The position numbers and the translations under genes were made by a program. From Somniosus microcephalus (taxonomy: Eukaryota), in the NCBI GenBank assembly GCA_052327205.1, contig CM126204.1, positions 187,922,001-187,986,000 of the forward strand: a stretch of 64,000 nucleotides of DNA. Reading direction: 5' to 3'. Shown in pieces: positions 1 to 64,000 of this stretch (the first letter of the stretch is position 1; each line of letters opens with the position of its first letter). The notes under the pieces are model-generated. The model saw nothing but the letters and a program-made list of their open reading frames with translations. It searched no databases and was not told the DNA's origin.

Positions 1-3000
1 CAGAGAAGGTCATAGACTTAGGTAGCAGTGGGGGAATTAAAAAACAGAACGTGTCAGGAAGGGACAGAAGGTATGGAGTAAAAAGTAAAGTACTAAAAAG
101 GGAAAAAACAGGAACTAAGTGTTACAAAACATATTTGAAAGTTCTTTATCTGAATGCACGTAGCATTCATAACAAAATGAACGAGTTAACGGCACAAATA
201 ACGACATATGGGTATGATCTTGTGGCCATTACAGAAACATGGCTGCAGGGTGACCATGACTGGGAATTAAACATACCAGGTTATTTAACAATCAGGAAGG
301 ACAGGCAGGAAGGGAGAGGAGGTGGGGTGGCTATGTTAATAAAGGAAGGAATCACTATAATACAGAGAAATGATATTGGGTCAAAGGAGCAGGATAGTGA
401 AACAGTTTGGGTGGAGATAAGGAATAATAAGGGGAAAAAAACACTAGTGGGTGTAGTCTATAGGCCTCCGAACAGTTGCAACTCTGTTGGACGGAGTATT
501 AATCAGGAAATAGTTGAGGCTTGTAATAAGGGAACAGCTATAATTATGGGGGATTTTAATTATCATATTAACTGGACAAATCAAATTGGGCAGAGCAGCC
601 TTGAGGATGAGTTCATTGAGTGTATTAGGGATGGGTTTCTTGAGCAGTATGTAACTGAACCGACCAGGGGGCAAGCAACCTTAGATTTGGTCCTGTGTAA
701 TGAGACAGGATTAATTAAAAATGTCCTAGTAAAGGATCCCCTTGGAATGAGTGACCATAACATGGTTGAATTCCATATTCAATTAGAGGGTGAGAAGGTT
801 GGATCTCAAACAAGCGTGCTGAGCTTGAATAAAGGAGACTATGAAGGTATGAGAGTGGAATTGATTAGAGTGGACTGGGAAAATAGATTAAAGGGTAAGA
901 CGGTACATGATCAGTGGTGTACATTTAAGGAGTTATTTTACAACTTCCAAAAAATATATATTCCACTGAGGAAAAAAGGGTGTAAAAGAAAAGAAAAGAA
1001 AAGACAGCCTAAGTAAAGTAATTAAGGATAGTATCCGACTAAAAACAAGGGCATATAAGGTAGCCAAATCTAGTGGAAGGATGGAAGATTGGGAAGTCTT
1101 TAAAAGACAGCAAAAAATAACTAAAAGATTGATTAAGAAAGGGAAGATAGATTATGAAAGTAAATTAGCAAAAAATATAAAAACAGTCAGCAAAAGTTTC
1201 TATAGTTATATAAAAAGGAAAAGGGTGGCTAAAGTAAATGTTGGTCCCTTAGAGGATGAGACCGGGAAATTAATGGTGGGAAACATGGAGATGGCAAAGA
1301 CACTGAACAATTATTTTGTATCAGTCTTTACAGTAGAGGACACTAAGAATATCCCAACACTGGACAAACAGGGGGCTCTAGGGGGGGAGGAACTAAATAC
1401 GATTAAAATCACTAAGGAAGTGGTACTTGGTAAAATAATGGGACTCAAGGCGAATAAATCCCCTGGACCTGATGGCTTGCATCCTAGGGTCTTGAGGGAA
1501 GTGGCGGTAGGAATTGTGGATGCATTGGTAATAATTTTCCAAAACTCACTGGACTCAGCAAAGGTCCCGGCAGATTGGAAAACTGCTAATGTAACACCCT
1601 TATTTAAAAAGGGTAGTAGGCAGAAGGCTGGAAACTATAGACCTGTTAGCCTAACATCTGTGGTTGGTAAAATGTTAGAGTCCATTATTAAGGAGACAGT
1701 AACGGGACATTTGGATAAACATAATTTAATAGGACAAACTCAGCATGGTTTCATGAGGGGGAAGTCATGTTTGACAAATTTGCTTGAGTTTTTTGAGGAA
1801 GTAACATACAGGGTGGATAAAGGGGAACCAGTGGACGTAGTGTATTTAGACTTCCAAAAGGCATTTGACAAGGTGCCACACAAAAGATTATTGCTCAAGA
1901 TAAAAAATCACGGGATTGGGGGTAATATTCTGGCGTGGGTGGAGGATTGGTTCTCTAACAGAAAGCAGAGAGTTGGGATAAATGGTTCGTTCTCAGATTG
2001 GCAACCAGTAACTAGTGGTGTTCCGCAGGGGTCAGTGCTGGGTCCCCAACTCTTTACAATCTATATTAACGATTTGGAGGAGGGGACCGAGTGTAACATA
2101 TCAAAGTTTGCAGATGATACAAAGATGTGACGGAAAGTAGTGAGTGAGGAGGACATAAAAAACCTGCAAAGGGACATAGACAGGCTAAGTAAGTGGGCAG
2201 AGATTTGGCAGATGGAATACAATACTGGAAAGTGTGAGGTTATGCACTTTGGCAGGAAAAATCATAGAGCAAGTTATTATCTTAATGGCAAGAAACTGGA
2301 AAGTACTGTAGTACAAAGGGATCTGGGGGTCCTGGTGCACGAAACTCAAAAGGTTAGTATGCAGGTGCAGCAAGTGATCAAGAAGGCCAATGGAATGTTG
2401 GCTTTTATTGCTAGGGGGATGGAATATAAAAACTGGGAGGTATTGCTGCAGTTGTACAAGGTATTGGTGAGACCGCACCTGGAATACTGCATACAGTTTT
2501 GGTGTCCATACTTAAGAAAGGACATACTTGCTCTCAAGTCAGTACAAAGAAGGTTCACTCGGTTAATCCCGGGGATGAGGGGGTGGTCATATGAGGAGAG
2601 GTTGAGTAGATTGGGACTCTACTCATTGGAGTTCAGAAGAATGAGAGGCGATCTTATTGAAACATATAAGATTGTGAAGGGGCTTGATCGGGTGGATGCG
2701 GTGAGGATGTTCCCAATGAAGGGTGAAACTAGAACTAGGGGGCATAATCTTAAAATAAGGGGCTGCTCTTTCAAAACTGAGATGAGGAGAAACTTCTTCA
2801 CTCAGAGGGTGGTAGGTTTGTGGAATTTGCTGCCCCAGAAAGCTGTGGAAGCTACATCATTAAATAAATTTAAAACAGAAATAGATAGTTTCCTAGAAGT
2901 AAAGGGAATTAAGGGTTACGGGGAGTGGGCAGGAAATTGGACATGAGTCTAGGTTCGGAATGGTCATGGCCCTGTGGGTAGTGGAGTGGGCCCAGGGGCC

Positions 3001-3388
3001 GTGTAGCCTGGTTCTGCTCCTACTGTGTTCTAATTCTGTGTTAGATTTCAGGAGATGGTTTTATTCCTGTTCCTGGCTGGGGTGGAGATCGCCTTTACAG
3101 AAGGTAAGTACTGTAGAAAATATAGGGACAGAGTGATCTCCTGGAAGAATTTCGATCGCCTAGATGGGTCGGAGAGGAATTTCCCAGATTTTTTTCTGCC
3201 AAATTGGCCATTGGGTCTTTATCTGGTTTTTCGCCTCTCCCAGGAGATCACATGGGTTCGGGTGGATGCAGAGTGATAGAAGATTTGAGGTTAGGATCAG
3301 ATCAGCCATGATCTTATTGAATGGTGGAGCAGGCTCGAGGGGCCGATTGGCCTACTCCTGCTCCTATTTCTTATGTTCTTATGTTCTT
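1..3388 (+). mobile_element. CR1 LINE, nearly complete ORF2 (APE endonuclease + RT) with 3' UTR
   Basis: ORFs 51-1016 (YLNARS, ETWL, MGDFN, SDH), 1081-2130 (QGSVLGP, FADD) and 2140-2946. One frameshift near 1000 and an in-frame TGA at 2128-2130. Ends in a (TTCTTATG)n-type tail at ~3368-3390. Confidence 0.95.
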
Positions 3389-3391
3389 ATA

Positions 3392-5062
3392 TCGGCCTCC
3401 TCCTGAGGTGCCCACCACCACAGAAGCCAGTCTTCAACCAATTCGATTCACTCCACGTGATATCAAGAAATGGTTGAGTGCACTGGATACAGTAAAGGCT
3501 ATGGGCTCCGACAACATCTCAGTTGTCGTGCTGAAGACTTGTGCTCCAGAACTAGTCACGTTGCCAAGCTCTTCCAGTACAGCTACAACACTGGCATCTA
3601 TCCGACAATATAGAAAACTGCCCAGGTATGTCCTGTCCACAAAAAGCAGGACAAATACAATCCGGCCCATTACCGCCCCATCAGTCTATTCAGCAAAGTG
3701 ATGGAAGGTGTTGTCGACAGTGCTATCAAGCAGCACTCACTCACCAATAACCTGCTCACTGATGCCTAGTTTGGGTTCCGCCAGGACCACTCAGCTCCAG
3801 ACTTCATTACAGCCTTAGTCCAAACATGGACAAAGGAGCTGAATTCCGGAAGTGAGGTGAGAGTGACTGCCCTTGACATCAAGGCAGCATTTGACCGAGT
3901 GTGGCATCAAGGAGCCCTAGTAAAACTGAAGTCAATGGGAATTGGGGGGGGGGGAACTCTCCACTGGCTGGGGTCATACCTAGCACAAAGGAAGATGGTT
4001 GTGGTGGTTGGAGGTCAATCATCACAGCCCCAGGATATCGCAGCAGGAGTTCCTCAGGGCAGTGTCCTCGGTCCAACCATCTTCAGCTGCTTCATCAATG
4101 ACCTTCCCTCCATCATAAGGTCAGAAATGGGGATGTTTGCTGATGACTGCACAGTGTTCAGTGCCATTTGCAACTCCTCAGGCGTACCTAAAAATGAAGT
4201 GCCAACCTGGGGAAGCTGCAACACAGGACTACATGCATGAAACAAGACCTGGACGACATTCAAGCTTGGGCTGATAAGTGGCAGGTAACATTCACGCCAC
4301 ACAAGTGCCAGGCAATGACTATCTCCAACAAGGGAGAGTCTAATCACCGCCCCTTGACATTGAATGGCATTATCATCACCGAATCCCCCACCATCAACAT
4401 CCTGAGGATCATGAAACTTAACTGGACCAGCCACATAAATGCTGTGGCAACAAGAGTGGGTCAGAGGCTGGGTATTCTGCGGTGAGTGTCTCACCTCCTG
4501 ACTCCCCAAAGCCTTTCCAGCATCTAAAAGGCACAAGTAAGGAGTATGATGGAATGCTCTCCACTTGCCTGGATGAGTGCAGCTCCAACAATACTCAAGA
4601 AGCTCGGCACCATCCAAGACAAAGCAGCCCACTTGATTGGCACCCCATCCACCACCTTAAACATTTACTCCCTCCACCACCAGCGTACCGTGGCTGCAGT
4701 GTGTACCACCTACAAGATGCACTGCAGCAACTCGCCAAGACTTCTTTGGCAGCATCTCTCAAACACGCGACCTCTACCACCTAGAAGGACAAGGGCAGCA
4801 GGCGCATGGGAACACCACCACCTGCAAGTTCCCCTCCAAGTCACACACCATCCTGACTTGGAAATATATCAATGTTCCCTCATCGTCGCTGGGTCAAAAT
4901 CCTGGAACTCCCTCCCTAACAGCCCTGAGGGAGTACCTTCACCACACAGACTGCAGCGGTTCAAGAAGTGGCTCACCACCACCTTCTCAAGGGCAACTAG
5001 GGATGGGCAATAAGTGCCGGCCTTGCCAGCGATGCCCACATGCCAGTAATGAATAAAAAAAA
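3392..5062 (+). mobile_element. 5'-truncated degenerate LINE (CR1/jockey group RT), a different family from the adjacent CR1
   Basis: RT fragments [22 protein letters not shown] and MFADD in broken frames. Ends in AATGAATAAAAAAAA. Confidence 0.85.
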
Positions 5063-5648
5063 ATATTATTTTTATTTATTTGTACAATTTGGTTTATGCA
5101 ACTGCTAAGTCACGGATAAAATAAAGAGTGCATCACTATGGACTCGATTTTCATTGAGCCGTGGAGTCGGGCTTGGAGGCAAAAACTGGCGGGCGGGACC
5201 CCCCCGCCTGGTTCCTGACTCCGAGCAATTTTAACTCAGGCGTGTCTGATGGTCCCAACTCCGTCCCGCATCCAACAGGTGGGACTGGTCATTAAGGCCC
5301 TTAATAACCACTAAATGGCCGCTATAATCCTATTTTAACTGGCCCTTGCAACTTTAACCCTTTTCCCACGTAAAACACGCCTGGTGGGAATCATGAATGT
5401 GAAACCTGGTGGGAGCACTATTGGATTGCTGACTATCAACTGCAGGTCAACCATTAAAGAGGAGATTTGATCAGCCATCATTTGCAGGTGGCAGGACTTA
5501 GTGGTCTCAGGTCTGGGGCAACTTTTACAAGGCTTAACCACACCTGTGGAAGGTTGGAGCCTCACACCCATCTCCAGTGTGGCCTCCTGGGAAATCCCTC
5601 TCGCCACCTTCACGCAGCGCTTCCTCAATGGAGGCATATACCAGAAGC

Positions 5649-6956
5649 ATGGGAGCCATTTATTTCCTTCCCATCTGGGCATTGGAGGAGCTCGAGCACC
5701 AGCTGTGTCAGCAGCAGAACCAGGAACAACAGCAGCACCAGCACCAGCAGCAGGAGCACCAGGCTGCTGCTCACCCACCTGAGGCTGCACAGGCCAGAAG
5801 GGACCAGCGCCTGGAAGCCTATCGGCGCAGGAGATACCCACCAAACAGGGTCTACAGGTGCAGGATCACCTATCTCAACATGTCTGAGCAGCAGTGCCAA
5901 AGGCGGTTCCGAATTTCTCGAGAATTAGTGACTGACATCTGCGCAATGCTACAGCAAGACCTGCTGCCCAGAGGACCAGGTGGACAAGCATTTCCAGTGG
6001 CCATCAAAGTCACCACCGCACTCAACTTTTTTGCCTCAGGCTCATTCCAGGGATCAGCAGCCGACATCAGCGGCATCTCCCAGGCGGCTGCACACATTTG
6101 CATCACGCAGGTAACCGATGCCCTCTTTGCCCTCACGTACAGTCACATCCATTTCACCAAGGATCAAGCAAGTGTCACGGCGCGAGCGGTTGGATTAACT
6201 CATCTGGCAGGCTTTCCAAGGGTGCAGGGCATCTTTGACTGCACACATATGGCCCTTAGGGCACCCCATTGCAATCCAGGTATTTTTGTCAACCTCAAGG
6301 GCTTCCACTCCCTCAACGTTCAGCTGGTGTGTGACCACAAGAAGGAGATTTTGCATGTTTGTGCCATGTACCCTGGCAGTTGCCATGACTCCTTCATACT
6401 GCGCCAGTCTAGTGTGTCTCCGCTATTCAGTCCACCAGACCAACTTAACGGATGGCTACTTGGAGACAAGGGCTATCCCCTGAGGACGTGCCTGATGACG
6501 CCGTTGAGACGGCCAGCCAACAAAGCTGAGGAGCGCTACAACTCCAGACACATTTCCACCAGATCCATTATCGAACAAACCATCGGTTTGCTGAAGAATC
6601 ACTTCAGATGCCTGGATAGATCAGGTGGAGCCCTGCAGTACTCAGCAGCCAGGGTCTCCAGAATCATCGTGGTTTGCTGTGCACTTCACAACATCGCACA
6701 GCGTCATGGCTTGCAGATTCCTGAGGACCAAGTGGCTCCTCACATATCCTCCTCAGATGAGGAGGAGGAGGAGGAGGGCGAAAATGAACATCCTGCAGAG
6801 GCCCATCAACCAGCGGCAGCATTACGTGAGAACATGCTGCCCGGGATGCAAGGAACGTACTCATCCTGGCCAGATTTGCTCAGCCTAGTCAGACACTTTT
6901 GCCTCGCAGCTTCTTACCTGAGCATCGACAATGGCCAAGACCCTGCGGATTTCTAG
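5649..6956 (+). CDS. Harbinger (HARBI1-like) DDE transposase
   Basis: Motifs [47 protein letters not shown] and CCALHN, plus an acidic tail. The extreme C-terminus is probably frameshifted. Start codon is inferred. Confidence 0.9.
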
Positions 6957-7136
6957 CTATTTGACCAGCATACTGACAATTGCAAGTAATCCTAAGCCCT
7001 CAATGTGAAAGTCCCATTCGCGAAATGACACATGCCACAACTACAGCAGTAGCCATCAGATTTTTTATTAACATTATTAATCTGATGGCTTTCTCTAACA
7101 ATACATCAAATTTCACCCAAGTGACTACCCTTGTAA

Positions 7137-9129
7137 CTACTTGTGCTTTATCTTCCTCTTACGCGTGCTCCTACGTAGTGCTTCCCCTGTGGCTTCAGCA
7201 GATGTGGAGGCTCCTTGCTCACTTTCCTGCTGTTCCTGTCTCGACACCTTTGGCGGGCATCCTCTGGGGTTGCGAGCCTGTGAGGGCTCGTCAACAGTCT
7301 GCTGCTCCTGCGGCTGTGCGGGGGTTGAGACGTCTATCTCACTTGGGTGTGGACTCCGGCAGGGCTCTGACCGAGTACTCTGCAGTGGCATGGAAATGTG
7401 AGCACTTGGAGAGGAACCCCCACTTCCTTGAGGTCTGCCACCAACCTCCCTCTCATGGGTCAGGTCCCCCTCAGCACCTTGCTGCACATCATGGGGGCCA
7501 TCTGCAATGGCAGTGCTACTCAAAAGGACTTCCATGAAGGTCTGGTTTCTCTGTTCAATAGATGCCCATCGCTCCTCAAGAGATGTCATTCTATTCTGAA
7601 CAATGACCATGTTTTCCATACCCTGGCGGCTAAGCTCCTCCATGGCCGTAGCCCTCCTCTCCTCTACCATAGCCATCCTCTCCTGTACGGTAGCCAGCCT
7701 TACCACAGAGGTAGCAATCGTTTCCACGGAGGTAGCCATCCTTTCCGTGTTGATGCGTTCATGTGCCAATGACTCCACAAAGGCTCTGTTCATGTTCGCT
7801 ATGGACTCCTCCATTTGCTGCACACTCGCAGCGACCCTAGAGACAAAACCTGCCAGAGACTCCTGCATCTGTGCCTGGAGTTCCAGCACCGCTCTTCTTC
7901 TGGATGGACCCAGAGGCAGAGGGTCGACATGCTGCTGAGCCGAGCTGGCAGAGTCCTACGCCCTCCGACTAGGACTCTCCACTGCTGTCCCTGTCTCCAC
8001 AGTCTGCTGATGCTCACTTGTGAGCTGTGATACACCAGGTGACAACACTATGTCCCGAAGGTCCCACCGAGGTGTGAGTGTCTGCGCTGGTGCTGGGTGC
8101 ACTGAATTCTGCTGACGCTGCGCCCTCAGAGGTTGCAGCTTCCTCTGAGGAGTCTGGCTGCTCAGCCTCTTCTTCCTGGCTAGGGGGGACGGATGCTTGT
8201 GATGGTCCTGTGGGGGAGTAAAGGAAAGAGTCAGAGATGTAGTGCAAAGGCTACATGCACATAACTTTTTGCAGATGCTCAAAAGTGCATCTGTTACAGC
8301 TTCACAATCATTATCAGCGACTCATGCAATGTCAAAGAGAGAGATGGGAAACTTTTCTGTCACCAGCTTGCTGTGTTGCACGCGTCTGTCCATCCACCAC
8401 GCGCAAATCATCCTCAATGCCCATGATTTCCAGGACGGCCTCCTCCCAGGGGGTCAGGTGGGCTATTGAGGGTGGCTCTCCTCCTGTCCTGGCTCGCTCT
8501 CTTTTGTTGTGAGCTCTCTTTTCCTGCAATGAGGGAGACAAGTGGAGGTTGAGTGAGAATGAAGGAGTGAGTGTAGAGATTGCATAGCATAGATACTTAG
8601 AAGGAGACAAAGATGGAGTGAGGTTGTAAGACCAATGGCCCTCCCTGTGTGTTGTCAGTTGTGTTCAAAGCATCAGAGTGAGAGGGAGTGTGAGGGCTGC
8701 ATGGTGGAATAGTTATGTGAATGTGAGCATAGAGGGAGAGGGAATGGGTAAGGGTGCATGGATGTCAGTGTCAAGTGGGATGTGGAGGAAGAGATTGCTA
8801 AAGCTGAGTGCTGGTGAGGAAAGGCAATGGGGATCAGATTGAGGGTGATGGGAAATTCATACTCACTTTTCCATTGCGCTGAAGGTCATGAAATCTTTTC
8901 CTGCACTGTATCCAGGTTCTGCGGGTGACTCCCAAGTAGTTGACCTCCTCAGCCACCTGCATCCACACAGCTTGGTCTGAGTGGGAGGCCTCTTCCTCCC
9001 TGATGAAGGGAACAGGACCTTCCTGTTGGCCCTAGCCCCATCCACCAATGCCTGCAGTGCTGCCTCGTCAAAGCGATGAGCTGCTCTTGCCCCCCCGCTT
9101 GTCATCTTTCCTGCAGGTCCCTCTGACAT
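7137..9129 (-). pseudogene. Harbinger Myb/SANT-like DNA-binding gene, 3 exons (~9129-8867, 8523-8364, 8207-7137), frameshifted
   Basis: RAAHRFDEAALQALVDG...VLFP...W...RTWIQCRKRFHDL is a trihelix/Myb motif with a frameshift near 8965. Exon 2 begins EKRAHNKRERARTGG. GT/AG sites present. The last exon has a coiled coil and a basic C-terminus. Confidence 0.82.
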
Positions 9130-9705
9130 CAAATGGAGGAAGCTTGGAAGCCTGCAGAAGAAGCAAGGCTTTCTGTGGACCTTAAATGCAGCAGCAATGA
9201 TGATGTCATCGGAGGGGACTTTCAGTCATGAAAAACCCCTTTGCAAAGGCTTCCCACACGTTGGAAATCAATTGGCCAATTGAGTTAAAATTGCATCAAT
9301 CTCCCACATCCATCGAGATTCATGTGGGAAACACGAAATTCGAATAACACGACAACAGCCCACACCTGAGTTAAAATCGAGCCCTATATGTCTGAGGCTA
9401 ATGCTGTTTTGAAACAAGAGTATTATCCTGCTGCTGAAGTAAGCGTTATGTAACTGGTGTCTTTCAAATGTGAAAAGGTGTCATTGTTGTCTTCACTTAA
9501 AAAAAGATAGGAACAAATTCTTAATTTTTAACCTAAGAGAAATCAAAATGGCTGATAGAGTTCCTCTTCAGGAATCAAAAATGTTCCAAATCGCCACATT
9601 GTATTTCCGCGAGATTTAGACATTACATTCCAAGATCGCGAGTGATGCTTTATTTCACTCTGAAATTGCGTCTCTCGCGATGGATTCGCGAGAGTTGGCA
9701 ATACT

Positions 9706-10241
9706 GCTTTGACCCCAAGATGAGCTTCTGACCACATAACCGCGCCATCACTTAGACCACCGACTTCCACCTCCGGAACATCGCCCGTCTCGGCCCCTGC
9801 CTCAGCTCATCCGCTGCTGAAACCCTCATCCATGCCTTTGTTACCTCTAGACTTGACTATTCCAATGCACACAAACTGGCCTCCCACGTTCTACCATCTG
9901 TAAACTCGAGGTCATCCAAAACTCTGCCCGTGTTCTAACTCGCACCAAGTTTCATTCACCCATCACCCCTGTGCTCGCAGACCTACATTGGTTCCCGGTT
10001 AAGTAACACCTCAATTTTAAAATTCTCATCATTGTTTTCAAATCCCTCCATGACCTCGCCCCACCCTATTTCTGTAATCTCTTCCAGTCCCTACAACCCT
10101 CCAAGATATCTGCGCTCCTCTAATTCTGGCCTCTTGAGCATTCGCGATTTTAATTGTGCCACCATTCGTGGCCGTGCCTTCAGCTGCCAAGACCCTAAGC
10201 CCTGGAATTCCCTCCCTAAATCTCTCTGCCTCTCTTTCCTC
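9706..10241 (+). mobile_element. L2 LINE 3' fragment (first half, interrupted)
   Basis: Typical L2 ORF2 end (CATGCCTTTGTTACCTCTAGACTTGACTATTCC; CACCCATCACCCCTGTGCTCGC). Homologous to 51545-52148. Resumes at ~16706. Confidence 0.85.
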
Positions 10242-12980
10242 CAGCGGAATGCACATCCTGTGCAGGATGTTTCCCGTGTCCTGGACAACCATGTGTGCAG
10301 GAGGTGTCATCAGCTGGAGGAGCTCGAGCTCCGGGTTTCGGAGCTTGAGCAGCAGCTGGCGTCACTGCGGTGCATCCATGAGGTTGAGAGCTACGTGGAT
10401 AGCACGTTTCAGGAGGTGGTCACCCTGCAGCTAAGGAGTGCGTAGGCAGAGAGGGAATGGGTGACTGCCAGACAGAAGAGGAGGACCAGGCAGGTTGTGC
10501 AGAAGTTCCCTGAGTGCATCTTGCTCTCCAACCAGTATTCTGATCTGAGTACTGGTGAGGGAGATGGTTCCTCTGGGGAGTATAGCCAGAGCCAAGTCCA
10601 TGGCACGACGGGTGTCTCAGCTGTACAGGGGGGAGGAGGAAGACAAGGAAAACAATAGTGGTAGGGGATTCTATAGTTAGGGGAGCAGACAGGCATTTCT
10701 GCGGCTGCAGACACGACTCCAGGATGGTATGTTGCCTCCCTGGTGCCAGGGTTAAGGATGTCAATGAGTGGCTGCAGAACATTCTGAGGGGGGAGGATGA
10801 ACAGCCAGAGGTTGTGGTCTATATTGGTACCAATGACATAGGTAGAAAGAGGGATGAGTTCTTGCAGGAGCTAGGAAAGAGATTAAAAAGCAGGACTCAA
10901 AGGTAGTAATCTCTGGATTACTCCTGGTGCCATGCGCGAGTGAGTATAGAAATAGGAGGATAGAGCAGATGAATGTGTGGCTGGAGAGATAGTGCAGGAG
11001 GGAGGGCTTCAGATTCCTGGGCCATTGGGGCCAGTTCTGGGGGAGGTGGGACCTGTACAGGCCGGACGGGTTGCACCTCAACAGAGTCGGTACCAATGTC
11101 CTTGCGGGGAGGTTTGCTAGTGCTGTTGGGGGGGGGGGGTTTAAACTAAGTTGGCAGGGGGATGGGCACCAGGATGTAGCATTAGAAAGGAGAAATAAAG
11201 GGCACAATGGATTGGGAGAGACAGATAGCACTAAAGCAATAAATTGTAAGGTATTAGGTGGGGTCAGACCAAGAGAGAACACAGGATAGTCTAAGATAGG
11301 TTTACAATGTATGTATGTGAACGCACGAAGCGTAGTAAACAAGGTAAGTGAGCTGCAGGCACAAATAGCCACATGGGAATTTGATGTTGGGGCAATAACA
11401 GAGACCTGGCTCAAAAAAGGGCAGGATTAGGTATTAAATATTCCTGGATATTGGGTGTTCAGGAAAGATAGGAGGTGGGGTGGCAGTATTGGTTAAGGAG
11501 AATGTTACAGTGCTGGAGAGAGAGGATGTCCTGGAGGGGTCAAGGACAGAATCATTTTGGGTAGGGTTAAGAAACAATAGAGGTGTCATTACACTACTAG
11601 GTGTATTCTATAGGCCATCAACTAATGGGGAATTTATGGAGGAGCAAATTTGCAGTGAAATTACAGAGAGCTGCAAGAACTATAGAGTAGTGATAATGGG
11701 GGACTTCAACTATCCTAATATAGGCTGGGATAGTAATAATGTAAAGGGCAGGAAGGGGGAAGAATTTCTGAAGCCCAATGAGGAAGGAGGCATTGCTGGA
11801 TCTAGTTCTGGGGAATGAAGTAGGTCAAGTGGAGCAAGTGTCTGTAGGTGAACATTTAGGGAACAGTGATCATAGCATCATAAGGTTTAGATTAGCTATG
11901 GAAAAGGACAGGGAGCAATCTAGAGTAAAAATACTTAATTGGAGGAAGGCCAATTTCAGTGGCATGAGAACAGTTCTGGCCCGGGTAAATTGGAATCAAA
12001 GATTGGCACGCAAAACTGAAGTGGAACAAGGGGCTGCCTTTAAAGAGGAAATAGTTAGGGTACAGTCGAGGTATATTCCCATTAAGGGGAAAAGTATGGC
12101 AACCAAAGTCAGAGCTCCCTGGATGATGAAAGAGATAGAGTCAGATGAAGCAGAAAAAGAGCACGTATGACAGATGTCAGATTGAGAATACATCTGAGAA
12201 TCAGGCTATATATAGAAAGTTCAGAGGAGAAATGAAAAAGAAAATAAGAGGGGCAAAGAGAGGGTATCAGAATAGAATGTCAGCTAACATAAAAGGTAAT
12301 TCAAAATAGACAGATAAATAGTAAACGGGTAGTAAGAGAGGGGTGGTGGAGCCGATTAGGGACCAAAAAGGAGACCTATGCATGGAGGCAGAGGGTATGG
12401 CTGAGGTACTAAATGAGTACTTTGCATCTGTCTTCACCAAGGAAGAAGATACTGCCATAGATATAGTAAAGGAGGAGGTAGAGGAGATACTGGATGGGAT
12501 AAGAATTGATAAAGACGAGGTACTAGAAAGACTGCCTGTACTTAAAGTAGATAAGTCACCAGGATCGGATTGGATGCATCCTAGGATGCTGAGGGAAGTG
12601 AAGGAAGAAATCATGGAGGTACTGGCCATAATCTTCCAATCCTCCTTAGAAACGGGGGTGGTGCCAGAGGACCAGCGAATTGCAAATGTTACACCCTGTT
12701 CAAAAAAGTGTGTAAAGATAAACCAAGAAACTATAGGCCGGTCAGTTTAACCTCGGTAATGGGGAAGCTTTTAGAAACAATAATCAGGGACAAAATTAAC
12801 AGTCACTTGGACAAGTGTGGATTAATTAAGGAAAGTCAGCACAAATTTGTTAAAGGCAAATCGTGTTTAACCAACTTGCTAGAGTTTTTTGATGAGATAA
12901 CAGAGAGCGCTGATGAGGACAATGCGGTTGATGTGATGTACATGGATTTCCAAAAGGCGTTGAACAAACTGCCACATAAT

Positions 12981-14923
12981 GGCCCAGAAATTCGGGTCTC
13001 CACGGGTGAGTACGCACGGGGTACTCACCCGTAGGCCGAATGGAATTGCCGGTTTCCTGCATGCACTGCGCATGCGCGGGAAACTGGCACTTCCGATCCT
13101 CTGAACGAAGGGGTTCAGAGGTCAAACGCGTGCGCAGGGGAGGCTGCGCGTGCGCTTTGAACTTCGTTTTTTTTCCAGGTTTTTCCAGGAGGGTAAGCCT
13201 GCAGGATTTACACATTTAAAAAGCAGGCGTAAGGCCTGCTTTTTGCAAGGTAAGTGGTCAATTAATTAAAATTTAAAATTTTTTCCACGGGTTTATTATT
13301 TTTAAATACTTTAAAGCAAGGTAAGTTTATTTTTAGCCCCGTTATGATATAAAATTATTTTTTTCAAAAATTAAAATTATTGTTTAAAATAGTTATTTAA
13401 TGTAATTTATAGTTTACCAGCTTAAGTGCCCGGCGGTGCCGAGGCTTTCTCGAGGGCATGTTGTTGTTGGAAGAGAGAGAGAGAGAACGACTGGGGGGGG
13501 GGGGAGGGAGGGCGGGGAGGAGAAGGGAGGGTGGGGAAGGGAGGGCGGGGGGGGAAGGGAGAAGGGGGGAAGGGAGGGGGGAGGGGGGGAAGGGAGGGCG
13601 GGGGGAAGGAAGGGAGGGGGGAAAGGGGGGGGAAAAGGGGGGGAAGGCAGGGCGGGGGGAAGGGAGGGGTGGGGGGAGGGGGGAGGGGGAGGGAGGGCGG
13701 GGGGGAGGGAGGGTGGGGGGCCCCCCCGAGGGTCGCGCCCCCCCCCCGAGGGTCGCGGCCCCCCCCCCCGAGGGTTGCGGCCCCCGCAGAGGGTCGCGCC
13801 CCCCCCCCCCCGAGGTGAAGACTGCCGATTGCGGCTGTGCGAGACGGCCGGCGGGCCCGGTTGCCAGGGTAACCATTGACGCTCAGCAAGCCCCGCCCCC
13901 CGGCCGAGCCAGAGAGAGACGCCGCGTCTCAGCTCCTGCTGCGCGCGCACCCTTTAGTAAGGCAGCGGCGCTGGGCTGAGGCCCGCCCCTGCAGCCTTCG
14001 AGTGGGGCCGGGAGGTGCCTAGCTCGGGCGTGGGTGCGGAGGAGAAGCCGAGGCTTCGAGGCCTACCTGGAAAAACGGGGAAAGGTCAGAAAATTAATGA
14101 GATTAGATAAGTTAATTCGTTTCTAAATCATTTTTTTAAAAAACAATATGTGTTTTAAAAGCAACGTTTTTTTTAAAGACGCAGAAAGCGGGAAAAAGAA
14201 ATGAAAAGTTTGGAATCAAGATGGCGGCGACTCACCTCGGTTCAGAACGATAAGGCCCGGCCACACACGCACCGATTGGCCCGGCGGCACACGCCAGCAA
14301 CCCGGCGTACGATTGGTCGAGCTCGAGGTCACTCTGTCGCTAATGAGCGGATAATGAGATGCTAATGAGCAGAATGTTAAGGTTTTTCGGATACCACGGG
14401 CGCGATTTTAGCCCGGCCGAAACGTAAATACGCTTAAAACCGTCTCGGAAGCGTAAGCTTTCTTTGGAGGTAACGCGCGTGTAGGTACGCCCTGTAACTT
14501 TCGAGCACATAGCCCGCCAGACGCACACGCGATGACAGACAGAATGACAGAATGACAGATAGACAGAATGACAGATCGACCGATTTATATATATAGATTT
14601 AAAAAGTGTGATTAAAAAAAAAAATTATTTGAAGGTTTACTGCTATTTTGGGCCCGTAGTATTTATAAGTTTTGACAGGTCTACCTGTCAATCTTATGAA
14701 TGGGCTTTTCCCTCCTCCGATTGGCTGCCCATGGCTCATGTGATCCCAGGGGACGCATCGCACTAACTACACCCCTGGGACACGCAAGCACAGCGCGCCG
14801 GCAGCTGGGCCAGGTCCCGGAGCAGAATTCCACGGGGCCCTACAGCTCAACTGCCGGCGCGCAAGTTAAGTGCAGGTCGGGGGCTTGCACCCGCGGGAAA
14901 CTCCCGACCCGAATTTCTGGGCC
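12981..14923. mobile_element. Non-autonomous Harbinger-type element (MITE)
   Basis: 18-bp TIR GGCCCAGAAATTCGGGTC / GACCCGAATTTCTGGGCC. TSD AAT (12978-12980 and 14924-14926). Removing it restores the CR1 sequence CCACATAATAGGCTTG. Confidence 0.92.
13417..14597 (-). mobile_element. Non-autonomous Helitron (copy 1)
   Basis: Minus strand reads A|TCTATATA...CTGG|T (5'-TC, 3'-CTRR, A^T target, no TSD). Subterminal hairpin CGGC-GGT-GCCG. GACA microsatellite near the 5' end. Homologous to 26325-29942. Confidence 0.85.
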
Positions 14924-15703
14924 AATAGGCTTGCCAGCAAAGTTGAAGCCCATGGATTAAAGGGGACAGTGGCAGCATGGATATGAAATTGGCTAAGTGA
15001 CAGGAAACAGAGAGTAGTGGTGAGTGGCTGTTTTTCAGACTGGAGGAAGGAGTGGTGTTCCCCAGGGTTCGGTTCTAGGACCACTGCTTTTCTTGATATA
15101 TATTAATGACTTGGACTTGGGTGTACAGGGCACAATTGCAAAATCTGCAGATGACACAAAACTTGGAAGTATATTGAACAGTGAGGAGGGTAGTGATAGA
15201 CTTCAAGAGGACATAGACAGGCTGGTGGAATGGGCGGACACGTGGCTGATGAAATTAAAGCAGAAAAGTGTGAAGTGATACATTTTGGTAGAAAGAATGA
15301 GGAGAGCAAATATAAACTCAAGGTTACAATCCTAAAGGGGGTGCACGAACAGAGAGACCTGGGGATTCAAATCGTTGAAGGAGGCAGGGCAGGTTGAGAA
15401 AGCAGTTAAAAAAGCTTACGGGATCCTGGACTTCATGAATAGAGGTGTAGAGTACAAAAGCGTGGTAATTATGATGAACCTTTATAAAACACTGGTTTGG
15501 CTTCAACTGGAGTATTGTGTCCAATTCTAGGCACTGCACTTTAGGAAGGATGTGAAGGCCTCAGAGAGGGTGCAGAAAAGATTTATGAGAATGATTCCTG
15601 GGATGAGAGACTTCAGTTACGTGGATAGACTGGAGAAGCTAAGGTTGTTCTCCTTAGAACAGAGAAGATTGAGAATAGATTTGATAGAGGTGTTCAAAAT
15701 CAT

Positions 15704-16393
15704 GTGCACCAGTCGCTGAAGGTAAGCATGCAGGTGCAGCAGGCGGTTAAGAAGGCAAATGGTATGTTGGCCTTCGTAGCAAGAGGGTTCGAGTACAGGA
15801 ACAAGGATGTCTTGCTACAGTTGTACAGGGCCTTGGTGAGACCGCACCTTGAGTATTGTGTGCAGTTTTGGTCGCCTTACCTGAGGAAGGACGTTCTTGC
15901 CATGGAAGGAGTGCAGCGAAGATTCACCAGGCTGATACCTGGGATGGCAGGAATGACGTATGAGGAGAGATTGTGTCGATTGGGCTTATACTCACTGGAG
16001 TTTAGAAGATTGAGAGGGGATCTCATCGAAACCTATAAAATTCTGTCAGGCCTGGACAGACTAGATGCAGGAAGGATGTTTCTGATGGCCGGGGAGTCCA
16101 GAACCAGGGGTCATAGTTTAAGGATAAAGGGTAAGCCATTTAGGACTGAAATGAGGAGGAATTTCTTCACCCAGAGAGTGGTGAACCTGTGGAATTCTCT
16201 GCCACAGAGGGCGGTGGAGGCCAGTTCATTAAATATATTCAAGAGTTGAATATATTTCTTAAGGCTAAAGGGATATGGGGAGAAGGCAGGGACAGGGTAC
16301 TGAATTTGGATGATCAGCCATGATCTCATTGAATGGCGGAGCAGGCTCGAAGGGCCGAATGGCCTACTCCTGCTCCTATCTTCTATGTTTCTA
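15704..16393 (+). mobile_element. Younger 5'-truncated CR1 inserted in the older CR1
   Basis: ORF 15704-16249 (RPHLEYCVQFWSP) and TTCTATG tail. The host CR1 resumes at ATGAGGGGTCTGGAC. Confidence 0.9.
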
Positions 16394-16705
16394 TGAGGGG
16401 TCTGGACAGAGTAGATAGAGAGAAACTGTTCCCATTGGCGGAAGGGTCGAGAACCAGAGGACACAGATTTAAGGTGATTTGCAAAAGAACCAAAGGTGAC
16501 ATAAGAAAAAACTTTTTTACGCAGCGAGTGGTTAGGATCTGCAAGTCACTGCCTGAAAGAGTGGTGGAGGCAGATTCAATCGTGGCTTTCAAAAGGGCGG
16601 GGGGAGTGGGACTAGCTGAAGTGCTCTTGCAGAGAGCCGGCACAGGCTTAATGGGCCGAATGGCCTTCTTCTGTGCTGTAACCATTCCATGCTTCTATGA
16701 TTCTG

Positions 16706-16870
16706 AGATGCTTCTTAAAACCTACCTCTTTGACCAAGCTTTTGGCCATCTGCCCTTATATCTCTTTATGTGGCTCAGTGTCAAATTTTGTTTGATAACG
16801 TCCTATGAAACGCCTTGGGACGTTTTACTACGTCAAAGGCCGTATATAAATACAAGTTGTTGTTGTTGTT
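16706..16870 (+). mobile_element. L2 LINE 3' end (second half)
   Basis: CTTAAAACCTACCTCTTTGACCAAGC...TATATAAATACAAG(TTG)n is the L2 tail. Confidence 0.85.
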
Positions 16871-16884
16871 ACCTGATGGATTCA

Positions 16885-17174
16885 GCCCTTGTCACCTCAT
16901 TTCACCTCCCAGGTTTCCCGAGGCCAGGGAAACCCGGCCGCTTGTGGTTAAATATAGAATCACTGTTAAGATGAAGGAACGTAGCCTGATTAAAATATTT
17001 AAATGACCAACCTTCCTCCTGCAAGCGGATTGGTCGCCCGTCCCACGTCCCGCCTCCATTAAAACTGGAAGTAGGCGGGTTCGAGGTGGGTTGGGTTCTT
17101 GTTTCAGATTTTTTAAAATTTTAACCGCAGACCCTACCCCAACCCACTCATTTTTGGGAGTTAAAATTCAGTCC
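16885..17174 (-). mobile_element. Partial Harbinger-like MITE
   Basis: Reverse-complement homology to 31391-31680. Ends in GTTAAAATTCAGTCC. Confidence 0.6.
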
Positions 17175-17372
17175 TATGTCTCTAATAACAGTTTCTCGTA
17201 ACTGCCCCACAACTGACGTTAGACTAACAGGCCTATAATTCCTAGTTTATCTCTCTTACCCTTCTTAAATAATGGAGTAACATTGCCAGTTTACCAATAA
17301 AAGGGGACAATTCCTGAATCGAGAGTGTTTTGGAAGATCATGACTAACGCTGCAACAATTTCATCACCTACT

Positions 17373-19270
17373 TAGAAACATAGAAACATTGAAAAATAGG
17401 AGCAGGAGTAGGCCATTCGGACCTTCGAGCCTGCTCCGCAATTCAATATGATCATGGCTGATCCTCTATCTCAATACCATATTCTCGCTCTCTCCGCATA
17501 CCCCTTGATGCCTTTTGTGTCTATAAATCTATCTATCTCCTTCTTAAATATATTCAGTGACTTAGTCTCCACAGCCTTCTGTGGTAGAGAATTCCACAGG
17601 TTCACCACCCTCTGAGTGAAGAAATTTCTTCTCATCTCAGTCCTAAATGTCCTACCCCGTATCCTGAGACTGTGACTCCTCGTTCTAGACCCCCCAGCCA
17701 GGGGAAACATCCTCCCTGCATCCAGTCTGTCTAGCCCTGTCAGAATTTTATACGTTTCAGTGAGATCCCCTCTTATTCTTCTAAACTCTAGTGAATACAG
17801 GCCTAGTCGACCCAATCTCTCCTCATACGACAGTCCTGCCATCCCAGGAATCAGTCTGGTGAACCTTCGCTGCACTCCCTCTATGGCAAGTATATCCTTT
17901 CTTAGGTAAGGAGACCAAAACTGCACACAGTACTCCAGGTGTGATCTCACCAAGGCCCTGTATAACTGTAGTAAGACATCCTTGCTCCTGTACTCAAATC
18001 CTCTTGCAATGAAGGCCAACATACCATTTGCCTTCCTAACTGCTTGCTGCACCTGCATATTTGCTTTCAGTGACTGGTGTACAAGGACACCCAGGTCCCT
18101 CTGTACATCAGCATTTCCCAATCTATCACCATTTAAATAATACTCTGCCTTTCTGTTTTTCCTACTGAAGTGGATTACTTCACATTTATCTACGTTATAC
18201 TGCATCTGCCATGTATTTGCCCACACACTCAACTTGTCTAAATCGCCTTGAAGCCTCTTTGCATCCTCCTCACAACTCACAATCCCACCTAGTTTTGTGT
18301 CATCAGCAAACTTGGAAATATTACATTTGGTTCCCTCATCCAAATTATTGATATATATTGTGAATAGCTGGGGCCCAAGCACTGATCCCTGCGGTACCCC
18401 ACTAGTCACCGCCTGCCATCCTGAAAAAGACCCATTTATTCCTACTCTCTGTTTCCTGTCTATTAACCAATTTTCAATCCATGCCAATATATTACCCCCA
18501 AACCCATGTGCTTTAATTTTGCACACTAACCTCTTATGTGGGACTTTATCAAAGGCCTTCTGAAGATCCAAATACACCGCATCCACTGGTTCTCCCTTAT
18601 CTATTCTACCAGTTACATCCTCAAAAAACTCCAGTAGGTTTGTCAAACACGATTTCCCTTTCATAAATCTATGTTGACTTTCTCTAATCCCATTGATATT
18701 TTCTAAGTGTCCTGTTATCGCATCCTTTTTAATAGACTCTAGCATTTTCCCTACTACTGATGTTAGGCTAACTGGTCTGTAGTTCCCTGTTTTCTCCCTC
18801 CTTTTTTAAATAGCGGGGTTACATTTACCACCCTTCCATCTGCAGGAACTGTTCCATAATCTATAGAATTTTGGAAGGTGACAACCAATGCACCCACTAT
18901 TTCCATGGCTACCTCTTTTAGTACTCTGGGATGCAGATTATCAGGCATTAGGGATTTATCAGATTTCAGTCCCATTAATTTCTCCAGCACTATTTTTTTA
19001 CTAATACTAATTTCTTGGTTCTTTTTTGCTGAACTCTAAACTGCTCCCAATCCTCAGGCTTGCTACTTTTTCTGGCAACTTTATATGTCTCCTCTTTGGA
19101 TCTACTACTATCCTTAATTTCTTTTGTTAGCAGTGGTTGGGCCACTTTTCCTTTTTTGTTTTTGTGCCAGAAAGGAATGTATAACTGTTGCAATTCATGC
19201 ATTCATTCCTTAAATGTTAGCCATTGCCTATCCACCGTCATGCCTTTTAATGATGCTCTCCAATCTATCA
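17373..19270 (-). mobile_element. CR1 LINE (RT and 3' end), inserted in an older CR1 remnant (17176-19520)
   Basis: Intact 424-aa ORF 17471-18745 (QGSVLGP, FADD). (TAGAAACA)n tail at 17373. Frameshift and internal deletion upstream. Confidence 0.93.
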
Positions 19271-19939
19271 TCACCTACTTCTTTAACATCCTAGGCTGGA
19301 AACCATCAGCTCCGGGAGATTTGTCTATCTTTAATCTCATTAGTTGCTCCATCACCATGTTTTTTCACTTCTGTTGAATCTAGTTAGTTCCTCCCCTTGA
19401 TTTATTTTTATTTTTCCTTGTGTCTCTGGTATTTTATCCTCATCCTCTACAGTGAGACCAATACAAAATCGCTATTCAGTAAGTCTGCCATTTCCTGATA
19501 TCCAATTCTAATGAGGAGTAACACAACGTTCTTTCTTGGTTGGGCCATGACGTGCACTTCAAGTGATTTTGAAATCAGCTCAGATCTCCACAGGAAGAGT
19601 TCCAAACTCTCCAAGTGTTTTTATCTTCAGGGCTGCCCCTCAACTGGGGCATTGAAGTTTGTGGTGATCGATTTGACACACATTTAGTAGCCCCCTTGAT
19701 TTGTGGTGGACTACTGTGACAGTTGGCCAAGTTTAATAACTGGGAACAATCCTTGAGTGAATTCCCCCCCCTCTCCATCCTTGATTGTCATTCTTGGGTA
19801 CTGTTCTCCTCCATGACCGCCACTCTTAGTTTTACACTGATTACATCAGCTCAGCATTCCTGAGAGTGGGTCTCATAACAAAAGCTGTCCTTACAAGTAC
19901 AGAAAAGCTAAATATATAGTCATCAAACAGACTATCTAT

Positions 19940-21330
19940 TAGAAGATTAGAACTGCCCAAGGGAAAGATGGGCACAGATTTGGGACATTACAGCTCGTTC
20001 AATAACTTTGGAGAGGAAAGGGAGGTTGGAGATGGGGGTGGTAGTTTGCATGGACGGAGGGGTCAATGCCAATGTTTCCTTTAAGTTGCGTCACCGCACA
20101 GCGCTCCAAGGAACCTGTGCAGCCGGTTTTTCAATGCAAATACCAGGCGATGCATGGTATTTTGAATGGCCCGCGCAGCCCCTTAAAGGAGTTGTGCGGT
20201 GTCAAAAATAATTACAGGGAACATTGGTCAAGGGTTGTTTTTTGAGAAGAGGGGTGATGATATCAGATTTGAAGGAGAGGGGGACAGTACCTGAGGAGAG
20301 AGAACTGTTAACAATATCAGCTAATGTGCCAGGAAGGGAAGTTGGGTGGTCAGCAGTTTAGTAGGAATAGGGTCGAGGGAGCAGGAAGTCAGTCTCATTG
20401 ACAAGATGAGCTTTGAAAGGGCAAGACGGGAGATAGGAGAGAAATTAGAGAAATAAGCAAATTAGCGTTAGGGCAGGGGGAAAACGGAGAGGAAGTAAGG
20501 CCCGGTGGCTAGGGAAGGGAGGGAAGTAGCAGAGGCAGTTGAACGGATGTTCTTGATCTTTTTAACTAAGAAGTCCATGAGCTCCTTACTTTTATTGTTG
20601 GAGGTGAGGGAGGAGGAGCAGAGGAGGCTGGTTTGAGAAGACGGTTTGTGGTGGAGAAGAGAAGCCTGGTGTTATTTTTGCAGTCCTGGATGATCTTAGA
20701 ATAGTGGGCAGTTTTAGTGATGGAGAGCAGGACCCGGTAGTGCTTTATATGATTCAGCCATATCTGGTGATGGATGATTAGACCAGTTGTCTGCCAAAGA
20801 CATTCAAGTCTGCGTCCCTTGGACTTAAGGGAGTGGAGATGAGGGGTATACTGGGGGAACAACTAGGGTGAGAGAGTGTAATGATTTTAGTGGGGACAAG
20901 GGCATCAAAGGTGGTGGAGAGGGTGTAATTTAGCAAGTCAGTAGCTGCAGAGATGTCATGAAGAATTGTAGGCCAAAGGCTAGGTAGTTGGGAATTAGAA
21001 AGTGCAGTGGTAGGACTTGAGGGAGAGTTTTTTCCAGGGGCGGACACAAAAAGAAGTGGGGTTGGGAGGGGGAAGGGGAATATGGGTAGAGAGTGATATA
21101 AGGAAATAGTCGGAGATTGCCTTATCGCTGATGGTTACAGTGGGGATAGCGAGGCCAGCTGAGATGATAAGATCGAGGGGGTGGCCATGTATATGGGTGA
21201 GGGAGTTTACATGAAGGGAGAGATTAAGGGAGGAAAGGAGGGCAATGACTTCAGGGGAGAGGGAGCAAGAAGAGTTGAGGTGGAGGTTGAAATCACCGAG
21301 GATGAGAAGTCGCTCGGTGCAGAGGCAGAG
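19940..21330 (-). mobile_element. Degenerate L2 LINE internal fragment
   Basis: Purine-rich plus strand. Minus-strand endonuclease remnant (LILGDFNLH) and L2-like linker peptides in ORFs 20566-20862 and 20778-21047. Confidence 0.75.
20070..20226. mobile_element. hAT-type MITE (157 bp)
   Basis: TIR CAATGTTTCC / GGGAACATTG. Degenerate 8-bp TSD GTCAATGC / GTCAAGGG. Inverted homolog at 41930-42096. Confidence 0.75.
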
Positions 21331-21826
21331 GTTATAAATCTCATAAGTGTCTTTTTTTAATCACAAAAGGTAACAGCTCTTTACAAAAACTATTTTACTG
21401 CATTGAAAATGCTTTACAAAAACTTTATGAACTCCTACCTATTATCACATGTTGCACCCGAGGTAGCACCGCTTATTTTGATTTTCCTTTTCCTTTTTTG
21501 ACATGACTAAAAGACGGATATAATTGTCAAAAAGGAAACCCTCCTTGTAATCTCCTGTCAAATATTAGTGGCATATGAACTCATGACCTAATATCCCTCT
21601 AGGAAAAATACCGTAGTAAAATGTAAATCTAGGCAACAATGAACAAATTTAAACGCTCTACAAGGAAATATTAACAAATCCCTGGGTTCCGTGAACCAAT
21701 GGAGATTACGCTGAACTGGAAAAACAGAAGTCCACGGAGCTTGAAAGCCTGGTGAATGCAAAATGCAATTATTTGCACAAGTTGCTTCTCCTGTCAGGGC
21801 TGGTTCTCAGTCCAATGAAGTATTAG

Positions 21827-22619
21827 GGGGGAGAAATTCGGTATCGCCCCGTTTGGGGCGCAATTATCGGCTGGGCGCAATGTTTAGATTGGAGTGCTAA
21901 ATCAGGCGCTACACACCTCTCTTAAGGTGCAAAGGCCGAGGAGCGAGGTGCTACCTCAGAGCGCTGATGAAGCTCATGTGATGTCAGTCAGCAATGGAAC
22001 ACAGACACACTGGCGCTGGCCAGTTCTTAAAGTGGAGGGTTGATGTTGCTCTCCATCCACACCCTGCTCATTGCAGCCTGTACATCAAATCTGCTGGAAA
22101 GAACAATGGAGAGGCCCAGGGAAAGAGCTCAGAGTGCAGCCCCCATAGTCTCTTCTAAATCAATGCAAGGAAGGTCAAATCAAAATGAACCTGCAAAGTG
22201 CTGCTCAGTACCCAAAACTCCTTCACACAGCGTTGAATCTCTCCAGAAGTCTCTCTCTCTCAGAAAGTGTGGTGCAAAAATGTTGCTGACAAAAAAAGGC
22301 AGGAAGCGGCCGCCTTTAAATAGCTCTCCTCCAGTCCCGTCCCGACTGCAAAATGTTCCCATCTACCTGTCATTGCTAGCAGCAGGTGGAAAGGCAGGGG
22401 GCGCCACTAAATATCCGGTCCGGGGCGCTATCGGGGCGTTGCACGCTCGACTGACGTCACGATCTGCGGGCGCAGGAGATCGTGGCGGTAGTGTTTAGCG
22501 CTGTCGCAAAATGTCTGGTCAATTTCGTGAGCGGCAAAAACATTGTCGCGCCCGGGCGCTAGTTGTTTTGCCCTAAGAGGGCGCTAACGGGAGGTGCAAA
22601 GCAAACAAATTTTTCCCCC
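21827..22619. mobile_element. Harbinger-type MITE
   Basis: TIR GGGGGAGAAATT / AATTTTTCCCCC and TSD TAG. Internal remnant MERPRERA resembles a Harbinger Myb gene start. Confidence 0.75.
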
Positions 22620-23017
22620 TAGGTGTTTTCACCTTACTAAATAATCTTGGAAATGTGCACCCAAGCCTTACAGATCTGTCACTAAACTTCCACTGTGACA
22701 GATAAAGAATTCAGAGAAAGTGAATCAAACTGCGGCATATTACAGCGGGGCCGGGGGCCGCGACTGGATCCAGCCAATTGCTCCAGGGAAAAGCTCATCT
22801 CACAAGCCAAGGGGGACGGGGCTGTGCGACAGGTCCCGCATAATGGGCTGGATCCTGGCCGCTGGGTGGGCCCCGACTCTATCGAGTGCTCAGTGTGACG
22901 CGTTGGATCTTTCTTGTCTGCGCCCGGCCTGTTTTCTCAGGAGCGCTGAGCCGATCGCTGGAGGCCTCGTTCCCGGTAACTAAATATTACTTAGTAATTA
23001 GCCTCCCCCACCCCGCC

Positions 23018-24535
23018 AACCCGGGGCCCGCTCAGCGGCCGGGATCTACCCACTGGGGCCCATCCAGCGGCCGGGATCTACCCCCGGGGCCCGCCAAATG
23101 GCCGGGATCTACCCCCCGGGGCCCTCCCCCTGTGGCCGGGATCTACCCCCTGGGGCCTACCCAATGGCTGGGATCTACCCCCCCGGGGCCCGCCGAATGG
23201 CCGGGATCTACCTCCCGGGGCCCGCCCAGAGGCCGGGATCTACCCCCGGGACCCGCCCAGAGGCCAGGATCTATCCCCCGGGGCCCTCCCCCTGTGGCCA
23301 GGATCAACCCCGGGGCCCACCCAGAGGCTGGGATGTACCCCCCCCCCAGGGCCCCGCCCAATGGCCGGGATCTACCACCCGGGGCCCGCCCAGAGGCCGG
23401 GATCTACCCGCCGGGGCCCTCCCCCTGTGGCCGGGATCTACCCCCAGGGCCTGCCCAGAGGCTGGGATCTAACCCCCGGGGCCCGCCCAATGGCGGGACC
23501 TACCCCCCGGGGGCCCCCAAAGAGGCCGGGATCTACCCCCCGGGACCCACCCAGAGGCCAGGATCTACCCCCGTGGCCCCCCCCCCCCTGTGGCCAGGAT
23601 CAACCCTGGGGCCCGCCCAGAGGCCGGGATCTAGCCCCTGGGGCCCCGCCCAATGGCCGGGATCTACCACCGGGGCCCTCCCGCTGTGGCCGGGATCTAC
23701 CCCCTGGGGCCCGCCCAATGGCCGGGCTCTACCGCCCCGGGGCCCGCCCAATGGCCGGGATCTACCACCAGGGCCCTCCCCCTGTGGCCGGGATCTACCC
23801 CCGGGGCCCGCCCCCTGTGGCTGGGATCTACCCCCTGGGGCCCGCACAATGGCCGGGATCTAACCCCAGGGCCCGCCCAGCGGCCGGGATCTACCCCCGG
23901 GGCCCGCCCAATGGCCGGGATCTACCCCCGGGGCCCGCCCAGAGGCCAGGATCTACCCCCCGGGACCCACCCAGAGGCCGGGATCTACCCCCCGGGGCCC
24001 TCCCCCTGTGGCCAGGATCTACCCCCTGGGGCCCACCCAATGGCCAGGACCTACCCCCCAGGGCCCGCCCAGAGGCCGGGATCAACCCCCGGGGCCCTCC
24101 CCCTGTGGCCAGGATCTACCCCCTGGGGCCCACCCAGAGGCCTGGATCTACCCCTGGGGCCCAACCCCTGTGGCTGGGATCTACCCCCTGGGGCCCGCCT
24201 CCTGTGGCCGGGATCTACCCACTGGGGCCCACCCAGAGGCCGGGATCTACCCCTGGAGCCCGCCCCCTGTGGCCGGAATCTACACCCTGGGGCCTGCCCC
24301 CTTTGGCTGGGATCTACCCCCTGGGGCCCGCCTCCTGTGGCCGGGATCTACCCCCTGGGGCCCACCCAGAAGCCGGGACCTACCCCCGGGGCCCTCCCCC
24401 TGTGGCTGGGACCTACCCCCGGGGCCCACCCAAAGGTCGGGATCTACCCCTGAGGCCCGCCCCCTGTGGCCGGGATCTACCCACCAGGGCCCACCCCCAG
24501 TGGCCAGGATCTACCCCCCGGGGCCCGCCCAGTGG
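23018..24535. repeat. GC-rich minisatellite, ~31-33-bp unit (GGCCGGGATCTACCCCCGGGGCCCGCCCAGA and variants)
   Basis: Directly visible tandem array of roughly 45 units with AAT/AGA/CTGT variants. Confidence 0.95.
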
Positions 24536-24949
24536 CAGTAATGCAGCCCCCATGTGTTGTGTGATAGGCTTTTCTCTGGAGGAGTTGGCCGGATCTAGTC
24601 ATGGCCCCACTCTGCTGTAATTAGCCACGGTGGGAGTTTGGTGAACAGCCTGGGCCTGGTTACTTACAGTGAAATGAATCGGTTAATGCACGGCCCCGAG
24701 TGTGGCTGTGGAACAGCGCTGGCAGCTTGACGATATTATTCTAATAAGGCCCGAACATCGGGAAAAGAGCCCGCCTCTTTCATGGGCAACACACGTGTGT
24801 GAGAGTTCAGAAAAAATATTGAGAGATTTCGGTTTTCTATTGCGAGAACATGAGTGAGGCTTCATTTCACTCAGAAATCGCATCTCTCATGATAGATTCG
24901 CGAGAGTTGGCATGTCTATATAATGCAGCAATTCACTTTAATTTTCGTT

Positions 24950-25252
24950 GTCAGCCTTGGTTCTCGCCTCTGAGTCAGAAGGTTGTGGGTTCAAATCCCA
25001 CACCTTGGACTCGAGCACAAAACCTAGGCTGACACTTCAGTGCAGTGCTGAAGGAGTGCTGCACGATGGTGGCCCCATCAGCCCTCTCAGGTGAACCTTA
25101 CAGATCCCATTCGAAGAATAGCAGGGGAGTTGTCCCCGGTGTCCTGGCCAAGATTTATTCATCAACTAACATCATTAAAACAGATTATCTGAACATTATC
25201 ACATTGCTGTTTGTGGGAACTTGCCGTGCGCAAATTGGCTACATTTCTTACA
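24950..25252 (+). mobile_element. tRNA-derived SINE (DeuSINE/SacSINE1-like), degenerate
   Basis: TGAGTCAGAAGGTTGTGGGTTCAAATCCC B-box head. Body shared with the other SINE copies in the window. Confidence 0.75.
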
Positions 25253-25276
25253 TTAGGCCCAATATAAATGTTTCTT

Positions 25277-25826
25277 TTAATTTGTGGAGCCTACCATCCT
25301 TTGCAGACTGGAAATGATGGGCTCCATGGTGTGCGCAGAGCCTTGTGCAATGTTGGAGGCAGACTCCTCCATGCTCCTTAACATTGCCGAGAGGCTCTCG
25401 GGTACTCTTGCCATTGCACCTTGATCGCTGAATCTATGGGCTCTCTCCCTGGGATGTGGATCTGCCATGAGTACAGCTGCTTCAGTCCTCTGGCTCCTTC
25501 TCCTTGACCTGCTGCTGCTTACTGAGGCAGCTGCGCAGCAGCAATGCTGAGCATGAGGTTCTGCAGCATCAATGAACCTCCCCTTTAAGAACTGGAAAAA
25601 GCCTATGGCAATCATGACTTACGATTAGAGTGCACCTGAAATTGGTCCACCCTTTGAGTGTAATGCCAATGAGCTTGGGCTTAAAGACTTGAATTAGCGG
25701 TCCAATCATTTCTTTGAGCAGTGAGCATGAATTTTGCGTGCAGTCTAAAGCATTAGCGCCTGGCGCTAATTCTCCAACTTTTCTAATGATACTGCCCATT
25801 CCTGGGCTATAATGAATTTCTAGCCC
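25277..25826 (-). mobile_element. Internally deleted Harbinger derivative
   Basis: End GAATTTCTAGCCC. Minus ORF MADPHPRERAHRFSD fused to a coiled-coil segment like the Myb gene C-terminus. Confidence 0.6.
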
Positions 25827-26375
25827 TGTCTACTCTATCAAAACCTTTCATAATTTTAAAGATGTATATTAGGCCACTCCTCGGCCTTCTTGACCCAGCC
25901 TGATATTTGCTCCCATGAAGCGCCTTGGGGTTTTCACTACGTTAAAAGTGCTATATAAATGCAAGTTGTTGAGTCATCATCATCATTCTTACATTACCTA
26001 AAGGCTTTCTCTTTTTTTCTCTCAAACTAACCCGAAATAAAGCTGCATTGTTTTAAACCAGATATTAAAACTGTCCAACCTAATGTTTATCTCCAGATTC
26101 CCGTTTCCAAGTTTAGCCTTGAGTTCACTTTTAAGTTATGAAAATATGTTTTTATCCTCATTATTGGAGAGTTTAGCCGTGCTTGAACGTCTGGCTCCTG
26201 GTGCTATCCAAACTCCAAAGCCTGCAACTTTGAAGGACATTTGTCCTAAAGCTTATCAAAGGCTGCCCTCAGCTGGCCATCCTTAAAATAGTTTCACAGG
26301 ACGTGCTTCCTCATACATTACATACTAGCTGGAGTGCCCGGCGGTGCCGAGGCTTTTTCTAGGGCATGTTGTTGT

Positions 26376-28135
26376 TGGAAGAGAGAGAGAGAGAGCGACT
26401 GGGGGGGGGGGAAGAGAGAGAGCGACTGCAGGGGGGGGAAGAGAGAGAGCGACTGGGGGGGGAAGAGAGAGAGCGACTGGGGGGGAAGAGAGAGCGACGG
26501 GGGGAAGAGAGAGAGCGACTGGGGGGGAAGAGAGAGAGCGACGGGGGGGAAGAGAGAGAGCGACTGGGGGGGGAAGAGAGCGACTGGGGGGGAAGAGAGA
26601 GAGCGACTGGGGGAAGAGAGAGCGACTGGGGGGGAAGAGAGAGAGCGACGGGGGGAAGAGAGAGAGCAACTGGGGGGGAAGAGAGAGCAACTGGGGGGGG
26701 AAGCGAGAGAGCGACTGGGGGGGAAGAAAGAGAGCGACGGGGGGGGAAGAGAGAGAGCGACTGGGGGGGAAGAGAGAGCGACTGGGGGGAAGAGAGCGAC
26801 TGGGGGGGAAGAGAGAGAGCGACTGGGGGGGGAAGAGAGAGAGCGACTGGGGGGAAGAGAGATAGCGACTGGGGGGGAAGAGAGAGCGTGACTGGGGGGG
26901 AAGAGAGAGCGACTGGGGGGAGAGAGAGCGACTGGGGGGGAAGAGAGAGAGGGACTGGGGGGGAAGAGTGAGAGCGACTGGGGGGGAAGAGAGAGAGTGA
27001 CTGGGGGGGAAGAGAGTGACTGGGGCGAAGAGAGAGAGACTGGGGGGAAGAGAGAGAGCGACTGGGGGGGAAGAGAGAGCGATGGGGGGGAAGAGAGAGA
27101 GAGCGACTGGGGGGAAGAGAGAGAGAGAGCGACTGGGGGGGAAGATAGAGAGAGCGACTGGGGGGGAAGAGAGAGAGACAGCGACTGGGAGGGAAGAGAG
27201 AAAGAGAGCGACGGGGGGAAGAGAGAGAGAGAGCGACTGGGGGGAAGAGAGAGAGAGCGACTGGGGGGGAAGAGAGAGAGAGCGACTGGGGGGGAAGAGA
27301 GAGAGAGAGTGACTGGGGGGAAGAGAGAGAGAGAGCGACGGGGGGGAAGAGAGAGAGCGACTGGGGGGGAAGAGAGAGAGCGACTGGGGGGGAAGAGAGA
27401 GCGCGACGGGGGGAAGAGAGAGCGCGATGGGGGAAGAGAGAGCGCGACTGGGAGGGAAAAGAGCGCGACTGGGGGGAAGAGAGCGTGACTGGGGGGGAAG
27501 AGAGAGCGCGACTGGGGGGAAGAGAGAGCGCGACTGGGGGGGAAGAGAGAGCGCGACTGGGAGGGAAGAGAGAGAGAGAGCGACGGGGGGAAGAGAGAGA
27601 GAGAGCGACTGGGGGGGAAGAGAGAGAGAGAGCGACTGGGGGGGAAGAGAGAGAGAGAGCGACGGGGGGAAGAGAGAGAGCAACTGGGGGGAAGAGAGAG
27701 AGCGACTGGGGGGGAAGAGAGAGAGTGACTGGGGGGGAAGAGAGAGAGCGACTGGGGGGAAGAGAGAAAGCGACTGGGGGGAAGAGAAAGAGCGACTGGG
27801 GGGAAGAGAGAGAGTGACTGGGGGGGAAGAGAGAGTGTGACGGGGGGGAAGAGAGAGCGCGACTGGGGGAGAAGAGAGAGCGCGACTGGGGGGGAAGAGA
27901 GAGCGCGACTGGGGGGGAAGAGAGTGCGCGACGGGGGAAGAGAGAGCGTGACTGGGAGGGAAGAGAGCGCGACTGGGGGGAAGAGAGCGCGACTGGGGGG
28001 GAAGAGAGAGCGCGACTGGGGGGGAAGAGAGAGCGCGACTGGGGGGGAAGAGAGAGAGCGATTGGGGGGAAGAGAGAGAGCGACTGGGGGTGAAGAGAGA
28101 GAGCGACTGGGGGGGAAGAGAGAGAGCAACTGGGA
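26376..28135. repeat. Purine-rich minisatellite (G6-8 AAGAGAGAGAGCGACT)n, ~20-28-bp units
   Basis: Directly visible, inside Helitron copy 2. Confidence 0.95.
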
Positions 28136-28319
28136 GGGGAGGGGGAGGGGAAGGGGAGAGCGGGGGAGGGGGAGGGAGGGTGGGGAGGAGGGGGGAGGGG
28201 AGGGTGTGAGGGGGAAGGGGGAGAGGAGGCGGAGGGGGAGGGGAGAGGGAGCGGGGGGGAGGGGAGGAAGGGGAAGGGGGAGGGGAGGGGGGGAGGGGAG
28301 GGAGCCCCCCGAGCACCGC

Positions 28320-29015
28320 CCGCCCGATCTCCCGAGGCTCCCCCCCACAATCTCCCGAAGCTCCCCCCCCCGATCTCCCGAGGCTCCCCCCACCCCCGAT
28401 CTCCCGAGGCTCCACCCCCCCGATCTCCCGAGCCTCCCCCCCCCGCCGATCTCCCAAGCCCCGCCCCCCGATCTCCCGAGCCCTGCCCCCCGATCTCCCG
28501 AGCCCCGCCCCCCCCGATCTCCCGAGCCCCGCCCCCCGGATCTCCCGAGGCTCGCCCCCCCCCCCGAGGCTCGCCCTCCACCCCCCGCGATCTCCCGAGG
28601 CTCGCCCCCCCCTGATCTTCCGAGGCTCGCCCCCCCCCGATCTCCCGAGGCTCGCCCCCCCCCGATCTCCCGAGGCTCGCCCCCCCCGATCTCCCGAGGC
28701 TCGCCCCCCCCCCGATCTCCCGAGGCTCGCCCCCCCCCGATCTCCCGAGGCTCGCCCCCCCCCGATCTCCCGAGGCTCGCCCCCCCCCGATCACCCGAGG
28801 CTCGCCCCCCCCCGATCTCCCGAGGCTCGCCCCCCCCCAATCTCCCGAAGCTCGCCCCCCCCATCACCCGAAGCTCGGCCCCCCCCGATCTCCCGAGGCT
28901 CGCCCCCCCCGATCTTCCGAGGCTCACCACCCCCCGCGATCTCCCGAGGCTCGCCCCCCCCCGATCTCCGAGGCTCGCCCCCCCCGATCTCCGGAGGCCC
29001 GATCTCCCGAGCCCC
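28320..29015. repeat. C-rich minisatellite (CCCCCCCGATCTCCCGAGGCTCG)n, ~22-24-bp units
   Basis: Directly visible, inside Helitron copy 2. Confidence 0.95.
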
Positions 29016-29944
29016 GCCCGAGCCGGCTTCAAGAGCAGAGAGACCCCGCCCCCCACCCGAGCCGGCTTCAAGAGCAGAGAGAGAGACCCCGCCCTCCGCC
29101 CGAGCCGGCTTCAAGGGCAGAGAGAGAGAGAGACGCCGCCGCGCAACCTACCGCGTGAGGCCGGGTCGGACTCAAGTCGTGCGCGCTGACTCTTGCCCAA
29201 TCCGCCTTTACTAAGATGGCGGCAGTAGCGACGCTCGGCTGAGTCCCGCCCCTCCAGCCTTCACAAAGATGGCGGCGATCGGGGGCCACTTGTTGACTGG
29301 GGCCGGGAGGTGCCTAGCTCGGGCGTGGGTGCGGAGGAGAGGCCGAGGCTTCGAGGCCTACAAAAACGGTGAAAGGTAGGAAAATTATAGAGGTTAGACA
29401 AAAGATTGACAAATTAATTAACTTTTATTTAAAACAATTTGTCTTTTAAAAGCAACTTTTTTTTTTGCTGGAAATGTATATTTGAAAAGAAAGGCGCAGA
29501 ATGCGGGAAAAAGAATGGAAGCAAGATGGCAGCGACTCACCTCGGTTCAGAACGATAAGGCCCGCCCACACACGCACCGATTGGTCGACCGTCAGGTCAC
29601 CAAAGCGTAGGATTGGTCAATCGTCCCATCACTCAACTGTAGGAGGGCCCGGCCGCACGCGCCAGGAACCCGGCGTACGATTGTTCGACCTCGAGGTCAC
29701 TCTATCGCTAATGAGCGGATAATGAGATGCTAATGAGCGGAATATTGAACGTTTTTTGGATACCGCGGGCGCAATTTTTGTCCGGCCGAAATGTCAATAC
29801 GCTTACGACCGTTTCGGAACGGTAAGCTTTCTTTCGACGTAACGCACGCGTAGGTACGCTCTATAACTTTCGAGCGCATAGCTGGACAGACGCACACCGG
29901 AGGACAGACAGACAGACAGAGCGACCCGTTTATATATATAGATA

Positions 29945-30206
29945 CTAGCTGGGGGAGCCTGGCTTTGCCAGGGCTGTTTTGGGGCGGGCGGTTTAAATCG
30001 AGTGCCAGGCTTTGGGGCCCTGTCTGTGTCCCTTTGTGAATCTGGTGCCGGGCAACATTTTAAATCGAGTCCCAGGCTTTAGGGCCCTGTCTGTGTCCCT
30101 TTGTGAATCTGCTGCTGGGCAAGATTTCTACCTTTTAATACCTTGAAAGATGAAAGTGAAAGTACTTATAAAACGTTTTTGGTAAATCTTATGTTATTTT
30201 TAAAAG
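29945..30206 (-). mobile_element. 3' end of a second Helitron family, running into the gap
   Basis: A|CTAG at 29945 with hairpin CCTGGC-TTT-GCCAGG. Internal ~65-bp tandem duplication at 29992-30120. Confidence 0.7.
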
Positions 30207-30706
30207 NNNNNNNNNNNNNNNNNNNNNNNNNNNNNNNNNNNNNNNNNNNNNNNNNNNNNNNNNNNNNNNNNNNNNNNNNNNNNNNNNNNNNNNNNNNNNN
30301 NNNNNNNNNNNNNNNNNNNNNNNNNNNNNNNNNNNNNNNNNNNNNNNNNNNNNNNNNNNNNNNNNNNNNNNNNNNNNNNNNNNNNNNNNNNNNNNNNNNN
30401 NNNNNNNNNNNNNNNNNNNNNNNNNNNNNNNNNNNNNNNNNNNNNNNNNNNNNNNNNNNNNNNNNNNNNNNNNNNNNNNNNNNNNNNNNNNNNNNNNNNN
30501 NNNNNNNNNNNNNNNNNNNNNNNNNNNNNNNNNNNNNNNNNNNNNNNNNNNNNNNNNNNNNNNNNNNNNNNNNNNNNNNNNNNNNNNNNNNNNNNNNNNN
30601 NNNNNNNNNNNNNNNNNNNNNNNNNNNNNNNNNNNNNNNNNNNNNNNNNNNNNNNNNNNNNNNNNNNNNNNNNNNNNNNNNNNNNNNNNNNNNNNNNNNN
30701 NNNNNN
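30207..30706. other. Assembly gap (500 N)
   Basis: Run of N. Confidence 1.
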
Positions 30707-30979
30707 TTAATGAAAATGCAAAAAAATTTAAAATGCTGCTCTGCATGTAAAATTGCTTTGCAGCTTGTGTTAAAAATTGGGGGCGTGGCCTATGTTAAGG
30801 AGACCTCAAGGGGCGTGTCTAACTTAGACTCCGCGCTCGAGGCTTCGCGCTGGCTGCACTCCTGGGTGGCGTGACGTCAGACGCTGCCCGGGAGTAATCA
30901 ACTGAAAACAGGAATTGCAAGCACCCCGGGAGCAGAACGGCAGGCGCGCGTGCAAGCCCCCGAACCTAATTTCTGGGCC
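30707..30979. mobile_element. Right end of a Harbinger-type MITE
   Basis: Ends in AATTTCTGGGCC, identical to the outer TIR at 14912-14923. Confidence 0.65.
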
Positions 30980-31390
30980 ATGGGGTTTTATAAATATGGG
31001 CATGAAGTACAAGAGTAAAGAGGGAGTAATATATTTGTACACGGCAATGGTTAAGCCACAATAAAGGATTAGGTGCAGTTTCAGGCACCCCATTCGAGAA
31101 AGGCCATTGAAGCCAGAGAGAGCATACAGCATAGATACACCAGGATGATGCCAGGGATGGGAAACTATAGTTATGAAGAGAGGTTTGAGATACTGGGACT
31201 ATTCCCACAGCAGCGGAGAAGGCTTAGCAGAGATCCAATACAGATTTCTTAAATTATGTAAAATTTTGATAGGTGAATAGGAAAAGACTATTTGCTCTGG
31301 TTGGAGAAAATGATGAGGGGTCATCAATTTAAAACCATCGCTAAGATAATGAGGAGAGGGGTTATAGAAGTTGAAACGGGGGGGGGGTGG

Positions 31391-32060
31391 GGGGGATTTT
31401 AACCTCCAAAAACAGATGGGTTTGGTTTGGGTGGGAGGTCAAAAAGCTAAAAATCTGAAATAGGAACTGAACCCTCCCATTTCTGGTTTTAACGGAGGTG
31501 GAACAAGGGGCGGGCGGCCAATCCGTTCGCAGGAGGCAGATTAGTCATTTAAATATTTTAATCAGGCTGCCTGCCTTCATTTTAAGTGTGATTCTATATT
31601 TAACAACAGGCAGCCGGGCTTCCCTGGCCTCGGGAAACCCAACAGGTGAAAGGAGGTGAGAAGAGCTGAATCCATGAGGTAAATGCCTTTACAGCACTAC
31701 CTGTGGGCCAGGAAGAGCAGGAGTGTTTCCTCCAGGCCCCACAAGCTACCCAGTAAACCGCACCCCCCCACCCCGACCACTATCTGCATCACCCCAACCC
31801 CCCGAACACCATCTGCACCCTCCTGCTATCGGAACCCCCACCCCAAATCTCTTCCACCCACCTGGTAGACTTACCTGCTCTCAGCCCAGCTCAGCTGCAG
31901 TCTTGTGCTCGAGGATTTCCCACTGGACAAGCCGCCAGCCTGCCAATCAGGCTGTCTGTGGGCGGGAAACCTTCGGGAAATCCGTACTTCTAGGTTTCCC
32001 GGCCTCAAAAGCAGCCCCCCCGCCCCCACCACCCCCAGTCTCCGAGCTAATATCCAGCCC
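31391..32060. mobile_element. Harbinger-like MITE in an old CR1 3' remnant (30980-32230)
   Basis: GGGGGATTTTAAC...GCTAATATCCAGCCCC ends. Homologous to 16885-17174. Confidence 0.6.
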
Positions 32061-32712
32061 CATGGAATTCCTCATCACAAGGAGTGTCGAGGCGGAGACC
32101 ATTGCAGCTCTTCAGGGAAAATTATATACAAATAAATATTTAAAGCAGAGCAAGATACACAGCTGCGGGGAGAGAGAAGTGCAATGTGATGAGTTTTGGA
32201 TTGCTTAAGCTAAGAGTCAACACAGACACAATTGTTCCTTAGACACGTAAACAGGACACATACAAAGTTATTGAGTGCAGCTATTTTCTAAGAGGATGGT
32301 AATAGGGACACTTTTGAAATGTGTGTCACACTTGGGGTAGGCACAGTGATCCACTATATTTCCAAAATGAAAGGGGCACATGGCTGATTTCACTTTGCTT
32401 TTTCAAAATGATCTCAAGTGTCCACTGTGGATAGAGGAAAACACAAGTTGTTCAAATTAAGCTGAAAGTATTCCTAAAATTGTTGATAAGTTAATGCTTC
32501 AAAATGGATGGTCGGCCGCACAACTCAAACCACTCTTGCTTTTTTTCCCTCGGGGGGGGGGGGGGGGGGGGGGGCGCGGTTGGGGAGAAAGACATGATGA
32601 AAACTTGGGAGAACATGGGGTTTCTTCACAAAACCCTTTTCACACATTCCACACTTTCTGCTTCTATAGGGTAGAGTTCCACAACTCTTGATTCTCAGTT
32701 AGAATAGCTTAC

Positions 32713-32835
32713 GATAGATTGGCAGATTCCGGAATGTTCCGTCGTTCTCGCTGATTCAGGCGCTTGTAAAAGAAGGAGCTGAAAATGTGCACTCTATCTG
32801 CATCCTGCTGTTGGATCTTCTCAAGCACTAAATAC
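32713..32835 (-). CDS. SENP6: SENP6 coding exon, 123 bp (peptidase C48 domain)
   Basis: [40 protein letters not shown] closely matches SENP6 [26 protein letters not shown] acceptor, GTAAGC donor, phase 2/2. Confidence 0.96.
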
Positions 32836-33534
32836 CTGCAGAGTTACAAAGAATGGGTCAGGACCAAACATGAAAAAACTAACAATTTAATCCTCATTCT
32901 TTGTGGCAAAGTTACCTCGGCACACAATGCTCTCATGCCAGATATCTGAATAGTGTAAATATGGAACTCAGGCCTTCCAGTTCTTGATGTCATGTCCTGG
33001 GATAAAGATCATCACCTCACAATATTTCTATAACTTTGACCAATACAGTTAATTGACAAGTGCACCTATGGGATAATTTAACAAATGACTTCAGAAGACA
33101 ATCTACATTTCTTCCCTCATTTTAGATCTCCTCACATATAGTTGGAAATATTTATTAATTCTACAAATAGCTAAAATAAAGATTAATCTTGAAGTTTACT
33201 TTTCTGTAAGTTCTATTTTTTTTTGGCTTTTCCTCCTGGGGGGGGGGGGGGGGGGAGAAAGAGAAGAGAGGGGGACTTGTAGCTTGATCAGAAGCTGCTT
33301 GCATTCCTCAGCAAACATTACACGCGTTGATGGGTGCGCAGCATCTAAAGGATCGCCCATGGATTGTTTGCAGAATTCGCCAAAACAAGCATTAGAAGAG
33401 ATTCAACATCCAAATGTGGCAAGCATACAATGCAACTGAAATCGGTCACAACCGGAAGCCATCTGCGCCACTGGCTTTCTTTTACTTAAGAATTTAGTTT
33501 CTTTCACAGACAGCTTTTCCCCCCGCTTGCTTCA

Positions 33535-34010
33535 ATGGCTGACACACTCCAGTGAGCCAGAAAAGTCCCACTCCAGCACCTGTGCATATAATCTAAAATG
33601 ACATTAGTGTACAGCACTGAGGGAGTGATGCACTGTCGGAGGGGGTGTCTTTGGCATGAGATATTAAGCCGATTAATAGTCTGCTTTTTCTGGTTGCTCA
33701 AGTGGTTGTTAAAAATCCCATCGCAATGTTTGAAAAATTTAACTGGTGCCTTGGCCAACATTCCTTCCAACTGCTAAAACAGATCAGGTCATGAATTTCA
33801 TTGCTGCTTGTGGGACCTGTATGTAAAAAGACCACCCGATTTGCCTACAGGAAGCAATTCAGTGTATGTAAAATGTTTTGAGATGTTTGAGAAGGCATTG
33901 TGTAAATTAGTGACTATACTTCGAAAGTACTTCATTGGCTGGAAAGCAGTTAGGGTGTCCTGAGGCCGTGAAAGTCACTATATAAATGCAAGTTCTGTCT
34001 TTCTTTTCTT
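33535..34010 (+). mobile_element. Degenerate DeuSINE-like SINE
   Basis: CAGCACTGAGGGAGTGATGCACTGTCGGAG core and TATATAAATGCAAG tail. Confidence 0.65.
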
Positions 34011-35103
34011 TCTATAAATGTAAGCCTTTCTTTAACTTTTTTTCAAATTCACCAATGAAGAAGCCTCCTAGTATTGGAATTACTGCGCAATTTCAGTCAT
34101 TTGACAGTAACCCAATTTATGTATAAAACAAAGTACAGGGCAAAAATCAGGTGCCGTTTTCGTTAGGGTTTTTTTTCTTCTTGTTGCTTTTTTCCTCAAC
34201 AGTCAAGCTCTGCTGAAGCTGTTGCTAAGCTACAGAGACGCTTGGACTGTTTAGAAGCTGGCAACAGGGTTTGTTGACAGATACGGAGCTCAGAAGCTTC
34301 CATATCTTTCAACATTAGCGCTGGAGTGTCCGGCAGTTTTGAGGGAACGGCAACAGCTCGGTCCCATCGGTGCCGGATAGCACAAAGTTTCCTGTACATT
34401 TCAAGAGTTTTCAGATAGTGCCACCCAGTGGCAAGAATTATGCACTACTACAGATGGGTAAAATGATAGTAAAGCACTGCAAAATTGGACTATTACAGGG
34501 GACAATTTTCAAACAAGTTTATTTTGAATCTGGATTGGCAGTGGTATTATCTCAGCCTTGTTTTCACAAACCTGAGTTTTCACATTATTTATCTGGTGCT
34601 CCGTTTGGCTGTTTGCATTGCAGAATGTGTTGATCTCCACGATCATATTCTGGATGGTTTTGAGAGAGTTTACTTTGAACTTTATTTTCGCTGTCACCAA
34701 GTCAGTGTCCTGGGGCTCTATTAGCTAGCTCATGCTGGGTCGCATGGGCGACAGCACCAGGAAGTTTGTGGTAGGGGGCTGGTTTAGCACTTGATCCAGA
34801 GATTTCTGCATTCTTGGGTGGGACGACGTCAGTGGGTTGGGAGATGCTCTGGTGCTGTTTTCAATTTCAATTTTATTTCTCCACATAACCAAATACAACA
34901 AGTGAAATCCAGTCAGTGAAATGCTTTTTTCTTAACGAGCCGAGTGCACCAAGCAGCAAAGGACACTTAGCTGCTGGGTATGCACGGAGCCTGCAAGGAC
35001 GGCAGCCATCTTCATCGGCGCCATCACAATAGGGTCCGCTCGCGCCTCGCTCCGCCTTTCCCTCACTTCTGCCCGACAATCTTCAGCCGCCGTGGTACCG
35101 ATG

Positions 35104-35114
35104 CCATCTACTGG
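35104..35114 (-). promoter_or_regulatory. Candidate CTCF motif
   Basis: Minus strand GCCCAGTAGATGGCA matches the CTCF core CCAGYAGRKGGC. Motif match only. Confidence 0.35.
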
Positions 35115-35242
35115 GCCGACAGCGACTCTTTAATGTCCTCTCCATGGCGCTGGTGACTCTAATAGCCTGCGTGTCTCCTCCACACACCTGGCCTGCACAT
35201 TACCCCTGGCTGTCCCACTTGGCGTCCTGGTAACCGGGTTCC

Positions 35243-35728
35243 TCTCCGGCTCTCGCTCCTTCAAACTGCTCTCTCCAGCTCTCGCTCCTTCAAACTGCTC
35301 TCTCCAGCTCTCGCTCCTTCAAACTGCTCTCTCCAGCTCTCGCTCCTTCAAACTGCTCTCTCCAGCTCTCGCTCCTTCAAACTGCTCTCTCCAGCTCTCG
35401 CTCCTTCAAACTGCTCTCTCCAGCTCTCGCTCCTTCAAACTGCTCTCTCCAGCTCTCGCTCCTTCAAACTGCTCTCTCCAGCTCTCGCTCCTTCAAACTG
35501 CTCTCTCCAGCTCTCGCTCCTTCAAACTGCTCTCTCCGGCTCTCGCTCCTTTCAAACTGTTCTCTCCGGCTCTCGCTCCTTCAAACTGCTCTCTCCGGCT
35601 CTCGCTCCTTCAAACTGTTCTCTCCAGCTCTGGCTCCTTCAAACTGTCCTCTCCAGCTCTCGCTCCTTCAAACTGTCCTCTCCAGCTCTCGCTCCTTTCA
35701 AACTGTTCTCTCCAGCTCTCGCTCCTTT
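35243..35728. repeat. 29-bp minisatellite (CTCTCGCTCCTTCAAACTGCTCTCTCCAG)n, ~17 copies
   Basis: Directly visible. Central units are identical. Confidence 0.97.
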
Positions 35729-35804
35729 CCTCCTTTTTGGCGGTGCGGCTTTGCGCTGCTGTTTTCATGCCCCGAGTATCCCTGGAAATTGTTTCACCAA
35801 GCCT

Positions 35805-36228
35805 CGGGTCAGAAGATTGTGGGTTCAAGTCCCACTCCAGGGACTTGAGCACAAAATCTAGGCTGGCACTCCAGTGCAGTACTGAGTGAGTGCTGCACTG
35901 TCGGAGGTGCTGTCTTTCAGAGGAAACGTTAAACCTGCCTGCGCTCTCAGGTGGATGCAAAAGATCCCATGGCACTATTTCGAAAAGGAGAAGGGGAGTT
36001 ATCCCCAGTGTCCTGGTCAATATTCATCCCTCAATCAATATAACAAAAACAGATTATCTAGTCATTATCACATTGTTGTTTGTGGGAGCTTGCTGTGCGC
36101 AAATTGGCTGCCTCGTTTCCCATATTACAATAGTGACTACACTCCAAAAGTATTTAATTGGCTGTAAAGTTTTTGAGTTGTTCGGTGGTCGTGAAAAGCG
36201 TTATATAAACGTAAGTCTCTCTTTCTTC
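35805..36228 (+). mobile_element. DeuSINE/SacSINE1-like SINE
   Basis: GTGGGTTCAAGTCCCACTCCAG B-box, CAGTGCAGTACTGAG...GCACTGTCGGAGGTGC core and L2-like tail. Confidence 0.82.
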
Positions 36229-36777
36229 AAGCCAGCATTGATGAATGCACCTTATTTTTTGGGATGTGTGGGGACTGTGCAGATGGACAGCTTCCTGGTT
36301 GTATGGCTTGGGGTCCCGCAGTGTGCATATGAGGGCGGGGGGGGGGGGTGGTGAACCTCTGGATACCTGTTGTGGGGTCTGTTTTGGAGCTCCTTACCTA
36401 CCAGGGTGCATAGGTTACCTTGACTAACAACCTCAATAATCTCAGCAACATAAACAAACATTCAGCCCCATTAATTCAGAGTAAAAAAAAACAAAAGTTT
36501 CTTGCATTCGTGGAAATTATCACGTAAAATGGAGTATTGCTCGTTGTAAACCTTATTATTGGAGCTAAATGGATTGCCATCCACCTCTCTGAATGTTAAG
36601 TGCTCAAGGGGTGTAATAGGTTGTTAGGCATCACCTTACAGCTCAGTCAGGCACTTGAAAAGGCATTAGAAAGACAAAAAAAAGGTGATTTAAACGCAGC
36701 TCCAAAATGGAAGGAAAAGCAATGAAATGGGCAGAGGAGACAAGAACATAAAGTTGAGGATGAGAAATGACCATTCG

Positions 36778-38165
36778 GAACATAGAAACAAAAAGTAGAC
36801 CATTCAGCCCCTTGAGCCTGTTCTGCCATTCTATTTGATCATGGATCTGCACCTCAACTCCATTTACCCTCCTTTGATCCATATCCCTTGATATACTTAA
36901 CTAACAAAAATCTATCAATCTCAGTCTTAAAAATTTTAACTGACTCAGTTTTCATAGCCTTTTGTGGGGGGGGGGGGGGGGGGGGAGAAGAGAGTTCCAG
37001 ATTTCCACTACCCTTTGCATGAAGTGCTTCCTGATTTCACTCCTGAACGTTTGCAACCTATCAATTCCATTTTCATTCAAACACCTGAGTTAGATCACCC
37101 CATAACCTTCTAAACTCAAGGGAATACATACCATTTATGCAACCTGTCTCATAATTTCACCCTTTAAGGCACAGGTGAAACAGCGCTGTACCCCTTCCAA
37201 GGCCAATATATCCTTCCTGAGGTGCGGTGCCCAAAACTGAATGCAGCACTCCAGATGAGGTCTGTACCAAGGCTCTGTACAACTGAAGCATAACTTCCTG
37301 CCCTTTGTATTACAGGTTGAGCGTCCCAAATCCGGAGTTCCGGAATCTTCCAGACTCCGGGACGATTGGTGGCAGGGGTCTGGAATCCGTAAAATGTTCC
37401 GGAATCTGGACACCGAGGGAGGCTTACCAAAAGCGCAACCTGTGCCCAGGCATTTCCGGACTTCGGAACGTGTTTCTGATGTCTAAAGTCTGGAAATACT
37501 GCAACATGAGCACGGCATTTCCGGACTTCGGACATCAGAAACATGTTCCGAAGTCCGGAAAAACACTAAAACCGGCTTGGCCTCGGTCCCGAGATTGCCG
37601 GATTCGGGACGTTCTACCTGTACAACCCTAGAGATAAAGGCCAACATTCACTAGCCTTTTTGATTACTTTTTTGTACCTGTGCACTAACGTTTAGTGATG
37701 TGTGTACCTGGACACCCAAGTCCCTTTGCTCCTCCACAGCTCCCAGTCTCTCTCACCATTACGAATATATTCCAATTTGTCTTTCTCAGATCTAAAGTGG
37801 ATGACCTCACACTTCCTCCACTGAACGGCATCTGCCACAATTTTGTCCACTCAGTCTGTCTTTGTTTTTTTGTAATTTCTTGCTCCCACCTACACAATTT
37901 ACTGTTCCTCATCTGCAAACTTGGATAATCAACTCTGTATTCCTTCATCCAAGTCATTTATAAATATGGTGAAAAGCTGAGACTCCAGCACAGATCCCTG
38001 GCGAGCACCACTTGTCACATCCTGCCAATCGGAGAATGTTCCCTTTATCCCTACTCTGTGTCCTACCTCCCAACCAATTACCAACCCATGTCCTAAGGTT
38101 ACCTCCAATTCCATGCACTCTCATTTTTGCTAATAATCTTTTGGGTGGAACCTTATCATTTGGCA
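36778..38165 (-). mobile_element. Degenerate CR1 3' portion
   Basis: Minus ORFs RPHLECCIQFWAP and QGSVLESQLFTIFIND. Tail at ~36780. Confidence 0.85.
37313..37620. mobile_element. Tc1/pogo (Tigger-like) MITE, 308 bp
   Basis: TA|CAGGTTGAGCGTCCCAAATCCGG...CCGGATTCGGGACGTTCTACCTG|TA with a TA TSD. Interior is largely palindromic. Confidence 0.88.
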
Positions 38166-39406
38166 CATCAAAGCTCATCATTCTGCTACTCAAAGTTCAT
38201 CCAACCTAGCATTCAATTACATTTTGAATGGCATTAAGCTATTTAACTCTACTGCTTTATCTAGCAGATTCCAAATATTTTATCACACTTAAAGAAATAT
38301 ATTCTAATATCGGTTTTAAACGTATTTTTCAACAATTTTTTTTTTGTCATTGGCACAACTTCAAACGAATATTCTGGATTCACTCTGCCATTTAAAACTT
38401 TCATATCACAACCGTAGGGTGCTTTCTATAAAGTTTATGCAACTCTTTCTTACAGCTAACCCGATTTACACAGGATCATTTTTGTTCTCGGCATCCTCTG
38501 TAATGCCCATAATCAACCAGAATTGGACAAAGTTATGATCAGGACATTATAAATGCCTGCGCAAAACATATAATCTTCAAACCTATACTGCAATGTTCTT
38601 GCCATGTGCCCCAATATTCTACTTGTTTTGCTTCAGTTGCTGCTCCAGATGGTCAACATTGAAAGTGAGTCTATTGTTTCTCTCTCATCCCTTTTTAAGT
38701 CTCACTGTGCTAAATCTATACCCTTTGACTTTATACTTCTGCCACTCATTTTTAAAACTCAAAATTCAGTTCATAATGGAACTTTCATTTGTCTGTCCAA
38801 TTGTATTGCATAACTAATCCTTCTGCAAATTGCTAACTGACCCCATGTCCCGACTGTAATGTTGTCTGCAAATTTGACAAGGTTACAATTGGTCTAGAAA
38901 AAAAACAGGGGTCCAAGCATTGACCCTTACAGTTATCCATTCAATACCACCTCCTCCGTCGAACTCCTCCCTTCCGACAATCTGACAACTGCACCTCTCA
39001 CGAGCCGTCTATTTTCTACCCAAATTCTTATCCAGCCCCATGTTCTACCTTGGATTCTCAGCAAAGTCTGTCATGTGGGACGTCGCCAAAGTCACTCTGA
39101 AAGTTCTACTAAACCATATAACAGGGAGTACTGCTGATTTTCATTTATAGTGTTCACAAGGAAAACTGAGGAGGTTTGTCAAACAGGACCTTCCTTTTCT
39201 AAATCCATGCTGGCTGTGATTTTTTTAAAACTAAGCTGTCGCTATACAAGTATTCGGCCAGCCCTACTCCATAAAATGGCTTCCATCATTTTACCCATTA
39301 CTGGCCATTAGGCCTCTTGTTGCCCAGGCCAAGAGTCTCTCCTTTAAATGTAGTCATTTATATTTCCTGTTCCTGCTTGCAGAAATTTATACTAAAAATT
39401 ACTTAC

Positions 39407-39523
39407 TTTAAATAGAAATCTATGATAACATCGTTCAAGAATTCTCCCTCTTTCAGACAATAGAGATCTTCATTAGTCACAGATATGCCACCCTTAGATG
39501 GAGGAGGTGGGTAAACTATCAAC
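39407..39523 (-). CDS. SENP6: SENP6 coding exon, 117 bp (start of Ulp1/peptidase C48 domain)
   Basis: [38 protein letters not shown](K) is the hallmark SENP6/7 catalytic-domain start. CAG acceptor, GTAAGT donor, phase 2/2. Confidence 0.96.
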
Positions 39524-40213
39524 CTGGTAAAAACAGAATCACACTTGGAATTATACAATTCCTTGAGAGATGGAAATATACAGCAAATAAAGATAATTTC
39601 TCATTCTAGGTAGTGCAACACTTAAATCCAGAATTAACACTATTCCTTGGCACAGAGTTTAGTTGTTTAAAAGCACTGTATGGAATCCAAATGTTGAGAG
39701 AGAAAAGTCCTTCAGGTCAGCTTTACATCAGAAACTCTCCCAAAATTCACCTTAAGGAAGGGAGATAAGATGGAGGAAAAGAAAAGAAAAATAAATTCAG
39801 TGACCAGGCAGCGCACAGTAGGATGCGGGTTCCAGCAAACCAACGGTTGCTAAGGTTTCTTCCGCTTTTCCTTCCTCCATTGGGAAATATTTGGCCTCTG
39901 CTTAAAGTCTCTTAGCAATAACACCACTGAGCTTGGGAAGTGAATGGAGTGGGGGGACTTGAACCCTACGTACCTCCACTCATTTTATCCACACCTATCT
40001 GTGCTGTCAACTGCCAATTATTTTTATAAAAACTTATTTCTCTTAACTTTCCAAAACACTAACACTTCACAATTCAAAATCATAAAGTGAGCTACAAGTC
40101 CAGTGTAACAGCATGCTTGGCCCACACAATCATTTTGAAATAAACAGTAGTTTTGTTTCAAGTACATTTACTCTTGAGTATTGTGATTTTCCCACTCAAT
40201 TTAACAGACTTAC

Positions 40214-40305
40214 TTTTCAATAGGACCTGTAAAGGAAGTATGGGATGATCCCAAGCCATCTTCACTTGAACGGGTGGTGTTCCTCAAACAGTATTTGGGG
40301 GCAAC
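40214..40305 (-). CDS. SENP6: SENP6 coding exon, 92 bp
   Basis: VAPKYCLRNTTRSSEDGLGSSHTSFTGPIE(K) resembles SENP6 HTIFIGPVEK. TTTTATAG acceptor, GTAAGT donor, phase 0/2. Confidence 0.85.
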
Positions 40306-41164
40306 CTATAAAATTAAATTTAAAACACAGGTGACATGTAGCAAGAGGAGAAAATAGAAGGGGGGGTGGGGGGTAACTTTCTGCTGTTTTTGTAGTCACA
40401 CTTTCAATTAGGGCAATTCCATACTCTACAAGTTAAGATCACATGCCCAGCAAAATTATCAGAAGGCCTCTCCCACTCTGATTTTTTAGGTAGAACTACG
40501 TGACCTTGTCCCCTCTCAACCGTATGACATCCACTGCCCATCTTTACCTCCCATCAACCAATCACGGCAGCATGCAGTTAGGATGTGATCTTTGGAGGAG
40601 CCCAGTGCCTTTCATATATAGGAGGAATGGAAATTAATAATATTTGAGCCAATTAGAATTTAAAAATGCAATGATTATCCAATGCGGTTTAACATTAATC
40701 TTAGTTAACTTGCTGGCTCATCCAGTGACTCATTCACTAGCTTGGGGAGCAGGGGAAGGCAATACTTGCCATCTGCTTTCATGTAAAGGGCAAGATCGAC
40801 AAAACCTAAAGAGAAGATCTTACTTCTGCATCACTGCACCCTGAATACCATTAGCACCATGCCCAGGCTTTTTAACACATCGGTGGTCTAACTTGAGATG
40901 TGCTAATTGCTGAAAAAAGCCCCGATAAACTGCATGGGTATGATGGGCAGTGCGGCCCCACTGAGGGAGCAGGGGAAACAGCATAAAGGAACTTCATTTG
41001 CCAAGGTAGTGCATGGCTGCCAATGGCAGGATTTCAAAGTCTCTGGTCCAGGAGTATTTTTTTTATATAAAAGGCATGCATTCGATTCAAAGGCAGACAA
41101 CTATGCTCTTAAAAAGGACTGTGTGACGTGAGTGAGATCAATGGGTAGCCCTTGTATTTGGAAA

Positions 41165-41420
41165 GAAAGACTGGCATTTATATAGTGCCTTTCACGACCT
41201 CAGGGCATCCCAAAGCACTTTACAGCCAAGGAAGTACTTTTGAAGTGCAGCCACTGTTGTAATGTAGGAAACGCAGAAGCCAATTTGCACACAGCAAGCT
41301 CCCAAAAACAGCAATTAAATAAATGACCAGAACATCAGTTTTAGGTGTTGGTTGAGAGATAAATATTGGCCAGGACACCGGAAGAACTCCCCTGCTCCTC
41401 TTTGAATATTGCCGTAGGAT
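41165..41420 (-). mobile_element. DeuSINE-like SINE 3' half
   Basis: Reverse complement of the SINE tail (GCATTTATATAGTGCCTTTCACGACCTCAGG). Confidence 0.75.
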
Positions 41421-41929
41421 ATTTTATCATAGGCTATTAAATATTTTATTATAGGCTAGTCATCATAGAAGGCTGCACTTGCCTTAGAGGGGGTGCAACG
41501 AAAGGTCACTAACTTGATTCCTGGGATGAGGGGGCTGTTCTATGAGAAGAGATTGAATAGATGGGCTTCTAGTCTCTGGAGTTTAGAAGAATGAGAGGTG
41601 ATCCTAAAGTACCCTGCGTTTGGAATAATTGGAGGTGTTCATCTGTGCCCATCTTACTGCTGCAACACTAAAACTACTTTCTCTTTCAAGGAAAAAGGTC
41701 AAGTGATCTCAGCATCTCTTGTTTTCTTCCAGCATTCCCATTATTCTTCCAATTTCTCACAGTATCTCCAATTCTCTTATTCTTTCCATTCTCAATTTGT
41801 CACTGGCAGAATTAATTCCAAGTGTACCACACAAGAAAACTGAAGCTTGATCTTGCTAACTCTTGTTAATTTTCTGCTCCAGTAGGAGCACAGTTAATTT
41901 CAGCAGCCAAGAAATTCATGGCTTCGGAG

Positions 41930-42096
41930 CAATGTTCCCCGTAACTTTTTTTTGGACTGTGCGGCACCTTTAACAGGCTGTGCTCTCCATTCAAAAGTCC
42001 ATGCATGCGTGATTTTTTTCCAATTTAAAATCCGGCTCACTGGCTGCGCGGGACCCCTGGAGCGCTGCACGGCCGTGCGGCTTAATGGGAATGTTG
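41930..42096. mobile_element. hAT-type MITE (167 bp)
   Basis: TIR CAATGTTCCC / GGGAATGTTG. 8-bp TSD CTTCGGAG / CTTGGGAG. Confidence 0.82.
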
Positions 42097-42145
42097 CTTG
42101 GGAGTTGTGCATTAAGTTATCATATGGTATCACTAAAGTTTGTGC

Positions 42146-42512
42146 GACACTCCAGTGCAGTACTGAGGGAGTGCTGCACTGTCGGAGGTGCCGCCTTTCG
42201 GATGAGACGTTAAACCGAGGTCCCTCATGCCCCGTCAGGTGGACGTAAAAGATCGCATGGCACTATTTCGAAGAACAGGAGAGTTCTCCCCAGTGTCCTA
42301 GCTAATATTTATCCCTCAGCCAACAACATGAACAACAGGCTATCTGGTCATTATCACATTACTGTTTGTGGGAGCTTGCTGTGCGCATATTAGCTGCCGC
42401 TTTTCCTACATTAAACAGTGACGACAATTCAAAAGTGCTTCATTGGCTGTAAAGTGCTTTGGTATTTCCTGAGGTCATGAAAGGCGCCATATAAATCCAA
42501 GTCTTTCGTTCT
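42146..42512 (+). mobile_element. DeuSINE-like SINE (5'-truncated)
   Basis: Same core and tail as 35805-36228 and 63360-63828. Confidence 0.8.
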
Positions 42513-43121
42513 TAAATGCATTTAGCCAGACCCCATCATGAGTACTGGGTAGTTCTGGTCATGTAATTACAGGAAGGATGGCAGTCCTCGAGAGACTAGC
42601 AATAAAGAAGATTGCAATGATCAGTAATTTAACTTCTGAGAAAGGTTAAGAAAATTGGGATTTCCACCCTCCACCTGGAATAAGAGAAACTTTGAGGCGG
42701 TTGAATTCAAGTTTTCAAGACCATGAAGGGAAGTAACAAAACTAAGCCGAACAAACTGCTCCCAGTGATAAAAAGTTCAAAAACCTGGGGATGCAGGTTA
42801 AAAATTGGCAAGTTAGGCAAATTGCCTTTTCTGTTCCTAACACTTCTCATAATCTAGAGTTCCAGACCTCTGTCTTTCAGAGACCCGATTGAAACCTGCA
42901 CAACTCGTTTTTTTACTTTCACAAGAAGCCATAAGAAGAAAGTCAGTCAGTCTGTGCTAATCTCAAACCCAAGTCTGCAGAGGTAAATAAAAACCAAGGT
43001 TCATCATTTGACTTCACACCCCATTGTTTGTTTAGTCTTGATTGTTTTGCACCTAAACCTCCATAAAACTAGTACGTCAGTGGAACTGAACCACTCAAGA
43101 GTACTACAGCAACATGCTTAC

Positions 43122-43339
43122 CCTGCTGTCCTTGAGTAATAGATTCCCCTTGTTAAGCTCCTCTAGGTTCTGTGTGAACAGAAGAAGCCTGCTGTTTGCT
43201 TCATGAAATGGTATGGGGACAAAAATGTTTGGTATATTGTTCTTTTTGCCAACTTCAGTTAAAATCCTTTCAAAAATAGCAGCCGCTCGAAGATCCGGAA
43301 CAGACTCAAAAATCAGGGCAATGTACCGTTCATCAGTAG
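43122..43339 (-). CDS. SENP6: SENP6 coding exon, 218 bp
   Basis: TDERYIALIFE...IFERILTEVGKKNNIPNIFVPIPFHEANSRL resembles SENP6 EEQYIILIFQ...IPFEEANGRL. CAG acceptor, GTAAGC donor, phase 1/0. Confidence 0.92.
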
Positions 43340-44929
43340 CTGCAAAATACAACACACAAATGCTGCTCAACATCTACGTCAGCAAAAATAGCTACGTTGG
43401 TGTTCGCGAAGATGAACTGTCTGCAATTTTCCACATTGTTACTGCAATATTATGAAGGGAATTCATTGGATGTTATGTATATTGATTCTCAAAAGGCACA
43501 TGATAAATTGCTGCATTGGGGGCCTGTTGATGATGTTAAGGGAATGTTGAGCATGGCTAGGAAATTGGTTAATAAAATTAACCTATGTTGATATAGCACC
43601 TTTCATAAAGAATGCACCAAGATGCTTCTTAGAGGCTTGAGGAAAAATAGATGCCAAGCCAAACGAGGGGAGATTAAGAAAGGGTGACCAAATGCTTGGT
43701 CTAAGAGGTGGGTTCTGAGGAGAGGCAGTGGGGACTGGGGGAAGGCGAGAGTTGGGGGGAGAGCACTGCAAGGCTGGAGGAGGTTACAGAGAAAAGGAGG
43801 GACAAAGCCATGAAGGGATTTAAACACAAAGATGAGAATTTTCAATTTGAGTCTTTGGGCCAACCGGTCTATAATTCCATGGTTTCCCCCTCTCACCTTT
43901 CTTAAATAGTGGAGTGACGTGCAATTTTCCAACCTAAAGGAACAGTTCTCTGCATTAAATTGCATCGAACATCTATTTGTCTAATCTACTAATCTGTCTA
44001 TATCCTCTTGAATTGACAAATATTCATCTTCTCAGTTTGACAATACAGAGACAATGGAGAAGTCCAGAGAAGTGTGGAGGGGTACAGCTGGGTTTCATTA
44101 GCGTACCTGTGGAAGCTGACCGCATGTCTAGGAATGATGTCGCCAATGGGTAGCATGTAGATGAAGAGGAGGAGGCCATGGACAGATCCAGAGGTAATTG
44201 TGTAGGAGTAGGAAGAGAAACCATTGCTAGGGATTTTCTGACTAGGAGTGGATAGATAAGAGTGGAACCACACGAGGGTAGTCCCAGAGCTGGACAACAG
44301 TGGAAGGATAACTAGGCCATGGAGAGGGGGCAAAGGAGTTTCGCTAGGATAATATAAGAGATGAGAGACCCGAGAAACTAGACCGCCTTTCATTAGAGCA
44401 GACAAGCTTAAGAGGTCTAATGGAGTTGTTCTAAATTTGAAGGATTTTGATAAGATAAATAAGAAAAAACTATTTCCATTAATCTATGAATCAGTAACTA
44501 CAAGGTATACATTTTCTATCACCAAAATAACAAAGAAGGGTTAGGAGAAATTTTTATTTTAAAGTGAGGGTTGCAAGAACATAGAATGCTCTACCAGAAA
44601 CAACGTGGAAGCAGAATCCATAATAGGTTTTTAGAAGATATGTGGATAAATAGTTGAAATAGAAAAATGTTGAAGAGTAGGAATAAAGGGCAAGGAAATG
44701 GGATTAATAGGATAACTCATTCAAGAGCCAGCACAGACAACAATGGGCTAAATGGCCTCCTTCAGGGTTGTAATATTATGATTCCATGAAAAGCTCAAAA
44801 TGTCTCAGATTAGCAAATTAATTGAGGTAGACAGAGATATGGTAAGCAACATCAGCAAGAGGGTATTCAGCTTCTCCAAAATGGCTATAATCCCAACACA
44901 TGCAAAAAAAGTGCAAACGGCCTTAATTC

Positions 44930-45390
44930 AACAACAACTTGCATTTATATAGCACCTTTAATGCAGGCGCTTCACAGGAGCGTTATCAAACAAAATTTGA
45001 TGCTGAGCCACATAAGGACAGATGGCCAAAAGCTTGGTCAAAGAGGTAGGTTTTAAGGAGTGTCTTAAAGGAGGAAAGAGAGGTAGAGAGGCGAAGAGGT
45101 TTAGGGAGGGAATTGCAGAGCTTAGGGCCTAGGCAGCTGAAGGCACGGCCACCAATGGTGGAGCGATTATAATCGGGGATGCGCAAGAGGCCAGAACTGG
45201 AGGAGAGCAGAGATCTTGGAGGGTTGTGGGGCTGGAGGAGGTTAGAGAGATAGGGAGGGGGGAGGCCATGGAGGCATTTGAAAACAAGGATGAGAATTTT
45301 AAAATTGAGACATTGCAGGACCAGGAGCCAATGTAGGTCAGTGAGCATAGGGGTGATGGGTGAACGGGACTTGGTGCGAGTTAGGATACA
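44930..45390 (-). mobile_element. L2 LINE 3' end
   Basis: Minus ORF ...SPITPMLTDLHWL...FKTLLKTYLFDQAF and (CAA)n tail. Confidence 0.88.
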
Positions 45391-45511
45391 ATGATAGAGG
45401 GGGACAAAGCAGCATTTGAGTAGAGTGTCTTCATTATTTTTACATAAAAGATCAAGCAGCTCATTTGTGTTCATCAATTTTATCATTGTTAATGCAGTGG
45501 ATTATACTCAC

Positions 45512-45691
45512 TGGTCCCTTGAGAATCAAACCAGCTCTTCTCTCTGCTCATTTTGAGAGATGATCGTATATTGTGGCAAGCAGCAGGTGTCACTTGCAGA
45601 AAAAGCACTGGTAATACAGGTGCACTGCACCATTCACACATAGTGAATTCGGAAGCTTGTAAAACGATGTCTTGGGATGACTCATTAGGCA
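45512..45691 (-). CDS. SENP6: SENP6 coding exon, 180 bp
   Basis: PNESSQDIVLQASEFTMCEWCSAPVLPVLFLQ...WFDSQGT resembles SENP6 CEWCNVRKLPVVFLQ. CAG acceptor, GTGAGT donor, phase 1/1. Confidence 0.9.
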
Positions 45692-45872
45692 CTGCAAAGG
45701 AAGAACAGATATGCTATTATATTCTATTCTTCACTTTTTTATACAGTTAATGATTTTCATTATGACTGATGTGGTTTAGTTAATGACTTAAAAAGACCCT
45801 CACTTGCAATTTGCTTTATTCAAAATTAACAAATTGTTCAAGAATTATGATTGAAATGTCTGTCCAGTTCTT

Positions 45873-48800
45873 TCATAGAATCATAGAAAGTTACAGCACG
45901 GGAGGAGGCCATTTCGGCCCATCGTGTCCTCGCCAGCCAACAAAGAGCTAGCCTGCCTAATCCCACTTCCCAGCTCTTGGTCCGTAGCCCTGCAGGTTGG
46001 AGCATCCCAAGTGCACATCCAAGTACTTTTTAAACGTGGTTAGGGTTCCTGCCTCTACCACCCTTTCAGGCAGTGAGTTCCAGACCCCCGACAACCCTCT
46101 GGGTGAAGAAATTTCCCCTCAAATCCCCTCTAAACCTTCCCCAATTACTTTAAATCTGTGCCCCCTGGTTTTTGATCCCTCTGCTAAGGGAAATAGGTCC
46201 TTTCTATCCACTCGATCTATGCCCCTCATAATTTTATACACCTCAATAAGGTCTCCCCTCAGCCTCCTCCGTTCCAAGGAAAACAGACCCAGCCTATCCA
46301 GTCTTTCCTCATAGCTAAGATTCCTTACTCCTGGCAACATCCTTGTAAATCTCCTCTGTACCCTCTCCAGTGCACTCACATCTTTCCTGTAATGTGGTGA
46401 CCAGAACTGCATGCAGTACTCCAGCTGAAGCCTAACTAGTGTTTTATACAGATGAAGCATAACCCCCCTGCTCTTGTATTCTATGCCACGGCTAATAAAG
46501 GCAAGCATTCCGTAAGCCTTCTTAACCACCTTATCTACCTGGCCTGCTACCTTCAGGGATCTGTGGACATGCACTCCAAGGTCCCTTTGTTCCTCTACAC
46601 TACTCAGTGTCCTACCATTTAATGTGTATTCCCTTTCCTCGTTAGCCCTCCCCAAATGCATTACCTCACTTCTCCGGGTTGAATGCTATTTGCCACTGTT
46701 CTGCCCACCTGACCAATTTATTGATATTTCCCTGCAGTCTACAGATTCCTTCTTCAGTATCAACCACACAGCTGATTTTAGTATCATCTGCAAACTTCTT
46801 AATCATACCCCCTATATTCAAGTCTAGATCATTGATATATACCACAAAAAGCAAGTGACCTAGTACTGAGCCCTGCGGCACCCCACTGGAAACAGCCTTC
46901 CAGTCACAAAAACACCCATCAACCATTACTCTCTGCTTCCTGTCTCCGGGCCAGTTTTGAATTCAACTTGACACTTTGCCCTGGATCCCATGGGCTTTTA
47001 ACTTCGTGACCAGTCTGCCATGTGGAACCTTATCAAAAGCATGGCTAAAGTCCATATACACTACATCAAATGCACTACCCTCATCTACCCTCCTTGTTAC
47101 CTCCTCAAAAAAAATCAATCAAGTTTGTCAGACACGACCTTCCCTTAACAAATCCGTGCTGGCTATCCTTGATTAATCGGTGTCTTTCTAAATGAAGATT
47201 TATCCTGTCCTTCAGAATTCTTTCCAATAATTTTCCCACCACAGAGGTTAGGCTTGTAACGGAAATAGCCATATTCCAAGAGATACACCATCTTATGAAC
47301 GGAATTTTGACTTTATTAAAACATGAAAACTGGGTTTAAAAATCTAAAAGCCTCAACGGCACAGGCTGCAAACAGACAACAGGCTTTTGAGATAAGATCA
47401 GTTAACACAAGCTGTAAACACCATACAAGCTTTTGAAATGGGAATGGGTTATTGACAATAAAACAATGGCCCTATTGAAGCAAACCATTGGAGTTTCCAG
47501 TTTGGGAGAAACAATACCATTGCCCAGTTTAAAAAGTGTTATAAACTAACACTCCGGGAAACAGAAACTTAAAACATTAAACAACCATATGCCTTCATAA
47601 TATCACATCAAATGAAACAAGCAGACACAACGCCTGTGGGATAACCATTGAGATAGCTAGAAAACAAGTAAACACTCGGTTGAAGTGTTTTCAATTTACA
47701 TGTTGTAATATACAAACAGAAGACTTGGTAGATATGAAATCAAAAGATGCACCAAGCAATCACATTGTGTTTGTGTTGAACTTGGAACGCAAAGGAGTCA
47801 CGACGTCTGCTTCCAAACAGCTAGGTGATTTTAGAATTGAATGGAAGTCCTTCGATAAAAATGGCATAGAATAGATACATAAGTTATAACCGTTTTTTAT
47901 GATACGTTTTGAAACACCTATACAGCAGACAGGATTCTGAGAGTTGGCAGCTGAAATGACAGCAAAAATAGAAAAGAATTCAATAGAGAATGACTAGAGA
48001 TAATTAGCTTACATCAGCCAAAAACTTCAAAGAATAAGCCACTAAGAAAAGGTATAAAAATAGAGCTTTTCAGATGGAAAGTCAGAAGTCGCTGAAAGGG
48101 GCAAAGCGATTCTCTCACTCTTCAGAGGCATCTCTAAGTTTTTAACTCTGAGTCTCGGGGATCAAAAAGGTACTCTTATTTGATTTTGGTGGATATTCTG
48201 GATTAGAAATAAGATGAAATGTAAACATGTACGAAGTTAAGATTTGAGAATAAGGATCTCTGAGAATAAGAAATGTAAGCTATTTGTATTTTGAACTGTT
48301 AACAGCTGTTGAGTCAACTGCAACTTTAACTACATGTCGGTTCTTTAATAAATCTATATTTTTTTAGAATTGTCTCAGAGTACTTCTGTACCAAACTCGT
48401 GAACTCAATCTCTGTACACTCTTTGGTGAGGAGTTGCAGATTCTGGGGGAGTATTCGGACCCTCATAATATCCAGAAGGTTACAGTCTAGTTAAACTTAC
48501 TAAAGTGCTATCTGGAGGACGGTAACATCTTCAAGTCATTCCTTTCCTTTAGAGAGAGATAGTCTGGAACTTTAGACCCATTTAAGCATCTTATAGGATT
48601 CAGCTATCTCTAACTTTAATTGAAGGCGAACATCTGGGGAATGCACCTGATCCGGGGTAGCCCGTAAAGGGCTAGGACTAGTAATTATCGCTTCAGTTGG
48701 AGCACCACGATTTAATATCTACAAAGCATTCTGTCTGTATATTTTACAACATGTAAATTGAAAACACTTCAACCGAGTATTTACTTGTTTTCTAGCTATC

Positions 48801-49260
48801 TCAATGGTTATCGCACAGACGTCGTGTCTGCTTGTTTTATTTGATGTGATATTATGAAGGCATATGGTTGTTTAATTTTCTAAGTTTCTGTTTCCCGGAG
48901 TGTTAGTTTATAACACTTTAAACTGGGCAATGGTATGGTGTTTCTCCCAAACTGCAGACTTTCTGGAAACTCCAATGGTTTGCTTCAATAGGGCCATTGT
49001 TTTATTGTCAATAACCCATTCCCATTTCATGGTGTTTACAGCTTGTGTTAACAACTGATCTTATCTCAAAAGCCTGTGTTCTGTTTGCAGCCTGTGTCGT
49101 TGAGACTTTTAGATTTTTAAACCCAGTTTTCATGTTTTAATAAAGTCAAAATTCCGTTCATAGGATGGTGTACCTCTTGGAATATGGCTATTTCCTTTAC
49201 AGGCTGACTGGCCTGTAATTACTCGGTCTATCCTTTTCTCCCTTTTTAAACAAAGGTACC
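45873..49260 (-). mobile_element. CR1 LINE 3' portion, interrupted by the long-TIR element
   Basis: Minus ORFs 46119-46661 and 46666-46926 (QGSVLG, FADD). CATAGAATCATAGA tail. Resumes at 49202. Confidence 0.9.
47255..49201. mobile_element. Non-coding element with ~490-bp TIRs, TGT...ACA ends and 4-bp TSD (Ginger-like or LTR-derived)
   Basis: 47255-~47741 is the reverse complement of ~48709-49201. TSD GGCT at 47251-47254 and 49202-49205. Removal restores the CR1 sequence GGTTAGGCTGACTGGCC. Family assignment is uncertain. Confidence 0.85.
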
Positions 49261-50903
49261 ATTTTCACCATTGAAATATCTTCATTTAAACAGGGAGCAA
49301 TGAGCGCATTTGTTTGTGCCGACTATACTATTAGTATGAAGAGCAAAATTAAGTGTACAATAATAAAATCATTCATCCAGGGTGCCCAGCAGTCTAATCA
49401 TTTTGAATATTTACACTAGTCTGACACCCTCCTACAGTAACTCCACCAAATTCATCTCCCAAGTAGGAATGGAAAAAACAAAGAATGCTTAAAAGATAAT
49501 GATTCAGAATCATCTGATCAACCTTCCTCTTTCTTCAAAGGTAGTTGCAACTCCTTATACAGTATAAAGGAAAATGCAAGCAAATGGGGAAAACAAAAGA
49601 CCACTGTCCCATTAAGGGCTTACCAGCTCTCCGTTACCATACCAACATGTACCTTTTCAAAGCAGTAACTGAAGAGGGGATCGTGTTCTAAGACCATATC
49701 TCAGGTTTTATGAAAAAAATGCCAGCAAGGAAATGGAGTTAATGCAACGAGGAAGAAATTTAAACTACATCCCAAATCTCAGGAAGGCCATTGTTGCATT
49801 AAGTAATCTAACATTCTTCCTCTTGTGTTCGACCTCCAATATCATATTTCAGAATTACAAGCCTGTTTCAACAGTTTGGAAGATGGACTGCACAAAGTTG
49901 GACAATGCTGGGAAACAGTGCGAGCACCCACTGTACTTGTTAATGTAAAAGACCTATAGCAGGATATGGACTCCTGAATCCAGCTTCTGGCATCAACTTA
50001 CAATAGGAAGAGTCTGCTGGGAACGCTTCAATGAGGATGACAACCCAACTGACGCACATCTCAACCAAGGAATTTAAACATCAAATAGAAAATGTTGTGA
50101 AGCTAGAAGTGGAAGGCAATAACTGAGTGTGATCAGCTGAAGTATACAAAAAGTATTGAGAAGCTTTGCAAGAAGGCTGCAAACACAACATTTATTTAAA
50201 ATTTAGTTAATTATGAAGCAACTTTTCCAAATAAAACATTGTTGACAATTCTTCTTGGTGGTAACCAAATAAACTACCAACAGGAGGAAAAGAACCAAAG
50301 TGCCACACCAGAAAGTGATCAGAAGAGTGCTGTGGAGTAGGTGGAAGGAAAAAATCACAAGTAGCTACTGGAAAGTGCATGGGTTCTTCCTGTCCCTGCT
50401 TCAATGGATGGTAAGTGGAGGTTGAGCAAATGTGGAATTTACTACAAAAGCACATGTACATTTTGATTCATTTGGATGTACTTCTGCACAATTTACCTCA
50501 GTATTAAATCAGTTTGTCCTTCACCAGCAAACAACAGATTAAATTCCCATTATTTGCCTCTCAGAGGGCAAGATGATGTATTAAATGTCATATTTTGCCT
50601 TTGTGAAGTGGTTTACTGCCCTGGGACTGAATTGAGATAGTTAGGTGTCTTTCCTCTGCAGCCTTCTGTGGTTATCAGGAAACATCAACCCCAATATCTA
50701 GGTTGAACTGAAAAGCTCTCCAAAAAGGTACCAATCATTTTTTTTCAAAAAACTGTTTCAAACAACTCTTTTCGCATTCCAACTCTTAATTTTATTTTTG
50801 TTCTCAAATGGATACTGATGCTCTTTGCGCCCACACATTTTAAACTCCAGTTTTACAGGCCACTGATTCGCAATCTTAGAAATAATTAATTGAATAGACT
50901 TAC

Positions 50904-50937
50904 CTCCCATACTGACCTTGATGAAATCTAGACTGAA
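50904..50937 (-). CDS. SENP6: SENP6 coding micro-exon, 34 bp
   Basis: FSLDFIKVSMG resembles SENP6 FCLDFIKI. TTTCAG acceptor and GTAAGT donor. Phase 0/1 joins its neighbours in frame. Confidence 0.88.
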
Positions 50938-51426
50938 CTGAAACAAGAAAAATCTGTTTTAGGTGTTTGCAAATCCAACAACTTCAGCTGTTAAATAGCA
51001 TCAGTGATATCTAGGTTTAACAAATTTACAACACACCATATATTCTTAAAATAACAGCACTTCAACAACAGCATTGGCAACTTTATTTTTCTTCCAATTA
51101 TACCTCAAACAATCTACATAGATTTGTCACACACTCCTTATTTAGGTGTCACCATTTCTGTCGCGCCTCTAGCTAGCACCTCAATGGGATTTCCCATTAT
51201 TAAGTGAGCAGCTACGAGACACCATGGGACCTCAGTCATGCCTGCAGCTGCATACACCCACTGGATGGAGTCTCAAAAGCCCCAGTTCCCCAGGTTTCTC
51301 TGTTTTCTCCATGGCCCCATCTTAGTTTCAATTTTCTCAGTCCTTATTTAGGGTCTTGCCACCTTTCAGCTTCCTGCATCCCTTTAAATTAATTTAAAAA
51401 ATTAAATTGGATTCCTGTCTGCACTT

Positions 51427-51520
51427 CTGATGAAGGGTCCCAGACCTGAAACGTTAACTCTGTTTCTCTCTCCACGGATGCTGCCTGGCCTGCTGAGTAT
51501 TTCCAGCATTTTCTGTTGTT
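51427..51520 (+). mobile_element. Penelope-type terminal fragment with minimal hammerhead ribozyme-like core
   Basis: CTGATGA - stem (GGTC/GACC) - GAAAC followed by TGCTGCCTGGCCTGCTGAGTATTTCCAGCA. Confidence 0.55.
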
Positions 51521-51544
51521 ATTCCTGTCTGCACTTCCTGGCAT

Positions 51545-52148
51545 AACTCCGCCCGCTTCAGCTCATCTGCTGCTGAAACGCATGCCTTTGTTACCTCTAC
51601 ACTTGACTATTCCAATGCTCTCCTAGCCAACCTCCCATCGTCCACCCTACATAAACTGGAGCTCATCCAAAACTCTGCCGCCCATGCCCTAACTCGCACC
51701 AAGTCCCATTCACCCAGCACCCCTGTGCTCGCTGACCTACATTGGCTCCCGGTCCAGCAATGCCTCGATTTTAAAGTTCTCATCCTGATTTTCCAATCCC
51801 TCCACGGCCTCACCTCTCCCCCATCTTAGTAACCGCTAGCCCCACAAGTCTCCAAGGTCTCTGCGCTGCACCAATGCTGGTCTCTTGCACTTCCCGTTTT
51901 AATCAGTCCACCATTATGCCTTTAGGTGCCTGGGTCCTAAGCTCTGGAATTCCCTCCCTAAACCTCTCCACCTCTCTCTCTTCCTTTAAGATGCGCCTTA
52001 AAAGCTACCTCTTTGACCAAACTTTGGGTCATCTGTCCTAATATCTCATGTGGCTCGGTGTCAAATTTTGTTTGATAACGCTCCTGTGAAGCGCCTTGGA
52101 ACGTTTTACTATGTTAAAGGTGCTATATAAATACAAGTTGTTATTGTA
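51545..52148 (+). mobile_element. L2 LINE 3' end
   Basis: Homologous to 9790-10241 plus 16706-16870. TATATAAATACAAGTTGTT tail. Confidence 0.88.
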
Positions 52149-52205
52149 GGCTGCCTGTTGTAAATATTACTAAAATTTTAAATCCAATATAAGTATAAAT
52201 ATATT

Positions 52206-52963
52206 GGCCCTGGCATTGCAGTGGTAATGACGGTGAAACGGTCAGTGCTTGCCGCCATTACCCCTCTGAAACGGACAGCATCTTCAGGATTAAACGCAGA
52301 AATCGAAACTTTGCGGTCAGTCATTCCCTGCTCCACCACAGGTTGCGCTGTGGACCCTCCCCAGAGCCGGCAATCAATTCAAATCACACAGAAGGATGAA
52401 ACCTTCCCGTTATGCTGGAATATCGCTGTTAACAACCCCTCTCCCCCCACCTTGAAAAAGTTAAGCCTTGTTGAAAGAGGTGTAACTGGGATTTTAACGG
52501 TGTATTGACTGCTGAACAATCGTTCTGGCCCTGAAAAACTAATTTTATATTTGTGAAATGTCAAATTTTCCATTAATATGATTAATAATTACATGGTTTT
52601 TTTAAAATAACACTTTTTTTCTTCTTTTTTTTAAAGTTTATGCCATTTCAGCTTCTACCATAATCCTATGTGTATGCCCCAATCTTTATTTTGCGTTCTG
52701 CAAAATTTATAAGTAGTAAATTAGAATCTGTGCATTTTACTTCCTGGTTTGCTGTCTGTGAGAATTCTTCAACGTGATTGGCTGCCCAGGCTGCTTGATG
52801 ATATCACTGTGTTGGACGCTGGAGATTTGCTCGATTTGGTGTCAGGTTCAAACACAGGTCAGGACAGCTGAAATTGATGCCAGAGATTGCTAGATCTTTA
52901 TGGGCAGCTTTCAAGGTCAGCGGCGGGCGCAGTCGCTTCACCGCCGAGAGCAAATTCCAGGCC
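52206..52963. mobile_element. Harbinger-type MITE
   Basis: GGCCCTGGCATTGC...GCAAATTCCAGGCC ends. TSD ATT (52203-52205 and 52964-52966). Confidence 0.75.
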
Positions 52964-53024
52964 ATTCATTCCCAAGAGCTACAAAAATATATACTCCCTT
53001 TCTAAATATATATTCATTCCCTAG

Positions 53025-53558
53025 CTCCCAAAGTAATTGGCAGGATAGGCGCACCAACGTCAGTGTTCTCGCTCAGGCCAACATCCCCAGCATCAAAGCT
53101 TTGATCACGCTCGATCAGCTCCGATGGACGTAGTCCGCATGCCAATACAAAATTCCCAAAGCAAGCGCTCTACTCGGAGCTCCGACATGGTAAGAGAGCG
53201 TCAGGTGGGCAGAGGAAACGCTTCAAGGACACCCTCAAAGCCTCCTTGAAAAAGTGCAACATCCCCACCGACACCTGGGAATCCCTGGCCCAAGACCGCA
53301 CAAAGTGGAGGAGAAGCATCCGGGAAGGCGCCGAACACCTCGAGTCTCTTTGCCGAGAGCAAGCGGAAGCCAAGCGCAGGCAGCGCAAGGAGCACAAGTC
53401 AACCCAAACACCCCGCCCACCTGCCCCTTCAACCACTGTCTGCCCCACCTGTGGCAGAGACTGTAGGTCCTGCATTGGACTCAGCAGTCACCTGAGAACT
53501 CATTTTTAGTGTGGAAGCAAGTCATCCTCTGTTCTGAGGGACTGCCGAAGATGATGAT
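53025..53558 (+). mobile_element. RTE-clade LINE 3' end
   Basis: GGQRKRFKDTLK...WESLAQDRTKWR and C2H2 finger CPTCGRDCRSCIGLSSHLRTH. (GAT)n tail. Confidence 0.88.
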
Positions 53559-54121
53559 ATATACAATCATGGCTCTCTCTTGGGCTTTGCTATGCTGCCC
53601 ATTATTGCTAGTCAACAGCATGGCTCCCACTATCTGCCACCCCTCATCCCCAGTCAGTCAGCCGCCAGCCCGACTGCTATCACTACTCCAAGCCTGGCAT
53701 TGCTTCCAGGCCCCACTTGCACTTCTGCTCTGTCTGCTGCATTTGTACCTAGCTCTCAGCAGCCTGCCCCAACTTCAGCTTGTGCCTTGCTGATCAGGGT
53801 CATGTCTGGCCCCAACTGCTGTCCATAGCTTGGTGACCCCAATCCCTTAGGGATACATTGGAGCCAGCATTAAGGGCAATGGTAGGGGAAAATATTTCTG
53901 CACCTTTGTAGGGGAAGGATCAAAGCAGAGAGCTGAAACAGAACCTCTAAGGTTTATGAGTTTGCCAGCCCTCCTCCTCAATGTCAATTCAGACTATTTT
54001 TTTTAAAAATGGTCCTCCCTGCCTCTGGTTCTGCTTTTGAGGTGTTACAGGCTCCAAAGGTTCAGCAACTTTCTACGTGCTCCACCCACTCTGGCATCAT
54101 TTGATTCTCTCATGTTTGGTG

Positions 54122-54505
54122 TCAGCCATGGCTAAGTAGGTAGCACTCCCGCCTGAGTCAGAAGGTTGCGAGTTCAAGTCCCATTCCAGAGGCTTGAGCA
54201 CATAATCCAGGCTGACACTCCAGTGTAGAAATGTCTTTCGGATGAAATGTCTCTCTTAGGTGGACGTAAAAGAGCCCATGGCACTATTTCGAAGGAGCAG
54301 GGGAGTTCTCCCCAGTGTCCTGACCAACATTTAGCCCTCAACCAACATTAAAAACAGATCGTCTGGTCATCATCACATTGCTGTTTGTGGGACCTGGCTG
54401 TGCACAATTGGCTGCCACGTTTCCTGCATTAGAACAGTGATTACACTTCAAAAGTACTTATTTCACTGTGGTACATCTTGAGGTTATGAAAGATGCTATA
54501 TAAAG
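54122..54505 (+). mobile_element. DeuSINE-like SINE
   Basis: tRNA-like head GCCATGGCTAAGTAGGTAGCAC...GAGTTCAAGTCCC and shared body. Confidence 0.8.
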
Positions 54506-55101
54506 CCGTGTTTTTTCCCCCCCCTTTTCTTTCTCCCACTGCTTTACCACCCCCTTCCCGCGAAGCCTGCTTGTTATCGCTCCCTAACCTTCCTCTACCT
54601 TCTCCTTCCCGTCTTGCCTCTTCCAGCTGACAACACAGTCCTACCTAAACCCCAGTCCAATTATTCAACCTCGCCCACCCCACTCAATGTGTACACTACA
54701 CTTGCCCTTGACACCATGTGCAACACCACAGGAAAGCGAGTGGTTCGCTTCCACACTGGAAAGGATTCTAAATATCTCAACGTAATAAAACGGACAGCCA
54801 TCAGTAGCCTGGTAACCCATTTGCTTGCCACTGAGTGAAATTGAGAACCTTGCTGGTGCCAGTGCTTCTGCCTGGCTACTTCTCCCCAGTGAATTCTCCT
54901 GTCCAGAGCCTCAGTAAGGTAAATGAGTTTGTCAGTCTCCTTCCTTCATGTCAAGTCTGACTATGCTTTTTAAAAATTGCACTCCCCACCTTCCCCTGTT
55001 TTGGAGTGTGAATGTAAAGTTTAACTTTTTTAAATCCACTGTGGTCTGGCAACAAAAAAAAACTGCTTCAACAACGTAGAAATTTCAACGACTGCACTTA
55101 C

Positions 55102-55272
55102 AATAACAGGTTCCAATACCGTTGTTCGAAAGGTTCCAATTCGTATACTTCGGCACTTGAGAATAATACTTTCACAGCTGCTTTCCACTTGCGAACTAAG
55201 AACTTCAGCGTGTGTCTGAGCAACCTCAAATTTTCTTTTTTTGCCCGCTGTTTCATGGTAAGGATTTCCAAA
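55102..55272 (-). CDS. SENP6: SENP6 coding exon, 171 bp
   Basis: FGNPYHETAGKKRKF...SCESIILKCRSIRIGTFRTTVLEPVI resembles SENP6 FGN...DSVILNCRSIRVGT...EPVI. Polypyrimidine tract plus CAG acceptor, GTAAGT donor, phase 0/0. Confidence 0.9.
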
Positions 55273-55344
55273 CTGTAAAGAGAGCAGAGAGAGCACATTT
55301 AATTGTATTAAAAAAAGTGCTTGCGTTCAGAAAACTTTGGACTT

Positions 55345-55588
55345 AAAGAACAACTTGCATTTCTACAGCGCCTTTCACGACCACCGGACGTCCCAAAGTA
55401 CTTTACAGCCAGTGAAGTACTTTTGAAGTGTAGTCACTGTTGGAATGTAGGAAACGCGGCAGACAATGTGTGCACAGCAAGGTCCCACAAACAGCAATAT
55501 AATGACCAGATAATCTGCTTTAGTGATATTGGTTGAGGGATAAATATTGGCCAGGACGCTGGGGATAACTCCCCTAACTCCTCTTCCT
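55345..55588 (-). mobile_element. DeuSINE-like SINE 3' half
   Basis: Reverse complement of the SINE tail. Confidence 0.72.
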
Positions 55589-56242
55589 TAATCCAAATCT
55601 GGTTCAGACAGCAAAAGAACTTTAGACCAAATGAGAATACTTTGAAGTAATTATAAAAGCTTGCAGCTGCCTGCATAGAGTTTGATGCTTAAAGAAGTTG
55701 ACGTCTATCGTTAGTGCATCCTCATGCCTCGTCCCAGATCTTGGTTTAGCCACCTGTACGCGGCACAGGAACCAAAAGGTGCAGTCCACCTTCATGCTGC
55801 AGTCCACCACAGAGATGATGAAATGCTTCCTGCATGAACCGCTGTGTGCGGCACACCACAACTTGGCAATAACCACATTTGCAGCTTTTATTGGATTTAA
55901 TTGTAAATTTAGAATTCATCCTTAAAGGGGCTAATTACTTAGTTTAATCCTAAAATCATGAGTCTTATTTGTAGCATTTTACATTTTTTCCCCTTCCTTT
56001 AACGCAGTGGGCTCTGCAGAACGTGCAGAAACAAAATGGGAGCAGATACCGGCAGGTATTGCAAACATCTGGGTAAGGATACCCCTCCTTCTTCAGGACT
56101 ACAACCCTATGATTGAAACAAATGTGGCACCACAAGTATTGCTTGTGTTTCAGATCTTGCCAGTACATATCCAGATCACCCTTAATTTTTGGAACTGGAG
56201 CTTAAAGTATTTATTTGGAGATGTAAGTAGCCTGAAGTTTAG

Positions 56243-56715
56243 ACACATAGGAACAGCACCCCCGAGCCTGCTCCGCCATGCAATTAGATCATGACTGATC
56301 TGTACCTCAACTACATTGACCTGCCTTTGCTCCATATCCTTCGATACCCCTTACCCAACAAAAATCTAGCGATCTCAGTCATGAAAGCTCCAATTGTCCC
56401 AACATCTGCAGCCTTTTGAGGGAGAATCACAGATTTCTACTACCCTTTGTGAGAAAAAAATGCTTCCTGATTTTCCTCCTAAACAAGCCCTAATTTTAAG
56501 ATCATGTCCCTTCATTCTTGATTCCCCCACGAGGAAATAGTTTCTCTGTGTCTACCCTATTGATTCCTTTTAACACCTCGATCAGATCACCCCTCAATCT
56601 TCTATAATCAAGGGAATACAAGCCAAGTTCATGCAACCTGTCCTCAACTTAACCCTCTAAGCTCCTGTATCATTCTGATGAATCTGCGCTGTACCCCTTC
56701 CACGGCCAATATATA
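56243..56715 (-). mobile_element. Old CR1 3' end
   Basis: Homologous to 36778-37215. Confidence 0.7.
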
Positions 56716-57592
56716 CTTCGAGCTGCAGAAGCAAGCTTCACTCCCTTGCAAGGGAGCCAGAAGAACTGTGCATCATTTCTTAGACAACACAGAACACAAG
56801 AAACCCAACTTACACGAACTGTTATGTATCTTTACATTGTTTTGGATTTTCAGAATCGATTCCTGTAAGCTGAGCTTTGCGCCTGTGATTCAGAGGCTGC
56901 TTCTTTGCTGTACATGGCCTCACAGAACTGCCCCAGGGGCCAACAATGACCCCACTTGCTGTAATTAATGTAGTCTTGCACTAATTGCAGTGTATGTACC
57001 TTTAAGAGCCCCTGTGCACTGTAATACCGGTAGTGACCACTCGGGTATATAAGCCTGTATAGCGTCTTGTATCTTTTAGTTCACCTCCAGACTTTGTTCA
57101 GTAAACACCTGTTAAACCAACTCCTGCATTCCGTGTCTCCATTAACACACGGATACAACAGTGGCGACGAATTGGAAACGGACTTACCTGCAATTCGGCA
57201 GCACCTCAAGGAAATCGATTCCTCAGACGAAGGTCGAAGAAAAAAAAACCAAAAAAAAAACCCTGTGGTTTCACCAGCTAGCCGGGCTGGTGGCAGGTAC
57301 TGCACTAATCCTTCCTGGGCAGCGGGCTGGGGCGCGATCGGGTGTCTCTGCAGCGGGGCCGAGCAGCGAGTCAGAAGGCGGAGGCAAACAGAGACGGAGG
57401 GTGGAGCACTCGGGAGACGGCCGGCGCTGCAAAGCAGGTCGGCATTCGGACCAAGCAGAGGGAGGGAAAAGTCCCAGAGAGTCCGGCGGGAACGAGTCTC
57501 CAACTATTAAAAATATCTGTGTAAATAAAAACCGCGGAGAACAGCGTTGTCAGCAGCGGCAGCGGCGGGAGGCGCCATTTTTTATTTTCAGG

Positions 57593-58782
57593 ATGCCTAA
57601 GACTGGCAATATTACTGCTTTCAATAGTGATATAGAGGATTGGACCACATATGTGGAAAGAGTGGAGGTATATTGCACAGCGAATGAAGTAAAGGATGAT
57701 AAAAAGGCATCGGTACTTCTAAATCTGATGGGCGCAAGGACATACGGGCTGTTACGAAACTTGATCACTCCAGCCAAACCGATGGACAAGAATTTTAAGG
57801 AGATTGTTGATACCCTACAGGAGCACTTAAACCCAACACCGCTGCTGATAGCGGAACGATTCAAATTCTTCAGGAGGAATCAGCACAAGAATGAAAGTAA
57901 TGCTGATTACCTCACCGAATTAAGAAAGCTGTCAAAGCACTGCCAATTCGGGGCAGGACTGGCAGATTCTCTACGAAACAAATTCGTCTGCGGTCTCCAA
58001 AGTGAAGGAACACAGAAAAGGCTACTTTCTGAGAAAGATTTGACACTGGACAAGGCTTTCAGTGTGGCTGTATCATACGAAGCAGCAGCAAGAGGAGCTG
58101 CAGAGATACAGCAAAAGCCACAGGACTTCGGCACCCATGAAATGACACGGGGTTTCGAGAGATGTTATCACTGCGGCAGATCCACCCATGACCAGATGGA
58201 CTGCTAGTTCAAGGACAAAGCATGCAGGCAATGCGGAAAGATGGGACACATTGCACGTGTATGCCGATCTGGAAACAAAAAATCCACTGACAGAAAAAAA
58301 AATCAATAAGGAAAAGTACAGAAAGGTACAAATGATGACGGACAGTAGCTCCGAAGACCAGAAGAGCGATAGCGACTCCGGAAACAAGAGACTAAGCTGT
58401 CTCAAATTACATAATGTAATTGCCAAAGAAGATTACCAGACCATTTGGGTTACCCTTAAGATAGCGGGGTCCCCAGTTAAAAATGGAGCTAGATACAGGA
58501 TCAGCTCTGACCGTCATAAGTCGACGGGATTACGAGTGGCTATTTCCGCATATACCTTTGAAGGACACATCCATTATCTTGAAGACATATACGGGGCAGA
58601 AGGTATACCCCAGAGGGAAAATAAAGGTGCCTGTTGTATACAACGGCAAGGAAATACAGAAGTTGTATTTATACGTTCTGCAAGATGGTGGTCCACCGTT
58701 GTTGGGACGTGAATGGATCAGGAAGATACGTTTAGACTGGCACTCCATTCAGGCACTGACGGTGACCAGTAAGAAAAAATGA
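57593..58782 (+). pseudogene. Gypsy gag (two zinc knuckles) + aspartic protease, disrupted
   Basis: MPKTGNITAF...ERFKFFRRNQ..ES, then CYHCGRSTHDQMDC*FKDKACRQCGKMGHIARVC. Protease motif ELDTGS. Stop at 58205 and frameshifts. Confidence 0.88.
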
Positions 58783-58816
58783 TGATGACGTCATACCTGA
58801 ACGATTAAAAGACACC

Positions 58817-61579
58817 TTGGCTAACGCCAAAGAAGTGTTTCAACAGGAACTAGGAACCTTGAAAGGCGTCACCGCCTCAATAAAAGTGGAAGATGCGGCA
58901 ATTCCCAAGTTTTTTAAGGCAAGGCCGGTGCCATACGCAATTCGTCCAGCAGTCGAGGCAGAGCTGGAGAATTTGGAAAAGGCAGGCGTGTTATCCAAGG
59001 TAGATTGGAGCGAGTGGGCAACACCCATCGTCCCGGTCATGAAGAAAACGTTGAATAATGATAAATCTGAAGAACAAAGAAAAATTCGCATCTGTGGGGA
59101 CTTCAAGGTGACTGTAAACCCGGTCCTTCACACGGTACAGTATCTTCCGAGGATAGAAGATATTTTCGCCTCACTATCCGGAGGGAAACGTTTCACAAAA
59201 ATTGGCATGGCACAGGCATATCTACAGATGGAGGTTGAGGAGGCCTCTAAAAAGTATCTCACGATAAACACAGACAAAGGCCTGTACCAGTACAATCGAC
59301 TGGTTTTCGGAGTAGCATCAGCTCCAGCTATCTGGCAAAGAGCTATGGAGCAAGTCCTGCAAGGGATTCCGGGGACTCAATGCTACCTAGACGACATCCT
59401 TGTAACAGGAGAAAACGACAACGAGCACCATGCCAATTTGGAGCAGGTGCTCACTAGGCTGAGAGAACGGGGCCTACGAGCAAATCGCCCCAAGTGCGAA
59501 TTTTTCCAGAAACAAATATCATATTGTGGCCATATAATTAACGAAGAAGGGTTGCATAAGTCACCTGAAAAAATTGAAGTGGTCATAAAAGCCCCAGCAC
59601 CTGAAAATGTCTCACAATTAAGGTCGTTCCTGGGATTGATAAATTACTATCATAAATTTTTACCGAACTTGTCAACTGTTCTGCACCCTCATAACGCACT
59701 GCTACAAACCGGAGTAATTTGGAAATGGAGCGAAGACTGTAAACGTGCCTTCCATAAATGCAAAGGCTTGATCACGTCCAAGGAAGTGTTGGCTCATTAC
59801 AACCCATCACTGCCAATCAGACTGGCGTGCGATGCATCCCCTTACGGCGTAGGAGCGGTATTATCGCATAGATTCCCTGATGGCTCGGAGCGGCCGATAG
59901 CTTTTGCGTCACGCTCATTGAATTCAGCTGAGCGTAACTATGCCCAGATCGACAGGGAAGCACTCAGCCTGGTGTGGGGAGTGAAGAAATTCAACCATTA
60001 CCTACACGGACAAAAATTTACCTTGTTGACTGACCATCAACCCCTCGTCCCCATATTCAACCCTAAAAAGGGCGTTCCCATTATGACAGAGCAAAGGGTA
60101 CAGAGGTGGTCCCTTTTCCTAGGGGCACACCAATATGACATAGAATACAAAGGATCAAAACAGCATGGGGATGCTGACGGTTTATCGCGCCTACCGTTGC
60201 CAACGATAGAAGAGGCATCTACAGTGGACCCAGTGGAGATGTTCCACTCAACCATAGTAGAATGTCTACCAGTAACAAATTCTACCATTGAAAAGGAAAC
60301 GAGAAATGACCCGACTCTCACACGAGTCTACGATTTAACGGTGAAGGGATGGCCAGCACATGGCGAACCACTGTTGCCAGCATTCTCGCAAAGAAGAGAA
60401 CAGCTGTCAGTGTGCCGAGGAACCTTGATGTGTGGATCCAGAGTGGTGATTCCACCCAAACTCCAGGATAAAGTGCTAAAGGAGCTTCACGAGGGGCATC
60501 TGGGTGGAGTGAAAATGAAGAACCTAGCCAGAGCGTTAGTGTGGTGGTCAGGTATCGATGGAGACATCGAAGAAATGACCAAGAGCTGTCTAGGATGCCA
60601 GAAGGTCCAAAACGCCCCACCACAAGCCCCTCTACATCCATGGGAGTGGCCCTCATCTCCATGGCAAAGGGTACATATCGACTTTGCTGGTCCATTTATG
60701 GACTCAATGTTCTTAATCGCGGTTGATGCACACTCCAAGTGGCCGGAGGTAATAAAGATGTCCTCCACCACCACGGAAAAAACCATCACAGTATTAAGGA
60801 CCATATTTGCCAGGAATGGGCTGCCTGAACAGATCTGTTCTGATAATGGACCGCAATTTGTGTCCGAAGAATTCAGGAAGTTCTTAAAAAACAATGGGGT
60901 TAAGCACTACACGTCCGCCCCATACCATCCCGCCACCAATGGATTAGCTGAAAGGTTTGTCCAGACCTTCAAGAAGGCCATAAAGGCCATGGGTAATGAA
61001 GACATAAATCTACAACATAAGGTAGATAACTTCTTGTTTGCATACAGGAATGCAACACATGTGGTTACAAACCAAACTCCCGCCATGATGTTTTTCAATA
61101 GAAGACTAAGATGCCGGCTGGATTTGATCAAGCCAAACATCAGAAGGGACGTAGAGAACCGGCAATTTCAAGGCATGAATGAAAGGCCAACTAGAACCTT
61201 CCAGATAGGTCAACAAGTTTTGGCCCGGGACTACCGTACCGAGAAATGGCAGCCTGGAACTATTTGCACACGACTAGGACTGCTGATGTATACCGTGGAC
61301 ATTGGTGAAAGCATAATAAGGCGCCATGCTGACCAGATCATAGAATCATCCGAAAAGGGACAACCTACACCACAACTCTATACGCCTAATGATGAAGCAG
61401 AGATACCCATAGTATCTACCTCCGATCCAGTGATACTGGAACCAGATGAACCCGACACTGGCATTCAAGCCGAATCGACCTTGCCAAAAGAACCTACTAC
61501 ACCACCGAAGACTACTACACCACCGAGGCGTTATCCGGACCGAGTCAGGAAGCCTCCAGAGAGACTGACTTATAATTGA
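58817..61579 (+). CDS. Gypsy pol: RT, RNase H, integrase (open 920 aa)
   Basis: WATPIVPV, RICGDFK, YLDD, CDASPYG, LTDHQPL, HHCC zinc finger, HIDFAGP, SDNGPQF and NGLAERFVQ. Confidence 0.93.
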   Translation: MANAKEVFQQELGTLKGVTASIKVEDAAIPKFFKARPVPYAIRPAVEAELENLEKAGVLSKVDWSEWATPIVPVMKKTLNNDKSEEQRKIRICGDFKVTVNPVLHTVQYLPRIEDIFASLSGGKRFTKIGMAQAYLQMEVEEASKKYLTINTDKGLYQYNRLVFGVASAPAIWQRAMEQVLQGIPGTQCYLDDILVTGENDNEHHANLEQVLTRLRERGLRANRPKCEFFQKQISYCGHIINEEGLHKSPEKIEVVIKAPAPENVSQLRSFLGLINYYHKFLPNLSTVLHPHNALLQTGVIWKWSEDCKRAFHKCKGLITSKEVLAHYNPSLPIRLACDASPYGVGAVLSHRFPDGSERPIAFASRSLNSAERNYAQIDREALSLVWGVKKFNHYLHGQKFTLLTDHQPLVPIFNPKKGVPIMTEQRVQRWSLFLGAHQYDIEYKGSKQHGDADGLSRLPLPTIEEASTVDPVEMFHSTIVECLPVTNSTIEKETRNDPTLTRVYDLTVKGWPAHGEPLLPAFSQRREQLSVCRGTLMCGSRVVIPPKLQDKVLKELHEGHLGGVKMKNLARALVWWSGIDGDIEEMTKSCLGCQKVQNAPPQAPLHPWEWPSSPWQRVHIDFAGPFMDSMFLIAVDAHSKWPEVIKMSSTTTEKTITVLRTIFARNGLPEQICSDNGPQFVSEEFRKFLKNNGVKHYTSAPYHPATNGLAERFVQTFKKAIKAMGNEDINLQHKVDNFLFAYRNATHVVTNQTPAMMFFNRRLRCRLDLIKPNIRRDVENRQFQGMNERPTRTFQIGQQVLARDYRTEKWQPGTICTRLGLLMYTVDIGESIIRRHADQIIESSEKGQPTPQLYTPNDEAEIPIVSTSDPVILEPDEPDTGIQAESTLPKEPTTPPKTTTPPRRYPDRVRKPPERLTYN

Positions 61580-63359
61580 TTAACTGCAGCAAATGTGTAG
61601 ATTATTGTTCTTGTAAACATGTTAATGATTACTTAAAATGTTATGTACTAATTATCTAAAAGGGGAGGAATTGTAGTGTATGTACCTTTAAGAGCCCCTG
61701 TGTACTGTAATACCGGTAGTGACCACTCGGGTATATAAGCCTGTATAGCGACTTGTATCTTTTAGTTCACCTCCAGACTTTGTTCAGTAAACACCTGTTA
61801 AACCAACTCCTGCATTCCGTGTCTCCATTAACACACGGATACAAAACTAATGGTTTCCGGAATAAGAGATATCACACAATCCAGAAGTTTACAGACTAGT
61901 GCAATTATTAACTTTATTTACAATTAAACAATAATAGGAAGAATATTTGGAAAACCTGTTGTAAAAATATTTCTCAAGCAGGGAGGGATAATAGTTCTCT
62001 CCTTTGATCTCTTTGAAAGAACTCCATCACCTAAGTTGTCAAACCCAACACTCCTCGGCATAAACTGTCTAGAACCAGAAAATATATTGAGATCTTTCTA
62101 CGCAGGTCAGAAATTACTTAGTTCATTTGGGAGATTGAAAGAACTCCAAAAAGTTAGCTAAAAGGAACAGTGTGCTGTTACTTTCCTCCACTCCTCCAGC
62201 AGCATACTGAACTGTACATGAAGGATGAAGAAATGAGAAAGAGATAGCAGCTAGGAAAGCTGCATTCTATTTGAAAGTTAGGTTTATACATTTGCAGTTC
62301 AACAAGTGAAAGAGGACTTATTAAAGCAAATATGTGGTCATTTAAAAATGTATATAAAACTGGAACTGTGTGTGAATTTTTAAGTTCTTAATAGATCACT
62401 CAACATACAAATCACCAAGCAAAACAAGACAAGTCCTCAACATATAAATTTTAATTTGTAAAATTTGTCAATTAAAAAAAGAATCAATTCAGTTATAAAA
62501 GTTTGAAAAGCAAAAAGGAACAGGAAAAGAAAAAACACTTTTTTCTTGAAAATACCGTCTTAAGCAAATGTACCAAGAGCAAGTTTCAAAGAACTTGATT
62601 TTATGTGGGTTTTCAATTGATGAGGAAATCATACACACACACACACAATCACAAGACTATGGAAAATACAAAAGAAACCGCAGCAACAAGGCAGTGACAG
62701 TATAACTCTGGAGTTGTGTCCAGACCCGACTCAAGAGCGGTGAGAAAATTCCTGGCGGAGACAGCTTCACCCTGCTTACCCAATTGACGATACGTGAAAC
62801 CTAACTCCACCGCACATAACTCCTGCACAGTGCAAACCTTCTGGACACTTCACTAATTGAAGCCAAAATCTTTCAGAAAGAGTTGGAGACAGAAACTGTT
62901 GGAAGTTTACACACAGAAACGGTTTTACAGGGGGGGGGGGGGGGGGGGGGAAAAGAGATCATAAACCTCAACACAAATTATGAAACATTTCCTTTTTTAA
63001 GCTGTTGACAAAATGTGCTGTAAATAAAATAATTACTTCAAGAATTATTTAGATAAATTTATTGGAAAAATAAAATGCCCCTCAATAGATTGTACAAAAT
63101 GACTTGGGAGAAGGCTCGCCGGTTTATACAAGCTCCCGAATCATTTAGGCTCGTTACTTCACCATGAACATGGGCACCATGCAATTCAAATTCACTCTCC
63201 ACACAAAACATTCATTATTACATTTGCAATGCAGTGATCGAGCCAGCCATCAACTTCAATCTCAGGGCAAGCATGCAGTTAAAGCACCGACAGGTAAAGG
63301 TTTCTCCTATGATGTACTTTACAGTGAACAGATTTCACAAGAAACTTTACTGAACGCAA

Positions 63360-63828
63360 CCCATGGCTCAGTGGTAGTGTTCTCACCTGAGTCAGAAGGT
63401 TGTGGGTTCAAACCTCGCTCCAGAGACTTGAGCACAAAATTTAAGCTGGCACTCCAATGCAGTACTGAGGGAGTGCTGTACTGTCGGAGATGCTGTCTTT
63501 CGGATGAGACGTCAAACCGAAACCCCGTCTGATCTCTCAGGGACATCAAAATCGTGCCATGAGATCTTTTAAGAGCAGCAGGAATTCTCCCTGGTGTCCT
63601 GGGGCCAATATTTATCCCTCAACCAACATCACTAAAAACAGATTATCTGGTCATTGCCACAATGCTGTTTGTGGGTGCTGCTGTGCACAAATTGGCTGCC
63701 ATGTTTCCATTACAGTAGTGACTACACTTTTTTTATTTTTTTATTTTTTAAAGTACTTAATTGGCTGCAGACCTCTTTGGGATGAGGTCATGAAAGGCGC
63801 TATATAAATTCAAGTCTTTCTTTTTCTT
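63360..63828 (+). mobile_element. Full-length DeuSINE/SacSINE1-like SINE
   Basis: A box TGGCTCAGTGG, B box GGTTCAAACC, conserved core and TATATAAATTCAAG(TCTT)n tail. Confidence 0.85.
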
Positions 63829-63878
63829 TATTTCACATTTAAAACCCAAACAGATATTGGAGTTGCGTGCTGCATTAC

Positions 63879-64000
63879 CTTGTCTTTCATCTTAGCCTTT
63901 CTTGGCAACGTGGCTGCAGATTCTACTTCTGTGAGAGTGTTTTCGGAAATCTGATCAGCTGCATTTCCATCAGGCGTCTCCTCCGAGGCGGGCTCTAAGG
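63879..64000 (-). CDS. SENP6: SENP6 coding exon (3' part; runs off window end)
   Basis: Minus-strand translation ...ESAATLPRKAKMKDK resembles the recalled vertebrate SENP6 motif TLPRKARMKDQ. Followed by donor GTAATG (63878-63873), phase 0. Confidence 0.85.

Follow-up and report, generated by a model that had tools for sequence, protein, structure and literature searches.

The window (the whole 64,000-nucleotide stretch of Somniosus microcephalus DNA that was analysed) carries a real and unusual insertion, probably LTR-derived, with two outward-facing ends of the U3 type. In its behaviour it resembles elements inserted by an integrase, and in its appearance a TIR element. Its structure is that of a single insertion: the target-site duplication (TSD) is 4 bp long, the termini are TG...CA, and both carry the same sequence. 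The LTR identity is suggested by motifs and base composition.

Architecture and insertion site

The element covers 47255–49201 (1947 bp), starting with TGTAAC and ending with TTTACA. It is bounded by two inverted arms, at 47255–47741 (+, 487 bp) and 48709–49201 (−, 493 bp), which were identical at 456 of 475 aligned positions. The differences were 19 substitutions (11 transitions and 8 transversions, one at a CpG) and six indels of 2–11 nt. The left arm has the outward attachment end TGTAACG. The right arm repeats, in inverted orientation, the initial ~490 bp of the U3-like block described below, and its outward attachment end is TGTAAAG. The coordinates, the inverted arms, the scattered substitutions and the small indels given in the original prediction were all recovered.

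An exact duplication, GGCT, flanks the element at 47251–47254 and 49202–49205 (+), within the target AGGCTG. It was the sole matching duplication among the lengths of 3–8 bp tested. On the minus strand the flanks encode CR1 ORF2; each translated alone, they read ...VPLFKKGEKDRPSNYRPVS (ending NYRPVS) and LTSVVGKLLE..., and the CR1 frame resumes across the site. The flanks are thus two parts of one minus-strand CR1, and there is a single target site with a 4-bp duplication, in agreement with the earlier view that GGCT splits a CR1. The 3' part of this host LINE (ORF2 from LTSVVGK onwards) lies at 46119–47254 (−), where 47108–47254 matched RVT_1 at E=1.4e-4, below the curated cut-off. The 5' stub, VPLFKKG...NYRPVS, was recognized by separate translation at 49202–49262 (−). 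An unbroken CR1 at about 18765 of the window carries the homologous site. The window has several CR1 copies, 68–85% alike, and the host appears to be a vertebrate rich in CR1.

The LTR-like unit

Positions 47255–48484 (+) read as a whole LTR-like unit of 1230 bp, TGTAACG...GGTTACA, with a putative U3-R-U5 order. The unit has the features of an LTR: TG...CA short inverted repeats, a TATA box (TATAAAA, 48053–48059, +) and, near the 3' end, a polyadenylation signal (AATAAA, 48347–48352, +), followed by a T-rich stretch. The terminal GTTACA (48479–48484, +), a putative U5 attachment end, is now internal to the element. All three interior motifs were present as predicted from the sequence, GTTACA being weak evidence by itself, as 995 of 5000 shuffles of the interior contained it. 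It is the combination that is unusual: TATA, AATAAA and GTTACA in LTR order and spacing arose in 33 shuffles out of 5000 (in 78 when both strands are counted), and the same spacing in one of 130 real 967-bp stretches of the window. The spacing limits were chosen with the sequence already seen, so that the resulting p of about 0.007–0.016 is a post hoc value.

The base composition pointed in the same direction. The A-over-T bias of the left arm equalled that of the unique continuation at 47742–48052 (+; Fisher p=1.0), an A-rich, U3-like stretch, and broke at the TATA box (p=0.0003). An unguided A/T change-point scan located the best break at 48110 and not where the arm ends, and none of 500 permutations reached it. 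Change-points as strong occurred in 12 of 87 real 1230-bp stretches of the window, so only the position of the break is informative. Since the A bias crosses the arm end and breaks after the TATA box, the left arm appears to be the front (the first 487 bp) of a U3-like block of ~800 bp, with 40% A and 24% T, and not a separate TIR. Behind this block there would be an R of roughly 290 bp and a U5 of about 115 bp. The folding of the R region was at chance level (z=0.04).

The ends were compared with published LTR attachment motifs. The rGmr1 motif TGTNANR was found in full at both outer ends, and CGTNACA matched the inner end at six of seven positions. The element ends also fit the class III TGT/ACA motif. 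A length of 1230 bp with a 4-bp TSD falls inside the range of foamy-like LTRs (960–1634 nt, 4 bp).

Taking all LTR readings together, we consider an LTR origin of 47255–48484 likely; this is a statistical inference, and the grades given here and below are judgements. As neither a parent element nor a second copy was seen, the LTR identity rests on motifs and composition picked after seeing the sequence. The surroundings are not those of a solo or proviral LTR: at its inner end the unit adjoins neither its own TSD nor a polypurine tract (PPT) or primer-binding site (PBS). With no TSD directly at both of its ends, the unit also differs from a standard solo LTR.

The inner junction and the spacer

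Right after GTTACA the sequence continues with GTCTAGTT... On the plus strand no TGG primer-binding site followed GTTACA, and on the minus strand no purine tract preceded TGTAAC, whereas the ordinary Gypsy of the window displays a clear PBS and PPT. The lack of both signals at this inner end tells against an in-place flip of a proviral LTR, whichever way it was oriented, and in-place LTR inversion was rejected on these grounds. The four bases next to GTTACA, GTCT, match the TSD at three of four positions, which we estimate to happen by chance in about 5% of cases; the resemblance is probably fortuitous. It had suggested that a solo LTR landed precisely on the TSD of an earlier element of 713 bp, an idea that we discarded, as the earlier element would have no CA end. 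A 22-bp match of the GTTACA junction to 61879–61900 was also dismissed (14 of 100 shuffles scored as well).

Between the LTR-like unit and the right arm there is a 224-bp spacer (48485–48708, no strand assigned) with 43% GC. Compared with the rest of the LTR, it had no significant similarity at the DNA level (77 of 300 and 262 of 300 shuffles scored as well), nor at the protein level with the LTR beyond the arm (p=0.50 and 0.24). No significant similarity was found to the rest of the window either. The spacer is less A-rich than the U3 (p=0.03). Given this lower A content and the lack of LTR similarity, it is not clearly a variant U3, and its presence requires an extra step. A weak, imperfect hairpin was predicted at about 48540–48630 (RNA z=−1.7, 10 of 200; DNA −6.9 kcal/mol). 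An 11-bp motif, CACGACGTCTG, was found at 47799–47809, in the unique part of the U3, and at about 48816–48826 (−) in the right arm, and is altered in the left arm (E=0.73, possibly chance).

Coding potential and outside matches

The element had been described as lacking a long ORF, and this was confirmed. The longest ORF has 97 aa (47581–47874), a length reached in 334 of 1000 shuffles. The stop-poorest long frame, with three stops in 162 codons, spans the right arm and the spacer, and was equalled in 566 of 1000 shuffles. No Pfam cut-off was reached by the 25 frames run, out of 52 frames of at least 25 aa. Word-based searches of the element found no homologues. The same was true for a phmmer search of one read-through frame of 47257–48483 against 1.84 billion representatives, and the best score of an Atlas search, 0.81, was at chance level. 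No integrase-like transposase was detected inside the element. With ORFs at chance level and no Pfam or homologue matches, hidden coding sequence was rejected. These coding and homologue negatives carry no information on the genomic copy number.

In Rfam no family came near its cut-off, and a tRNA scan of the element was empty. A prokaryotic origin was discarded: GTDB gave no match apart from one 22-mer, and there was none in phages or plasmids. Short arm motifs were searched in the supplements of shark and fish ERV studies, where line wrapping can hide matches. PMC4422223 had none, the sole match in PMC10699275 was an unrelated 8-mer, and the 12 files covered of the 14 in PMC10435555 had none.

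Divergence of the arms

The differences between the arms are unevenly spread. Nucleotides 125–317 of the arm (47379–47571, 193 bp) have no substitution relative to the right arm (p=0.001), yet hold five of the six indels (p=0.04). The same segment is rich in degenerate AAACA..CCAT-like repeats. The innermost 27 nt of the arm contain five of the 19 substitutions (247 of 100000), and event types occur in runs (961 of 100000). All these tests of uneven divergence were post hoc. The pattern suits arms that were already unlike at insertion, or partial gene conversion, better than the even decay of identical copies, and two different templates fit the arm differences better than such decay. As an in-window control we considered the LTR pair of the Gypsy element (four differences, no indel), which at 175 bp is too short to demonstrate that the arms are rich in indels.

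The K2P distance between the arms was 0.032–0.041. If the arms were once identical, this corresponds to about 32–41 My at the rate assumed for catshark in PMC10699275, and to 73–94 My at that assumed in PMC4422223. If the element is instead a chimera with two U3 ends, both ranges are upper bounds.

Other elements of the window

A full-length Gypsy element lies at 56986–61846 (+). It has 175-bp LTRs with four differences, a 5-bp TSD (CTAAT), a PBS-like TGGCGACGA and a PPT. Its RT-RNaseH-integrase ORF spans 58766–61579, while stops and frameshifts interrupt the gag-pro region. At its ends it is similar to the Mag C attachment motifs.

At 5538–6956 (+) there is a DDE_Tnp_4 transposase ORF of 472 aa, which we take to be Harbinger-like. 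It faces a 272-aa ORF (7137–7955, −) without a Pfam match. No 12-bp inverted repeat with copies more than 1.5 kb apart was found around it in 4900–9000. GC-rich tandem or low-complexity arrays, with units of about 25, 29 and 32–33 bp, occupy 13460–13810, 23000–24530, 26350–29010 and 35184–35735. A dispersed repeat family, which we read as SINE-like, is present in both orientations at 24974, 33543, 35808, 42089, 54157, 63391 and other places. A scaffold gap of 500 N is located at 30207–30706.

Origin of the element

Our tentative preference is for a chimera that was dead on arrival, probably a one-off accident of replication: DNA of an LTR element acquired two U3 attachment ends, and its own integrase inserted it a single time. 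Positions 47255–48484 would then be one whole LTR of an element with a 4-bp TSD, nearest in type to a class III/foamy-like ERV or to a Gypsy with a 4-bp TSD. Before integration, its U5 CA end may have been joined to DNA of the opposite orientation, namely the spacer and the initial ~490 bp of another U3 related to its own; this joining is modelled on retroviral behaviour. The resulting linear DNA, with two U3 attachment ends, would have undergone concerted insertion into the CR1 by the cognate integrase. Further retrotransposition is not expected of a unit without PBS, PPT, second R and ORF. The options first put forward included a rearranged LTR that carries the same attachment end at both termini and was inserted as one unit. 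This option gains support from the motif spacing, from a composition break that lies at the TATA box and not where the arm stops, and from the single TSD of 4 bp.

Related events are known from retroviruses. Strong-stop DNA can switch to the co-packaged genome, according to passages of PMC9278108, and autointegration gives inverted products, according to passages of PMC2644782. The HIV switch, seen in asymmetric-LTR proviruses, yields deleted direct LTRs and not germline insertions with two U3 ends, while here the partial U3 is inverted. The inversion products of autointegration are unintegrated circles and the element is an integrated germline insertion, but both have an LTR end joined to the opposite strand. 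The passages of the two papers describe no integrated product with two U3 ends. In the literature searched, which was largely open-access, there was neither a precedent for a natural insertion of this kind nor a description of such a unit; an entry in Repbase or Dfam may exist.

Among fish and amphibians, the LTRs of class III or foamy-like ERVs (NviFLERV, AciFLERV, AliFLERV) are 960–1634 nt long against 1230 bp here, and have a 4-bp TSD, TGT...ACA ends, and TATA followed by AATAAA. They are found solo or as direct repeats whose 5' copy is followed by a PBS; the element instead has the spacer and an inverted partial U3, and no PBS, PPT or genes. The agreement is in size, ends and TSD length only, a likeness by description and not by sequence similarity. 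Foamy-like ERVs are further defined by Pol phylogeny, a GGGTG PPT-LTR junction and a tRNA PBS; the element has neither coding nor internal sequence. The LTRs of rGmr1-type fish Gypsy elements share the attachment motifs, TGTNANR in full at both outer ends and CGTNACA at six of seven positions. The A-rich U3 of the element fits them less well, since rGmr1 has a U3 described as T-rich; the mean length of the training LTRs is 695 nt.

Two further points count against the chimera. A one-off is less likely than a family member to be met in a random window, and an old TIR family that underwent partial gene conversion should likewise have unevenly diverged arms.

It is possible, if doubtful, that the LTR-derived two-arm unit belongs to a multi-copy family in which both ends are U3 attachment sites. 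Either the 1947 bp are a compound solo LTR, its U5 extended by the spacer and the inverted U3, and full-length copies carry two of them in direct repeat around gag-pol; or the unit was moved as DNA by a Ginger-like DDE enzyme recognizing TGTNR ends. The motif spacing and composition speak for a family just as they do for the chimera. Arms kept apart over the history of a family would diverge unevenly and fade at the inner edge, and members of a family should be met more often than one-offs. Bao et al. (PMC2836005) have proposed that the TIRs of Ginger1 derive from two LTRs in opposite orientation, and the element has this geometry without an integrase gene. The following points speak against a family. 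Excision is not normal for integrases (PMC2836005). A compound LTR would make the genomic RNA fold into a duplex of ~490 bp, and no one-way A-to-G pattern was seen by eye among the substitutions. The literature searched held no precedent for such a family, and the window no second copy, which in 64 kb is weak evidence on copy number.

A later chromosomal rearrangement of an LTR or provirus that had integrated normally is in our view rather unlikely. The 6-bp inverted repeat TGTAAC/GTTACA would have mediated an inversion or a template switch during replication, leaving the TSD in place and an inverted U3 piece at the right end. This repeat is a microhomology exactly at the boundary, and the three-of-four agreement of GTCT with the TSD would also suit such an origin. 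In guppy, PrERV-1, a fish foamy-like ERV, has LTRs in opposite orientation, with an inverted 5' LTR of unclear cause in the account of PMC5210030. PrERV-1 is a complete provirus, for which the passages mention no single TSD enclosing a pair of U3 ends; the element has no internal genes, and one of its LTRs is partial. In-place inversion predicts either a TGG PBS following GTTACA or, on the minus strand, a PPT preceding TGTAAC. Both are absent, and arms identical at formation should have diverged evenly, unlike those observed.

An undescribed non-autonomous TIR DNA transposon with ~490-bp TIRs, either Ginger-like or from another superfamily with 4-bp TSDs such as AcademX, and with an interior that is LTR-like by chance, seems improbable. 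TGTAA at both ends fits the TGTNR termini of Ginger1 and Ginger2/TDD, which share the TIR architecture and the 4-bp TSD, and the arm homology fades inward. Other superfamilies have long and variable TIRs (765 bp and more in Galileo). The Ginger option of the original prediction was nevertheless weakened by the target site and the arms. Ginger1 has TSDs of CCGG or CCGT/ACGG and TIRs of about 40–270 bp, and Ginger2/TDD has an AT-rich RTATAY target and TIRs of 45–297 bp. Here the TSD is GGCT/AGCC within AGGCTG, and the arms of 487 and 493 bp are 1.6 times as long as the longest TIR listed. The autonomous Ginger families listed come from invertebrates, protists and a fungus. The element is further set apart by the lack of a transposase and by its LTR-like interior, where chance would have to account for the order of the LTR motifs as well as for the change of composition at the TATA box.

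Other groups were compared by the same features. GingerRoot/IS3EU and Polinton elements have 6-bp TSDs and mostly TA..TA or AG..TC termini, which the element lacks. IS481EU and the prokaryotic IS have TIRs mostly below 50 bp, a single transposase, and parabasalid or prokaryotic hosts, and do not correspond to it. AcademX has TSDs of 3–4 bp, a range that includes the TSD length found here, together with family-specific termini and transposase. DIRS-type elements have no TSD, and their internal region is complementary to the ends of the outer repeats. The element has a TSD and an internal complementarity of just 6 bp. The literature drawn on in the analysis also included PMC5512871, PMC6839031, PMC3601003, PMC11979771, PMC10045372, PMC4168063, PMC2857682 and PMC11899658.

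Long inverted repeats are error-prone on some long-read platforms, and the window has a scaffold gap, but an assembly fold-back artefact is very improbable in view of the 10- and 11-nt arm indels and the absence of any duplicated flank, together with the 19 arm substitutions, the arms that stop exactly at the TSD, and the CR1 frame that continues across the site.

Significance

Copy number decides between a one-off chimera and a multi-copy family. A one-off would be a germline fossil, indicating that the integrase of an LTR element can insert DNA with two U3 ends. It would also be a curiosity and an annotation trap, which annotation tools would call a TIR transposon. If the element belongs to a family, it would be a natural example of the step from LTR to TIR that was hypothesised for the origin of Ginger1 in PMC2836005, and would make testable the proposal given there that TIR transposons arise from two opposed LTRs. 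LTR-derived ends would then be able to spread without the normal direct-repeat layout.
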